DNA of 64,000 nucleotides from an uncultured Desulfocapsaceae bacterium. GTDB lineage: Bacteria; Desulfobacterota; Desulfobulbia; Desulfobulbales; Desulfocapsaceae. The notes under the pieces were generated by a model. That model was given only the letters and a program-made list of their open reading frames with translations. It ran no database searches and had not been told where the DNA came from. The position numbers and the translations under genes were made by a program. The DNA lies in NCBI GenBank assembly GCA_964558875.1, contig CAZLGM010000001.1:5447-69446 (forward strand). Direction: 5' to 3'. Of the stretch, positions 1 to 64,000 are shown one piece after another; positions within the stretch are counted from its first letter, which is position 1, and every line of letters begins with the position of its first letter.

Positions 1-960
1 TTCTTTGTGGGCAAACTCATTCTTGAACCAGTTGACCATCCAGTAGCCACGATAAATTTGAACTTCCGGATTAAAGTGACCCGGTATGGTTGCCGGATAG
101 GCAGGCATGAATCGTATGGGTTCAAAATAGGATGGCGATGTCGTCTGAATGGTAGCGGCAGTACCGAAACTGAGATTGGCCTGATTGCTGTCGGTGACAC
201 CCATGCCGATGGTTTCGCATCCCTTGTCGGAACCGCAGGCAATGACGGGTGTTCCTTCCTTCAGGCCTGTGAGCTTGGCAGCCTGTTTGCTGATGTTGCC
301 GATTGGGCTGGCCGGAGGAACGATGGCCACCAATTTCTCCGGTTCGACGGGGAAAAGTTTGGCTGATAGATTCCACGGTTTTGCCCAGCGTTGTTTTTTG
401 TAATGAAAGGGGATATGGCCGATCTGGGAGCTCACAGAATCCTTGAATTGACCGGTAAACCTGAAGTTAAGAAACCCTGAGAGCTGCAGGTATTTGTGGG
501 TTTTCTGCCAAGTCTCCGGTTGGAATTGCCGGATCCAGTTGCATTTGGCTTCCCGTTGAACAATGGAGACGGCCTCGTTCATACCGGTGATCAGATGACC
601 GATATGAATAAGAATTGAAGGCTTGTAGACCGGAGCAGCCTTACGCTGGTCGAGCCAGCAGATGACAGGTCTCAACGGACGACCATCTTCATCCACGTTC
701 ATCATGGAGTTTCGTACCGAGGTTACCCCTACTCCCTCAATAGCATTGAACCAGTCCGGGTGCTGGTCCTTCAGTGTTTGGCAGCCCCGGCACAGGCTGT
801 TCCAGTACAGTTCTCCATCCTGCTCGGCCCAGCCTTCGCGTTTGCTGAAATACGGCTCGTAAAACTGCTGGTCTTTGGCAAGAAGTCTGCCACTGCTTGA
901 GAACAGCATGCACCGCAGGCTCTGGGTACCACAGTCAATCGCTAGAAGAACGTTATTCAT
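1..960 (-). CDS. FGGY-family carbohydrate kinase (xylulokinase/glycerol-kinase-like); 3' end lies beyond the window edge
   Basis: My own minus-strand translation from ATG at 958-960 gives MNNVLLAIDCGTQSLRCMLFSSSGRLLAKDQQFYEPYFSKREGWAEQDGELYW...DGRPLRPVICWLDQRKA. It contains the FGGY motifs DxGTQSxR and W-x-D-x-R. I translated 601-960 and found no stop; the rest was not translated and is assumed to stay open to position 1. It is absent from the ORF track because no stop lies in the window. Confidence 0.8.
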   Translation of the reverse strand, partial: MNNVLLAIDCGTQSLRCMLFSSSGRLLAKDQQFYEPYFSKREGWAEQDGELYWNSLCRGCQTLKDQHPDWFNAIEGVGVTSVRNSMMNVDEDGRPLRPVICWLDQRKAAPVYKPSILIHIGHLITGMNEAVSIVQREAKCNWIRQFQPETWQKTHKYLQLSGFLNFRFTGQFKDSVSSQIGHIPFHYKKQRWAKPWNLSAKLFPVEPEKLVAIVPPASPIGNISKQAAKLTGLKEGTPVIACGSDKGCETIGMGVTDSNQANLSFGTAATIQTTSPSYFEPIRFMPAYPATIPGHFNPEVQIYRGYWMVNWFKNEFAHKE

Positions 961-1121
961 GGAGCCAGATTAAATTGAATGGATGCTGAATGCAATGGTT
1001 GATATATCATTGGAATATTGACTGGATAGAGAATAAAAAGAGAAGTATAAAAGATTGTGATTACTACTGAGTTTCAGTGGTAATTACATAAAGACAGGTG
1101 GAAACTTGATTGATGTGGTGC

Positions 1122-1137
1122 TGGCAAAGTACTTGCA
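1122..1137 (+). promoter_or_regulatory. sigma-54 (-24/-12) promoter upstream of the Roadblock/LC7 gene
   Basis: TGGCAA-agtac-TTGCA has the canonical GG-N10-GC spacing of TGGCAC-N5-TTGCW. It lies about 77 nt upstream of ATG 1214. An NtrC-type activator gene is nearby at 3838-5160. Confidence 0.6.
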
Positions 1138-1213
1138 AGGCTATAAAGGAAACGATGATCTATACGAGCATTGACAAAAGGTTAAATTAAAATCAGAGAG
1201 CAAACAGATCTGT

Positions 1214-1621
1214 ATGATAAATGATATTGAAAAGACACTGGCCAAGATGGCTGACGAAATACCGGGTGTACTCACTGTTGCTTTGGTTACTGTGAATGAT
1301 GGGTTGGCTATTGCCGAAGTAAGTCGTCAAGAGGGGTTCGATTCGGCAGAGGCATCGGCATATCTTGCTTCGATTGTAAAATCCAATACTAACGCCATCA
1401 AATTACTGGCGGGTGATCAGGTGACGGAAGATATTCTGGTAACCACAAAGGATTATTTTTTTATTATTCGACAATTGCCCGGTTATCCGTTTTTCATTTT
1501 TATCATGACAACCAGAGACTCGTGGTTGGGCAAGGCTCGGGTTGTCATGAAAGAGCAAGATGACCATTTTCAGAGGTTTGCTAAATTCCTGGCTGAAAAC
1601 TATCTTGATAATATCGACTGA
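1214..1621 (+). CDS. Roadblock/LC7 (MglB-like) domain protein
   Basis: A 135-aa ORF. The pattern IPGVLTVALVTVNDGLAIAEV...ASAYLASIV is typical of Roadblock/LC7 domains. It resembles the C-terminal domain of the neighbouring response regulator. Confidence 0.65.
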   Translation: MINDIEKTLAKMADEIPGVLTVALVTVNDGLAIAEVSRQEGFDSAEASAYLASIVKSNTNAIKLLAGDQVTEDILVTTKDYFFIIRQLPGYPFFIFIMTTRDSWLGKARVVMKEQDDHFQRFAKFLAENYLDNID

Positions 1622-1678
1622 GCCTCTGTCTGGTAAATCAGACAAAGATGCAGGGAAGTAACAGTAAGGTCTGTATAT

Positions 1679-2299
1679 TTATTCGTCCTCTATTTTCAGG
1701 TGATAGCAACACATGTTGCTCTCAAGTATTTCTTCAACCTTTTGCGGATCAACATTGTTGAGTTCAATCCATTTGTTGGCAAAACCTTTAGAGCCTGCAG
1801 CCGATTTACAACCAAGCTGTGATATGGAAATCTTCTTGCCGGATATCTTAATTCTATCTGCCAGTGCGGAGCGCAAAGGTTGATGTACAGAGCAGAATGG
1901 GCTCACACCGGCGCCTTCGCCTACTTTGTACTGGGTTGTAATGTTACTGCTTTTATTAAATTCCTTAGTGAAAGCACCATATCCCTCCGGCATATCCTTG
2001 AAAACCTCTTTGTAATTATTAATCGAGGTTTCAAAGGGACATTTTTCAAGACCAAAAACCATTTCTCCACAATGGGTTGATTTACCTTCGATCTGGGTGA
2101 TTGGATTTGTCTCATTGTCAATGGCCTCAACATACTCTTCAAAAGATGCGTATTCGACCTCTTCGGTCTTCTCTGCGGTCGCCAGAGCATTACGGACCAT
2201 GATTCCTTTTGCGCTGGCTGCCCCACTGAGTTTGATTAATGTTTTGATCATATCGAGAAAGCTGATATGAGCTATATCGAGAATCTTGTTTTTTTTCAT
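1679..2299 (-). CDS. hypothetical Cys-rich protein (possibly a V4R-like small-molecule-binding domain; tentative)
   Basis: A 206-aa ORF with conserved-looking Cys positions (HCGE...EKCPFE...PFCSVH...LGCK...MCCYH). It sits between two Roadblock-domain genes. I recognised no confident family. Confidence 0.5.
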   Translation of the reverse strand: MKKNKILDIAHISFLDMIKTLIKLSGAASAKGIMVRNALATAEKTEEVEYASFEEYVEAIDNETNPITQIEGKSTHCGEMVFGLEKCPFETSINNYKEVFKDMPEGYGAFTKEFNKSSNITTQYKVGEGAGVSPFCSVHQPLRSALADRIKISGKKISISQLGCKSAAGSKGFANKWIELNNVDPQKVEEILESNMCCYHLKIEDE

Positions 2300-2375
2300 T
2301 GGTAACTCCTGGTCGGGAAGTTGAGAGTGAAGTCAATTGTTTGTATGGAGCGGGTGATTTTTCACCAGATCACCC

Positions 2376-3527
2376 TTATATGGAAACGTTTTGTTCAATC
2401 GTTTTTGAGTTCTTTTTAATGGATAACCGGATCCAGCCTAAATTGGTTTCTTTATCGGCAACAATGACGAGGAATGCCTCCTCTCCAACAGGTGCAAACA
2501 TAACAAGCCCATTCTGGTATTCGATCATGGTCATTGTTAAGCTGCCTTGACCCAGTTGCTCTCCCATAGAGTCGGCTGAACCGAATCCGCTTGAAGCGAT
2601 TGCCCCGATCATTTCAGCATCAACGCCCTGTCTGGAAATAGCATCGAGTATAAAGCCGTCTCTTCCCACCAGACATGCAGTATGTACACCTTCAATATTA
2701 GTGAACTCAGTCAGGATCCCCTCTATCTTATTCATCTCTTCTTCCCCTTCATCGCTTGATTGATTTGAATGTATGCTGCTGTTCCCAGTTGTTTCCCTGT
2801 TTTCATCTTCCAGGGTGTTATCACTTTTGGCGTTGTCTACAATAACGGCTCCTTCAAGTATGAGCGCCTCGGTCGATTTGTTGATACTGACCATGGGAGG
2901 TTCAACGTTTCTCATGTTCTTTATTGTTCCTCCTTGAAGTGCCAGAATTTTATAAAAAGCCTCCTCACCCGTAAATTGCTCGAACATGGCATGGTTGATT
3001 GAACCATGATCAAAGAAAATGATGCCCTCACTCCCATTTGCAGTTACCCTCAAGGCTGCATTGGCTTTTGAAAGGCTGTTAAACTGGATAATATCAAGCA
3101 ATTCAATGCCGTCTATTGTGCCTTGGAAGGAGGAATCTTTGCCAAGAAATTCGGCTACATATCCTCGTAATACATTTATATCAAACGGCTTTTCGATAAA
3201 GCGCAGACTGCCGTTCATCACGGCTTTATCTTTATAGCCACTTGATGGATAGGCTGTCATGATCATGACGCCAATTGAAGGATAGCGGTTACTGATTTCG
3301 ATCAGGAGGTCGAGCCCGTTGATACCCGGCATATTGATATCGGTGATAACCAGTACAACAGGTTTTTTTGCCAGGATTTCCAGAGCTTCCTCACCGGATT
3401 TCGCTGAGAGGATCTCAATGTTCTCCATGCCCTTGTTCAGCTTCTTCTGCAGCATCCAGAGCATGTCCTCTTCGTCATCCACGACAAGTATTTTCTTGGT
3501 CATGGATGTCTCTTTGTCTCTGTCCAT
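2376..3527 (-). CDS. response regulator: REC + DUF4388-like + Roadblock/LC7 domains
   Basis: The receiver domain reads KILVVDDEEDM...VITDINMPGINGLDL...IMTAY. The middle FQGTIDGIELLDIIQFNSLSKANAALRV resembles DUF4388. The C-terminal IEGVHTACLVGRDGFILDAIS...GLVMFAPVGEEAFLVIVADKETNLGWIRL is Roadblock/LC7-like. Confidence 0.8.
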   Translation of the reverse strand: MDRDKETSMTKKILVVDDEEDMLWMLQKKLNKGMENIEILSAKSGEEALEILAKKPVVLVITDINMPGINGLDLLIEISNRYPSIGVMIMTAYPSSGYKDKAVMNGSLRFIEKPFDINVLRGYVAEFLGKDSSFQGTIDGIELLDIIQFNSLSKANAALRVTANGSEGIIFFDHGSINHAMFEQFTGEEAFYKILALQGGTIKNMRNVEPPMVSINKSTEALILEGAVIVDNAKSDNTLEDENRETTGNSSIHSNQSSDEGEEEMNKIEGILTEFTNIEGVHTACLVGRDGFILDAISRQGVDAEMIGAIASSGFGSADSMGEQLGQGSLTMTMIEYQNGLVMFAPVGEEAFLVIVADKETNLGWIRLSIKKNSKTIEQNVSI

Positions 3528-3590
3528 AGGATATTCCTCTTCAAATGATAAACATAAGGTTATTTAAAGGAAAAATGGTAATTGCTTAAT

Positions 3591-3606
3591 TGCAAAACCT
3601 ATGCCG
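3591..3606 (-). promoter_or_regulatory. sigma-54 (-24/-12) promoter for the REC-DUF4388-Roadblock gene
   Basis: The minus strand reads cGGCAT-aggtt-TTGCA with the correct GG-N10-GC spacing. It lies about 64 nt upstream of the start at 3527. Confidence 0.5.
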
Positions 3607-3819
3607 TAATACGAAAGAAGAGCTGATTTACTGTCAAACATCCTCACTCATCCTTTGCTTGCGGTATCTGAGTCTGCACCCACCTGTTTGACAGGAAATA
3701 TCGGAAACCTGGCAGGTTGAATTGTGGCAAGATTTGGTTAGTATTTTTCTGGCTGAGTTTAGGATAAACCAGAAAGGAATAGTAACAAGAGGTCGTTTAA
3801 ACGAGAAAAGGGGTGTGAA

Positions 3820-3841
3820 CAAAAACTGACCACCCGGTCAG
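3820..3841 (-). terminator. putative intrinsic terminator after the NtrC-family gene
   Basis: The minus strand reads CTGACC-gggt-GGTCAG followed by TTTTTGTT. The hairpin overlaps the TGA stop codon at 3838-3840. Confidence 0.5.
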
Positions 3842-5160
3842 AATTTGATCGATTTGAGTTTTTCTCGTAACGTTGTCCGCGATATTCCCAGAAGCCTGGC
3901 GGTCTTGGACTTATTGTTATCATTTTTGCGCAATATTTCTTCAATATAGCGTCTTTCCATCTCCTTTAAAGAGACGATCCTATCAGTACCCGTCAGGGTA
4001 CTCTGCAAATCGGGTTGAAGAGAATTGAGCGTAATCCACGCTGAATTACTGAAAATGACTTCTCGTTCAATGAGGTTCTTTAATTCTCTGATATTGCCCT
4101 GCCACTTATGAGAGAGCATGGAATCCAAAGCATTTCCGGTAAAGCCTTTTATTTCTTTTCGCAGTTCTTTTTTAAATCGATGGAGGAAGAAATTTGCCAA
4201 CAGATGGATATCTTCTCTCCTTTCCCTGAGTGGGGGGAGGTGTATAGGAATGACATTCAGCCGGTAATAAAGGTCTCTTCTGAACGTGCCTTGCTGGATC
4301 TCCTTTTTCAGGTCGCAGTTTGTCGCGGCGATGATGCGAACCTGAACGGTGATATCTTTCAACCCCCCCACCTTTCTGAAGGTGGAATCCTCGATAAGGC
4401 GCAGCAGTTTCGGCTGCAGGAATATGGGGAGGTTTCCGATTTCATCAAGAAATAAGGTCCCGCCGTTGGCCATTTCCACCAGCCCTTTCTTTTGAGAACG
4501 GGCATCGGTGAAGGCGCCTTTGTCATAGCCAAAGAGTTCGGATTCTATAAGATTTTCAGAGAGGGTGCCGCAGTCGACTTTGACAAAAAGACCATCTTTG
4601 CTCTTCTCCTGGTTTTGCGCATGAATGGCCCGGGCGACAAGCTCTTTTCCGGTACCGGTCTCACCGGTGATTAAAACAGAAGCATTTGTTTCTGCAGCCT
4701 TGCAGATGGCCTCCTGGACCGGTCTCATTACTTCCGAGGAACAGATAAAAGAGTTCTCCTGGTCACCCTGCCTGGAGAGACGAGCTTCTTTTTGCATCAG
4801 GCGGGACTGCATTATCCGATTGAGACAAGAGGTAAACTCAACGATATCAAAGGGTTTGACGATGTAGTCAAGCGCGCCTTCCTTTAAGGACTCCACAGCG
4901 CTCTGGGCATCATCAAATCCGGTAATCATTACGATATCTATTTCCGGTTCTATTTTTTTTATGGCCGGAATCAACTGTATACCATCTATATCAGGAAGGC
5001 CGATATCTAAAAAGATAAGATCGATAACATGGCTTTTAAGGGTATCAAGACACGCATTTCCCGTAGAAGCCGTATGGACTTCAAACCCTTCTTTACGGAT
5101 TGTTTTTGTGAGGCCAAGCCGTAAATCCTCATTGTCATCTACTATCAGTACGGTTCCCAT
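3838..5160 (-). CDS. sigma-54-dependent response regulator (NtrC family: REC + AAA+ + Fis-type HTH)
   Basis: The receiver reads VLIVDDNEDL...DIGLPDIDG. Walker A is GETGTGKELVARAIH and the sigma-54 contact loop is ESELFGYDKGAFTDA. RRDLYYRL is present, and the C-terminal HTH reads NKSKTARLLGISRTTLREKLK. Confidence 0.92.
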   Translation of the reverse strand: MGTVLIVDDNEDLRLGLTKTIRKEGFEVHTASTGNACLDTLKSHVIDLIFLDIGLPDIDGIQLIPAIKKIEPEIDIVMITGFDDAQSAVESLKEGALDYIVKPFDIVEFTSCLNRIMQSRLMQKEARLSRQGDQENSFICSSEVMRPVQEAICKAAETNASVLITGETGTGKELVARAIHAQNQEKSKDGLFVKVDCGTLSENLIESELFGYDKGAFTDARSQKKGLVEMANGGTLFLDEIGNLPIFLQPKLLRLIEDSTFRKVGGLKDITVQVRIIAATNCDLKKEIQQGTFRRDLYYRLNVIPIHLPPLRERREDIHLLANFFLHRFKKELRKEIKGFTGNALDSMLSHKWQGNIRELKNLIEREVIFSNSAWITLNSLQPDLQSTLTGTDRIVSLKEMERRYIEEILRKNDNNKSKTARLLGISRTTLREKLKSIKF

Positions 5161-5193
5161 TTTTTCTTTGTCTTAAGTAGTTGTTGTTAAGCT

Positions 5194-7374
5194 CTAGGCC
5201 GATGGCAGGGGATTCCCCGATTGGCCATCAGAGAGAATTTCGAAAAACATGGTAACTGTCGTTCCAATATTTTTTGTGCTGTGTGTCAGAATGACAGCTT
5301 TATTCTCTTTTAAAGTCCGATAGACGATGGAGAGCCCCAATCCTGTGCCGGTTGCTTTGGTTGTGTAAAAAGGTTCAAATGCCTTTTCTGAAATTTCAGA
5401 GGACATACCGCAGCCGTCATCGGAAAAGCTAACTTGAAGATATTGTGATTCTTGAGGAATCCCCGGATGCTTTCGTAAATAGCCATCGAGCATTTGTCTG
5501 TTTGGAGGCCCAATCTCAATTCGAATAGTGCCGTTTCTTTTTATGGCATCAATGGAGTTGAGAAAAAGATTGAGAAAGACCTGTTGGATCTGGTTCGGAT
5601 CGACCATGATGATATCTTCTGTTTTTGGAATTTTTTCAACAAGCATGATGTTCTTTTTGGTCATCTTGCTGGCAATCAACGGTTTGATTTCTGAAAGAAC
5701 AGCATTGATTGAGGTCGGCTTCCTCTTTGGTTCCGATGGTCTCGCGTATGAGAAAAATTCTGATAACAGTATGTTTAACCTGTCAACCTGATTCACAATT
5801 CTCTGAGAGCACTCGATTTGTTCTTCCACATCATCGGTTTGCTCCAGGATCGATTGGGCCATTATTTTGATGCCTGCCAGTGGATTTCTAACTTCATGGG
5901 CAACAGCAGAGGCAATTTCAGCTACTGTTGACAGGCGGTTCATCTTTTCCATTTCTTTTCGTACATAAGTCAACTCGGTGATATCGCTGAAAGAAAGAAT
6001 AAAACCAACTTGCATGCCGGAACTGTCTTCCCGCGGCACTATGGAAAAACTCAATATTTTTTCCACACCATCTTCGGTTACCAACGTGACCTTCTGTTGG
6101 TTGATATCCGTTTTGATAGGCTTGTAACTTCCGGCGGAAATAATGCGCTCAGCAGCCTGTATGCCAAAAACATCATCAAGGCTTTTGTTGTCAAGCGAGG
6201 AGCTGAAAGGCCTGAGGAGTTTTTTGGCCATGCTGTTGCTTTTCAGGATGATAAAGTCCATATCGGCAACAATCAATCCGTGATTGAGCCCTTGAATAAC
6301 AGATTCTGAGAATTTCTTTTCATCATCCAGGGCCATAATGGTCAATTGCAGATCAGCAATGGAGTCCATCAGCTGTTGATTGACCTTATGGTGGTCGATG
6401 ATTCCGGCAATAATATTGGCAATAGCCTTGAGCAGTTCCGTCTCTCTTTTTTCGCTGTGGTGTCCGTCCTCCACGTAAAGACAGATAACTCCCAGCAAAA
6501 CAGAATGTTTAATAATGGGAACGCAGTAGTGCCCATGCGGTTCCATATTCTCAAATGTAATTTCATGGTGTTCATCGATACAGTCGACGAACTGAAGCTC
6601 ACTTGTCTTTGCTGCACGGCCGCAGTGGCAGGTACCGAAAGCAACCTCTTTACAACTTATTTTTTGTTCAGAGGAAAAGCCTCTTTCAACAATCAGCTCA
6701 AGGGTTGTCGAGTCTTTGTCTGCCAGCAGTATTCCAGCTTTTGGGAGGAGTTGAAGGGTCTTGATATCGAGAATATAATCAAGAACATGCCCAAGTATTG
6801 TTGTGAGGTTATATGGTTCAAGGGATAATTTTAAAATATTATTGATAATATTTTGGGTGTGATGAGCATTTTGAAGGGTCTTTGTTGAACCATCATGACC
6901 GTCAATGTCGGATATCAATATCGTGAGCAGTTTATCAGAAACCGGGATAACGATCAGTTCAATGTTAAGGCAATTGCCATCCCGGTGATGGGTTGTCGCA
7001 CAGACAGGCGTCGTCTCGCCGTCGGAACCATCGTTTTCTGCAATCAACCGGTTGAAGGAGAGTTCTGAACTATCATCGATGGATTGAAGAGGAATGATCT
7101 CAGTCAGGCAGCTGCCAATGGCTGTTTCTCCCTGGTATCCGAAAAAGGCCTCAGCAGTCTTGCTCCACTGAATGATTGTTTCATTCATATCGCAATGAAT
7201 AATGGCAAAGGACTCCTTTCGGATGCAGTGAGCCATAATAGCTTCTTCCTGAAGAAAAGATTTCATTGGCCATCGCTGGGAATTGAGAAGTTGGGATGGC
7301 AATTTTAAAATGGTGAAAGAAATCCTCTTTGCTGTTATAGGTGCAAAAGCAAGAGACCCTACTTTGTGGTGCAA
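5194..7374 (-). CDS. multi-sensor histidine kinase (PAS, GAF, PAS, HisKA, HATPase_c)
   Basis: The H-box is AHEVRNPLAGIK. The ATPase N/G boxes are LNLFLNSIDAI and DDGCGM...FEPFYTTK..GTGLGLSIV. A GAF-like Cys-rich block reads CHCGRAA...HYCVPI. The true start may be an internal Met (for example near 7266). It lies 34 nt upstream of the NtrC gene. Confidence 0.88.
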   Translation of the reverse strand: MHHKVGSLAFAPITAKRISFTILKLPSQLLNSQRWPMKSFLQEEAIMAHCIRKESFAIIHCDMNETIIQWSKTAEAFFGYQGETAIGSCLTEIIPLQSIDDSSELSFNRLIAENDGSDGETTPVCATTHHRDGNCLNIELIVIPVSDKLLTILISDIDGHDGSTKTLQNAHHTQNIINNILKLSLEPYNLTTILGHVLDYILDIKTLQLLPKAGILLADKDSTTLELIVERGFSSEQKISCKEVAFGTCHCGRAAKTSELQFVDCIDEHHEITFENMEPHGHYCVPIIKHSVLLGVICLYVEDGHHSEKRETELLKAIANIIAGIIDHHKVNQQLMDSIADLQLTIMALDDEKKFSESVIQGLNHGLIVADMDFIILKSNSMAKKLLRPFSSSLDNKSLDDVFGIQAAERIISAGSYKPIKTDINQQKVTLVTEDGVEKILSFSIVPREDSSGMQVGFILSFSDITELTYVRKEMEKMNRLSTVAEIASAVAHEVRNPLAGIKIMAQSILEQTDDVEEQIECSQRIVNQVDRLNILLSEFFSYARPSEPKRKPTSINAVLSEIKPLIASKMTKKNIMLVEKIPKTEDIIMVDPNQIQQVFLNLFLNSIDAIKRNGTIRIEIGPPNRQMLDGYLRKHPGIPQESQYLQVSFSDDGCGMSSEISEKAFEPFYTTKATGTGLGLSIVYRTLKENKAVILTHSTKNIGTTVTMFFEILSDGQSGNPLPSA

Positions 7375-7483
7375 GGTCGTTTATAGTACCCGGTTTTTTA
7401 TCCTCTTGTCAAATTGCGATATCTTGCTGAAGAAACAATATTTTTTTACTGCTTACAGGTTCTGTTGAAGGACCGGAGAGTTT

Positions 7484-8191
7484 TCAGGAGTTAGGGCGGG
7501 AAGTTGTTAATTCGTAAATGATTGTTTTCATATCTCCTGGTTGAAATCCGAGGTTATAGGCAACTTCACTATAACTGAGTCCCTGTTTGAGGATTAAATC
7601 AACCAGTTGTTTGACATCAATAGAGCTTTTGGCCGACAATGTGAAAAGAAGAGTGATCTCTTTACTGTTCAGGTTGGATTGGCGAAGATGAGTAAGTGTT
7701 TTTTGGTCTGTTGAGAAAAAATTACTTAACAGACGGTCTGTGACTCGCTTTGCTCCCTCTTCTATACTGATTCCGGTTACAATTTGAGAGAGGATCGTAT
7801 CATGTTTTACTGCAGCTGCGATTTTGGGCTGGATCAGAATTGTTTTCCAGTCACGCCCCCGACTTCGCTGGTCAAGTAATACGTTGAGATCTTCTGCTGC
7901 CAGCGAAGCCGTATACAGGCCAAGCAGTAAATCATCAGCCAATACTCCACCCTGCATTTTCATCATGACGATGTTTCTTTTGTGAATATTAAAAGTTGTG
8001 CTGAGGAAGGAATTGGTTGTTGTTGTTAAAATATAGCCATCCGATGAAAATTTTTTTGACGGGTTGTAGACGCGATTATTAAAACAGTGGCAGTTTTTTG
8101 TTGGATTTGCTGCCATAGCCGGTTGACTCAGGATGCCGAGCAGGAATAAAACAAGAAGAAAGCCGGTTTGAAATTGAGAAAACAAAGACAT
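7484..8191 (-). CDS. hypothetical secreted/periplasmic protein
   Basis: Starting at the Met at 8191 gives a signal peptide, MSLFSQFQTGFLLVLFLLGILSQPAMA/ANP. I recognised no family. Confidence 0.55.
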   Translation of the reverse strand: MSLFSQFQTGFLLVLFLLGILSQPAMAANPTKNCHCFNNRVYNPSKKFSSDGYILTTTTNSFLSTTFNIHKRNIVMMKMQGGVLADDLLLGLYTASLAAEDLNVLLDQRSRGRDWKTILIQPKIAAAVKHDTILSQIVTGISIEEGAKRVTDRLLSNFFSTDQKTLTHLRQSNLNSKEITLLFTLSAKSSIDVKQLVDLILKQGLSYSEVAYNLGFQPGDMKTIIYELTTSRPNS

Positions 8192-8287
8192 AATTTGATC
8201 CGTTTGTTTTTTATTTATTGATTCCGTCGGTAGACGATATTTACACCAAGGCTGTGATGACAAGTAAAATCTATCATAGAGCAATGG

Positions 8288-8509
8288 GTGTTGATTTATG
8301 GAGACTACATTTTGAGCGATGAGCCGCGCAACTATTGTCGAGGCTGCAACCGGATGATCGAGAAAGATCTGGCTTCATGCCCGCATTGCGGCGAACTCTT
8401 CCAATCACCGGGTCTGCTAAGCCGGTTTTTCTTTGCTATTTGTCATCCCGTTGTTGCCATTATACTTGCGGCAGGTATCATCGGTCTCGGTGTATTGCTG
8501 ATACTTTGA
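8288..8509 (+). CDS. small zinc-ribbon membrane protein (hypothetical)
   Basis: CRGC-x12-CPHC zinc-ribbon spacing is followed by one hydrophobic helix (VVAIILAAGIIGLGVLLIL). It has a GTG start and no strong RBS. Confidence 0.35.
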   Translation: MLIYGDYILSDEPRNYCRGCNRMIEKDLASCPHCGELFQSPGLLSRFFFAICHPVVAIILAAGIIGLGVLLIL

Positions 8510-8828
8510 TTATAACTTGAGGTCTTTTTCTTCATTCCTGATCGTGACCACCAGATTTAAAGTCTGTTTGAGGCCGATGGTCGAAATGAAACATGTCTGC
8601 AGAAAGCGATCAAGCTCTTTCTCTAACGTGTATCACTCCAGAGAGTGGTTAAATGAAGCTGGTTAAAATGGACCCTTTAACAGGAAAAAGCGCCCTATCA
8701 GTTTAAAGGTGTTGAAATTAGTTGGGAGAATACGGTATTGATATAATAGCCAGAAATTTTTATGGAATTACATATTGATTGTTGTTTCCCCAGCTAGCGG
8801 ATCAGGGATGGGTCTGTGTAAGTGTTAG

Positions 8829-18600: not shown

Positions 18601-21600
18601 GATGGTTGATCCGGTAATGGTCAGAATACCCGTATCCTGGTTGCGGATGCCGCCCCCCTTGCCGCTTGCCTCGCTTTTTGAGATGGTTGTATTGTTAATG
18701 GTCAGGGTTTCGGTATTGTAGATAGCCCCACCGTCTCCGCTTACTTTACCCTTTTTTAGGGTCAGGTTGTTGAGGGTGACCTCGCTATTGGCGGAGTTGC
18801 CGTCATCGATAGTGAAAATTCGGCTATCTTTCTGACCGTCGATGGTAACCCGGCCATCACCGTCAATGGTCACATCATCGGTAATGGAAAAATCGTCAAG
18901 AGCCATATTGATGGTACCAGTTCCCGTGTAACTCTTCGGGCTGCCGTCTGCCGCTGTATTGAGCAGGACGGCAAAGGAGATACTGTCAGCCTCGGGGTTT
19001 ATATTAGCCAGACCAATGGCTTCACGAAGGGAGAAGTCGCCGGTACCATAATCGTCATCGTTTTCATCCACCAGATTGTCAACAACCAGATTCAGGCTCT
19101 GGGCCTCATAGGCGCCCATGTCGACACCGCTGCCGTCGTCGCGCTGAAAGGGGTTGCCCCGTTGATCGTTCTGGAGGTTCAGCGGATTCGCTCCAGCATT
19201 TAGAGCCGGGCTGCCGGCCAGCAGCGCGTGAGTCAGGGTAAATCCGCCGTTGTCGGCAAGGGGGGCAAGCAGCGGATTATCATCAACGATATTGCCAAAC
19301 CCGTCACCACTGGTGGCGCTGTCGACAACAGTATGGCCGCCATCATCGGACTGGATCAGCGAGTGGTTGGCAGCAAATGTACCGGCCCCGGAGGTACGTA
19401 GGTCGTTTCCTATACCCCCCGCGCTATTATTGCCGATAATAGTTGAGCTGATTGTAGTGGTACCCGGGAGGGTGGAAGGCACCCATGAGAAAAGGCCGCC
19501 GCCGTCATTTACGGCTGTGTTCCCAGCGATGGTCGAATTTATAATTCTGTTTGTACCGGATGAGGTCATCAAAAAGATGCCACCACCGTCAGCCGAGGCT
19601 GTGTTCCCGGAAATGGTCGAGTTCGAGATGGTGTTGATACCGGTTGAGCTCATTGCAAAAATGCCGCCACCGTCAGTTGTAGCACTGCTTCCATGGATGG
19701 TTGTATTGGTAATGGTGATGTTCTCCAGGCTGTAGATACCACCGCCTTTTCCCTCAGCGCGGCCGTTTTGCAGGGTAAGATCATTAAGTGTTATACGGAG
19801 ATGATTGGTGCTTCCATCGTTGATCTTGAATATCCTGCTTTGATTTTGACCATCAATGGTGACCCGCTGGTCACCGTTGATGGTGAGAGATTTGCTGATC
19901 GCAAATTCACCAGCCCAGGGATTTGCAGCGCTAAACGGGGTGATGTTGATGGTGCCGGTGAGCCCGGCTGCAAAATTGATGGTGCTGCCGGGAGCGCTGT
20001 TGAAAATGGCTTCTCTTAAAGAATAGTTACCTGCGGAGTAATCACCGTCAAACTCGTCGGTCAGCGAGTCCACATCTTTTGAAACAAAGACCACTGCCTG
20101 CTGCTCATAGGCGCCGATATCGGCAACGCCGCCATAGGTCCGGTTCTGGCCGCGCTGATCCGTTGCCAGCCCATTGTCTGTGCCGCTGTTGAGTGCAACG
20201 GAGCCGTTGCCAAGTGCATGGGTCCAAGTGGGTCCGCCGTTATCGGCCAGAGGGCCGAGAAGCGGATCGACTCCGACGATGTTGTCATTAGTGCCATTAG
20301 CAATAGAATGACCACTTCTATCTTCAATCAGTGAATGTGTGACCGTAACTGTACCTGCCACGGTGGTATAAAGGTCATGACCGACACCATATTGGGAAAT
20401 ATTATTGGCAACAATGGTGCTCTGCATCGAGAGGTCGGAAAATGCGCATATGCCACCACCATAATGATCACCATCGTTTCCGGTGATAGTTGAGTTGCTG
20501 ATTGTTGTACTGCCATTGGTGAATATTCCGCCACCGGGGTAAAATGTATTGGAGTTTCCGGAAATTGTAGAATTGGTGATGGTCAGGCTGGAGGTGTCGG
20601 AAAAAAATGCAATACCGCCACCATACCCCCCGGCACGGTTTCCGGAGATGGTCGAATTGGTAAGAGTTACGTCACCGGATTGACCACCAGAAAAGATTGC
20701 CCCGCCGTATCTTGTCGAAATATTATTTGCGATGGTGGAGCCTGTTATAGTCAGGTTCTCCATGTTGCTGACAGCACCGCCATGCCCTGTTGAATAACCA
20801 TTCTGTAAGCTCAGGTTCTCCAGACTGACATCGATTTTGTTTGAATCGTTGCCGTCATCGATATTGAAAATCCGGCTGCCGGTCCCCTGAGTACCGGTAT
20901 AGCCGCCATCGATAGTGATCTGATTTTCACCATTGATAGTAACTTCATTGGTAACAGTAAACGCACCCAGGGTCATGTTGATGGTACCGCCATGTATGCT
21001 TGGGTCGAAGAAAATAGTGTTATTGTAACCGGCAGCAATTGCTTCCCGTAAAGAAAGATTGCCTGGACTGTAATCACCGTCATTTTCATCAATCAGCGAA
21101 TCGACAACGATATCCGTGGACAAGGTTGGGTCTTGTGCCTCATAAGCGCCAATATCCACACCACCGATATCACGGGCATAGCCTGCTCCCCGTTGGTCAA
21201 ATTGACCGGCGGGGGACGGATGGTAACCCCTGTTCAAGGCAGCGCTGCCCGTGTGCAAAGCGTGGGTCCAGGTCGGCCCGCCGTTATCGGCCAGAGGGCC
21301 GAGCAGCGGATCGACACCGACGATGTTGTCATTAGTGCCATGAGCAATAGAATGACCACTTCTATCTTCAATCAGTGAATGTGTGACCGTAACTGTGCCT
21401 GCCACGGTGGTATAAAGGTCATGACCGACACCATATTGGGAAATATTATTGGCAACAATGGTGCTCTGCATCGAGAGGTCGGAAAATGCGCATATGCCAC
21501 CACCATAATGATCACCATCGTTTCCGGTGATAGTTGAGTTGCTGATTGTTGTACTGCCATTGGTGAATATTCCGCCACCGGGGTAAAATGTATTGGAGTT

Positions 21601-24600
21601 TCCGGAAATTGTAGAATTGGTGATGGTCAGGCTGGAGGTGTCGGAAAAAAATGCAATACCGCCACCATACCCCCCGGCACGGTTTCCGGAGATGGTCGAA
21701 TTGGTAAGAGTTACGTCACCGGATTGACCACCAGAAAAGATTGCCCCGCCGTATCTTGTCGAAATATTATTTGCGATGGTGGAGCCTGTTATAGTCAGGT
21801 TCTCTATGTTTCTAATGGCACCACCATGCCCTGTTGAATAGCCATTCTGCAGGGTCAGGTTCTCCAGGCTGACATCGATTTTATTTGAATTGTTGCCATC
21901 ATCAATATTGAAGATCCGGCTGGAATTCTGAGCATTAATAGTCACCCGGCCATCACCGTCAATGGTAAGATCCTGGGTGATGGTAAACTCACCAAGAGCA
22001 AGATTGATGGTGCCGGAGTCCGTATAACTCTTGGCACTACCGTCGGCAGCCGTATTGAGCTGAGTTGCAAAATGAATGATGCCGTACAACGAAGATGATT
22101 CCGCCAGCTCAATGGCTTCCCGCAATGAAAAGTCTCCTTCACAGTAATCACCATCCGACTCATCCACCAAAGAATCGACAGGTTTGATCTGGGCCTCGTA
22201 ACTCCCCATATCAACACCCTTGCCGTCATCGCGATTGTAGGGGATTCCCCGCTGGTCGGTTGTCAGTCCGTTGGCTATGCCGCTGTTATGGGCAGGAGAA
22301 CCCACCAACAGTGCGTGGGTCCAAGTTGGCCCGCCGTTGTCGGCCAGGGGGGCAAGCTTCGGATCGTCACCAACAGTATTGTTATTGCTGCCGTTAGTGA
22401 TGGAGTGGCCGTCACCTGTTTCAATCAGGGAATATTCAACATCAAGGGTTCCTGTTCCATCGGTATACAGATCATTGCCAAGGTTTCCTGCGCTGTTGTT
22501 ACCGATAATTGTTGAGCTGATGGAGGTGGTGCTGTTGCCGCCGGTATAAATGCCGCCGCCATCGGTTGTGGCTGAATTATGAGAAATTGTTGAGTTGTTG
22601 ATAGTGGCTGCAGTGCCCCAGAGAGATATTGCTCCAGCCCTGAAAGTGTTAGCTGTATTTCCCGAGAAGGTAGAATTGCTGATGTCAGTTGTACCGGATA
22701 CGGCATGCAGGCCGCCGCCATAGCGGGCTTCATTTCCGGAAAGAGTCGAATCGGTGATGGTAATATCGTTTCGAGTATGTATGCCGCCGCCATTATATGC
22801 CGCGAAGCTGCCAGCGATAGTTGAGTTGGTGATGCTTAAGTCTTCGAAGTTCTGGATTGCACCGCCGGAACCTGTGATAAGGCCGGCACTGTTGGCAGAG
22901 CCGTTTTGCAGGATTAAATCATTTAAGGCGACACTGCTGTCGGAACTGTTGTCGCCGTCGTTGATACTGAAAATCCGGCTGCCGGTAGCAGGATTAACAC
23001 CGTCATAGCCGCCGTCGATGGTAATCCGCCCCTGACCATTAATGGTCAGGGATTTGTCGATAACCAGTTGACCAAGGGCGGCATCAAGATTGATCTGTCC
23101 ATTTAAATCCTTATGAAAGTGGATCGTTCCACCCGACGGAGCGTTGGTAATGGCTTCACGCAATGAGTAGTCACCAGCCGAATAGTCGCCGTCGTTTTCA
23201 TCAACCAGAGTATCGACGATGGTGTTGGCCTCCAAGGCACCCATATCGACACCGCCGACATCCCGGACAAAACCGGCTCCCCGCTGGTCATTGTCAAGGT
23301 TGTCGGGGTTGGAGCCGCTGTGCAGGGCCGGGCTTGTGACTTTCAACGAGTGAGTCCGGGTGGGGCCGCCGTTGTCGGCAAGAGGATTGAGAGCCGGGTC
23401 AACATTTACGATGTTACCGTTGGTGCCATTAACAATGCCGTGATTGCCGCCACCGGACTCGATAAGGGAGTTGTTGGCACTGATAGTTGAAGAGGACATC
23501 CAGTTGAGAATATCATGGCCGTTTGCGTCACTGTAGGCCAGATTATCGCCTAATATTGAGGAATTGAGGGTGATGTTGATATCTGAGAGGAGGAGCCCGC
23601 CGCCGTAATAGGCGCTGTTGTTGGCAATGGTTGAATTGTTGATTGTGGCTGTTCCTGTTCCCAAAGCAGAACCTACAACCAGACCACCGCCATATTGGGC
23701 GGAATAGTTGCCGGAGATGGTTGAATTGGAGACTTTAAAGCTGTTGCCGTAGATCGCATACATCCCGCCGCCACCGTATGCTGTGCGGTTATTGGAAACA
23801 GTTGAATTAGCGATACCGATATCACCAAAAAATGCAGTGAGATAGAGCCCGCCGCCGTAGGAATCACCGGCATTATCGTCAATGGTGGAGTTGCTGATAG
23901 TGATTGAACCGGTAATGGCGGAAGCTGCCACACCACCCCCGCTTCCCCCGGTACTGGAAGTGAGGCTGTAAGTAGCACCGTTGCCGGTAATTGTCGAGTC
24001 GCTGATAGTGATTGTTCCCGAATCAGTAATAAGAGCCAGGCCGCCGCCGTCCCCGCCGTAGGCCATATTCTGGGAGATTGTTGTTTCACTGACATTGTTT
24101 CTGCCATAGGAAGAAGCGGCAAAAATGCCGCCGCCGCTTCCTTCCAAGGCGTAATTATAGGTGACGGTTGAACCGCTGATGCTGTTTGAGCCGTAAATTG
24201 TATTGGCAAAGATACCACCGCCGTCTCCGCCACTGGCATAGTTCTGATAAACCGTTACATTGCTGAATGTGTTTGAGCCGTAATTTGTCGAGGCGAAGAC
24301 ACCGCCGCCGTCTCCATCATACGCATAGTTATATCCAAAGGACGTATCGGTCACCGTCAGGCCGCTGGAACTGTTTCGTGAATAAATACCGCCGCCGCTC
24401 TCGGCAGCCATGTTGTATGTAACGGTAGAATCGCTGACGGTCAATATTTCACTGTTATAGATGGCACCACCGCTTTCACCGGCTCCTGCCGCGTTGCCTC
24501 CCGTCAAGCTCAGACCGGTGAGGGTGACCTCCGAATCGGTGGTGGGGTCGGTGTCATCGATCGAGAACAGGCGGCTGCTGTATTGGCCATCAATGGTGAT

Positions 24601-27387
24601 ACGATTATCGCCATTAATAGACAGGCTCTTGTCAATGGTGAATTCACCCAAGACCATATCGATGTCGCCGGAGAGGCCGGGCTTAAAAAGAATCCATTCG
24701 CCGTTGCCGGCCTGGTCGATGGCCTCGCGAAGGGAATAATTACCGGCAGAATAGTTGCCGTCATTTTCATCGGCCAGGGTGTCGACGATATGGAAAAATT
24801 CCACAGCCCCCATATCGGTGCCGGCGCCGGCCATACGAACAAAACCTGCTCCCCGCTGGTCGTTGGCCAGTCCATTGGCCGCGCCGCTATCGATGACAGG
24901 GCTGCCGGCCATGAGTGCATGGGTCAAGGTCGGGCCGCCGTTATCGCCTAGTGGCAGCAGACCGGGGTCCTGGCCGACGATATTGCCTAAAGAATCGCCG
25001 CTGGTGGCGCTGTCATCAACGTTGTGACCTGTAGCCGTTTGAATCAGGGAATGGGCAGCCTCCAGATTGCTTGTGTTGTCGCTTACATCCTCACTATTGG
25101 TGTCAATGGAAATGTTGTCGCTGATGATACTGGAGCTGATACTGCTGCTGCTGTTACCACCAACGGAGGCATGGGAATAAAAACCGCCGCCGCTGAGTTT
25201 TGCCGTATTAAAAGCTATGGTTGAGTTGGTGATTGAACTGGTCGAGTCACTCAAACCGGCCAGATGGACACCACCGCCGGTGTCGGTTGTTGACTCATTG
25301 CCGGAAATGGTGGAGTTGACAATAGAATGAACGCTGTGAGTGGAGTTCCAGATCAGAACACCGCCGCCCATATCCACCGAAGTGTTACCGGAAATGGTGG
25401 AGTCGGTGATTGATACCGAGCCGTATCGCACATCATTGAACAGACCGCCTCCGGCCCCGTCACTGGTATTGCCCGAGATGGTGGATCGGGTGATACTGGT
25501 ATGGGCGTCGCCAAACCGGGTATAGGTGAACAGACCGCCACCTTCAATGGTGGCATGGTTATTCCTGATAATGGAGTCGGTTATCAGGGTGGTGCCGCCA
25601 TAGGCCGCTCTTGTGCGGATGCCGCCGCCGCGGCCGCCCTGATTATTCTGGATGACGGAGTTTGAGATAGTCAGATTTTCATTGCTTGAAATAGCGCCAC
25701 CGCCACCGGTGCCGGCGTTTCCTGCCTGCAGGGTCAAACCGGCTATTGTCACGTTGATCAGGCTTTGCGGCATGTTACTGTAGTCATCGATATTAAAAAT
25801 TCGGCTGCCTGTTCCGGGTACGCCGGTATAGCCGCCATCAATGGTAATTCGACTGTCGCCGTCGATCCTGATATGGTCGGTGATTTCAATCTCACCGAGA
25901 CTCAAGGCGATGGTGCCGGATAAGCCGGCAGCAAAGGTGACATCGACCAAGCCTTCGTCAGCGTTGGCAAGTCCAACGGCCTCACGCAGAGAAAGATCTC
26001 CAGCACCATAATCGCCGTCATTCTCATCCACCAATGTGTCGACCACCAGCCGATGGGATTCATAGCTGCCCATATCAACGGTTGCCACGGTTCTGATATA
26101 CCCCCGGCCGCGCTGGTCCGTATTCAGGTTGTCCGGGTTACTGCCGGCATTCACCGCCGGAGAACCGGCCAGCAGTGCATGCGTCCATGTTGAACCGCCG
26201 TTGTCTGCTAATGGTGCGAGACGGGGATCGATACCGATGAGATTGTTGTTATCCTGTCCACTGCCGGTGCCAGGGTTGTTATCAACGAGATGTCCGCCGG
26301 TTGAACCGATCAGCGAGAAGGTGACATGTAAGGGGCTGTCTTCCGCATTGAGCAGGTCAGCGCCAGTAGCCCCGGCACTGTTGTTTGCAATAATCGTTGA
26401 ACAGATGGTGGTTGGATTGTTGTCAAAAGTGTGCAGCGAAACCCCGCCGCCGCTGGCACGGGAGATGTTTTCAACTATGGTGGAGTTAACGATTTCAGTG
26501 GAGACAGAACCGTTGGTTATTACCAGGAGTCCACCGCCGTAATCCCCCTGATTGTCAGAGATGGTTGACTGCTGAACAGAGATGGAGCCGCCGTCGTTGA
26601 TGTCGATAAACAGCCCGCCGCCGCTGCCATAGGCCCAGTTGCCCGAAATGGTCGAGTTGGCAACTGTTGCCGAACCGCCGGCACCGTTGTCGATATAGAT
26701 TCCGCCGCCATTGCCGAATAAGGCGGTGTCCCTGGTCCTGTTGTCCGAGATGGTGGAGTTGTCGATAACGGTTGAACCGCCATCGACTTTTGAATAGAGG
26801 CCGCCGCCGCAATCACCTGCCGTATTGGCTGTAATGGTGGAATTGGAGAGGCTCAGGTTTTCCCGGCTGAAGATTGCGCCGCCGCTTGCCGTTCCCGAGT
26901 CGCCGTTCTGCAGCCTCAGGCCGCTTAGGCTGACGTCGCTGTTGACAAGGTCATCGCCATCATTGATGTTAAAGATCCGGCTGTTGTTCTGCGCGTCGAT
27001 GGTTACTCGATTGTCACCGTCAATGGAGAGGCTCTGAGCGATTGTAAATTGTCCGCCCCAGGGAGCGGTTGTCGCATCATAAGGGGTCATCCGGATGGTG
27101 CCGGAGGTGACCCAGGACTTGGCAAGGCCATCTTCGCTGATATTGAGTTTATCATCAAAGAAAATCCATTCACCGTCCATCGACGCTCTAATTGCTTCGC
27201 GCAGTGAATAATCACCCAGGCTGTCATCGGCGTCATTCTCATCCACCAGGGTGTCGACGATATGGGAATATTCGATTGCGCCAATATCCACCCCTGCAAG
27301 ACCCACATCCCGTGAAAATCCATCGCCCCGTTGATCATTGAGCAGTCCGTTGGCAACGCCGCCACCAATTGCCATGCTGTTGTTCAT
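15634..27387 (-). CDS. giant repetitive parallel beta-helix surface/secreted protein B, portion downstream of the in-frame TAA (9 modules + unique C-terminal domain)
   Basis: A 3,917-aa ORF. It has nine repeats of the xSLREAI head (CSLREA-domain-like), PbH1/Pmp-like GGAI...NSTISGN beta-helix turns, and the tail NIVGxDPxLxPLADNGGPTxTHAL..GSPA...DQRG..R....DMGAYE (choice-of-anchor-Q-like). The reading frame is continuous with ORF 27445-31392 across the TAA. Confidence 0.9.
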   Translation of the reverse strand: MNNSMAIGGGVANGLLNDQRGDGFSRDVGLAGVDIGAIEYSHIVDTLVDENDADDSLGDYSLREAIRASMDGEWIFFDDKLNISEDGLAKSWVTSGTIRMTPYDATTAPWGGQFTIAQSLSIDGDNRVTIDAQNNSRIFNINDGDDLVNSDVSLSGLRLQNGDSGTASGGAIFSRENLSLSNSTITANTAGDCGGGLYSKVDGGSTVIDNSTISDNRTRDTALFGNGGGIYIDNGAGGSATVANSTISGNWAYGSGGGLFIDINDGGSISVQQSTISDNQGDYGGGLLVITNGSVSTEIVNSTIVENISRASGGGVSLHTFDNNPTTICSTIIANNSAGATGADLLNAEDSPLHVTFSLIGSTGGHLVDNNPGTGSGQDNNNLIGIDPRLAPLADNGGSTWTHALLAGSPAVNAGSNPDNLNTDQRGRGYIRTVATVDMGSYESHRLVVDTLVDENDGDYGAGDLSLREAVGLANADEGLVDVTFAAGLSGTIALSLGEIEITDHIRIDGDSRITIDGGYTGVPGTGSRIFNIDDYSNMPQSLINVTIAGLTLQAGNAGTGGGGAISSNENLTISNSVIQNNQGGRGGGIRTRAAYGGTTLITDSIIRNNHATIEGGGLFTYTRFGDAHTSITRSTISGNTSDGAGGGLFNDVRYGSVSITDSTISGNTSVDMGGGVLIWNSTHSVHSIVNSTISGNESTTDTGGGVHLAGLSDSTSSITNSTIAFNTAKLSGGGFYSHASVGGNSSSSISSSIISDNISIDTNSEDVSDNTSNLEAAHSLIQTATGHNVDDSATSGDSLGNIVGQDPGLLPLGDNGGPTLTHALMAGSPVIDSGAANGLANDQRGAGFVRMAGAGTDMGAVEFFHIVDTLADENDGNYSAGNYSLREAIDQAGNGEWILFKPGLSGDIDMVLGEFTIDKSLSINGDNRITIDGQYSSRLFSIDDTDPTTDSEVTLTGLSLTGGNAAGAGESGGAIYNSEILTVSDSTVTYNMAAESGGGIYSRNSSSGLTVTDTSFGYNYAYDGDGGGVFASTNYGSNTFSNVTVYQNYASGGDGGGIFANTIYGSNSISGSTVTYNYALEGSGGGIFAASSYGRNNVSETTISQNMAYGGDGGGLALITDSGTITISDSTITGNGATYSLTSSTGGSGGGVAASAITGSITISNSTIDDNAGDSYGGGLYLTAFFGDIGIANSTVSNNRTAYGGGGMYAIYGNSFKVSNSTISGNYSAQYGGGLVVGSALGTGTATINNSTIANNSAYYGGGLLLSDINITLNSSILGDNLAYSDANGHDILNWMSSSTISANNSLIESGGGNHGIVNGTNGNIVNVDPALNPLADNGGPTRTHSLKVTSPALHSGSNPDNLDNDQRGAGFVRDVGGVDMGALEANTIVDTLVDENDGDYSAGDYSLREAITNAPSGGTIHFHKDLNGQINLDAALGQLVIDKSLTINGQGRITIDGGYDGVNPATGSRIFSINDGDNSSDSSVALNDLILQNGSANSAGLITGSGGAIQNFEDLSITNSTIAGSFAAYNGGGIHTRNDITITDSTLSGNEARYGGGLHAVSGTTDISNSTFSGNTANTFRAGAISLWGTAATINNSTISHNSATTDGGGIYTGGNSTTSISSTIIGNNSAGNLGNDLYTDGTGTLDVEYSLIETGDGHSITNGSNNNTVGDDPKLAPLADNGGPTWTHALLVGSPAHNSGIANGLTTDQRGIPYNRDDGKGVDMGSYEAQIKPVDSLVDESDGDYCEGDFSLREAIELAESSSLYGIIHFATQLNTAADGSAKSYTDSGTINLALGEFTITQDLTIDGDGRVTINAQNSSRIFNIDDGNNSNKIDVSLENLTLQNGYSTGHGGAIRNIENLTITGSTIANNISTRYGGAIFSGGQSGDVTLTNSTISGNRAGGYGGGIAFFSDTSSLTITNSTISGNSNTFYPGGGIFTNGSTTISNSTITGNDGDHYGGGICAFSDLSMQSTIVANNISQYGVGHDLYTTVAGTVTVTHSLIEDRSGHSIAHGTNDNIVGVDPLLGPLADNGGPTWTHALHTGSAALNRGYHPSPAGQFDQRGAGYARDIGGVDIGAYEAQDPTLSTDIVVDSLIDENDGDYSPGNLSLREAIAAGYNNTIFFDPSIHGGTINMTLGAFTVTNEVTINGENQITIDGGYTGTQGTGSRIFNIDDGNDSNKIDVSLENLSLQNGYSTGHGGAVSNMENLTITGSTIANNISTRYGGAIFSGGQSGDVTLTNSTISGNRAGGYGGGIAFFSDTSSLTITNSTISGNSNTFYPGGGIFTNGSTTISNSTITGNDGDHYGGGICAFSDLSMQSTIVANNISQYGVGHDLYTTVAGTVTVTHSLIEDRSGHSIANGTNDNIVGVDPLLGPLADNGGPTWTHALGNGSVALNSGTDNGLATDQRGQNRTYGGVADIGAYEQQAVVFVSKDVDSLTDEFDGDYSAGNYSLREAIFNSAPGSTINFAAGLTGTINITPFSAANPWAGEFAISKSLTINGDQRVTIDGQNQSRIFKINDGSTNHLRITLNDLTLQNGRAEGKGGGIYSLENITITNTTIHGSSATTDGGGIFAMSSTGINTISNSTISGNTASADGGGIFLMTSSGTNRIINSTIAGNTAVNDGGGLFSWVPSTLPGTTTISSTIIGNNSAGGIGNDLRTSGAGTFAANHSLIQSDDGGHTVVDSATSGDGFGNIVDDNPLLAPLADNGGFTLTHALLAGSPALNAGANPLNLQNDQRGNPFQRDDGSGVDMGAYEAQSLNLVVDNLVDENDDDYGTGDFSLREAIGLANINPEADSISFAVLLNTAADGSPKSYTGTGTINMALDDFSITDDVTIDGDGRVTIDGQKDSRIFTIDDGNSANSEVTLNNLTLKKGKVSGDGGAIYNTETLTINNTTISKSEASGKGGGIRNQDTGILTITGSTIKKNSADTSGGGISNKGASVTIDGDSVISVNNAKNGGGIHNTGTGATLTITDSTVKDNIAIEDGGGLFNKASATITGSTFKDNAAYMNGGGIRNSGAGANLTITDSTVKNNSAMEDGGGLYNKATATITGSTFSENWTSTGKGGGVHNRGSGAITITDSTFKKNTADASGGGISNIGTGVVTITDSTLKKNTAGKNGGGLFNKATATVNSSILSGNHADKDGGGVSNTDSGILTVSNSTLSGNSAGRDGGGIANSGTATINNSTVAENSATAGRGGGLFQVNGDATLNSTIVGNNTALAGADVFHSGGTLNADHSLIEDPNGHTIANGTNDNIVGVDPGLRPLADNGGSTRTHALMGSSPALHSGSNPDALANDQRGAGFNRDVGGVDMGAWEGNHLVDTLVDENDGDFSAGDYSLREAIANATDKGTILFHPDLDGPINLDPVLGELVIDKNLTIDGNDKITIDGGDNNRIFNVDDTSGTTQSTVLLAGLILQNGSSGNDGGAILNRENLTISASTVSYSYASGDGGGVFNSGTITITGSTVSENNAKYSGGGIANTGIATISQSTISNNSAKYNFTAASDSHGGGINNSGTVTIDSSTVSNNTAHDFGGGINNSGTATITASTISGNTSTRSGGGIFTYSGTLTVQNSTISGNETTNSDGGGIKSFSGITSIKNSTIGDNRSRYNGGGVVLGSFATMDIVSSIIGNNTSDTAGNDLFHEPGGTLSVDHSLIESDDGGHAVPDSGVSGDGLGNIVGADPGLGPLADNGGPTQTHVLYIGSPALNSGSNPDGLTTDQRGEARDDGTGVDMGAFEDPTGQGIDPNPGEPGGETVPMGTDPGAGDDARPTDPWWLASIYEDAEAFIDFVGKQYSSWPLFFAELEVFYTDSVNILADFLTDMESRYSETLLFWIEEFIPIFGDDPLFKPILLEMGVLLGNDSDILQTPETSGTLISINGQSDLDWYQGINERLKRHPAFESDVDKLLGGILG
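20221..20875 (-). repeat. copy 1 of a near-identical intragenic segmental duplication of about 655 bp (1,044-bp period)
   Basis: It aligns base-for-base with 21265-21919. A core of about 400 bp (about 20356-20760) looks identical. Confidence 0.85.
21265..21919 (-). repeat. copy 2 of the near-identical intragenic segmental duplication
   Basis: The protein blocks IFNIDDGNNSNKIDVSLENLTLQNGYSTGHGGA... and IFNIDDGNDSNKIDVSLENLSLQNGYSTGHGGA... are almost identical over about 215 aa. The antisense ORFs 20328-20534 and 21372-21578 differ at 1 of 68 residues. Confidence 0.85.
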
Positions 27388-27444
27388 CAGGGCATGGGTC
27401 AGGGTCGGGCCGCCGTTATCGGCCAGCGGCCGCAGATATGGGTT

Positions 27445-30400
27445 TTAGCCGACGATATTGCCGAGCCCGTCTCCGCTGGTGGCACTGTCGGCGACACCAT
27501 GCCCATTGAGGGTACTGATCAGCGAATGATCGGCGCTGATCTGGCGTAAAGGATCGGCGCTGGAGGCGTCATAGAGATCTTCACTGGTTTCATCAATGGA
27601 AATGTTTGCCCCGATGATGGTGGAGCTGATCCGGCTGGTGCCGTTGTCCGCCAGGACACTGGAATGAATCCCGCCGCCGTGCTGCTTTGATGTATTGTTG
27701 GTGATGGTTGTATTGGTAATCGAGCTGGTCGCTCCGCTGCTGTTGACAGTGACACCCACGCCACCACCGTGTGCGGCGGTTGTTTCATTGCCTGAGATGG
27801 TAGAATTAGTGATTGATATCGTTGCCGTTTCATTGACGTTTACGGAGATACCGCCGCCGGAGCCTTTCGATTCATTTGCCGAAAGTGTTGAGCCGGCAAC
27901 AGAAAAGCTACTGGTATCATAGGCCCTGGAGAATACGCCTCCACCGGCACCATCAGCGATGTTATCCGAAACGGTGGAGCTTAAAAGAGTGGTAACATCA
28001 TCACCATGGGTCCGCACATAGACACCGCCGCCTTTTCCGTTGGCAGCCTCGTTATCGGATATGGTTGAGTTGTCTATCGTGCTACTCCCTCTCCACGAGT
28101 AGAGAAAGAGGCCGCCGCCGTCACCACCGGCTGAATTATCAGAGATGGTTGAGTTGGAGATTGTTAGTTTCCCATCCACCTGCCGGATATAGACACCACC
28201 GCCGTCAAGTGTCTGTGCCTCATTATCGGTGACGGTTATATTTGAAACGGTCGCTTCGGCTGAACTGCCGAGAATCTTAATCCCGAGTCCGCCGCCGTTA
28301 TTGCCGGCTCTGTTTCGGTAGACGCTGGAGTTGTCGATGGTGATGGTGCCGGAATGATCGGATCGGACATAGCCGCCGCCGAAATTCCAGTTTGCCTCAT
28401 TACGGCTGATGGTGGTATCGGAGATGGTGATTGTTCCCAGATCGCTTCTTATATAGAGCCCTCCCACTGAGCCGGCTTCATTCAAATCAAAGGTTGAGTT
28501 GGAGATGGTGGTGGTGCCGCTTCCATTTGTGATATGGGCCCCGCCGCCGACAGCTCCTCCGCTTAGTGTATTACCCACAAAATCAGTATCGCTGATAGTG
28601 GTTGCACCGTCAGGGGTCTGAACATAGAGCCCGCCTCCATGACTGGATGAGGTGTTGTAGGAGATGGTGGAGTTGCTGATGGTAACATCGACAGAGTTGC
28701 TGTTTTTAATGAGAATCCCGCCGCCATACAGGGAGTAATGAAAGCTGAAACCGGAATTGATGTTTTTTGTGATGGTGGAATTGGTAATGGTCAGGTTTTC
28801 ACGGCTGTAGATAGCCCCGCCACCGAAATAGCCGTTGCCGGATCCGCCGCCACCATAATAATAATAAGCATTGCCGTTCTGCAGAGTCAGACCGGAGAGG
28901 GTGACATTCTGATTAACACTGTCATCACCGCCGGCCGATGTGTCGTCGATATTGAATATCCGGCTGCCGGTCCCGGCTGTGCCGGTATAACCGCCGTCTA
29001 TGGTGATCCTGCCATCACCGTTGATGGTCAGATCATGGGCTATTTCAAATTGACCTCCCCAGGGAGCCGTGGTTGCATCGTATTGGGTCATGTTTATGGT
29101 GCTGCCGGAAACAAGACTGGAGGCAAAATTGATGGTGTCGGCGATATATGGTGATTTGGCCAGCTCAATGGCTTCCCTGAGTGAGAGATCACCAGTACTG
29201 TAGTCGGTGTCGAATTCATCAACCAGATAATCGACTTCCAGACTCAACACTGGATTCTGATCTTCATAGGCACCAATATCAACACCAGCACCGTCATCAC
29301 GGTTAAACCCTGCGCCCCGCTGATCAAATTGACCGGCAGGCGCTGCATGGAAGCCGTTATTTAATGCCGGACTGCCGGCCAGCAGCGCGTGGGTCCAGGT
29401 GGGACCGCCATTGTCGGCCAGGTCATCCAGCAGCGGATCAACATCGATAATGTTGCCCGTACCGGTATCGATGGTGAAGCCACTGTTTGTTTCAATCAAC
29501 GAGTAATCGACATTGAGTGTTCCGCCTGTTTTAAAAATATCATCGTCATTTCCTCCTCCGCTGTTATTGCCGACAATGGTGGAGCTGATTGTTGTGGTTG
29601 TCCCACTATCAGCACGTATAAAAACGCCGCCACCGTCATCATAAGTAGCCTTGTTGCCGGAGATGGTCGAATTGTTGACGCTGGTAGTGCTATACCGAGT
29701 ATAAACGCCGCCACCTCGATCCCGGGCTGTGTTTCCGGAGATGGTGGAATTGTTGATGGTGGTGTCCCCATAAGAAGCACTAACGCCGCCGCCTCTATTC
29801 CAAGTCGTGTTTCCGGAGATCGTCGAATTGTTAATGGTGGTTGTGCTGTTCCAAGCACCTAGGCCGCCACCCAGCCCAGCCGTGTTTCCGGAGATGGTGG
29901 AATTGTTGATGATGGTGGTGCCCCTGCCGGCATAAACGCCGCCGCCGCTCCAAGCCGTGTTGCCGGAAATGGTGGAATTGTTGATGGTGGTGGTGCCCCA
30001 ACCGGCATAAATGCCGCCGCCGTTCCAAATAGTAGCCGTGCTGCCTGAGATAGTCGTATTATTGATGGTCAGGTTCTCACGACTGAAAATTGCGCCTCCG
30101 GTATGTTCTACTGAACTATCACTGTTGCCTTTCTGCAGGGTCAGGTCGTTGAGAGTTATATCGAGATTGGTGGTATCATCACTATCGTTGATATTGAATA
30201 TTCTGGTGCCGCTACCGAAATTACCTGTAACATAGCCGCCATCAATGATGATCCTCCCTTCGCCGTTGATGGTCAGCGAATCTGTAATCAGCAACTCTGT
30301 ACCGGCCAGGCTGATCGTTGAGATGGTGTCTGCAAAGGTGATGACATCGGCTCCGGGATTCGCGTTAGCCAGCTTAATGGCTTCCCGTAATGTAAGGTTC

Positions 30401-31392
30401 CCCGCACTGTAATTACCATCATCCGTATCACCCGGGTTATCAACCTTATAATCGGCCAACAGTGAAATGGTCCGGGTGCTGCTGAAATCGAGTCTGGACG
30501 CAACAGTGCCGTTGCCATATTCCAGCTCCCAGTCGCCGCCGGTTTCGGTTGAGCCGGTATCATCAGTCGATGCGGCCACATCGGCTTGGGTGAGTTTGGC
30601 TAAGCGGTTGACAAAGGCTTTGCCGGAATCACTCTCGGCTATCTTGCAGCCGTAGAGATTTATATCACCATCTTCAGATAGAGCACTTGTCCAGCCCTGG
30701 ATCAGTTCCTCGTTCTTTTCAAGAGAGGCGGAATCCACCACATCGGAACCCAGAACAAAATGACCGTCACCGCCATGGGAGAAAACATGAACAGCGCCAA
30801 TATCTTCCCGTCCTTCCAGGGTTTCACTGATCAGATCAAGGCCGGAGTCGGTGGATTGAACCACAATCACTTCAATCTCTTCCTCTTCCAACGTCTCGAT
30901 GATCGCTTCCTTATCAGAAAGTGAGCCTGAAACAAAGGCGATCTCGTTTCTCTCTTCCTCTTCCCTGTCGCCACCACTCAACTGTTCATCATCGGATGAC
31001 GAATCTGACTCGGATGATTCGGTTTCTGCTGCAGAGTCCTGTTCGTCAGCCTGATCGGTTGATTCGTCAGAGCTGCTTTGCTCACTGTTTTCGTTTGATT
31101 CGGTGGTGTTGTCCGATGAATTATTGCTGTCTTGTGCGGCCTGATCAGATCCAGAGGAATTGTCAGAAGATGAAGGGGTCCTGTTCCCTTCTTGGGGTGT
31201 GTTTTCCGGTTCGGAGGCGGGATCGGGTTCGGAGCTGGAGTTTTGCTTGTCTGTTTCTTTCTGCTGTTCAGCTATCGGTTCAGACTCAACAGGTGTTTTG
31301 TCACCATCAGTGGTGGTATCTCCTGTGGTATCGCTTTCGCCGGGACCGGCGGCGTCAAACAGGATTCGGTCTTCCAGTGCGTATATAGCCAT
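27445..31392 (-). CDS. giant protein B, N-terminal portion (leader, acidic low-complexity tract, DUF4347-like domain, 2 beta-helix modules), ending at an in-frame TAA
   Basis: It starts MAIYALEDRILFDAAGPG with GGAGG 7 nt upstream. A Ser/Asp/Glu-rich tract of about 150 aa follows. The DUF4347-like block reads VHVFSHGGDGHFVLG...INLYGCKIAESDSGKAFVNRLAKLTQADVAAS...GGDWELEY. It ends ...GDGLGNIVG-TAA in the middle of the module tail motif. Confidence 0.9.
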   Translation of the reverse strand: MAIYALEDRILFDAAGPGESDTTGDTTTDGDKTPVESEPIAEQQKETDKQNSSSEPDPASEPENTPQEGNRTPSSSDNSSGSDQAAQDSNNSSDNTTESNENSEQSSSDESTDQADEQDSAAETESSESDSSSDDEQLSGGDREEEERNEIAFVSGSLSDKEAIIETLEEEEIEVIVVQSTDSGLDLISETLEGREDIGAVHVFSHGGDGHFVLGSDVVDSASLEKNEELIQGWTSALSEDGDINLYGCKIAESDSGKAFVNRLAKLTQADVAASTDDTGSTETGGDWELEYGNGTVASRLDFSSTRTISLLADYKVDNPGDTDDGNYSAGNLTLREAIKLANANPGADVITFADTISTISLAGTELLITDSLTINGEGRIIIDGGYVTGNFGSGTRIFNINDSDDTTNLDITLNDLTLQKGNSDSSVEHTGGAIFSRENLTINNTTISGSTATIWNGGGIYAGWGTTTINNSTISGNTAWSGGGVYAGRGTTIINNSTISGNTAGLGGGLGAWNSTTTINNSTISGNTTWNRGGGVSASYGDTTINNSTISGNTARDRGGGVYTRYSTTSVNNSTISGNKATYDDGGGVFIRADSGTTTTISSTIVGNNSGGGNDDDIFKTGGTLNVDYSLIETNSGFTIDTGTGNIIDVDPLLDDLADNGGPTWTHALLAGSPALNNGFHAAPAGQFDQRGAGFNRDDGAGVDIGAYEDQNPVLSLEVDYLVDEFDTDYSTGDLSLREAIELAKSPYIADTINFASSLVSGSTINMTQYDATTAPWGGQFEIAHDLTINGDGRITIDGGYTGTAGTGSRIFNIDDTSAGGDDSVNQNVTLSGLTLQNGNAYYYYGGGGSGNGYFGGGAIYSRENLTITNSTITKNINSGFSFHYSLYGGGILIKNSNSVDVTISNSTISYNTSSSHGGGLYVQTPDGATTISDTDFVGNTLSGGAVGGGAHITNGSGTTTISNSTFDLNEAGSVGGLYIRSDLGTITISDTTISRNEANWNFGGGYVRSDHSGTITIDNSSVYRNRAGNNGGGLGIKILGSSAEATVSNITVTDNEAQTLDGGGVYIRQVDGKLTISNSTISDNSAGGDGGGLFLYSWRGSSTIDNSTISDNEAANGKGGGVYVRTHGDDVTTLLSSTVSDNIADGAGGGVFSRAYDTSSFSVAGSTLSANESKGSGGGISVNVNETATISITNSTISGNETTAAHGGGVGVTVNSSGATSSITNTTITNNTSKQHGGGIHSSVLADNGTSRISSTIIGANISIDETSEDLYDASSADPLRQISADHSLISTLNGHGVADSATSGDGLGNIVG

Positions 31393-31524
31393 TACAAACC
31401 TCCAGCGAGTTAACTCCTGATTTGATCGGCTAACTGCTCCTATATGTTGGTACCTACAGTGATTACAGCCCCTTAAATAAAACTACCGGAAGTGATGCTG
31501 CATGTCAAACGCGTTGTTTCGGTT

Positions 31525-34500
31525 TCAACCCAATATCCCACCCAACAGCTTATCAACCTCAGACTCAAAAGCGGGATGCTTCTTCAACCGTTGGTTGATG
31601 CCCTGGTACCAGTCCAGATCAGCCCGGCCATCGATACTGATCAGGGTTTCACCGGTATCAGATGTATGCTGAACATTCGATCCATCGCCGAGCAAGAGTC
31701 CCATTTCCAGTAAAATGGGCTCAAAGAGCGGATCATGTTCGAAGATGGGGATCAGCTCCTCTAGCCAGAAGAGTCGGGTTTCACCGTAGCGTACTTCAAG
31801 GTCAGCCAGGAAATCCATAAGCACATTGGCGCTGCCGGCGTAATATGCCTCCAGTTCGATAAAGAACGACGGCCATGAGCTATACTCTTTTCCGATAAAG
31901 TCGATAAATTGTTCGCCGTCACTGTAAACGAAGGCGAGCCGCAAAAGTTCGGTCGGAGGGAGTTCCTCCCCGTCTGCGGGAACCGGATCAACCGCAGGAG
32001 CAGGGGGGGTGGGGTCATAACCATTGCCGGTCGGATCCTCAAAGGCACCCATATCGATACCGGAACCGTCATCTCTTGCCTCACCCCGCTGATCGGTAGT
32101 TAAACCGTCGGGATTGGAACCGGAGTTGAGCGCCGGGCTGCCGACATACAACAAGTGCGTTTGGGTGGGACCACCGTTGTTAGCCAGGGGACCGAGCCTG
32201 GGATCAAGGCCGACGATGTTGCCAAGACCGTCGCCGCTGGCAGAACTGTCGGGGATTGCATGACCGGTGTCATCAGACTCGATCAGAGAATGATCAACAT
32301 TCAGGGTACCGCCGGCTTCGTGAAAAAGATCGTTTCCTTCGATGGCGGCTGTATTGTCGCCTATGATGGTGGAGACGATATCCGTCGTTCCATATTTGCT
32401 TAGAAAGACGCCACCGCCATTGCCATAGATACCGGTTGTATTATTGGCTATGGTTGAATTCTTGATAGTGGTTGTTCCGTAAGAGACCTCAATGCCGCCG
32501 CCGCCACCATAGGTGAGCCAGTTACCGGAAATAGTGGAGTTTTGAATGGTGAGGGTTCCTCTGGTGGTAATGCCTCCACCACCCTCTTCAGCACTATTAC
32601 CGGAGATAGTGGAATCCGTTATTGTCGCTGTCCCGGAATAAGAATTACTGATACCGCCGCCGTTTTCTTCTATTGACTGGTTGCCGGAGATGGTGGAACC
32701 GTCCACTGTGAGCGTTCCATAACTATTATTAATACCACCACCGTTATATCTGGCAGAGTTATCCGAAATCGTCGAGTTGTTGATGGTGGTCATGCCACTG
32801 GTATTAATACCACCACCAGATTCGTTGGCATCGTTTTCCGAGATGGTTGACTCGCTGATGGTCAGTGTTCCACTGTTGTGGATACCGCCGCCGGCGTTGT
32901 ACTCAGCGGAATTATTACTGATGGTCGACTGGCTGATGATAGCTGTCCCGGAATAAGAATTACTGATGCCGCCGCCGTAATACTTGGCTTTATTTCCCGA
33001 GACGGTTGAGTTGGTGACGGTAACTGTTCCGGAGTTGAAAATACCGCCGCCGTCACCATAGGCGTAACTGGCCGAGACGGTAGAACCGGAGATGGTCAGG
33101 TTTTCCCTGTTGATTACGGCGCCCCCGTTTGCCCATGAAGCATAGCCGTTCTGCATGGTCAATCCGGCCAGGGTGACGGCTCTTTGAACATCCGGATCTC
33201 CGTCATCGACATTGAATATCCGGTTATTGTCACCGCCATCAATGGTGATCCGGTTATCGCCGTTAATGATAATACCACGATTTATGGTGAACTCACCGTT
33301 GGCAGGATCAATGTTAATTGTGCCGGTGTCGCCGATAAAGTTTTTGGGCCCGGGAAGACCGGGGACAGCATCCGGAAGATCATTTAGATCATCGGCAAAG
33401 ACGATTTTGTCGCCATACTCGGCAAAACCAATGGCTTCGCGCAGGGAAAGATCACCGACACCGTAATCGGTATCATTCTCATCCACCAGGTTGTCTACAA
33501 CATAGGCGGTCCCTTCAAAGGCGCCCATATCGGCCTGTCCATCCCTGACTCTGTCGTAGTTCGGCCCCCGCTGATCAAATGGAAGCCCGTCAGGATTGGA
33601 GCCTTTGTCGATGGCCGGACTGCTGGAGAGCAGAGCGTGGGTCTGGGTGGGGCCGCCGTTATCGGCCAGTTCATCAAGCTTGGCCTCTTGGTCTAAGATA
33701 TTATCATTGTCTATAGGTCCCCCGGGTGGAGTCGTGTTGTCAACCTGGTGTCCGGCCGACGTTTGGATCAATGAAAACTCGGCATTGATGTTGCCAGCCA
33801 CATCCCAGAGGTCATCAAAATTTACAGCAGAGCTGTTCTGACCGATAATCGTGGAACGGAGTGTGGTTGTTCCTGCTAATGAGTAAGTAACTGCTCCTCC
33901 ACCCTGGCCTGTTGCCGAGTTATCAGCAATGGTTGAATTTGCTATGGTGGTTGTCGCGCTTCCACCAAATGTCATGGCTACCAGACCACCGCCATGGGCA
34001 AAATAAGCGGGGTGGGTGTTATCTGAGATGGTGGAGTTATTTGAGATAGTGGAGTTGGAAATAGTAACTGTACCGTTCCAGTTATAACTATAGAGACCAC
34101 CGCCAAAAGCAGAATCACCGCTGGTGGAGTTGCCTGAGATGGTGGAGTTCTCAATACTGATTGTGCCGTAACCGGTATAGATTATCGCACCGCCGCCGTG
34201 GGCGTCATCTCCGGCAGTGGAGTTGCCTGAGATAGTTGAGGTTTGAATACCAACTTGACCGCGATTGCTAAAGATCATCCCACCACCACCGTGACTGTCT
34301 TCTCCACCGGTGGAGTTATTCGAGATGGTGGAGTCTTCGATGGTGGTAGTACCTGATGAACTGTAAGCCCAGACACCGCCGCCGCTGGCGTCATCTCCGG
34401 CAGTGGAGTTGTTTGAAATTGTGGAGTTACTGATTGTTGTTGTGCCGGAGTCGGTAGAGATGTACAGACCGCCGCCGTCAGCGTTCTTTCCGCCAGTTGA

Positions 34501-35049
34501 ATTATCCGAGATCATGGAGTTTTCAATGCTCAGAGTACCTCTCTCAGTCATCATCCAGACACCGCCACCCTCTGCACTATCTCCAGCAGTGGAGTTATCC
34601 GAGATGGTGGAGTCTTCAATGGTGGTGGTACCTGACGAGTGATAGATCCAGATACCGCCGCCTCGGGCATCTTCTCCTTCTGTGGTGTTGCCCGAGACAG
34701 TGGAGTTCTCAATGGTGAAAGTGCCGGAATAGAGAGAACTGTTTAAGCCGCCGCCGTCTGCTGCCACCCCGCCGGTGGAGTTATTGGAGATAGTTGAGTC
34801 ACTGACTGTGGTTGTTCCGGAGCCGACAAAGGTATAGACCCCGCCGCCGTGAGCTTCATATCCCTCTGTTGAATTGCCTGAAACGGTAGAGTTCAGCAGA
34901 ACGATTGTGCCGGAATCTGTTGAACCATACAGTCCGCCGCCATAACCATAATCTGCCGTTGTCCGGTTAGCTGAAATGGTGGAGTTCTCAATCCTGAGGG
35001 TACCGTCGAGATTTCTGGAATAGAGACCGCCGCCTCGGTCGGTAGCCAT
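31525..35049 (-). CDS. giant protein A, portion downstream of the in-frame TAG (rest of module 5, one more module, unique C-terminal domain)
   Basis: A 1,174-aa ORF. It has beta-helix repeats (NSTISNNSTAGDDA.GGG), one LSLREAI module, and a C-terminal domain homologous to that of protein B. The frame is continuous with ORF 35131-43320 across the TAG. Confidence 0.9.
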   Translation of the reverse strand: MATDRGGGLYSRNLDGTLRIENSTISANRTTADYGYGGGLYGSTDSGTIVLLNSTVSGNSTEGYEAHGGGVYTFVGSGTTTVSDSTISNNSTGGVAADGGGLNSSLYSGTFTIENSTVSGNTTEGEDARGGGIWIYHSSGTTTIEDSTISDNSTAGDSAEGGGVWMMTERGTLSIENSMISDNSTGGKNADGGGLYISTDSGTTTISNSTISNNSTAGDDASGGGVWAYSSSGTTTIEDSTISNNSTGGEDSHGGGGMIFSNRGQVGIQTSTISGNSTAGDDAHGGGAIIYTGYGTISIENSTISGNSTSGDSAFGGGLYSYNWNGTVTISNSTISNNSTISDNTHPAYFAHGGGLVAMTFGGSATTTIANSTIADNSATGQGGGAVTYSLAGTTTLRSTIIGQNSSAVNFDDLWDVAGNINAEFSLIQTSAGHQVDNTTPPGGPIDNDNILDQEAKLDELADNGGPTQTHALLSSSPAIDKGSNPDGLPFDQRGPNYDRVRDGQADMGAFEGTAYVVDNLVDENDTDYGVGDLSLREAIGFAEYGDKIVFADDLNDLPDAVPGLPGPKNFIGDTGTINIDPANGEFTINRGIIINGDNRITIDGGDNNRIFNVDDGDPDVQRAVTLAGLTMQNGYASWANGGAVINRENLTISGSTVSASYAYGDGGGIFNSGTVTVTNSTVSGNKAKYYGGGISNSYSGTAIISQSTISNNSAEYNAGGGIHNSGTLTISESTISENDANESGGGINTSGMTTINNSTISDNSARYNGGGINNSYGTLTVDGSTISGNQSIEENGGGISNSYSGTATITDSTISGNSAEEGGGGITTRGTLTIQNSTISGNWLTYGGGGGIEVSYGTTTIKNSTIANNTTGIYGNGGGVFLSKYGTTDIVSTIIGDNTAAIEGNDLFHEAGGTLNVDHSLIESDDTGHAIPDSSASGDGLGNIVGLDPRLGPLANNGGPTQTHLLYVGSPALNSGSNPDGLTTDQRGEARDDGSGIDMGAFEDPTGNGYDPTPPAPAVDPVPADGEELPPTELLRLAFVYSDGEQFIDFIGKEYSSWPSFFIELEAYYAGSANVLMDFLADLEVRYGETRLFWLEELIPIFEHDPLFEPILLEMGLLLGDGSNVQHTSDTGETLISIDGRADLDWYQGINQRLKKHPAFESEVDKLLGGILG

Positions 35050-35130
35050 ACTGGTGGTGATTGTACTGTCGATCAGGTGCAGGTTCTCGCGGCTTAAAAC
35101 AGCGCCGCCGTCGCCTGCAGCATTGCCATT

Positions 35131-38100
35131 CTACATCCTCAAGCCGCTTAACCGCACATCCGAATTAAAACTGTTGTCACTGTCATCGATATTGAAAATC
35201 CGGCTGCCGCTGCCAGGGTCGACACCGTCATAGCCGCCGTCAATGGTTATTCGTCCCTCGCCTTCAATGATCAGATGTCCTGTAATGGCCAATTCACCCA
35301 GGGTCAAATTGATGGTGCCGGTATCGCCGATAAAGTTCTTGCCGCCGGGAGCCCCATCAGGCGCATCGTTGAGATCATCGGCAAACATGATTTTATCACC
35401 GGCCATGGCCTGGCCGATGGCTTCACGCAGGGAGAAATCACCATGACCGTGATCGCCTTCATTGGCGGCTTCATCCACCAGGTTATCAACAATCCAGGCA
35501 GTCCCCTCAAAGGCGCCCATGTCGGTCTGCACCCCCTGGGTTCGCTGATAGTTCGGTCCCCGTTGGTCAAAGCCAAGCCCGCTGGGATTTGAGCCGCTGT
35601 TGCTGGCCGGGCTGCCTGCAAGCAGAGCATGGGTCAAGGTAGGTCCGCCGTTATCGGCCAGTACGTCGAGCAAGGGATCCTGACCGATGATGTTATTGCG
35701 GTCAAAATCACCGCTGCCTGTGGACGGATCGTTATCCACCTGATGACCATCCGCTGTCTGGATTAACGAGTATTCGACGCTTAAGGGATTGCCGGCCCCC
35801 AAGTCGGCAAGATCATTGCCCGTTCCGGTTGCAGAGTTGTTGCCGATAATGGTGGATTTGATCGAGGTTGCGGAACCTTCCCCATCAAGAGCAGCGCCGC
35901 CGCCGTCACTGTCGGCTCCTGTGGTAGAGTTGTGGGCAATGGTGGAGTTTTCGATACTGGTTATGCCGTCATCATATGTACGGGCATACAGACCACCGCC
36001 ATGGGCAGAGTCTCCGGCTGTGGAGTTGCCGGAGATTGTGGCGTTGGATACTTTGGCAACTCCTCCATAATTGTTCATCCATATACCACCACCACTGGCC
36101 TTGTCTCCACCAGTAGAATTACCCGAAACGGTAGCGTTTTCAACAGTGAGAGTGCCGCTACCCACAACCGCCGTCAGACCGCCGCCAAAACTATAATTGC
36201 CAGTGGTCGTGTTATCCGCGATAGTTGTGTTTGAAATGGTGGCAATACCATCAGCAGATATAACAAGAGCGCCACCCCCGGCAGCATAGCTTCCGGCGGT
36301 GGAGTTGTTTGAAATTGTCGAATTGTTGATACTGACTATGTTGTCATCAGTAAAAGCTATCAGGCCGCCACCGTGAGCATAATCCCCTGTTGTGGAATTA
36401 TCCGATATGGTCGAGTTGTCGATTGTAACTGTGCCAACGTCGGAATACACCATCAGGCCGCCGCCGAAACTGTAGACATCCGCCGTGGAATTACCGGTGA
36501 TGGTGGCGTTTGAGACTGTTGTCCTGCCGTAGTAGCTCTCGATGTAGAGACCGCCGCCATGAGCATAAAGACCGCCCGTGGAGTTGTCTGAGACGGTGAG
36601 GTCTGAAATCGAAATGGTGCCGTGATATGATGCAACAAAGACACCGCCACCGTAACCATAATCACCAGCAGTTGAGTTGTTTGAGATGGTGGAATTTTTA
36701 ATGGTGATGGTGCCGTATTCCGTCCCCAGGGACAGACCGCCGCCGGTGGCTTCATAACCAGCAGTTGAGTTATTGCTGATGGTGGAGTTTTCGATGGTGA
36801 TGTTGCCATAGATGGTGTAGGCGCTTACACCGCCGCCGTAAGCCTGGTCTCCGGTGGTTCTGTTGCCTGTGATGGTACAGTCAGAGATAGTCAGACTCTC
36901 CTTGCTGTAGATTGCCCCGCCGGGTCCGGCAGCAACACCATTCTGTAGTGTCATGCCGGCCAGATGGACGTCGATATCCGGGGTACCGGGTGCGGAGTTG
37001 CCGTCGTCAATCAGGAAGATCCGGCTGCTCCAGCGAGCGTCGATACCGATTCGGCCATCACCGTCAATGATGAGATTCTTATCAATCTCAAATTGGCCCA
37101 GAGCGTTATCCATATTGATGGTGCCGGTGTTGCCAATCCAGTTTTTACCGCCGGGCGCACCATCATCCGCATTATTGAGATTGCCTGCAAAGATGATCTT
37201 ATCACCATAGTCAGCATTAAAGATGGCCTCGCGCAGGGTGTAGTCACCGACGCCATAATCACCATCCAGTTCATCCACCAGAGAGTCGACCACATGGGTA
37301 CGAAAATATTCAATGGCGCCGATATCGGCCTGGCCGTCCTTCTCCCGCTGATAGTTGGGTCCGCGCTGATCGTACTGGAGCGTATTTGGGTTGGCGCCGG
37401 CGTTGTAGGCAAGGCTGCCGGCCAAAAGGGCGTGGGTCAAGGTGGGACCGCCATTATCGGCCAGCGAATCAAGCATGAAGTCTTCATCGATAATATTGTT
37501 CTGGTCCGTACCGCCGGTACCAGTTCCCTGGTTATTATCGACCAGGTGACCATCCATTGTTTTAATCAGTGAATATTCGACGTTAAAAACACCGCCTGCT
37601 TCCAGGAGATCATTGCCCAAAATACCTGCCCGGTTGTTAGCAATGATGGTTGAAATCATGTCGGTTGTGCCGCCGGATGTGGTGACAAACAGACCGCCGC
37701 CATAATAGCCGCCAACGTTTTCGGCAATGGTTGAGTTGGCAATTTCAGCACTACCCGAACTGGTGTTCAGATAGACGCCGCCGCCGAAATAGTCTGCTCT
37801 ATTGCCCGAGATGGTTGAGTTGCTGATAGCAGTTGTTCCGCTAAGAATATGGGTGCCTGGAGGTGGGCCGCCAGGAGGTGTGGGGCTGGCAGCAGTTATC
37901 GCAAAAACACCGCCGCCTTGTGCGAAGGCTGTGTTCTCCGAGAGAGTGGATTGATAGATTGTTGTCGTGCCTGCGAGGGCCCTTGAAAAAATCCCGCCTC
38001 CGGAATAACCAGCATGATTTCCGGAGATCGTTGTGCGGTTGATATCAACTATACTGCCCTGGTTCAATAAACCAGGTTCAGAGGCCTCGTTATAGACAAA

Positions 38101-41100
38101 TAGTCCACCGCCGTAAGAGCCTGCCCTGTTATCTGAAATTGTGGAGTTGTTGATGGTGACTATGGAGTAATCATCACCTTTGGCAAAGCTGTTCAGGAAG
38201 ACACCACCGCCATCGCCTGCGGCCCTGTTTTCAGAGATGGTGGAGTTTTCGATGGTGAGTATGCCGATGCCGTATTCGCTGGAAGAGCTGGCAGCCCTGG
38301 CCCAAACACCGCCGCCATGAGAGTCATCTCCCGCTGTTGAGTTACCGGTAATTATGGAGTTGGAAATCGTCGTGGCTGCGCCGTCGCTGGTTCTAAGATA
38401 CATGCCGCCGCCATGAGAGTCATCTCCCGCTGTTGAATTGCCGGTAATCGTAGAGTTGGCAATGGTGATCTCCAGGATACCGCCGGGGTAGCTCTGGAAA
38501 GCCTTGGAGAAAAGACCACCGCCGTGAGAAGAATTTCCTTCTGTTGAATTGTCCGAAATGGTGGTATGTGAAATTGTGGTTGTACTGTCCCTGCGGGTCC
38601 AGGCAAATAGATCGCCACCGTAACCAGCGTTTTTAGTAGTGGTGTTGCCACTGATTAAGGAATTGGAGATCTCAAGTTCACTGCCTTTCCATGTCCTGGT
38701 GTATAGACCACCACCATGGCCACCCGATCCGGTTGTTTCGTTTCCTGAAACAGTCGAACTGGTAATCTTTGTTGTACTGTATTCGGAAGTAACAATACAT
38801 AGACCTCCACCGTAGGCATTCATTCCTGCTGTGTCATTTGTCGAAAAGGTCGAATTGGAAATTATAGCTTTACTGTTATCGGTCTCAATGAATAGCCCGC
38901 CGCCATGGGCAATGTCTCCCATGGTGTAATTACCGGAGAAGGTGGAGTTGGAAATAAAGGCATAACTGCTGTTGTCTGCAGTGATAAATACGCCGCCGCC
39001 GTAAGAGCTAGTTCCCCTGGTGGAATTACCCGAGATGATGGAGTTGGAAATGTCTATGGTCCCACCCACATCGGTGGAGAGGGCTAAACCGCCGCCAACA
39101 CCAGTAAATGTCGCTGTGCTGTTTTTAGAGATTGTGGAGCCCAGGATTTCAATGGTGCCGTCCTCATTGTCAGAAAAGATGCCGCCACCGGATAGTGCCG
39201 TACTGCCGGTGATTGTACAGTTGACAACCTTAAGTGACTCTGTGGAGAAAATAGCGCCACCGACATCACCTGCTGCATTACCGTTCTGCAGGGTCAGACC
39301 GGAGAGGGTGACCTCGAGGAGAGGGCCAGGACCCGGATCATTGATATTAAAAATCCGAACACCGGTACCGGGATCAGCGCCATCATAGCCGCCGTCAATG
39401 GTGATCCGGCCGTCGCCGTCAATGGATAGGTTTTGATCGATTTTAAACTCGCCGTCAGCATGGATCATACCAATGGTGCCGGATGTCGGCCAAGGCCCAC
39501 CAGACAGATCATTCAATTGATCGGCAAAGGTGATCAATTCGCCTTCTTGAGCCCGGTCTATCGCTTCCCTGAGGGAGTAATCGCCCCAGCTGTAATCGGT
39601 GTCTTTTTCATCTACCAGGGTGTCGACAGCATGGAAATACTCAATTGCCCCCATATCGATGGTTCCCTGCACCCTGGCAAAACCGTCTCCTCGCTGATCG
39701 TTAATCAGGCCCCAGGGATTTGCGCCACCATTAATGGCCGGACTGTCATTGCCAAGGGCATGGGTCAGTGTCGGGCCGCCGTTGTCGGCCAGGGGCCCAA
39801 GCTGCGGATCGTAACCGACAATGTTGCCGCTCACACCGTTGGCAACCGTATGATCGCCACCACCTTGTGTTTCAATCAGCGTATGGAAAACGATGAAGAA
39901 GCCGCCACCAGGTTGACGCAAAAGATCATGACCGATGGAGCCGGTGCCCTGAACACTGTTGTCGCCGATAATGGTGGAACTAATAATCATAAACCCACCG
40001 TGAGTGTCGGCGTAGACACCACCACCATCAGCATTATTTCCAGAAGTGTCGTTCCCTGAGATGGTGGAGTTTTCGATTAGGGTGGTACCGCTGGCATAAG
40101 TCAAGGTGTATATACCGCCGCCGTCAGCATCAACTCCGGAGGTTTTATTTCCGGAGATGGTGCTGTAGGTAATTTCCGTGGTGCCGCCTCCGGTCTTCGG
40201 CCAGGCACCGCCGGCGTCGGCATTATGTGCAGAGGTTTTATTTCCGGAGATGGTGCTGTAGGTAATTTCCGTGGTGCCACTGCCAAAAGTCCAGGCGTAT
40301 AAGCCGCCGCCGGAGTTATTATCTCCGGAGGTAGAGTTTCCTGAGATGGTGCTGTTGGCAATTTTGATGTTACCGGTACCGCTGGTCCGGGCGTGTACGC
40401 CGCCGCCGTCAGCATTATTTCCAGAGGTTTTGTTTCCCGAGATGGTGGAGTAATTAATTTCAGTATCAGCGGTGCCAGAAGTCAAAGCGAATACAGCGCC
40501 ACCGTAACTCCCTGCACTATTGCCGGAAATGGTCGAGTTTGAGATGGTTAAATGATCTGTGCCTTCAATCCTGGAAAAAACAGCGCCGCCCGCCGCTGCT
40601 CCTGAATGCCCATTCTGCAGAGTCAAGCCATTGATCGTGATCGCGCTGTCGTTATCTGCGGAGTCAATATAAAAAATGCGGCTGCCGCTGCCGGGAACAA
40701 ATTCATCATAGCCGCCATCAAGGGTAATATTTCCAGCCCCGTCAATAAATAAGTCATCGGTGATCCCAAACTGACCCATATCCATATCGATGGTGCCACT
40801 ATTGCCGATAAAATTCTTGCCGCCGGGAGCCCCATCGGCAGCATCGTTGAGATCATCGGCAAACCAGATATTGTCAACGCGGGCATCCGAATTGGCAAGA
40901 GTAATGGCTTCGCGAAGAGAAAAATCACCCGGTGTGTAGTCAGTGTCCAGCTCATCTACCAGGCTGTCGACAACCAGGATGGGGGATTGATCCTCATAAG
41001 CGCCCATATCGACACCAGCCACATTTCTGTCATATCCTGCACCCCGTTGGTCGAATTCACCGGCAGGTGAAGGATGGAAACCATTATTCAAAGCAGCAGA

Positions 41101-43314
41101 GCCTATCCCCAGCGCGTGGGTCATGGTGGGTCCGCCATTGTAAGTCAGGGGCTGGAGCTGTGGATCAACACCAACTATATTGCCAAGGCCATCGCCACTG
41201 TCAACGCTGTTTTCGACCGTATGGCCGCCGGGTGCCTCGATCAGAGAGTGGTCGACATTCAGGGTTCCTCCCCATCCGCTTTTAAACAGATCATTATCAT
41301 CCCCGCTTCCCTTGTTGTTGGCAAGGATACTGCTACTTATCGTTGTTGAGCCACCACCATCCGAATATACACGAACACCGCCTCCCAACCCGTCAGCGTT
41401 GTTATCGGAAATAGTGGAGTTATTGATCGAGGTATTACCTGCGAAATCGTTGGTCCGAATGCCGCCGCCATCAGAAGCGCTATTGCCGGAGAATGTGGAG
41501 TTGTTGATTTCGACTGTGGGCGTTTCGGCGTTATTGGTCCAGTTGTGGAAATAAACCCCGCCTCCGGATGAAAATGCCGAATTCGCATAAAAGGTCGAGC
41601 TGCTGATCCTGGTTATGCCGGAATAATTTGTAGTGGCATTGATGCCACCGCCTTTATCAGTAGTTGCAGTGTTTCCGGAAAAGGTTGAGTCAGTGATTTC
41701 GGTGGTGCCGGAGGAAACAGTAGAGGAAACAATACCACCGCCGGCAACAGCAGTATTGTCGGAGAATGTCGAATTGCTGATAAGGGTCGTGCCGCCGGAT
41801 GTATAGGTGTCAAGGGCCCCACCTGTCAAAGTAGCAGTATTGTTTGTGAAAGTTGTATCGTTGATTGTGTTGGTAATACCGGGCATCGCTGATATGGATG
41901 CACCACCACCCCGGTTGGCGGAATTGTTGTCAAATGTTGTATTGTTGATGGTAACTGTTTTCCAGGAACTGGAATAAAGACCACCGCCGGAACCGGAAGT
42001 CGTATTGTTTTGAATGGTTGAGTTGGTAATTGTCAGGTTTTCCTTGCTGAGAATCGCCCCGCCATGAATGCCTATTCCGGGACTGCCATCGGCATTTCCA
42101 TTCTGCAGGGTCAAGCCGGAAAGGCTGACGTTTATATTTGAAGAATTCCAATCATCAATAAAGAAAATCCGGTCGCTACCACCGCCATCCAGAATAATAT
42201 TACCAGCGCCATTGATGGTTAAATCATCCTGGATCCACATCGCTACACCCACATTAATGGTTTCTCCATCGAGGGAACTGTGAAAGGTGATGGAATCTGC
42301 CCCAGGTAGTGCATTGGCATCGAGAATCGCCTGTCTGAGTGATCCTGCACCGCTGTCAGCTTTAGTGGTAACTTCAAAATTGGCTAAAGCCGAAACGGTT
42401 TGGATGGAACCAAGATTCAGACTTTTATGGACCATCCCACTGGCATACTCAAGCTCCCAGTCACCGCCCGTATCGGTCGAGCCTGTATTATCAACCGAAG
42501 CGGCCACATCGGCCTGAGTGAGCCTGGCCAGTTTATCAACAAACGTTTTGCCGGTATCACTCTCGGCAATCTTACAGCCGTAGAGATTGATATCACCATC
42601 TTCAGCAAGGGCTTTGCTCCAGCCCTGAACAAGTTCTTTATTTTTCTCAAGAGAGGTCGAATCCACCACATCGGTTCCAAGGACAAAATGGCCGTCGCCA
42701 CCGTGGGAAAAAACATGAACAGCATCAACCTCTTCACGGTCTTCCAGGGTCTCGCTGATCAGTTCCAGACCGGAGTCGGTTGATTTGACCACAACAACTT
42801 CAACCTCTTCCTCTTCCAACGCCTCGATGATCGCTTCTTTATCGGTCAGCGAGTCGGAGACAAAAGCGATCTGATTTTTCTGTTCCTCTTGTTCACTTTC
42901 GCTGGTCAGTTGTTCATCTTTTGATTGGGAATCTGAGTCTGATGGCTCAGTCTCAGCGGTTGAACTATGTTCGTCAGTAGTCTCACCGGATTCTTCAGAA
43001 TCGCTTTGAGGGTCTTCGTTGGTCGAATCGTTATCTGTATCAGAAGTGCTGCTACCGGTTTCGGCAGATTTGAGTGAGGATGAGTCTTTGGAAGAAGTGT
43101 CTTTTTTGTCTTCATCGGACGTGTCTTCCGATGAGGAGGCGGGTTTGGATTCGCCGGCAGCGTCATGCTGTTCTGTTTCTTTCTGTTTCTCAGGTATCGG
43201 CTCCGACTCAACGGGAGTTTGTTCGGCATCTGGAGTTGTGTCTCCTGATGTGTCGTTGTCGCCGGGACCGGCAGCATCAAACAGGATTCTATCTTCCAAT
43301 GCATAGATAGCCAT
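35131..43314 (-). CDS. giant protein A, N-terminal portion (leader, acidic tract, DUF4347-like domain, about 5 beta-helix modules), ending at an in-frame TAG
   Basis: The second ATG (43314) gives MAIYALEDRILFDAAGPG, identical to protein B, with AGGAGG 6 nt upstream. It has the same domain order as B. It ends ...DVRLSGLRM-TAG where sister modules read L(T/R/I)LQNG. Confidence 0.9.
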   Translation of the reverse strand: MAIYALEDRILFDAAGPGDNDTSGDTTPDAEQTPVESEPIPEKQKETEQHDAAGESKPASSSEDTSDEDKKDTSSKDSSSLKSAETGSSTSDTDNDSTNEDPQSDSEESGETTDEHSSTAETEPSDSDSQSKDEQLTSESEQEEQKNQIAFVSDSLTDKEAIIEALEEEEVEVVVVKSTDSGLELISETLEDREEVDAVHVFSHGGDGHFVLGTDVVDSTSLEKNKELVQGWSKALAEDGDINLYGCKIAESDTGKTFVDKLARLTQADVAASVDNTGSTDTGGDWELEYASGMVHKSLNLGSIQTVSALANFEVTTKADSGAGSLRQAILDANALPGADSITFHSSLDGETINVGVAMWIQDDLTINGAGNIILDGGGSDRIFFIDDWNSSNINVSLSGLTLQNGNADGSPGIGIHGGAILSKENLTITNSTIQNNTTSGSGGGLYSSSWKTVTINNTTFDNNSANRGGGASISAMPGITNTINDTTFTNNTATLTGGALDTYTSGGTTLISNSTFSDNTAVAGGGIVSSTVSSGTTEITDSTFSGNTATTDKGGGINATTNYSGITRISSSTFYANSAFSSGGGVYFHNWTNNAETPTVEINNSTFSGNSASDGGGIRTNDFAGNTSINNSTISDNNADGLGGGVRVYSDGGGSTTISSSILANNKGSGDDNDLFKSGWGGTLNVDHSLIEAPGGHTVENSVDSGDGLGNIVGVDPQLQPLTYNGGPTMTHALGIGSAALNNGFHPSPAGEFDQRGAGYDRNVAGVDMGAYEDQSPILVVDSLVDELDTDYTPGDFSLREAITLANSDARVDNIWFADDLNDAADGAPGGKNFIGNSGTIDMDMGQFGITDDLFIDGAGNITLDGGYDEFVPGSGSRIFYIDSADNDSAITINGLTLQNGHSGAAAGGAVFSRIEGTDHLTISNSTISGNSAGSYGGAVFALTSGTADTEINYSTISGNKTSGNNADGGGVHARTSGTGNIKIANSTISGNSTSGDNNSGGGLYAWTFGSGTTEITYSTISGNKTSAHNADAGGAWPKTGGGTTEITYSTISGNKTSGVDADGGGIYTLTYASGTTLIENSTISGNDTSGNNADGGGVYADTHGGFMIISSTIIGDNSVQGTGSIGHDLLRQPGGGFFIVFHTLIETQGGGDHTVANGVSGNIVGYDPQLGPLADNGGPTLTHALGNDSPAINGGANPWGLINDQRGDGFARVQGTIDMGAIEYFHAVDTLVDEKDTDYSWGDYSLREAIDRAQEGELITFADQLNDLSGGPWPTSGTIGMIHADGEFKIDQNLSIDGDGRITIDGGYDGADPGTGVRIFNINDPGPGPLLEVTLSGLTLQNGNAAGDVGGAIFSTESLKVVNCTITGSTALSGGGIFSDNEDGTIEILGSTISKNSTATFTGVGGGLALSTDVGGTIDISNSIISGNSTRGTSSYGGGVFITADNSSYAFISNSTFSGNYTMGDIAHGGGLFIETDNSKAIISNSTFSTNDTAGMNAYGGGLCIVTSEYSTTKITSSTVSGNETTGSGGHGGGLYTRTWKGSELEISNSLISGNTTTKNAGYGGDLFAWTRRDSTTTISHTTISDNSTEGNSSHGGGLFSKAFQSYPGGILEITIANSTITGNSTAGDDSHGGGMYLRTSDGAATTISNSIITGNSTAGDDSHGGGVWARAASSSSEYGIGILTIENSTISENRAAGDGGGVFLNSFAKGDDYSIVTINNSTISDNRAGSYGGGLFVYNEASEPGLLNQGSIVDINRTTISGNHAGYSGGGIFSRALAGTTTIYQSTLSENTAFAQGGGVFAITAASPTPPGGPPPGTHILSGTTAISNSTISGNRADYFGGGVYLNTSSGSAEIANSTIAENVGGYYGGGLFVTTSGGTTDMISTIIANNRAGILGNDLLEAGGVFNVEYSLIKTMDGHLVDNNQGTGTGGTDQNNIIDEDFMLDSLADNGGPTLTHALLAGSLAYNAGANPNTLQYDQRGPNYQREKDGQADIGAIEYFRTHVVDSLVDELDGDYGVGDYTLREAIFNADYGDKIIFAGNLNNADDGAPGGKNWIGNTGTINMDNALGQFEIDKNLIIDGDGRIGIDARWSSRIFLIDDGNSAPGTPDIDVHLAGMTLQNGVAAGPGGAIYSKESLTISDCTITGNRTTGDQAYGGGVSAYTIYGNITIENSTISNNSTAGYEATGGGLSLGTEYGTITIKNSTISNNSTAGDYGYGGGVFVASYHGTISISDLTVSDNSTGGLYAHGGGLYIESYYGRTTVSNATITGNSTADVYSFGGGLMVYSDVGTVTIDNSTISDNSTTGDYAHGGGLIAFTDDNIVSINNSTISNNSTAGSYAAGGGALVISADGIATISNTTIADNTTTGNYSFGGGLTAVVGSGTLTVENATVSGNSTGGDKASGGGIWMNNYGGVAKVSNATISGNSTAGDSAHGGGLYARTYDDGITSIENSTIAHNSTTGADSDGGGAALDGEGSATSIKSTIIGNNSATGTGNDLADLGAGNPLSVEYSLIQTADGHQVDNDPSTGSGDFDRNNIIGQDPLLDVLADNGGPTLTHALLAGSPASNSGSNPSGLGFDQRGPNYQRTQGVQTDMGAFEGTAWIVDNLVDEAANEGDHGHGDFSLREAIGQAMAGDKIMFADDLNDAPDGAPGGKNFIGDTGTINLTLGELAITGHLIIEGEGRITIDGGYDGVDPGSGSRIFNIDDSDNSFNSDVRLSGLRM

Positions 43315-43704
43315 AACCATCCTCCTGAAAGCAAACCTGGAGTTCTTTATTAGCGGATTTTCAGCCCTACTATTTAAAACGAGGTGTAACTGCTACTCCG
43401 TCCTAATGCCCTGTAATGACAGCCAGACATACCTGCAGTCAATGTACAACAAACCGTCTGTAAATGCGAGGAATACAACGAAAAAACAGTTTCAGATGAT
43501 CCTACTGTAGATCTGATTCCATCATGGAGACAGCAATGATCTGTGTTGCTAGGTGGGCGGCGCGGCAATCCACAGGATCATTGCGCTCGTTTAGCTTCCT
43601 CGCGACGACTTAATACCTTTCTGACATTGCTGGGAGTAACACGACGAAGCAGGTTAACCAACACTCCAATCTCCTTAAATAAATGCTTCGGTGAAAGAAA
43701 ATGG

Positions 43705-43770
43705 AGATCGCCACCGCCGTTATCTCTTCCTCGCGATAACAGAGTTGCTTTTTTGTCATAACGAGAGTCT
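43705..43770 (+). repeat. degenerate copy of the dispersed intergenic repeat family
   Basis: GAGATCGCCACCGCCG...CTTCCTCGCGATAAC...GTCATAACGAGAG resembles the GAGATCGCC(A/G)CGGTCGC...CCCTCGCGA(C/T)GAC...TTGCGAG consensus. A further fragment lies at about 43560-43610. Confidence 0.35.
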
Positions 43771-43852
43771 TCCCCGGCAACACAAACAATTGCTGCTGTT
43801 TTCGGTCTCGCAATGATGAAAGGTACTTATTTACAATAACAACAATCACCCA

Positions 43853-45508
43853 TTACTCATTATCCAGGCGGATGAAAGAGGCTGCTACGCTGGCCTGCCC
43901 CACACTGCTTTCGGTGCCGGGGGCTGAAGGATGATTAAGCTCAACATCTACGGTTTCTGCAGCAGTTTCTGTTGTTTCATCCAGATGAATCCCCAGAAGG
44001 CTGTCGTCCTCTACATCATCTAGATTGTCTTCGGCATCGGATTTGGTAATCGGCTCCGGTTCTGGTGGAGAAACTTGTTGTTCACGTTCAAAATTTCTTT
44101 TGCCTATGGCATTAAGCAGCCGATGGTAAGCAAGATAGTAATTGGCAAGTGAGGTGGTGCGCCCAATAGCCGCATCCGCAGTTTCCATCTTTGCCCTTCG
44201 GCTTTGTAGAGGGTTGATCGAGCCACCGTCTTTTTCATGTTGTTCTGTTGTTGACTGGTACTCTTTCTGGGTTAAGTATATTTGATTGCTGATCTCATAT
44301 CGCCGCTTTACCTCCTGGAGGTTGGCATGAGCGATGCGAACTTCGGCGAGAATACCGATAGAAAGAGCCACGCTCTGCAACTCTGTCTTTTCCTGTTCCA
44401 GTTTGTCGCCCCGATACTCGAAATATCGGCCGGGAATATTCAACAGGTCAAATGCTGCCTTGACACCGACCTGCCACCAGCTCTGGTTGTATAAATATAC
44501 ATTGGATGAGTCCGTGAAGTCGGCAAAGAGCTTGACGTTGGGAAACATCTTAAGAAGCGCCTTTTTGGCTTCCACATGGGCAATATGCCCTTTGACGTCC
44601 AACTCACTCAACTCCGGGCGATATTCAAGGGCCAGTTGCTCCAGCTCTTCAATAGGCGGGACGGTTGTTTCATTGAGTTTATCCAGAAAGCTGGTATCAA
44701 CTTCTATATTGCCGACGGGATAGTAGCCGAGCAGAGCACTGAGGTGGATTTTGGAATTTTCATAATTACGGCGGTAATCTGTTAATTTCCGTTTGAGTTT
44801 GAGAAAAACGATTTTTTCTCTCAACATTTTCAGCGGCGAAAAGAAACCCTTTTCCGAGGCACCCTTTAAGGCCGTTTCGGTCTCCTTGCTGAGATCAATC
44901 ATTGCTTCGGTATCTTTCATGGCATATTGAGCTGCCGCCACTTTCAGATACGCTTTGACCACATCGAGAGTCAGATTCTGAGCGGCTCGATTCTGCTGCA
45001 ACCTGACGATAACACCTTTATCCTTATGTTGTATGGAGCTGTAATAGGAAAGGCCGAAATCGAGAAACGAAAAGAGCAGTTTAAATTGAAACTGGGACTC
45101 GTTAACTTCACTGGAGCGGCTGGGTTCCAGACTTTCTTCCCCTGACTCAATGGATATGGAAGTTGAGCCGGGATCATTATCTCTGGTAGAATAGCCGCCG
45201 CTCAGATCCATGGACGGCAGCATGCCCAGCATGGCGGCTGTTGCCTGTTCTTCGGCAATGGCTTTCTGCAGATCTTTGACCCGGATATCGAGATTATTTT
45301 CCAGGGCAAGCTCAATAGCTTTCAGCAGGGTCAGAGGAGGTGTGCCGGTATAGACCTGCTTCTTGATGGTCTCATAATGATCCTTGGCATTGTCGATCCT
45401 GAGCTGCCTGTAATCCGGCTGACTGGCGCAGGACGAGATCAGGATAAAGATAAATAAAGCCGTTCCGCACTTCATAACAGAAGTTTTCCAAAGGGATCGA
45501 TATGCCAT
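43853..45508 (-). CDS. TolC-family outer-membrane channel (OEP) lipoprotein with an acidic C-terminal extension of about 70 aa
   Basis: The lipobox is FILISSCAS. Two OEP repeats carry typical heptad helices (LTLLKAIELALENNLDIRV..., LEQLALEYRPELSELDV...). The tail is rich in D/E/T (PEPEPITKSDAEDNLDDVEDD...). Confidence 0.85.
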   Translation of the reverse strand: MAYRSLWKTSVMKCGTALFIFILISSCASQPDYRQLRIDNAKDHYETIKKQVYTGTPPLTLLKAIELALENNLDIRVKDLQKAIAEEQATAAMLGMLPSMDLSGGYSTRDNDPGSTSISIESGEESLEPSRSSEVNESQFQFKLLFSFLDFGLSYYSSIQHKDKGVIVRLQQNRAAQNLTLDVVKAYLKVAAAQYAMKDTEAMIDLSKETETALKGASEKGFFSPLKMLREKIVFLKLKRKLTDYRRNYENSKIHLSALLGYYPVGNIEVDTSFLDKLNETTVPPIEELEQLALEYRPELSELDVKGHIAHVEAKKALLKMFPNVKLFADFTDSSNVYLYNQSWWQVGVKAAFDLLNIPGRYFEYRGDKLEQEKTELQSVALSIGILAEVRIAHANLQEVKRRYEISNQIYLTQKEYQSTTEQHEKDGGSINPLQSRRAKMETADAAIGRTTSLANYYLAYHRLLNAIGKRNFEREQQVSPPEPEPITKSDAEDNLDDVEDDSLLGIHLDETTETAAETVDVELNHPSAPGTESSVGQASVAASFIRLDNE

Positions 45509-45720
45509 ACTGCAACCTCCTGTAATTGTCAGGATACGTGGTGAAAAGAAATTTGTTTCAACCTAATGGAGTTCCAGATTGAAGTCAACTTTTATAGGGG
45601 ATGTGCTTGTCTTTACGGTTGCTTTTTCACCGGCAAGCACAATAACCATATCGTGGTCATAATGCCTGGATGGGAACATGTCGGTTTAGCTCCTTGTTAA
45701 ACTGAAACAAAGTACCATCA

Positions 45721-47196
45721 CTATGAGTTGTCTTTCAGTTGGGATTTGGCGATGTTCAGGTTGCTGGCTGCCTGCTCATAGTCTGGCCGGATTTTCAAAG
45801 CCTGTTCATAATGGGAAACGGCCTCACCAATGTTGCCTTTTTTAAAATAAACAAAGCCCAGACTGTTATGGGCCTCGGCATAACCGGATTCGGCTTCGAT
45901 CACCTTTTTAAGCTCTTCAATAGCCGCGTCAAACTGCTTGATGTCCCCCAGGGCGACACCGAGGTTAAATCGGGCAGGAAGAAAATCCGGCTGAATGTCC
46001 AAACATTTCCGGTAGCAGTTTATGGCTTCATTGGTGTTTTTTTCATTATAAAAATCATTGCCTTTGGTCAGCCAGGGTTGGGCCAGTTCCAGGTCGTCAG
46101 TGTGATGGACAACATCCCGCATCGCCTCATCAGGAAGAGTATAGGATGAACGGATCAGATTATCATTCCAGTCGAGAATAGCAGGAAAACGGATACCAGC
46201 AAGGATGTTGACGGCAAAGATCTCTTCGACACCCGTTTCAAAACGCAGAAAAGCGACGATCTCACCGCTGGTGATATCAACGACATATACGCCGCAGGTT
46301 CTCTCAGGTATTTCTTTGGTAAGTGGAATGCCTGAAAAGACAGCTGTTTCCCGAACTTTTGAGAGACCAATGAATGCGAGATTGCCAAGGAAATCAAGAC
46401 CCCGGGTAAAACCGGGCAGGGTGGCAACGGTAATGGACTCTTTTTTATCGGGATCATAAACGTTCAAACCACCGGTACCTGACTCCAGAAACCAGAGACG
46501 GTCCTGATACCAGCGGGGAGAATGGGGCATGGAAAGTCCATCCAGAATGATTTCGTTGGAATCGATATCCATCAGGATCCCACCATCCGCCTTCTTCTGC
46601 CGCCAGCCGGAAGCCACGTCGGTGGTACCAAGAGCAGTTACATACCTGGGCTTCCCATCCCGCAGACCAAGGCCGTTGAGATGACAGCGGTCGCGCATAT
46701 CATAGCCGGTGATAAAGGGAGGCCGCCAGCGGGGAACAAAGCTGTTCTGACCGTCCATGGTACAGAGGCAGGAAAACCGGGTATTGATAAACCACAATTC
46801 ATCATCAGCCCAGGTCATTTCATGAATATCAATATCGCCGGTGACATGAATCTTGTAGGGCAGAAAGCAGCCGTCATGGGGTACGGTGGACTCGATTTTT
46901 GATCCCACCTCGGGAGTGTTGCGCAGAATCCAGATGGCCGATTCGGCTCCAACAGCGATCTTACTGTTGTCAGCGGCAACACCCATTGGCTTGCGAAAAT
47001 TAATGAAGTGGCTGTTGACACTCTCTTGTTCATTACGGACAATGACCAGTTTGCCGGCCTGATAGGTCGAGACCAGAAAACACGATTGGGACTGTTCCAG
47101 AATCTGCTTGAGGCTGTCGGTATGGACAATCTTCAGTTCTTCGGATGCTTGGCCTGCCGGTGCCGGTTGTGAGCCATTGTTGTTTGTTTGTGCCAT
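45721..47196 (-). CDS. TIGR03032/DUF4915-like beta-propeller protein fused to C-terminal TPR repeats
   Basis: STYQAGKLVIV, TGDIDIHEM, INTRFSCLC, DRCHLNGLG and GLSMPHSPRWYQDRLWFLESGTGGL match my recollection of the TIGR03032 family. The C-terminus has three TPR-like units (AINCYRKCLDIQPDF..., AEAHNSLGFVYFKKGNIGEAVSHYEQALKIRPDY). Confidence 0.7.
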   Translation of the reverse strand: MAQTNNNGSQPAPAGQASEELKIVHTDSLKQILEQSQSCFLVSTYQAGKLVIVRNEQESVNSHFINFRKPMGVAADNSKIAVGAESAIWILRNTPEVGSKIESTVPHDGCFLPYKIHVTGDIDIHEMTWADDELWFINTRFSCLCTMDGQNSFVPRWRPPFITGYDMRDRCHLNGLGLRDGKPRYVTALGTTDVASGWRQKKADGGILMDIDSNEIILDGLSMPHSPRWYQDRLWFLESGTGGLNVYDPDKKESITVATLPGFTRGLDFLGNLAFIGLSKVRETAVFSGIPLTKEIPERTCGVYVVDITSGEIVAFLRFETGVEEIFAVNILAGIRFPAILDWNDNLIRSSYTLPDEAMRDVVHHTDDLELAQPWLTKGNDFYNEKNTNEAINCYRKCLDIQPDFLPARFNLGVALGDIKQFDAAIEELKKVIEAESGYAEAHNSLGFVYFKKGNIGEAVSHYEQALKIRPDYEQAASNLNIAKSQLKDNS

Positions 47197-47363
47197 GGAA
47201 AGACCTGTGGAAGAGAGAGCAATGTAACAGATAGACGGCCTGGAAGGCTTTCAGTCTGTTTTGTTCAGTGGTTATAGCCGACAAATCATACGTAAAATAA
47301 TAGCCAACAATATACCTGTTCAAACAGTGATGGCAACTGGAATCAAAACGGCTTTGCTATAAG

Positions 47364-47579
47364 CCTGAATCCGTGAGCATTCGATAGTGCCGTAGCTTTG
47401 CTTGATTTAACCGTCCGATTATAGTGCGCTATATCGCGCGGTTAAATCAAGCAAAGATGCAGCGCTAGCGGATGCCCCGAGGGGCGGAAGAGTACTTTGG
47501 TTCAAATGTATAATCCAATAATTTCATGTAATATTAAAATTTTATCAAAAAAAATAACATCCTCCGTCACGGATTCAGG
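47364..47579. mobile_element. MITE-like 216-bp element with 13-bp terminal inverted repeats and an internal long hairpin
   Basis: The left end is CCTGAATCCGTGA (47364-47376) and the right end is TCACGGATTCAGG (47567-47579). The internal 18-bp stem pairs CTTTGCTTGATTTAACCG (47396-47413) with CGGTTAAATCAAGCAAAG (47439-47456). No ORF is present. Confidence 0.55.
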
Positions 47580-47627
47580 ACGAGCTGTTCCTTGACAGGG
47601 AGCGCCAGAGTATATTTAACTGCGTAT

Positions 47628-47642
47628 TGGTATAGAAATTGC
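47628..47642 (+). promoter_or_regulatory. possible weak sigma-54 promoter upstream of the glrK-like kinase
   Basis: TGGTAT-agaaa-TTGC has the correct GG-N10-GC spacing but a poor -24 hexamer. Confidence 0.3.
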
Positions 47643-47722
47643 CAGTGTTTTGATGAGTATGGTTGTCATCGTTTTGTGTGAGGCTAAACAGAAAAATATT
47701 TTCCATTTTTCAGGAACGTTTC

Positions 47723-49180
47723 ATGATACTCCCCCGTCCACGCACTTTTCTTAATCTTGTCGTTGTTGGATTTGTGTTGGTTTCCCTGCCGCTGACCGTT
47801 GGCCTCTTTTCCACGTTTTCCTATCTTGATAAACTGTCGGCAAGAAGTGTACTGATTGTTGAATCGACTAAGGGCGGGGTGAAAAATTCCAACGATCTTT
47901 CATCGATTTTACGAAACATTGAGCGGCATATCAGGTTATATGAGATCGTTTCCGCAGACGAGCAGTTGCAGACCGCTGTCAACTATCACAATGAGTCGAC
48001 CGATCTGGTGGAAAAGCTGCTCGGACTCCCGGTTGCAGGTGAACTGAGAAAAGAGCTGGTTGAACTCAAAAGCCAACAGGAAGCATTTGGCCGTCAACTG
48101 ATTTTGCTAAAAAATGAAGACAAAAAAAAAGCGGTTCCGCTGGAGTCGCTGCTGAGCCAGCTTCACAATATTCGTGATCGGGCGACAGGTATTGGAACCG
48201 GTGTCACCGGTTGGGTTGAGGAGGAGGTCGGTCGATTGACCGAGCTTGTTCAAAAGGCGGAGAGAACCCTCACCAATCAGACCATAGGTTTCATTCTGTT
48301 GACCATCCTGATGATTTTCGGTTTTGCTGTTCTTATTTCATGGCCGATCAGACAGCTCAATAAAAGCGTTGAGCGTTTGGGAGCCGGGGACTTCACTACG
48401 CCGGTTTTCGTGGTTGGTCCCAAGGATATTGAGCTGGTCGGCAAGAAGCTCGAGTGGCTGAGAAACAGGCTGGCCTATCTTGAGCAGGAAAAAACAAGAT
48501 TTCTGGCGCATGTGTCCCATGAATTGAAAACTCCATTGGCCTCCATACGTGAAGGGGCATCACTTCTGAGCGAGGAAGTGGTCGGCAATCTTGATGAAAA
48601 TCAGCGGCAGGTAGCAGCCATTCTTGTTAATAACTCGATCAAGCTGCAGCAGCTTATTGATAATATGCTGAAAATCAATATGGCCAAGGTTGGTAGAAAG
48701 GAGGTGCAGCAGGAAATGGTTCCTCTGCACCAGGTTATAGAAATGGTTGCCGAAGAGCAGACCAACAAGGTTCTCAGTAAAAAATTGAAACTCGAACTTG
48801 AACTGACAGATGTGCTGATTCTAGGGAATAAAAAGGAGCTGGAGGACTTGTTTGAAAACCTGTTTTCCAATGCGGTTAAGTTTTCTCCGGTTGGCGGGAT
48901 TATCAGTTGCGCGATGAAACTGTCAGATAAACAGATACATATCCTGGTCAGTGATGAAGGCCCGGGAATCCCGGAGTCGGAACAGGAAAAAATATTCTCC
49001 GCCTATCATCGAATCGAAGATAAAGTTCATGGACAGGAGGAAGGCAGCGGCCTGGGCCTTGCCATTGTCAGGGAATATGTGAAAAATCATTGCGGCAGTG
49101 TGGAGGTTGTGCAAAATAAAAAGGCAGGAACATCGTTTCTGGTTGTCCTGCCATTGGACCGGGAGGAAGAGGAGGTATGA
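47723..49180 (+). CDS. glrK: sensor histidine kinase, GlrK/QseE-like (TM, periplasmic domain, TM, HAMP, HisKA, HATPase_c)
   Basis: I prefer ATG 47723 (AGGAA 7 nt upstream) to the track's TTG at 47663. The H-box is RFLAHVSHELKTPLASIREGASLL. N and G boxes are present. The gene order kinase, lipoprotein, sigma-54 regulator matches E. coli glrK-yfhG-glrR. Confidence 0.75.
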   Translation: MILPRPRTFLNLVVVGFVLVSLPLTVGLFSTFSYLDKLSARSVLIVESTKGGVKNSNDLSSILRNIERHIRLYEIVSADEQLQTAVNYHNESTDLVEKLLGLPVAGELRKELVELKSQQEAFGRQLILLKNEDKKKAVPLESLLSQLHNIRDRATGIGTGVTGWVEEEVGRLTELVQKAERTLTNQTIGFILLTILMIFGFAVLISWPIRQLNKSVERLGAGDFTTPVFVVGPKDIELVGKKLEWLRNRLAYLEQEKTRFLAHVSHELKTPLASIREGASLLSEEVVGNLDENQRQVAAILVNNSIKLQQLIDNMLKINMAKVGRKEVQQEMVPLHQVIEMVAEEQTNKVLSKKLKLELELTDVLILGNKKELEDLFENLFSNAVKFSPVGGIISCAMKLSDKQIHILVSDEGPGIPESEQEKIFSAYHRIEDKVHGQEEGSGLGLAIVREYVKNHCGSVEVVQNKKAGTSFLVVLPLDREEEEV

Positions 49181-49698
49181 AACAGATGACCATCCGGTTT
49201 ATGCTGATTCCTTTGTGCTGTTTGTTTCTGAGTTCATGCGCGGCCAATAAGGACAGGTGGCTTCTTATGGGCATTGATCTGAAAACGGAGATGGGCCTCA
49301 GACCAAACGCGATTGAGAGTCTCGATAGATGTCTGAAAATCAAAAAAAAGATGTCGCCTGCAAAATTTACCAAGCTCTTTGGCCGGGAAGCTTCCCTGGT
49401 GAAGAAGAACCCGACAACCGCTGACTGGGGTAAACTCGGATGTCTTGGCTTTCATTCATCGGCAACCGTTTCCCAGGTCCGCAAGGCGGCCACTCTGCTG
49501 CCGACCAAAGGATTACCGGCAGGTGAACAACGGGTTGTAGACCTGTTGCGTGAGCTGTTGAAAAGAAGGGCGACGGAACTGGCTGATTTAAGGAAGTGTA
49601 CGGTTCAACAGCAAAAGGAACGAGCCCGTATAAAACAACTGGAAGAGCAGGTTAAGAAGCTTCAGGAGATTGAGTTGTTGTTGCAAAAGGGCCGCTGA
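49177..49698 (+). CDS. small lipoprotein in the QseG/YfhG position of the three-component system
   Basis: The lipobox is MLIPLCCLFLSSCAAN. The start overlaps the kinase stop (ATGA). It has a C-terminal coiled coil. The assignment rests on position only. Confidence 0.55.
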   Translation: MKQMTIRFMLIPLCCLFLSSCAANKDRWLLMGIDLKTEMGLRPNAIESLDRCLKIKKKMSPAKFTKLFGREASLVKKNPTTADWGKLGCLGFHSSATVSQVRKAATLLPTKGLPAGEQRVVDLLRELLKRRATELADLRKCTVQQQKERARIKQLEEQVKKLQEIELLLQKGR

Positions 49699-49737
49699 AC
49701 CCGTCTAGTTCATGGGAGTTCTATGAGAGGATAAAAG

Positions 49738-49831
49738 AGATCGCCGCGGTCGCTGACGCTCCCTCGCGATGACCAAAGCACTATCAGTCTTTGCGAGCGT
49801 AGCGAAGCAGGTAAGCGACAGACTCCGATCT
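49738..49831 (+). repeat. dispersed intergenic repeat (about 90 nt, internal hairpin), full copy
   Basis: GAGATCGCCGCGGTCGCTGACGCTCCCTCGCGATGAC...TTTGCGAGCGTAGCGAAGCAGGTAAGCGACAGACTCCGATCT is close to the reverse complement of 53701-53790. Confidence 0.7.
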
Positions 49832-49894
49832 CTGTGGTCATTTTGTCATTAACTAGTTGGAAGAAAATAATCACTTTTTTACAAGTACAGAGTC

Positions 49895-51235
49895 ATGAAT
49901 AACGGTACCATATTGCTGGTTGACGACCATACCGACCTGCTCAGCCTTTGGAAACTCAGATTGGAAGGGGCCGGCTATACTGTGATTACGGCCGAAAGCG
50001 GAGAGGAGGCCTTGGCAGCCTTTTCAGCAGCTTCCCCGAATCTGGTGATAACCGATTTGCGGATGGACGGTATGGATGGTATGGCGCTTCACGATGCTGT
50101 CCGTAAACTGAGCGGCTCGGTGCCGGTGATCATTATCACTGCCCATGGTTCGATCCCGGAAGCGGTTGAGGCAACCCGGCGGGGGGTTTTCTCTTTTCTG
50201 ACAAAGCCAATAGACGGTCAACTTTTTCTTGAAGAAATAGAAAAGGCGCTGGCCGCTGCCGGTCATATCGCTGGCGGTGAGGATGGTGAAGGCTGGCGGC
50301 AGGAGATCATCACAAAATCATCGGCCATGGAGGAGTTGCTGTCAAAGGCTAAACTGGTGGCCCAAAGCCTTACCAGTGTGATGATCAGGGGAGAGTCCGG
50401 CACCGGCAAAGAGCTGCTGGCAAGGGCGATCCACCGGGCAAGCCCGCGAGCGAAAAAGAAATTTGTTCCGGTTAACTGCGGTGGTATTCCGGAACCGCTG
50501 TTGGAATCGGAGTTGTTCGGACACGCGAAGGGCTCGTTTACCGGAGCGGACCGGAGTTATCAGGGGCTTTTCAGATCAGCCGATGGTGGCACTTTGTTTC
50601 TCGATGAAATTGGAGATATGCCCATGGCACTCCAGGTGAAGATATTGCGGGTCCTCCAGGACAAACAGGTGCGTCCGGTGGGTGATTCCCGAAGCTTCTC
50701 CGTTGATGTGCGTATCATCTCGGCAACCCATCAGGACCTGGAAGAAGGTATACAGCAAAAGCGTTTCAGAGAAGACCTGTACTATCGCCTTAATGTGGTG
50801 TCGCTTGCACTTCCGCCGCTCAGGGAAAGGCGTGAGGATATCCCGCTGCTTGTTGACCACTGTATCAAACGGCTCAACAAACAGAACAGCAGATCGGTCA
50901 CCGGTTTTGCTCCCGATGGCATGAATCTCCTGCTTGAGGCCTCCTGGCCAGGCAATGTCCGGCAACTGTTTAACGTGGTCGAACAGGCTGTGGCGTTGAC
51001 CACAACCGACCTGATTCCAGCCTCCCTTCTTTCCCGGTCACTTCGGCAGGAACCGGTAACCATCCAGACATTTGACGAGGCCAGGCGTGAATTCGAACTT
51101 CATTACCTGGTCAGACTTCTGCAGATGACCTCCGGCAACGTCGCCCATGCCGCTCGAATTGCCGGTAGAAATAGAACGGATCTCTATAAAATACTTAATC
51201 GCCACCACATTGTTCCTTCGTTGTTTAAATCCTAA
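49895..51235 (+). CDS. glrR: sigma-54-dependent response regulator, GlrR/QseF-like
   Basis: VITDLRMDGMDGM, IIITAHGSIPEAVEATRRGVFSFLTKP, GESGTGKELLARAIH, ESELFGHAKGSFTGA and the C-terminal FELHYLVRLLQMTSGNVAHAARIAGRNRTDLYKILNRH closely parallel E. coli GlrR as I recall it. Confidence 0.85.
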   Translation: MNNGTILLVDDHTDLLSLWKLRLEGAGYTVITAESGEEALAAFSAASPNLVITDLRMDGMDGMALHDAVRKLSGSVPVIIITAHGSIPEAVEATRRGVFSFLTKPIDGQLFLEEIEKALAAAGHIAGGEDGEGWRQEIITKSSAMEELLSKAKLVAQSLTSVMIRGESGTGKELLARAIHRASPRAKKKFVPVNCGGIPEPLLESELFGHAKGSFTGADRSYQGLFRSADGGTLFLDEIGDMPMALQVKILRVLQDKQVRPVGDSRSFSVDVRIISATHQDLEEGIQQKRFREDLYYRLNVVSLALPPLRERREDIPLLVDHCIKRLNKQNSRSVTGFAPDGMNLLLEASWPGNVRQLFNVVEQAVALTTTDLIPASLLSRSLRQEPVTIQTFDEARREFELHYLVRLLQMTSGNVAHAARIAGRNRTDLYKILNRHHIVPSLFKS

Positions 51236-51310
51236 AGCGGATCAATCTGCCACCCACCATTTTCCACCATTCTATTTTTACAATCGCTGTTGCTGCATAA
51301 AAGATACATT

Positions 51311-51328
51311 TGTCGCTAAATGGAAACA
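51311..51328 (+). promoter_or_regulatory. imperfect GlrR-type activator site (TGTC-N10-AACA)
   Basis: The site reads TGTCGCTAAATGGAAACA. Its CGCTAAATGG core is the inverted counterpart of CCATTTAGCG in the downstream site. Confidence 0.4.
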
Positions 51329-51388
51329 GATTGTCAGCAGCTTTCAACCGATTACAACTAAAATGGTTGAAATGGGTGGGGTTTCGTC

Positions 51389-51406
51389 TGTCGCCATTTA
51401 GCGACA
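51389..51406 (+). promoter_or_regulatory. perfect TGTC-N10-GACA activator-binding site (GlrR consensus)
   Basis: TGTCGCCATTTAGCGACA lies about 120-135 bp upstream of the sigma-54 promoter at 51525, a typical enhancer distance. Confidence 0.55.
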
Positions 51407-51524
51407 ATCATTTTTCTGTTTGAATACCAGATGGTTACCTGGTTGGGCATGGCAACAAAACGGAAATACTACTCATCTGCAGACAGGTTTTATGAATTAA
51501 GAGCAGTAATTTTCGCGTTCATTC

Positions 51525-51540
51525 TGGCACCGTTTGTGCA
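51525..51540 (+). promoter_or_regulatory. sigma-54 (-24/-12) promoter immediately downstream of glrR-like gene
   Basis: cTGGCAC-cgttt-GTGCA has the canonical spacing with only one deviation (G for T at -14). Confidence 0.6.
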
Positions 51541-51549
51541 TTTTGTAAA

Positions 51550-51824
51550 GCATCAGAATCCTGTGCCGGTTCATCATCCAACGTCCAGGTATCCTCTCGC
51601 GTATCGTTTATTTCCTCGGCGTGACTGCATGATGAGTCAGCAATTCTCAACAGATACACACATAATCTCTCCACATCTCTCTTCCTCGTGATGGGTGGTT
51701 GGGCCGGTCAGGAAACTGATGTCTCCCAGGTGTTCCAATCGAAACAATCGTGCAGGTGGGATAATGAGAAACATATTCGCACAACAATCCAGCCGACTGG
51801 CAGAGAGACTGCTTTTGTTTTTTT
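51550..51824 (+). ncRNA. candidate sigma-54/GlrR-dependent small RNA (or leader), about 270 nt; hypothetical
   Basis: It would start about 10-12 nt after the -12 element. A possible terminator is GCAG-agaga-CTGC (51800-51812) followed by TTTTGTTTTTTT (51813-24). I saw no ORF with an RBS. E. coli GlrR drives the sRNA gene glmY. Confidence 0.3.
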
Positions 51825-51975
51825 ACCGAATTTTTCCAGTGCTTTTCTGTTTTTTCTGCGTCACTTTCTTTCTCTTCTTATCCATCTCAATCATCGAAAT
51901 CTATTCCATCAGACGAATGGTCACCATCGGAATGGAAGTGTCACTTTTTTAACTTGAGTTGATGAGAATTTCAGG

Positions 51976-52821
51976 TTAAGAGGGCCAGCTTGAAGTGATT
52001 GTCAGTTCCGAATCGAGTTTGCAGGCTCGCATGAACGGATCGTGGTAAAAGAGGAACCAGCAGTCTTTGGCTCCATATTCCTTGAAGAATTGCTCTTTTC
52101 GATCAATGACGTCTAACGGGAAGTTATCATAGGCCATCACCCAGAGCGGGTTGACCTGAGCATGGGTAGGAAACAGGTCGCCGAGATGGACCGCGTATTC
52201 CAAACCGCTATTCATCTCGACAATCTGATGGCCCCTGGTATGGCCACCGCTGTACCGGACCCGTATCCCCTCGCAGATGAGTTGGTCACCATTCACCAGT
52301 TCAATGCGACCGTTTTTTTTCAGTTTGTGAAAATTGTGCGGAAAATAGGTGGACTGAGCTCGCCTGCAAGGGTTTTCAACATCTTCCCATTCCTTTTCCT
52401 GAATGATATGGATGGCTTTGGGCCAGGTAAGCTCTTCATCACCTCTCTCGTTTATCATCACTACTCCACCACCATGATCAAAATCGCAATGGGTAAGGAT
52501 GACATAATTGATATCGTTACGCGACAGTCCGAGCTTTTCAAGTTGGGCCGGAATGTTCCATGGCGGTGAGACCTGAAAAATAGATCGCTGCTTTTCGGTC
52601 AGTTTATTGCCAAGTCCACTGTCGATAACGATATTTGCCTGGGGAGTACGGACCAGGATCGGATCATTGCGCAGCGAAATTAAATTATCGTTGTCGGCTG
52701 GATATTGCTTCTGCCAGAGGACTTTGGGAACCGGACCGAACATGGTACCGCCATCCAGACGAAAATTACCTCCGGGAAGCCAACTGATTTCGATATCACC
52801 GATGGTCAGTAATTCCGTCAT
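51976..52821 (-). CDS. MBL-fold metallo-hydrolase
   Basis: A 281-aa ORF. The metal motif region is VILTHCDFDHGGG (a variant of HxHxDH), with later GGHTRGH and HD residues. Confidence 0.75.
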   Translation of the reverse strand: MTELLTIGDIEISWLPGGNFRLDGGTMFGPVPKVLWQKQYPADNDNLISLRNDPILVRTPQANIVIDSGLGNKLTEKQRSIFQVSPPWNIPAQLEKLGLSRNDINYVILTHCDFDHGGGVVMINERGDEELTWPKAIHIIQEKEWEDVENPCRRAQSTYFPHNFHKLKKNGRIELVNGDQLICEGIRVRYSGGHTRGHQIVEMNSGLEYAVHLGDLFPTHAQVNPLWVMAYDNFPLDVIDRKEQFFKEYGAKDCWFLFYHDPFMRACKLDSELTITSSWPS

Positions 52822-52827
52822 GACGAG

Positions 52828-53670
52828 CTAACGGGTGCCTCTATAAAATGCAAGCCTGGAAGCGTAAGGTTGAAGGCGGGACATGATTTGGGCTCGTTCT
52901 TTCAAGGTCAGGGGCACCATTGTCTCAGTGGCATCAACCATTGTCTTAACCTCATCGGGATTCGAACAGCCGATGATGGGCAGGGTGATGTCAATGGAAT
53001 TGGCATAGCGGATCAGAAGGTCTGCAGTGATGCCGAGTTTAGGAAGAATATAATGGGAGCCACCGACTACTTTCATGCCGACCACACCAATATTCTTTTC
53101 TTTAGCAGCGTTCAACGTCGAGGTCAGAAAACCGCCAATGATTTCTTCGATGGGATTTACAGGCAACAGGACTGAATCAACCGGCCATTCCTGTACCGCC
53201 CTGGTCAGAACTTCCGGGTCATGGTGGCCGGTTACCCCAATAAATCGGACAGTTCCTTTTTCTCTGGCTTCCACAAAGGCCTCCAAAGCGCCTCCAGGTC
53301 TGGATATGGCTTCAATGTCCGCCATGGTTCTCACATCGTGGATCTGCCAGAGGTCGAGATAATCGGTCTGCAGCCGTTTCAGACTGCCTTCCAGATCCGC
53401 CAGCGCGCCGTCCCGATCACGGGAAGCGGATTTAGAGGTCTGAAAAATCGATTTTCGCACATCCGGATTCTCACCCCAGATAGAGCCGAGATAGATCTCG
53501 CTGTCCGAGTAGACCCTGGCTGAATCAAAATAGGTGACACCCATCTCAATAGCCTGCCTGATGACAGTCTGAGCTTCATCAAGCCGTCCATATGTCCGTA
53601 GAACACCTTCTCCACCCAGCCCAACCGCTGAGACACTCCTGCCTGTGGTGCCGAAAGGAACCTGTTTCAT
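52828..53670 (-). CDS. aldo/keto reductase family oxidoreductase
   Basis: The sequence reads VSAVGLGGEG...VTYFDSARVYSDSEIYLG...YLDLWQIHD...IGVTGH. Confidence 0.8.
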   Translation of the reverse strand: MKQVPFGTTGRSVSAVGLGGEGVLRTYGRLDEAQTVIRQAIEMGVTYFDSARVYSDSEIYLGSIWGENPDVRKSIFQTSKSASRDRDGALADLEGSLKRLQTDYLDLWQIHDVRTMADIEAISRPGGALEAFVEAREKGTVRFIGVTGHHDPEVLTRAVQEWPVDSVLLPVNPIEEIIGGFLTSTLNAAKEKNIGVVGMKVVGGSHYILPKLGITADLLIRYANSIDITLPIIGCSNPDEVKTMVDATETMVPLTLKERAQIMSRLQPYASRLAFYRGTR

Positions 53671-53700
53671 GGTATCACCCCCATCCTAACCCTGTAAGAA

Positions 53701-53790
53701 ATCGGAGTCTGTCGCTTACCTGCTTCACTTCGTTCGCAACGACAGGATGAACATATGTCGTCGCGAGGGAGCATAGCGACCGTGGCGATC
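53701..53790 (-). repeat. dispersed intergenic repeat, copy flanking the GIY-YIG gene (downstream side)
   Basis: ...CGTTCGCAACGACAGGATGAACATATGTCGTCGCGAGGGAGCATAGCGACCGTGGCGATCT is about 90% identical by eye to 54111-54186 and has the same orientation. Confidence 0.7.
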
Positions 53791-53795
53791 TCGAC

Positions 53796-54083
53796 TTACA
53801 AATCCCCACTCAAGTCATTCCACTCCGGGTTAATTTCATTGATCAGTATCTCTTTCTTCTTCCTTGATCCAGCTTTGATCTGTTTTTCTCTGGTGATTGC
53901 CCCGATGATCTCATCATGACATTCGTAATAAACAAGTTTGTGACAATTGTACTTCTTTGTAAAGCCAGGAACCAGATTGTTTTTATGCTGATAAACTCTT
54001 TTTTTGAGATCGCTGGTTACTCCTGTATACAAAACGGTATTATGTCGATTGGTCATGATATAGACATAGCCGGCCTTTGGCAT
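53796..54083 (-). CDS. GIY-YIG nuclease superfamily small protein
   Basis: The sequence reads GYVYIMTNRHNTVLYTGVTSDLKKRVYQHK...KLVYYE...REKQIKAGSRKKK. Confidence 0.85.
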   Translation of the reverse strand: MPKAGYVYIMTNRHNTVLYTGVTSDLKKRVYQHKNNLVPGFTKKYNCHKLVYYECHDEIIGAITREKQIKAGSRKKKEILINEINPEWNDLSGDL

Positions 54084-54110
54084 AAAGTTTTATATTGTGG
54101 TGATTAAATG

Positions 54111-64000: not shown

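Follow-up and report, generated by a model that had tools for sequence, protein, structure and literature searches.

What is the meaning of a single in-frame stop codon in a giant gene that otherwise reads through? The question is raised by gene B, which lies in a 64,000-nucleotide stretch of DNA (hereafter, the window) from an uncultured Desulfocapsaceae bacterium related to sulfate reducers. Codon 1316 of gene B is a TAA (27445..27447, minus strand; context GGC TAA AAC). Between 27480 and 27400, the minus strand reads GGC AAT ATC GTC GGC TAA AAC CCA TAT CTG CGG CCG CTG GCC GAT AAC GGC GGC CCG ACC CTG ACC CAT GCC CTG, and its translation across the stop, GNIVG*NPYLRPLADNGGPTLTHAL, carries the module sequence on in frame beyond the TAA. 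The 3,936 codons that follow are open, with a computed chance probability of ~1e-82, and gene B in total comprises 5,252 codons that the premature TAA cuts in two. The minus-strand codons and the unbroken downstream frame confirm the report of an earlier note, made from the sequence of the window, that an in-frame TAA splits this gene. Its further description of a motif cut in half was borne out in part: module sequence does span the TAA, but the match to the curated choice-of-anchor Q model (NF041518) begins one residue past it, which places the stop at a domain boundary rather than in mid-domain.

The upstream ORF of gene B (27448..31392, minus strand; 1,315 codons) starts at an ATG preceded by a good Shine-Dalgarno sequence (GGAGG) and codes for an acidic N-terminal region, DUF4347, and two CSLREA/beta-helix modules, of which the first alone retains its choice-of-anchor Q domain. 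The downstream frame (15634..27444, minus strand; 3,936 codons and a TGA at 15636..15634) codes for another 10 choice-of-anchor Q modules and for a conserved C-terminal domain of 150 aa, and no second stop or frameshift was detected among its 3,936 codons. Domain matches in gene B comprised PF14252 (E = 2.4e-46), TIGR04214 (E = 1.5e-26), and NF041518 (1 + 10 times). As judged from these domains, gene B evidently encodes a giant beta-helix repeat protein that is secreted or located at the surface. Its DUF4347 N-terminus is followed by 11 CSLREA/beta-helix/choice-of-anchor Q modules, and a lineage-specific domain forms the C-terminus.

Gene A is a tandem paralogue of gene B and carries a lesion of the same kind, as the earlier note had stated. 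This lesion is a single in-frame TAG at codon 2730 (35131..35133, minus strand; motif LSGLRM*NGNA), and it lies between an upstream ORF of 2,729 codons with DUF4347 at its N-terminus (35134..43320, minus strand) and a downstream frame of 1,201 codons and a TGA (31525..35130, minus strand), in which the first ATG is codon +28 and lacks a Shine-Dalgarno sequence. Over the 27.5 kb of the two genes there is one stop in each and no frameshift, as would be expected if decay began very recently or if the stops are tolerated.

The genes surrounding the pair resemble those of a known family. A TolC/OEP-family outer-membrane protein is encoded directly upstream of gene A (43853..45508, minus strand), an arrangement conserved in relatives, and a downstream cassette (10268..14805, minus strand) codes for a periplasmic adaptor (287 aa), a HlyD-like protein (460 aa), an M50-like intramembrane metalloprotease (290 aa), and a further HlyD-like protein (390 aa). 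The OEP, gene A, gene B, the adaptors, and the M50 protease form an operon-like cassette; terminator and promoter scans of the intergenic regions yielded nothing above chance. No ABC transporter was identified in the window, though OEP and HlyD-like genes are present, and a canonical type I secretion system is therefore not established. In both domains and neighbourhood, the gene B locus matches DUF4347/CSLREA/choice-of-anchor Q giants that occur beside TolC-like and HlyD-like genes, and relatives in this family share the MAIYALE N-terminal motif and the C-terminal tail. The C-terminal domain here is nearly unique (4 clusters among 1.84 billion representatives). A literature search recovered no experimentally defined function for giants of this family.

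We compared the two stops across assemblies. The gene B TAA and the gene A TAG are both present in contigs L001 and L003-L007, which were assembled from several samples and are drawn from both ENA and JGI, and at least 5-7 metagenome assemblies share both stops. Identity to the window is 99.9-100%, and 99.95-100% outside of repeat arrays. The source samples are BioSamples SAMN10231893, SAMN10231913, and SAMN10231894 and IMG metagenomes 3300009008, 3300007510, 3300007511, 3300013118, and 3300009128. Mismatches among assemblies are confined to repeat arrays, save for one N213Y variant in the downstream piece of gene A. One allele carries an additional 78-nt repeat unit; its upstream ORF is 1,341 aa as compared to 1,315 aa and terminates at the identical TAA. 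The base-call error entertained in the earlier note is refuted by the identical TAA and TAG in independently assembled contigs of several samples. The broader proposition that the gene B TAA is an artefact of sequencing or assembly, including a chimeric join between repeat modules, derives some appeal from the highly repetitive nature of the gene and from assemblies that break or vary at repeat arrays. However, we give it almost no credence, since contigs from the separate JGI and ENA pipelines agree fully around the stop across several samples. The variable repeat arrays are located elsewhere (29647-30028 and ~38300-38400), away from the gene B TAA, and the junction module is only 63% identical in nucleotide sequence to its nearest paralogue and therefore is not a product of repeat collapse. 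A single site or project is probably the source of the assemblies, and the description of the stops as fixed thus holds for that population only. Because the population is clonal, it also offers no polymorphism from which to measure selection past the stop.

Giant genes in relatives are uninterrupted. A relative with the same gene cassette (L009/L002) encodes an uninterrupted giant of 4,526 aa, and a second (L015) encodes an uninterrupted giant of 2,905 aa with matching N-terminal (MAIYALE..) and C-terminal (..AFESEIDRLL) motifs, followed by the cassette genes in the same order. Two further giants, of at least 1,244 aa (L014) and at least 813 aa (L008), remain open to the ends of their contigs, and no internal stop was detected in the giants of any of these relatives. 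Intact relatives hold the DUF4347 N-terminus and the C-terminal domain on one chain. A genome scan for relatives recovered one related MAG only, and the best module matches to it are ~45% identical, a level at which 1:1 orthology of modules, and hence site-level comparison, does not apply. Metagenome scans with the N-terminus and with the DUF4347 core recovered no relatives, and protein searches across the junction, which covered proteins up to ~1.75 times the query length, returned the same population and relatives of <=40% identity and nothing else. Family members of about 1,200-2,900 aa do occur.

Comparison of gene A with gene B yielded a dN/dS of 0.11 for the DUF4347 core and of 0.15 for the last 150 aa, a region that lies beyond the stop in either gene. 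The latter ratio shows long-term purifying selection on the C-terminal domain, and the part of each gene downstream of its stop was therefore translated for most of its history. The lack of a second stop in the downstream frame limits the age of the lesion to ~1% divergence or less if that frame is neutral, and to a smaller value still when indels are counted. The intact genes of relatives, the lack of a second downstream lesion, and purifying selection on the C-terminus make a recent nonsense mutation, one of several possibilities raised in the earlier note, the best-supported reading.

The ancestry of the two stops can be evaluated from the equivalent position in other modules. For gene A, this position is Gln in 15 of the 17 other modules (13 CAG, 2 CAA), and a Gln ancestor that changed from CAG to TAG is well supported by this alignment. 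For gene B, codons that are one substitution removed from TAA and could be ancestral include CAA, GAA, TAC, and TTA, and the residues at the stop position in 16 other modules of genes A and B are diverse (V6, Q3, D2, Y1, E1, L1, I1, A1). The stop had been described as falling exactly where sister modules encode Gln; a sister module, GNIVGQDPGLLPLGDNGGPTLTHAL, is indeed present at gene B codons 2136-2160, but Gln occupies the position in only 3 of the 16 modules. The closest sister module has CAG at the equivalent position (24970..24972, minus strand; gene B codon 2141). With a variable site and CAG in the nearest module, the proposed change of CAA to TAA, and with it a Gln ancestor for the gene B stop, is thus only plausible. 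The chance that both lesions would fall at Gln-type positions is 0.007 if nonsense mutations arise at random with equal rates and 0.02-0.12 once a realistic bias towards transitions or GC-to-AT changes is allowed for, and their placement at such positions is a weak hint of something Gln-specific. Nonsense pseudogenes of Salmonella have been shown to derive mainly from C-to-T and G-to-A transitions (PMC9122581).

The genetic code of this organism is standard, since TAA or TAG terminates 17 of the 27 other ORFs in the window (12 TAA, 5 TAG, and 10 TGA). Reassignment of stop codons to Gln is known from TAG-to-Gln recoded phages and from TAA/TAG-to-Gln nuclear codes, and those systems share with this locus the presence of stops where Gln is expected. 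Here, in contrast, TAA and TAG end the majority of ordinary ORFs in the window and two sites alone are affected there, which rules out reassignment. Pyrrolysine and selenocysteine recoding of the gene B stop can also be dismissed because UAA is read by neither system; no pyl genes were identified among the annotated ORFs of the window.

Evidence for programmed readthrough was likewise not found. Relatives lack the stops, which are confined to one clonal population, and neither stop has a stimulatory context or structure: the base that follows each is A, and RNA structure after the stops is no better than that of shuffled sequences (z = -0.55 and +0.63). No tRNA gene was detected across roughly 100 kb, made up of the window and ~40 kb of extra flank from loci L016 and L019. 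True starts in the window carry GGAGG-like sites, and no Shine-Dalgarno sequence paired with an ATG, GTG, or TTG was found within 100 codons past either stop. The first ATG past the gene B stop (27385..27387, minus strand; codon +20) falls within the choice-of-anchor Q domain and is not preceded by a Shine-Dalgarno-like sequence, in agreement with the earlier note that the first Met of the downstream ORF has no ribosome-binding site. No other split gene was detected in the window. The HlyD pair at 13917/13942 was rejected as a split gene (same frame, with two stops between), as was a case at 52828, which is an ordinary gene junction.

With a probability of roughly 75%, we attribute the two stops to independent, young C-to-T nonsense mutations in genes A and B that were fixed in one lineage and left both genes as pseudogenes or split genes of very recent origin. 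The pair looks like an ordinary case of inactivation caught early, not a novel coding mechanism. The TAA at gene B codon 1316 would have arisen by a single substitution, most likely of C by T in what had been CAA (Gln), and an independent change of CAG to TAG, which is well supported, would have struck gene A at codon 2730. Translation is expected to end at the two stops, so that the products would be N-terminal fragments of 1,315 and 2,729 aa, neither with the conserved C-terminal domain. Because a ribosome-binding site and a start codon are both missing close by, the 3,936 and 1,201 codons beyond the stops would go essentially untranslated. Near-cognate readthrough at UAA and UAG typically inserts Gln. 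Only basal readthrough of this kind could yield traces of full-length protein and, because Gln is inserted, would restore the original residue. The double loss may have been neutral, or it may have been favoured by selection, for instance as a way to dispose of a surface protein that was costly or exposed.

A different reading is that the stops are tolerated or maintained, either through a Gln-inserting suppressor encoded elsewhere in the genome or through appreciable near-cognate readthrough, with less full-length protein as the outcome. On this reading, the stops might dim the expression of two costly giants or switch it reversibly through CAA/CAG-to-TAA/TAG changes. A single tRNA with anticodon UUA would suffice for UAA and UAG alike, and one of each is found here, both at Gln-type positions (chance 0.007-0.12, depending on the mutation model). 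Both downstream frames are also fully intact, and both lesions are present in all assemblies. However, UAA leaks less than the other stop codons, more ORFs in the window end in TAA than in either other stop and some end in TAG, and an efficient ochre suppressor would be harmful. The lack of a tRNA in the window and the ~40 kb of extra flank, the lack of such a stop in any other gene of the window, the lack of stimulatory structure downstream of either stop, the giant genes of relatives, which are all without a stop, and the insecure Gln ancestry of gene B also make tolerated stops unlikely. Published precedents include prokaryotic in-frame stops that are short-lived and under purifying selection (PMC7918605) and Gln-inserting UAG readthrough in Salmonella pseudogenes, but the base after each stop here is A and not the C reported to be enriched at readthrough sites (PMC9122581). 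It is very unlikely that the stops are a maintained throttle or switch on two costly giant surface proteins, with low-level Gln decoding by near-cognate tRNA-Gln or an ochre-type suppressor and reversal by single transitions. If this were true, the locus would represent a point-mutation on/off switch in a natural population, and a gene B stop decoded as Gln would give the junction GNIVG-Q-NPYLRPLADNGGPTLTHALMNNSMAIGGGVANGLLNDQR.

Gene B might also be functionally split, such that the 1,315-aa N-terminal part and a downstream part with its own start of translation serve as two working proteins. The position of the stop one residue ahead of a curated domain boundary, the occurrence of family members of about 1,200-2,900 aa, and the listing of the pieces as separate proteins by gene callers are in line with a split. 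We nonetheless consider it highly improbable: no start with a Shine-Dalgarno sequence follows within 100 codons, unlike the GGAGG-like sites at true starts, and initiation at the first ATG would remove the LADNGGPT core of the choice-of-anchor Q domain. Moreover, the N-terminal fragment would lack the C-terminal domain and the downstream piece would lack DUF4347, whereas intact relatives keep both on one chain.

Recent nonsense mutation, the reading that we favour, places the locus alongside bacterial nonsense pseudogenes and 'pseudo-pseudogenes' (Feng et al., 2022; PMC9122581), with which it shares a single in-frame stop in an otherwise intact ORF and a probable C-to-T origin. Low-level Gln readthrough at UAG is documented in that study; UAA, the gene B stop, is rare among its read-through cases; A rather than C follows each stop here; and the host is an uncultured environmental bacterium with a gene of 15.8 kb. 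Persistence at the timescale of population polymorphism is shared with the short-lived in-frame stops described in prokaryotes (Belinky et al., 2021; PMC7918605), the worked example of which is a CAG/TAG site. Those stops, however, are shared between species with dN/dS below 1, in contrast to the one clonal population here.

As they stand, the stops in genes A and B are ordinary. The locus offers a clear view, in nature, of gene inactivation at a very early stage: tandem paralogues each carry a single nonsense mutation, are otherwise undamaged, and are shared by an entire clonal environmental population. Should reads or proteomes reveal that the stops switch or are read through, the locus would serve as a useful field case in the debate over whether bacterial in-frame stops are dead ends or regulators of expression. 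For annotation, the ORFs of 2,729, 1,174, 1,315, and 3,917 aa in the public record represent two interrupted giant genes rather than four proteins.

The minus strand of the window reads GGC AAT ATC GTC GGC TAA AAC CCA TAT CTG around the stop (27447..27445) that interrupts gene B, which encodes a giant beta-helix protein. The upstream open reading frame (ORF) starts at 31392, preceded by a GGAGG-type ribosome-binding site, and runs for 1,315 codons to the TAA, past which the repeat modules carry on in the same frame through 3,936 further open codons until a TGA (15636..15634). The chance of a random frame of this downstream length and composition staying open is ~1e-82. Re-reading of the window bears out what an earlier note had reported of the sequence, the frame, and the sister modules at this site, as well as its report of the same kind of lesion in the tandem paralogue: gene A (43320..31525, minus strand; 3,931 codons) is interrupted by a single in-frame stop, a TAG (35133..35131, minus strand) in the motif LSGLRM*NGNA. 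The TAA had also been described as cutting a motif; the sequence and frame are correct, but the curated NF041518 domain begins one residue past the stop, which therefore sits at a domain boundary rather than mid-domain.

The upstream ORF of gene B encodes a DUF4347 (E = 2.4e-46) and beta-helix repeats, and both parts of the gene combined comprise 11 choice-of-anchor Q domains (NF041518) and CSLREA motifs. The two paralogues are 64% identical in their N-terminal region and 65% identical in a C-terminal domain of 150 aa (15637-16086 in gene B, 31528-31977 in gene A). This domain is almost unique, matching only four clusters among 1.84 billion representative proteins, two of which are the window's own products.

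Exact-protein look-ups with the 1,315-aa, 684-aa, and 3,917-aa gene B products located them on contigs of ENA assemblies (BioSamples SAMN10231893 and SAMN10231913) and on JGI metagenome contigs (3300009008, 3300007510, 3300013118, and 3300009128). Both stops are present in the matching contigs, whose identity to the window is 99.95-100%; all mismatches are confined to tandem-repeat arrays, where they reflect copy-number or register differences. The same TAA in contigs from ENA and JGI assemblies refutes a base-call error, one of three explanations previously offered, and assembly error is likewise excluded at both stops, which several separate assemblies share. At only 63% identity to the nearest paralogue, the junction module of gene B cannot be a product of repeat collapse. 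A population comparison, as had been advised, found the same stops in all matching contigs and no SNPs in gene B across those compared, and these observations show that the sampled population is clonal. The only amino-acid polymorphism seen past either stop was N213Y in the 1,174-aa gene A downstream product, on one ENA contig.

Uninterrupted giants were identified in relatives with the same cassette, namely one of 4,526 aa in a Desulfocapsaceae MAG (L009/L002) and one of 2,905 aa at locus L015. The latter shares the N-terminal MAIYALE.. and C-terminal ..AFESEIDRLL with the window genes, including the extreme tail of their C-terminal domain (..H-P/V-AFES-D/E-x-D-K/R-LL). Two further loci, L014 and L008, have frames that are open to the contig end (at least 1,244 and 813 aa, respectively). 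No read-through version was present in the 90% clusters of the window's four products. Between genes A and B, dN/dS is 0.11 for the DUF4347 core ahead of both stops and 0.15 for the C-terminal 150 aa past both; the similarity of these values means that purifying selection acted on the full-length chain for most of the period after the duplication. The absence of a second stop in the gene B downstream frame sets an age limit of ~1% divergence, if the frame is now neutral, and this limit tightens when frameshifting indels are counted at an assumed rate. Uninterrupted relatives, the lack of a second downstream stop, and past purifying selection make recent nonsense mutation the best supported of the explanations in the earlier note.

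At the gene A stop position, 15 of the 17 other modules encode Gln (13 CAG, 2 CAA), and a CAG to TAG change is therefore secure. The corresponding position of gene B is occupied across modules by V (six), Q (three), D (two), and Y, E, L, I, and A (one each). The proposed CAA to TAA change is most likely the single step involved, but the site is variable and the nearest module uses CAG (24972..24970), not CAA. GAA, TAC/TAT, TTA, AAA, and TCA are formally possible one-step ancestors, and E, Y, and L are found at this position in other modules; Gln ancestry of the site is uncertain. There are 2,134 one-step routes to a stop in genes A and B, 174 of them via Gln (all C-to-T). Two random nonsense mutations would both fall at Gln with a probability of 0.007 under uniform rates, or 0.02-0.12 with a 2- to 10-fold transition or GC-to-AT bias, a weak signal. 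Bacterial nonsense mutations are dominated by C-to-T and G-to-A (PMC9122581); the two Gln hits are compatible with this dominance and do not demand a Gln-specific mechanism.

Alternatively, the stops could be leaky, suppressed, or recoded. Codon reassignment is rejected since TAA or TAG ends 17 of 27 other window ORFs (TAA 12, TAG 5, TGA 10), and no further window genes are split by a single stop. No tRNA genes were detected in the window and about 40 kb of extra flank. In the 100 codons past either stop, no ATG, GTG, or TTG has a Shine-Dalgarno-like sequence ahead of it, in agreement with the earlier report that the first Met of the gene B downstream ORF lacks a ribosome-binding site. Programmed readthrough fails as well: RNA folds of the 120 nt past each stop are no better than shuffled (z = -0.55 and +0.63) and the nucleotide following each stop is A. 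Among Salmonella pseudogenes, the stops that are read through are mainly UAG, with an excess of C both before and after the codon (PMC9122581). Neither code, restart, structure, nor context points to programmed recoding. Basal near-cognate decoding of UAA/UAG by tRNA-Gln would restore the presumed original residue, so that wild-type full-length protein could conceivably be made in trace amounts; UAG readthrough inserting Gln has precedent in Salmonella (PMC9122581). We assign a low probability to leaky stops, including suppression by a tRNA encoded elsewhere in the genome, and it is improbable that stops at Gln positions are maintained as dimmers or switches for the giant proteins.

With recent nonsense mutation, translation of gene B would end at codon 1316; the 1,315-aa product would lack the conserved C-terminal domain, and the other 11.8 kb of message would be left untranslated. 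Untranslated message is subject to Rho-dependent polarity, to which that of a co-transcribed cassette would be open. Each paralogue carries one lesion and nothing else, a pattern compatible both with a brief period of relaxed selection across the whole system and with selection favouring the loss of the two surface proteins. Nonsense-interrupted bacterial genes are already known to persist at population timescales (PMC7918605; PMC9122581), and genes A and B are a further instance.

Repeat regions of both genes vary among assemblies. Within the upstream ORF of gene B, a tandem array (29647-30028; period ~78 nt, or 26 aa) of TTINNSTISGNT-type beta-helix rungs differs in copy number among assemblies; an allele with one extra 78-nt unit has an upstream ORF of 1,341 rather than 1,315 aa, ending at the same TAA. 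In a repeat region of gene A (38308-38404 and 40083-40461), 96 nt of the window (32 codons, in frame) are missing from one ENA contig (L001), with a 96-nt-period array nearby; cluster members of 2,695 aa and a variant 2,729-aa form also occur. Two modules in the downstream part of gene B (20216-20878 and 21260-21922) lie 1,044 nt apart and share 96.4% identity across 663 nt, a sign of a recent event, either module duplication or gene conversion. Close to this repeat, at ~21686-21706, several metagenome contigs stop. The 684-aa product is a JGI gene call that skips 631 codons at the start of gene B and begins at a Leu.

The locus comprises, in order, a TolC/OEP-family protein, gene A, gene B, a periplasmic adaptor, an HlyD-like protein, an M50-like metalloprotease, and a second HlyD-like protein, flanked by two-component and sigma-54 regulators. 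No ABC transporter was identified within the window, and we therefore describe the cassette as secretion-like and do not regard it as a proven type I system. No terminator-like or promoter-like sites above chance were found between cassette genes. The 287-aa adaptor and 460-aa HlyD-like ORFs (12535-14805, minus strand) share a frame, separated by 8 codons and two stops (TAA, TGA); both have adaptor domains of their own and look like two ordinary genes, with no obvious Shine-Dalgarno sequence ahead of the 460-aa one. Between gene B and the adaptor gene, which are 830 nt apart, ENA pipelines annotate a 162-aa ORF (15124-15612, plus strand) that has no family match and may be spurious. In nucleotide sequence, flanking genes are ~80% identical to the Desulfocapsaceae MAG, which shares their synteny; this places the window on the chromosome of a related, uncultured bacterium. 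A DUF4915/TIGR03032 and TPR protein (45721-47196, minus strand) and a histidine kinase, 173-aa protein, and sigma-54 response-regulator set (47663-51235, plus strand) lie upstream of the OEP gene and are syntenic in that MAG, which suggests that they form a conserved regulatory unit of the giant-protein cassette.

Follow-up and report, generated by a model that had tools for sequence, protein, structure and literature searches.

The window, by which we mean the whole 64-kb stretch of DNA analyzed here, contains a cluster of minus-strand genes centered on two giant paralogs. The order of these genes on the minus strand is as follows: a TolC-like outer-membrane efflux protein gene (43853-45508) directly upstream of the first giant gene; giant gene A (43320-31525); giant gene B (15634-31392), a tandem paralog that shares its N- and C-terminal domains with A; two HlyD/RND-adaptor-like genes directly downstream of gene B (13942-14805, followed by 12535-13917), which are predicted to specify a putative export apparatus; and an M50-HlyD fusion gene (10268-12347). 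Three lesions of three distinct kinds are found in this single cluster: a TAG codon in gene A, a TAA codon in gene B and a +1 insertion in the M50-HlyD gene.

The two giant proteins belong, by their sequence signatures, to the DUF4347/CSLREA/choice-of-anchor-Q class. The N-terminal part of gene A matches DUF4347 (PF14252, E = 1.3e-46), and both proteins are built of modules comprising a CSLREA-like head, right-handed β-helix repeats and a choice-of-anchor-Q tail (NF041518, E = 1.1e-23). Homologs of these modules are annotated at source as CSLREA or choice-of-anchor Q proteins and carry the Pmp repeat PF02415. Our search of the literature on DUF4347 and on giant genes with in-frame stops yielded nothing specific. 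The upstream part of gene A (35134-43320, minus strand) has 2,729 codons when counted from the ATG at 43320, though the likelier start is the ATG at 43314, which lies 6 nt after AGGAGG. It features the N-terminal sequence MAIYALEDRILFDAA, an acidic linker, the DUF4347 domain, four complete modules and the head of a fifth. The downstream part (31525-35130, minus strand) has 1,201 open codons and a terminal TGA: it contains the β-helix and choice-of-anchor-Q elements of the fifth module, a complete sixth module and a unique C-terminal domain of 138 aa (31528-31941, minus strand). The β-helix is recovered in the 500 aa just downstream of the interruption (PF13229, E = 3.4e-27).

Read in one frame, gene A spans 3,931 codons and is interrupted by one stop only, a TAG at 35131-35133 on the minus strand. 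The minus strand here (within 35000-35300) reads GGC TTG AGG ATG TAG AAT GGC AAT GCT GCA GGC GAC GGC GGC GCT GTT TTA AGC CGC GAG AAC CTG, with the translation DVRLSGLRM-stop-NGNAAGDGGAVLSRENL. The TAG is in frame with both the 2,729 codons of the upstream ORF and the 1,201 open codons that follow it, and the stop-to-stop ORFs on its two sides are 35131-43392, which ends with this TAG, and 31525-35130, which ends with the TGA at 31525-31527. Beyond the TAG there is no second lesion: neither another stop nor a frameshift is present in the 1,201 codons in any of the assemblies. The minus-strand translation thus confirms the original prediction that an in-frame TAG splits this giant gene. The codon interrupts the fifth module after its CSLREA-like head, at the first β-helix motif and hence not at a domain boundary, and there is no homopolymer tract at the site.

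The TAG occupies the position of the Gln in L-x-L-Q-N-G, the motif that opens a β-helix module. Among the other 16 modules of the two genes, 14 have this Gln (12 with CAG and two with CAA), one has Thr and one Lys; in the single relative recovered in our searches (described below) the equivalent residue is Q, Q, E and I in four recognized modules. All sister modules, like those of the relative, have a sense codon at this site, and the TAG is accordingly not conserved in homologs. As the sister modules mostly have CAG at the equivalent Gln, the TAG is a single step away from it, a C-to-T transition on the coding strand. Both the placement of the stop at a conserved Gln and the route from CAG proposed earlier are borne out by these counts, and the TAG itself is real.

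Gene B (31392-15634) has 5,252 codons including its TAA and likewise contains exactly one internal stop, so that each giant paralog has a single nonsense codon, as had been noted. The TAA (27445-27447, minus strand) follows GNIVG of the choice-of-anchor-Q motif (GDGLGNIVG-stop-NPYLRPLADNGG), and the 3,936 codons after it are free of any further stop or frameshift. The product up to the TAA is 1,315 aa long. The residue after GNIVG is variable: in the modules of gene A it is V, Y, E, Q, Q and L, and in those of gene B it is V, stop, I, Q, V, D, V, V, D, V and A, such that Gln is seen in only three of 16 sister modules from the translations of A and B. The TAA could equally have come from GAA, TAY, TTA, AAA or TCA. 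The original prediction saw a striking parallel between the two genes, with each stop at a Gln position and each followed by an AAY codon for Asn. The first element holds for gene A but not for gene B, whose stop is at a variable site. The second is correct in that AAY follows both stops, but it is merely the conserved Asn/Asp of each motif. With TAG in one case and TAA in the other, in different motifs, and with only the stop of gene A at a conserved Gln, what is left of the parallel is a pair of different stop codons at non-equivalent sites; the sequences do not support it as a meaningful one. The accompanying caveat that coincidence is plausible stands.

The third lesion lies in the M50-HlyD fusion gene, which is split into two ORFs of 290 aa (M50-type metalloprotease, 11475-12347, minus strand) and 390 aa (HlyD-like, 10268-11440, minus strand) by a 1-nt insertion at ~11475-11490. 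These ORFs lie in different frames and overlap. The sequence of the window is CTT TTA AAT AAA CGG TAA, as against the CTT TTA ATA AAC GGT AAT implied by the protein of the relative, contig CAZMFP010000005 from an uncultured Desulfocapsaceae bacterium (hereinafter L010), in which there is a single intact gene of 692 aa. We considered a programmed frameshift at this lesion and rejected it upon inspection: although T TTA AAT resembles a -1 slippery heptamer, it is a +1 shift that leads into the downstream frame.

L010 is the only relative found in our scan of genome contigs with the C-terminal domain. The HlyD-like protein of 460 aa that it encodes shares 83% identity with the one in the window, and its giant gene, open for at least 3,309 codons, is the ortholog of gene B by its C-terminus and by synteny. 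This gene has its own frameshift between GNIV and GQDP, 240 codons before its end, which is identical in a GTDB MAG and two Logan assemblies. As for gene A, the same scan of genome contigs for an ortholog returned only L010; two scans of metagenome contigs gave no match; a word-indexed protein search with the C-terminal profile returned only the protein P0121; and an exhaustive HMMER search of 1.84 billion representatives returned only the two genes of the window and P0121. A protein search with 369 aa spanning the stop recovered distant single-module proteins of less than 650 aa at 30-46% identity and, as it did not return the window's own proteins, says nothing about orthologs. By the other searches there is no intact ortholog of gene A in the searched collections.

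Contigs of the same population (L003-L009) were fetched by exact-protein look-up. They derive from three pipelines and several samples: the JGI assemblies 3300007510 and 3300007511, the ENA assemblies SAMN10231893, SAMN10231913 and SAMN10231914, and the Logan assembly SRR8062321. The TAG of gene A, the TAA of gene B and the split of the M50-HlyD gene are common to all fetched assemblies of the population, and no other stops or frameshifts are seen in A or B among them. An allele restoring CAG, which had been named as the observation that would speak against the stop, was not found in these assemblies, all of which keep the TAG. The fetched contigs are 99.5-99.95% identical to the window, with the differences confined to repeat patches: a repeat unit of 96 nt is deleted from gene A in the Logan contig, while L004-L006 show swapped repeat units in codons 1031-1054 of A and 457-499 of B, and their gene B is also 26 codons longer upstream of its stop. 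In-frame repeat-number variants thus exist both upstream and downstream of the stop. The flanks of the TAG are unique, the only internal duplicate at 85% identity or more being elsewhere (20219-21922). Gene callers report a 1,174-aa downstream ORF in all assemblies. The members of the 90%-identity cluster of the upstream A fragment are 2,729, 2,729 and 2,695 aa long, and no member longer than 2,729 aa was found in this cluster among 15 billion proteins.

Outside three repeat patches the fetched assemblies are identical: there is no polymorphism and pN/pS is without signal, and among the assemblies there are 0 substitutions in the 3.6 kb (A) and 11.8 kb (B) of the downstream parts. A and B are old duplicates (dS >1.2); their dN/dS is 0.21 across the 330 N-terminal codons and 0.12-0.14 in both the final 400 codons and the unique C-terminal domain. 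This purifying selection suggests that the C-terminal domain mattered to the protein. A 660-nt internal duplication in gene B shows 15 synonymous and six non-synonymous differences. Compared with L010, from which the split is at a dS of ~0.7-1.0, the two M50-HlyD halves have dN/dS values of 0.09 and 0.11, and the intact HlyD genes of 0.10-0.12. These values indicate that selection probably acted until recently and that the lesions are likely to be young relative to the split from L010; such youth would explain why the downstream ORFs are still flawless.

We consider it highly probable that the TAG is a genuine, fixed CAG-to-TAG nonsense mutation in a giant surface-protein/export locus that has recently begun to decay. 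According to this proposal, a C-to-T transition would have changed the CAG of the conserved Gln in one module to a stop, whereby protein A would end after 2,729 residues; the 1,201 residues lost would include the conserved C-terminal domain. Together, gene A, gene B and the M50-HlyD export gene would represent three independent inactivating lesions in one functional cluster, pointing to a locus recently under relaxed selection, or selection for loss, in a nearly clonal population. On this view, the truncated products would lack function and the locus would be in decay. The comparison with L010 favors this proposal: the M50-HlyD gene is intact there and broken here, and the giant gene of L010 has a frameshift of its own. 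That all three lesions fall within the cluster is not significant when length alone is considered (p ~0.17, as the cluster makes up ~55% of the window). The argument for decay is based on the functional linkage of the affected genes and the diversity of the lesion types. Against decay, there is no positive sign of it beyond the three lesions, given that the downstream parts are open and the M50-HlyD halves have dN/dS values like those of their intact neighbors. The intact downstream parts fit very recent lesions and, equally, downstream parts that are still in use.

This last point bears on a different interpretation of the stops, namely as a tolerated or adaptive truncation or split, wherein products of 2,729 aa from A and 1,315 aa from B are made and useful, and the stops are a form of shortening rather than knockouts. 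Such a gene could yield a shorter surface protein or, possibly, also its downstream part by termination-reinitiation at the ATG at 35049. The perfectly open downstream ORFs are what this would predict, changes in length are evidently tolerated given the in-frame repeat-number variants on both sides of the stop, and the 1,174-aa downstream ORF is called in every assembly. However, the stop is placed inside a module rather than at a domain boundary, and the truncated product would lack the C-terminal domain that has been under purifying selection. The prospects for a restart are also poor: in the 120 codons after the TAG of gene A, the ATG at 35049, 82 nt downstream, is the sole in-frame candidate among ATG, GTG and TTG codons, and it is preceded by AGTACAATCACCACCAGT, in which there is no Shine-Dalgarno sequence, unlike the true starts of gene A (after AGGAGG) and gene B (after GGAGG). 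Similarly, no start codon within 120 codons after the TAA of gene B has a Shine-Dalgarno sequence. Moreover, the cluster's export gene is itself disrupted. In light of these observations we regard a useful truncation or split as unlikely.

Less probable still is recoding, in which the TAG is decoded by a suppressor tRNA, the pyrrolysine machinery or a near-cognate tRNA-Gln, with full-length A produced constitutively or conditionally. When UAG is read by a near-cognate tRNA, the residue inserted tends to be Gln, so that the ancestral amino acid would be regained at this site, and the 1,201 open codons after the TAG, along with the presence of one stop in each giant gene, each followed by A, are in line with such decoding. 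On the other hand, the stop in gene B is TAA, which neither pyrrolysine decoding nor a suppressor with a CUA anticodon could read, and the sister modules have plain Gln codons. TAG is also not avoided as a normal terminator in the window: of ~25 credible gene ends, five are TAG, with ~11 TAA and ~9 TGA. One of the genes ending with TAG is SucD (54221-55090), in which the TAG is at the canonical C-terminus, with residues 3-288 aligning with residues 2-286 of the 288-aa E. coli SucD. The 64-kb window contains no tRNA, including suppressors (ARAGORN), and no match to an Rfam element. RNA structure over the 120 nt after each stop does not differ from that of shuffled sequences (z = +0.36 and -0.79) and is like that of three intact sister modules. 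Finally, the frameshift lesion of the cluster would be left unexplained by stop suppression. We therefore consider decoding of the TAG very improbable. The idea of a recoding mechanism shared by A and B fares no better: the codons differ, a frameshift lesion is nearby, and the window has no suppressor, restart or structure that would serve it.

A scan of 26500-44000 for promoter and terminator signals revealed nothing indicating function: there are 20 promoter-like sites by consensus as against 18.0 +/- 4.3 in shuffled sequences, and 27 terminator-like sites as against 15.6 +/- 4.3. A weak terminator-like match is seen at 35122-35103, 9 nt after the TAG, within the coding motif AAGDGGAVLS.

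As the downstream ORFs are flawless, there is also a slim chance that the stops in A and B, together with the frameshift in L010, could reflect a tolerated or selected throttling or splitting of costly giant proteins, with rare tRNA-Gln readthrough perhaps giving a trickle of full-length A. The remaining alternative is that the TAG is a sequencing or assembly error for a true CAG: repeat-rich giant genes are hard to assemble and the repeat patches do vary among assemblies, but at least six contigs, drawn from several biosamples and from the JGI, ENA and Logan pipelines, have the identical TAG, some of them with differences elsewhere, and the sequence flanking it is unique, which makes such an artifact extremely improbable.

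Under the preferred account, a nonsense mutation in a recently decaying locus, the main consequence is for annotation: the ORFs 35131-43320 and 31525-35049 are to be treated as one interrupted gene rather than as separate proteins, as are 27445-31392 and 15634-27387, and likewise 11475-12347 and 10268-11440. Beyond annotation the observation is of little importance, other than as a clean and very young case of a giant surface-protein/export cluster being switched off in a nearly clonal natural population. If junction-spanning peptides (LSGLRM-X-NGNAAGDGGAVLSR) existed, they would make this a case of bacterial readthrough of stop codons in giant genes, of which there is no indication here.

Several known systems offer comparisons. 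Genes encoding pyrrolysine-containing proteins, such as the methylamine methyltransferases, have a TAG that is conserved across orthologs, and the genomes with them carry pylT and pylS. Gene A resembles these in having an in-frame TAG within an otherwise intact ORF, but differs in having Gln in the sister modules, TAG as a frequent terminator, TAA in the partner gene and an unrelated protein family. Another comparison is with the loss of large adhesins by point lesions, a common event in bacterial lineages, as in yadA, which is a pseudogene in Yersinia pestis (PMC2999546; for a general review of bacterial pseudogenes see PMC11078800). In both cases one disabling mutation affects a large surface or adhesion gene with the rest of the ORF intact, and linked genes are also affected; unlike yadA, gene A has no intact ortholog in the searched collections with which it can be compared.

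The chlamydial PmpG group has undergone gene duplication, phase variation and pseudogenization by frameshift and nonsense mutations (PMC6740158). Like the Pmp families, A and B are tandem paralogs with repeat-rich right-handed β-helices, of which copies are broken by single lineage-fixed nonsense or frameshift mutations, and homologs of their modules carry PF02415. Nevertheless, A and B are four to five times longer, have an N-terminal DUF4347 and a unique C-terminal domain, and lack both the autotransporter domain and the Pmp middle domain. No match to PF02415, PF07548 or PF03797 at E <= 0.01 was obtained in the 500-aa segment after the TAG or in the C-terminal 300 aa, which rules out an identity as Pmp autotransporters for the scanned segments. 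In addition, the absence of a homopolymer tract at the lesion in A leaves nothing to suggest phase variation, and the organism is a free-living relative of Desulfocapsaceae and no intracellular pathogen. Pseudogenized members of paralogous β-helix surface-protein families are already well described. For gene A the most economical account is an ordinary nonsense mutation in a locus whose other giant gene and export component were also recently hit, as is usual for the loss of a dispensable or counter-selected surface structure.

Both giant proteins, encoded by the tandem beta-helix paralogues genes A and B, end in a shared 138-aa C-terminal domain (window 31528-31941 and 15637-16050, respectively, both on the minus strand). 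This domain is characterized by the pattern FIDFxGKxYSSWP ... DWYQGINxRLKxHPAFESxVDKLLGGILG, finds no match in Pfam or NCBIfam, and has evolved under purifying selection (dN/dS about 0.12). When 1.84 billion representative proteins were searched exhaustively, eight matched at E <= 0.001, of which only three covered the full domain: the two giant genes of the window itself and the relative in L010, a contig of a related uncultured Desulfocapsaceae MAG. In a word-indexed protein search, every match was shorter than 650 aa, and the window's own 1,174-aa and 3,917-aa proteins were missed, though both are present in the collection; hence, the lack of long homologues in that search is not evidence of absence.

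At the opposite end of gene A, translation probably begins at ATG 43314 rather than at ATG 43320: the former reads MAIYALEDRILFDAA, lies 6 nt after AGGAGG and agrees with the start of gene B, whereas the latter abuts the Shine-Dalgarno sequence.

The repeats of both genes differ between assemblies in number and in unit, at window about 38367-38405, A codons 1031-1054, B codons 457-499 and in the downstream part of A; none of the differences breaks the reading frame. The SRR8062321 contig has a 96-nt (32-codon) deletion; three other assemblies of the same population (L004-L006) have swapped repeat units and an upstream part of B that is longer by 26 codons; and the protein record P0131 is a variant of the gene A part downstream of the TAG, 93 aa shorter. 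Gene B further contains an internal 660-nt duplication (window 21263-21922 and 20219-20878) with 96.5% identity between the copies. Because codons 39-173 of this stretch show no differences and the 23 that occur lie mostly at its 5' edge, recent gene conversion between modules is suggested.

The gene cluster also includes an M50-metalloprotease/HlyD-like fusion gene (window 10268-12347, minus strand), which a 1-nt insertion at about 11475-11490 breaks into ORFs of 290 aa and 390 aa. The site reads TTAAAT in the window, as against the TTAAT implied by the protein of L010, in which the counterpart is intact at 692 aa; the split is common to all assemblies of the window's population. At the lesion, T TTA AAT looks like a slippery heptamer for a -1 shift, but a +1 shift would be required. 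Two unusual genes lie on either side of the cluster: a bactofilin-domain protein fused via a Lys-rich linker to an AAA_22/PEP-CTERM-associated-type ATPase (window 8829-10235, plus strand), and a DUF4915/TIGR03032 protein with C-terminal TPR repeats (window 45721-47196, minus strand).

The giant gene of the related MAG has a frameshift of its own at GNIV|GQDP (L010 9831-9929), 240 codons from the end, which cuts off the same C-terminal domain. It is reproducible, being identical in two further assemblies (L011 and L012), and falls in the very motif that holds the TAA of the window's gene B.
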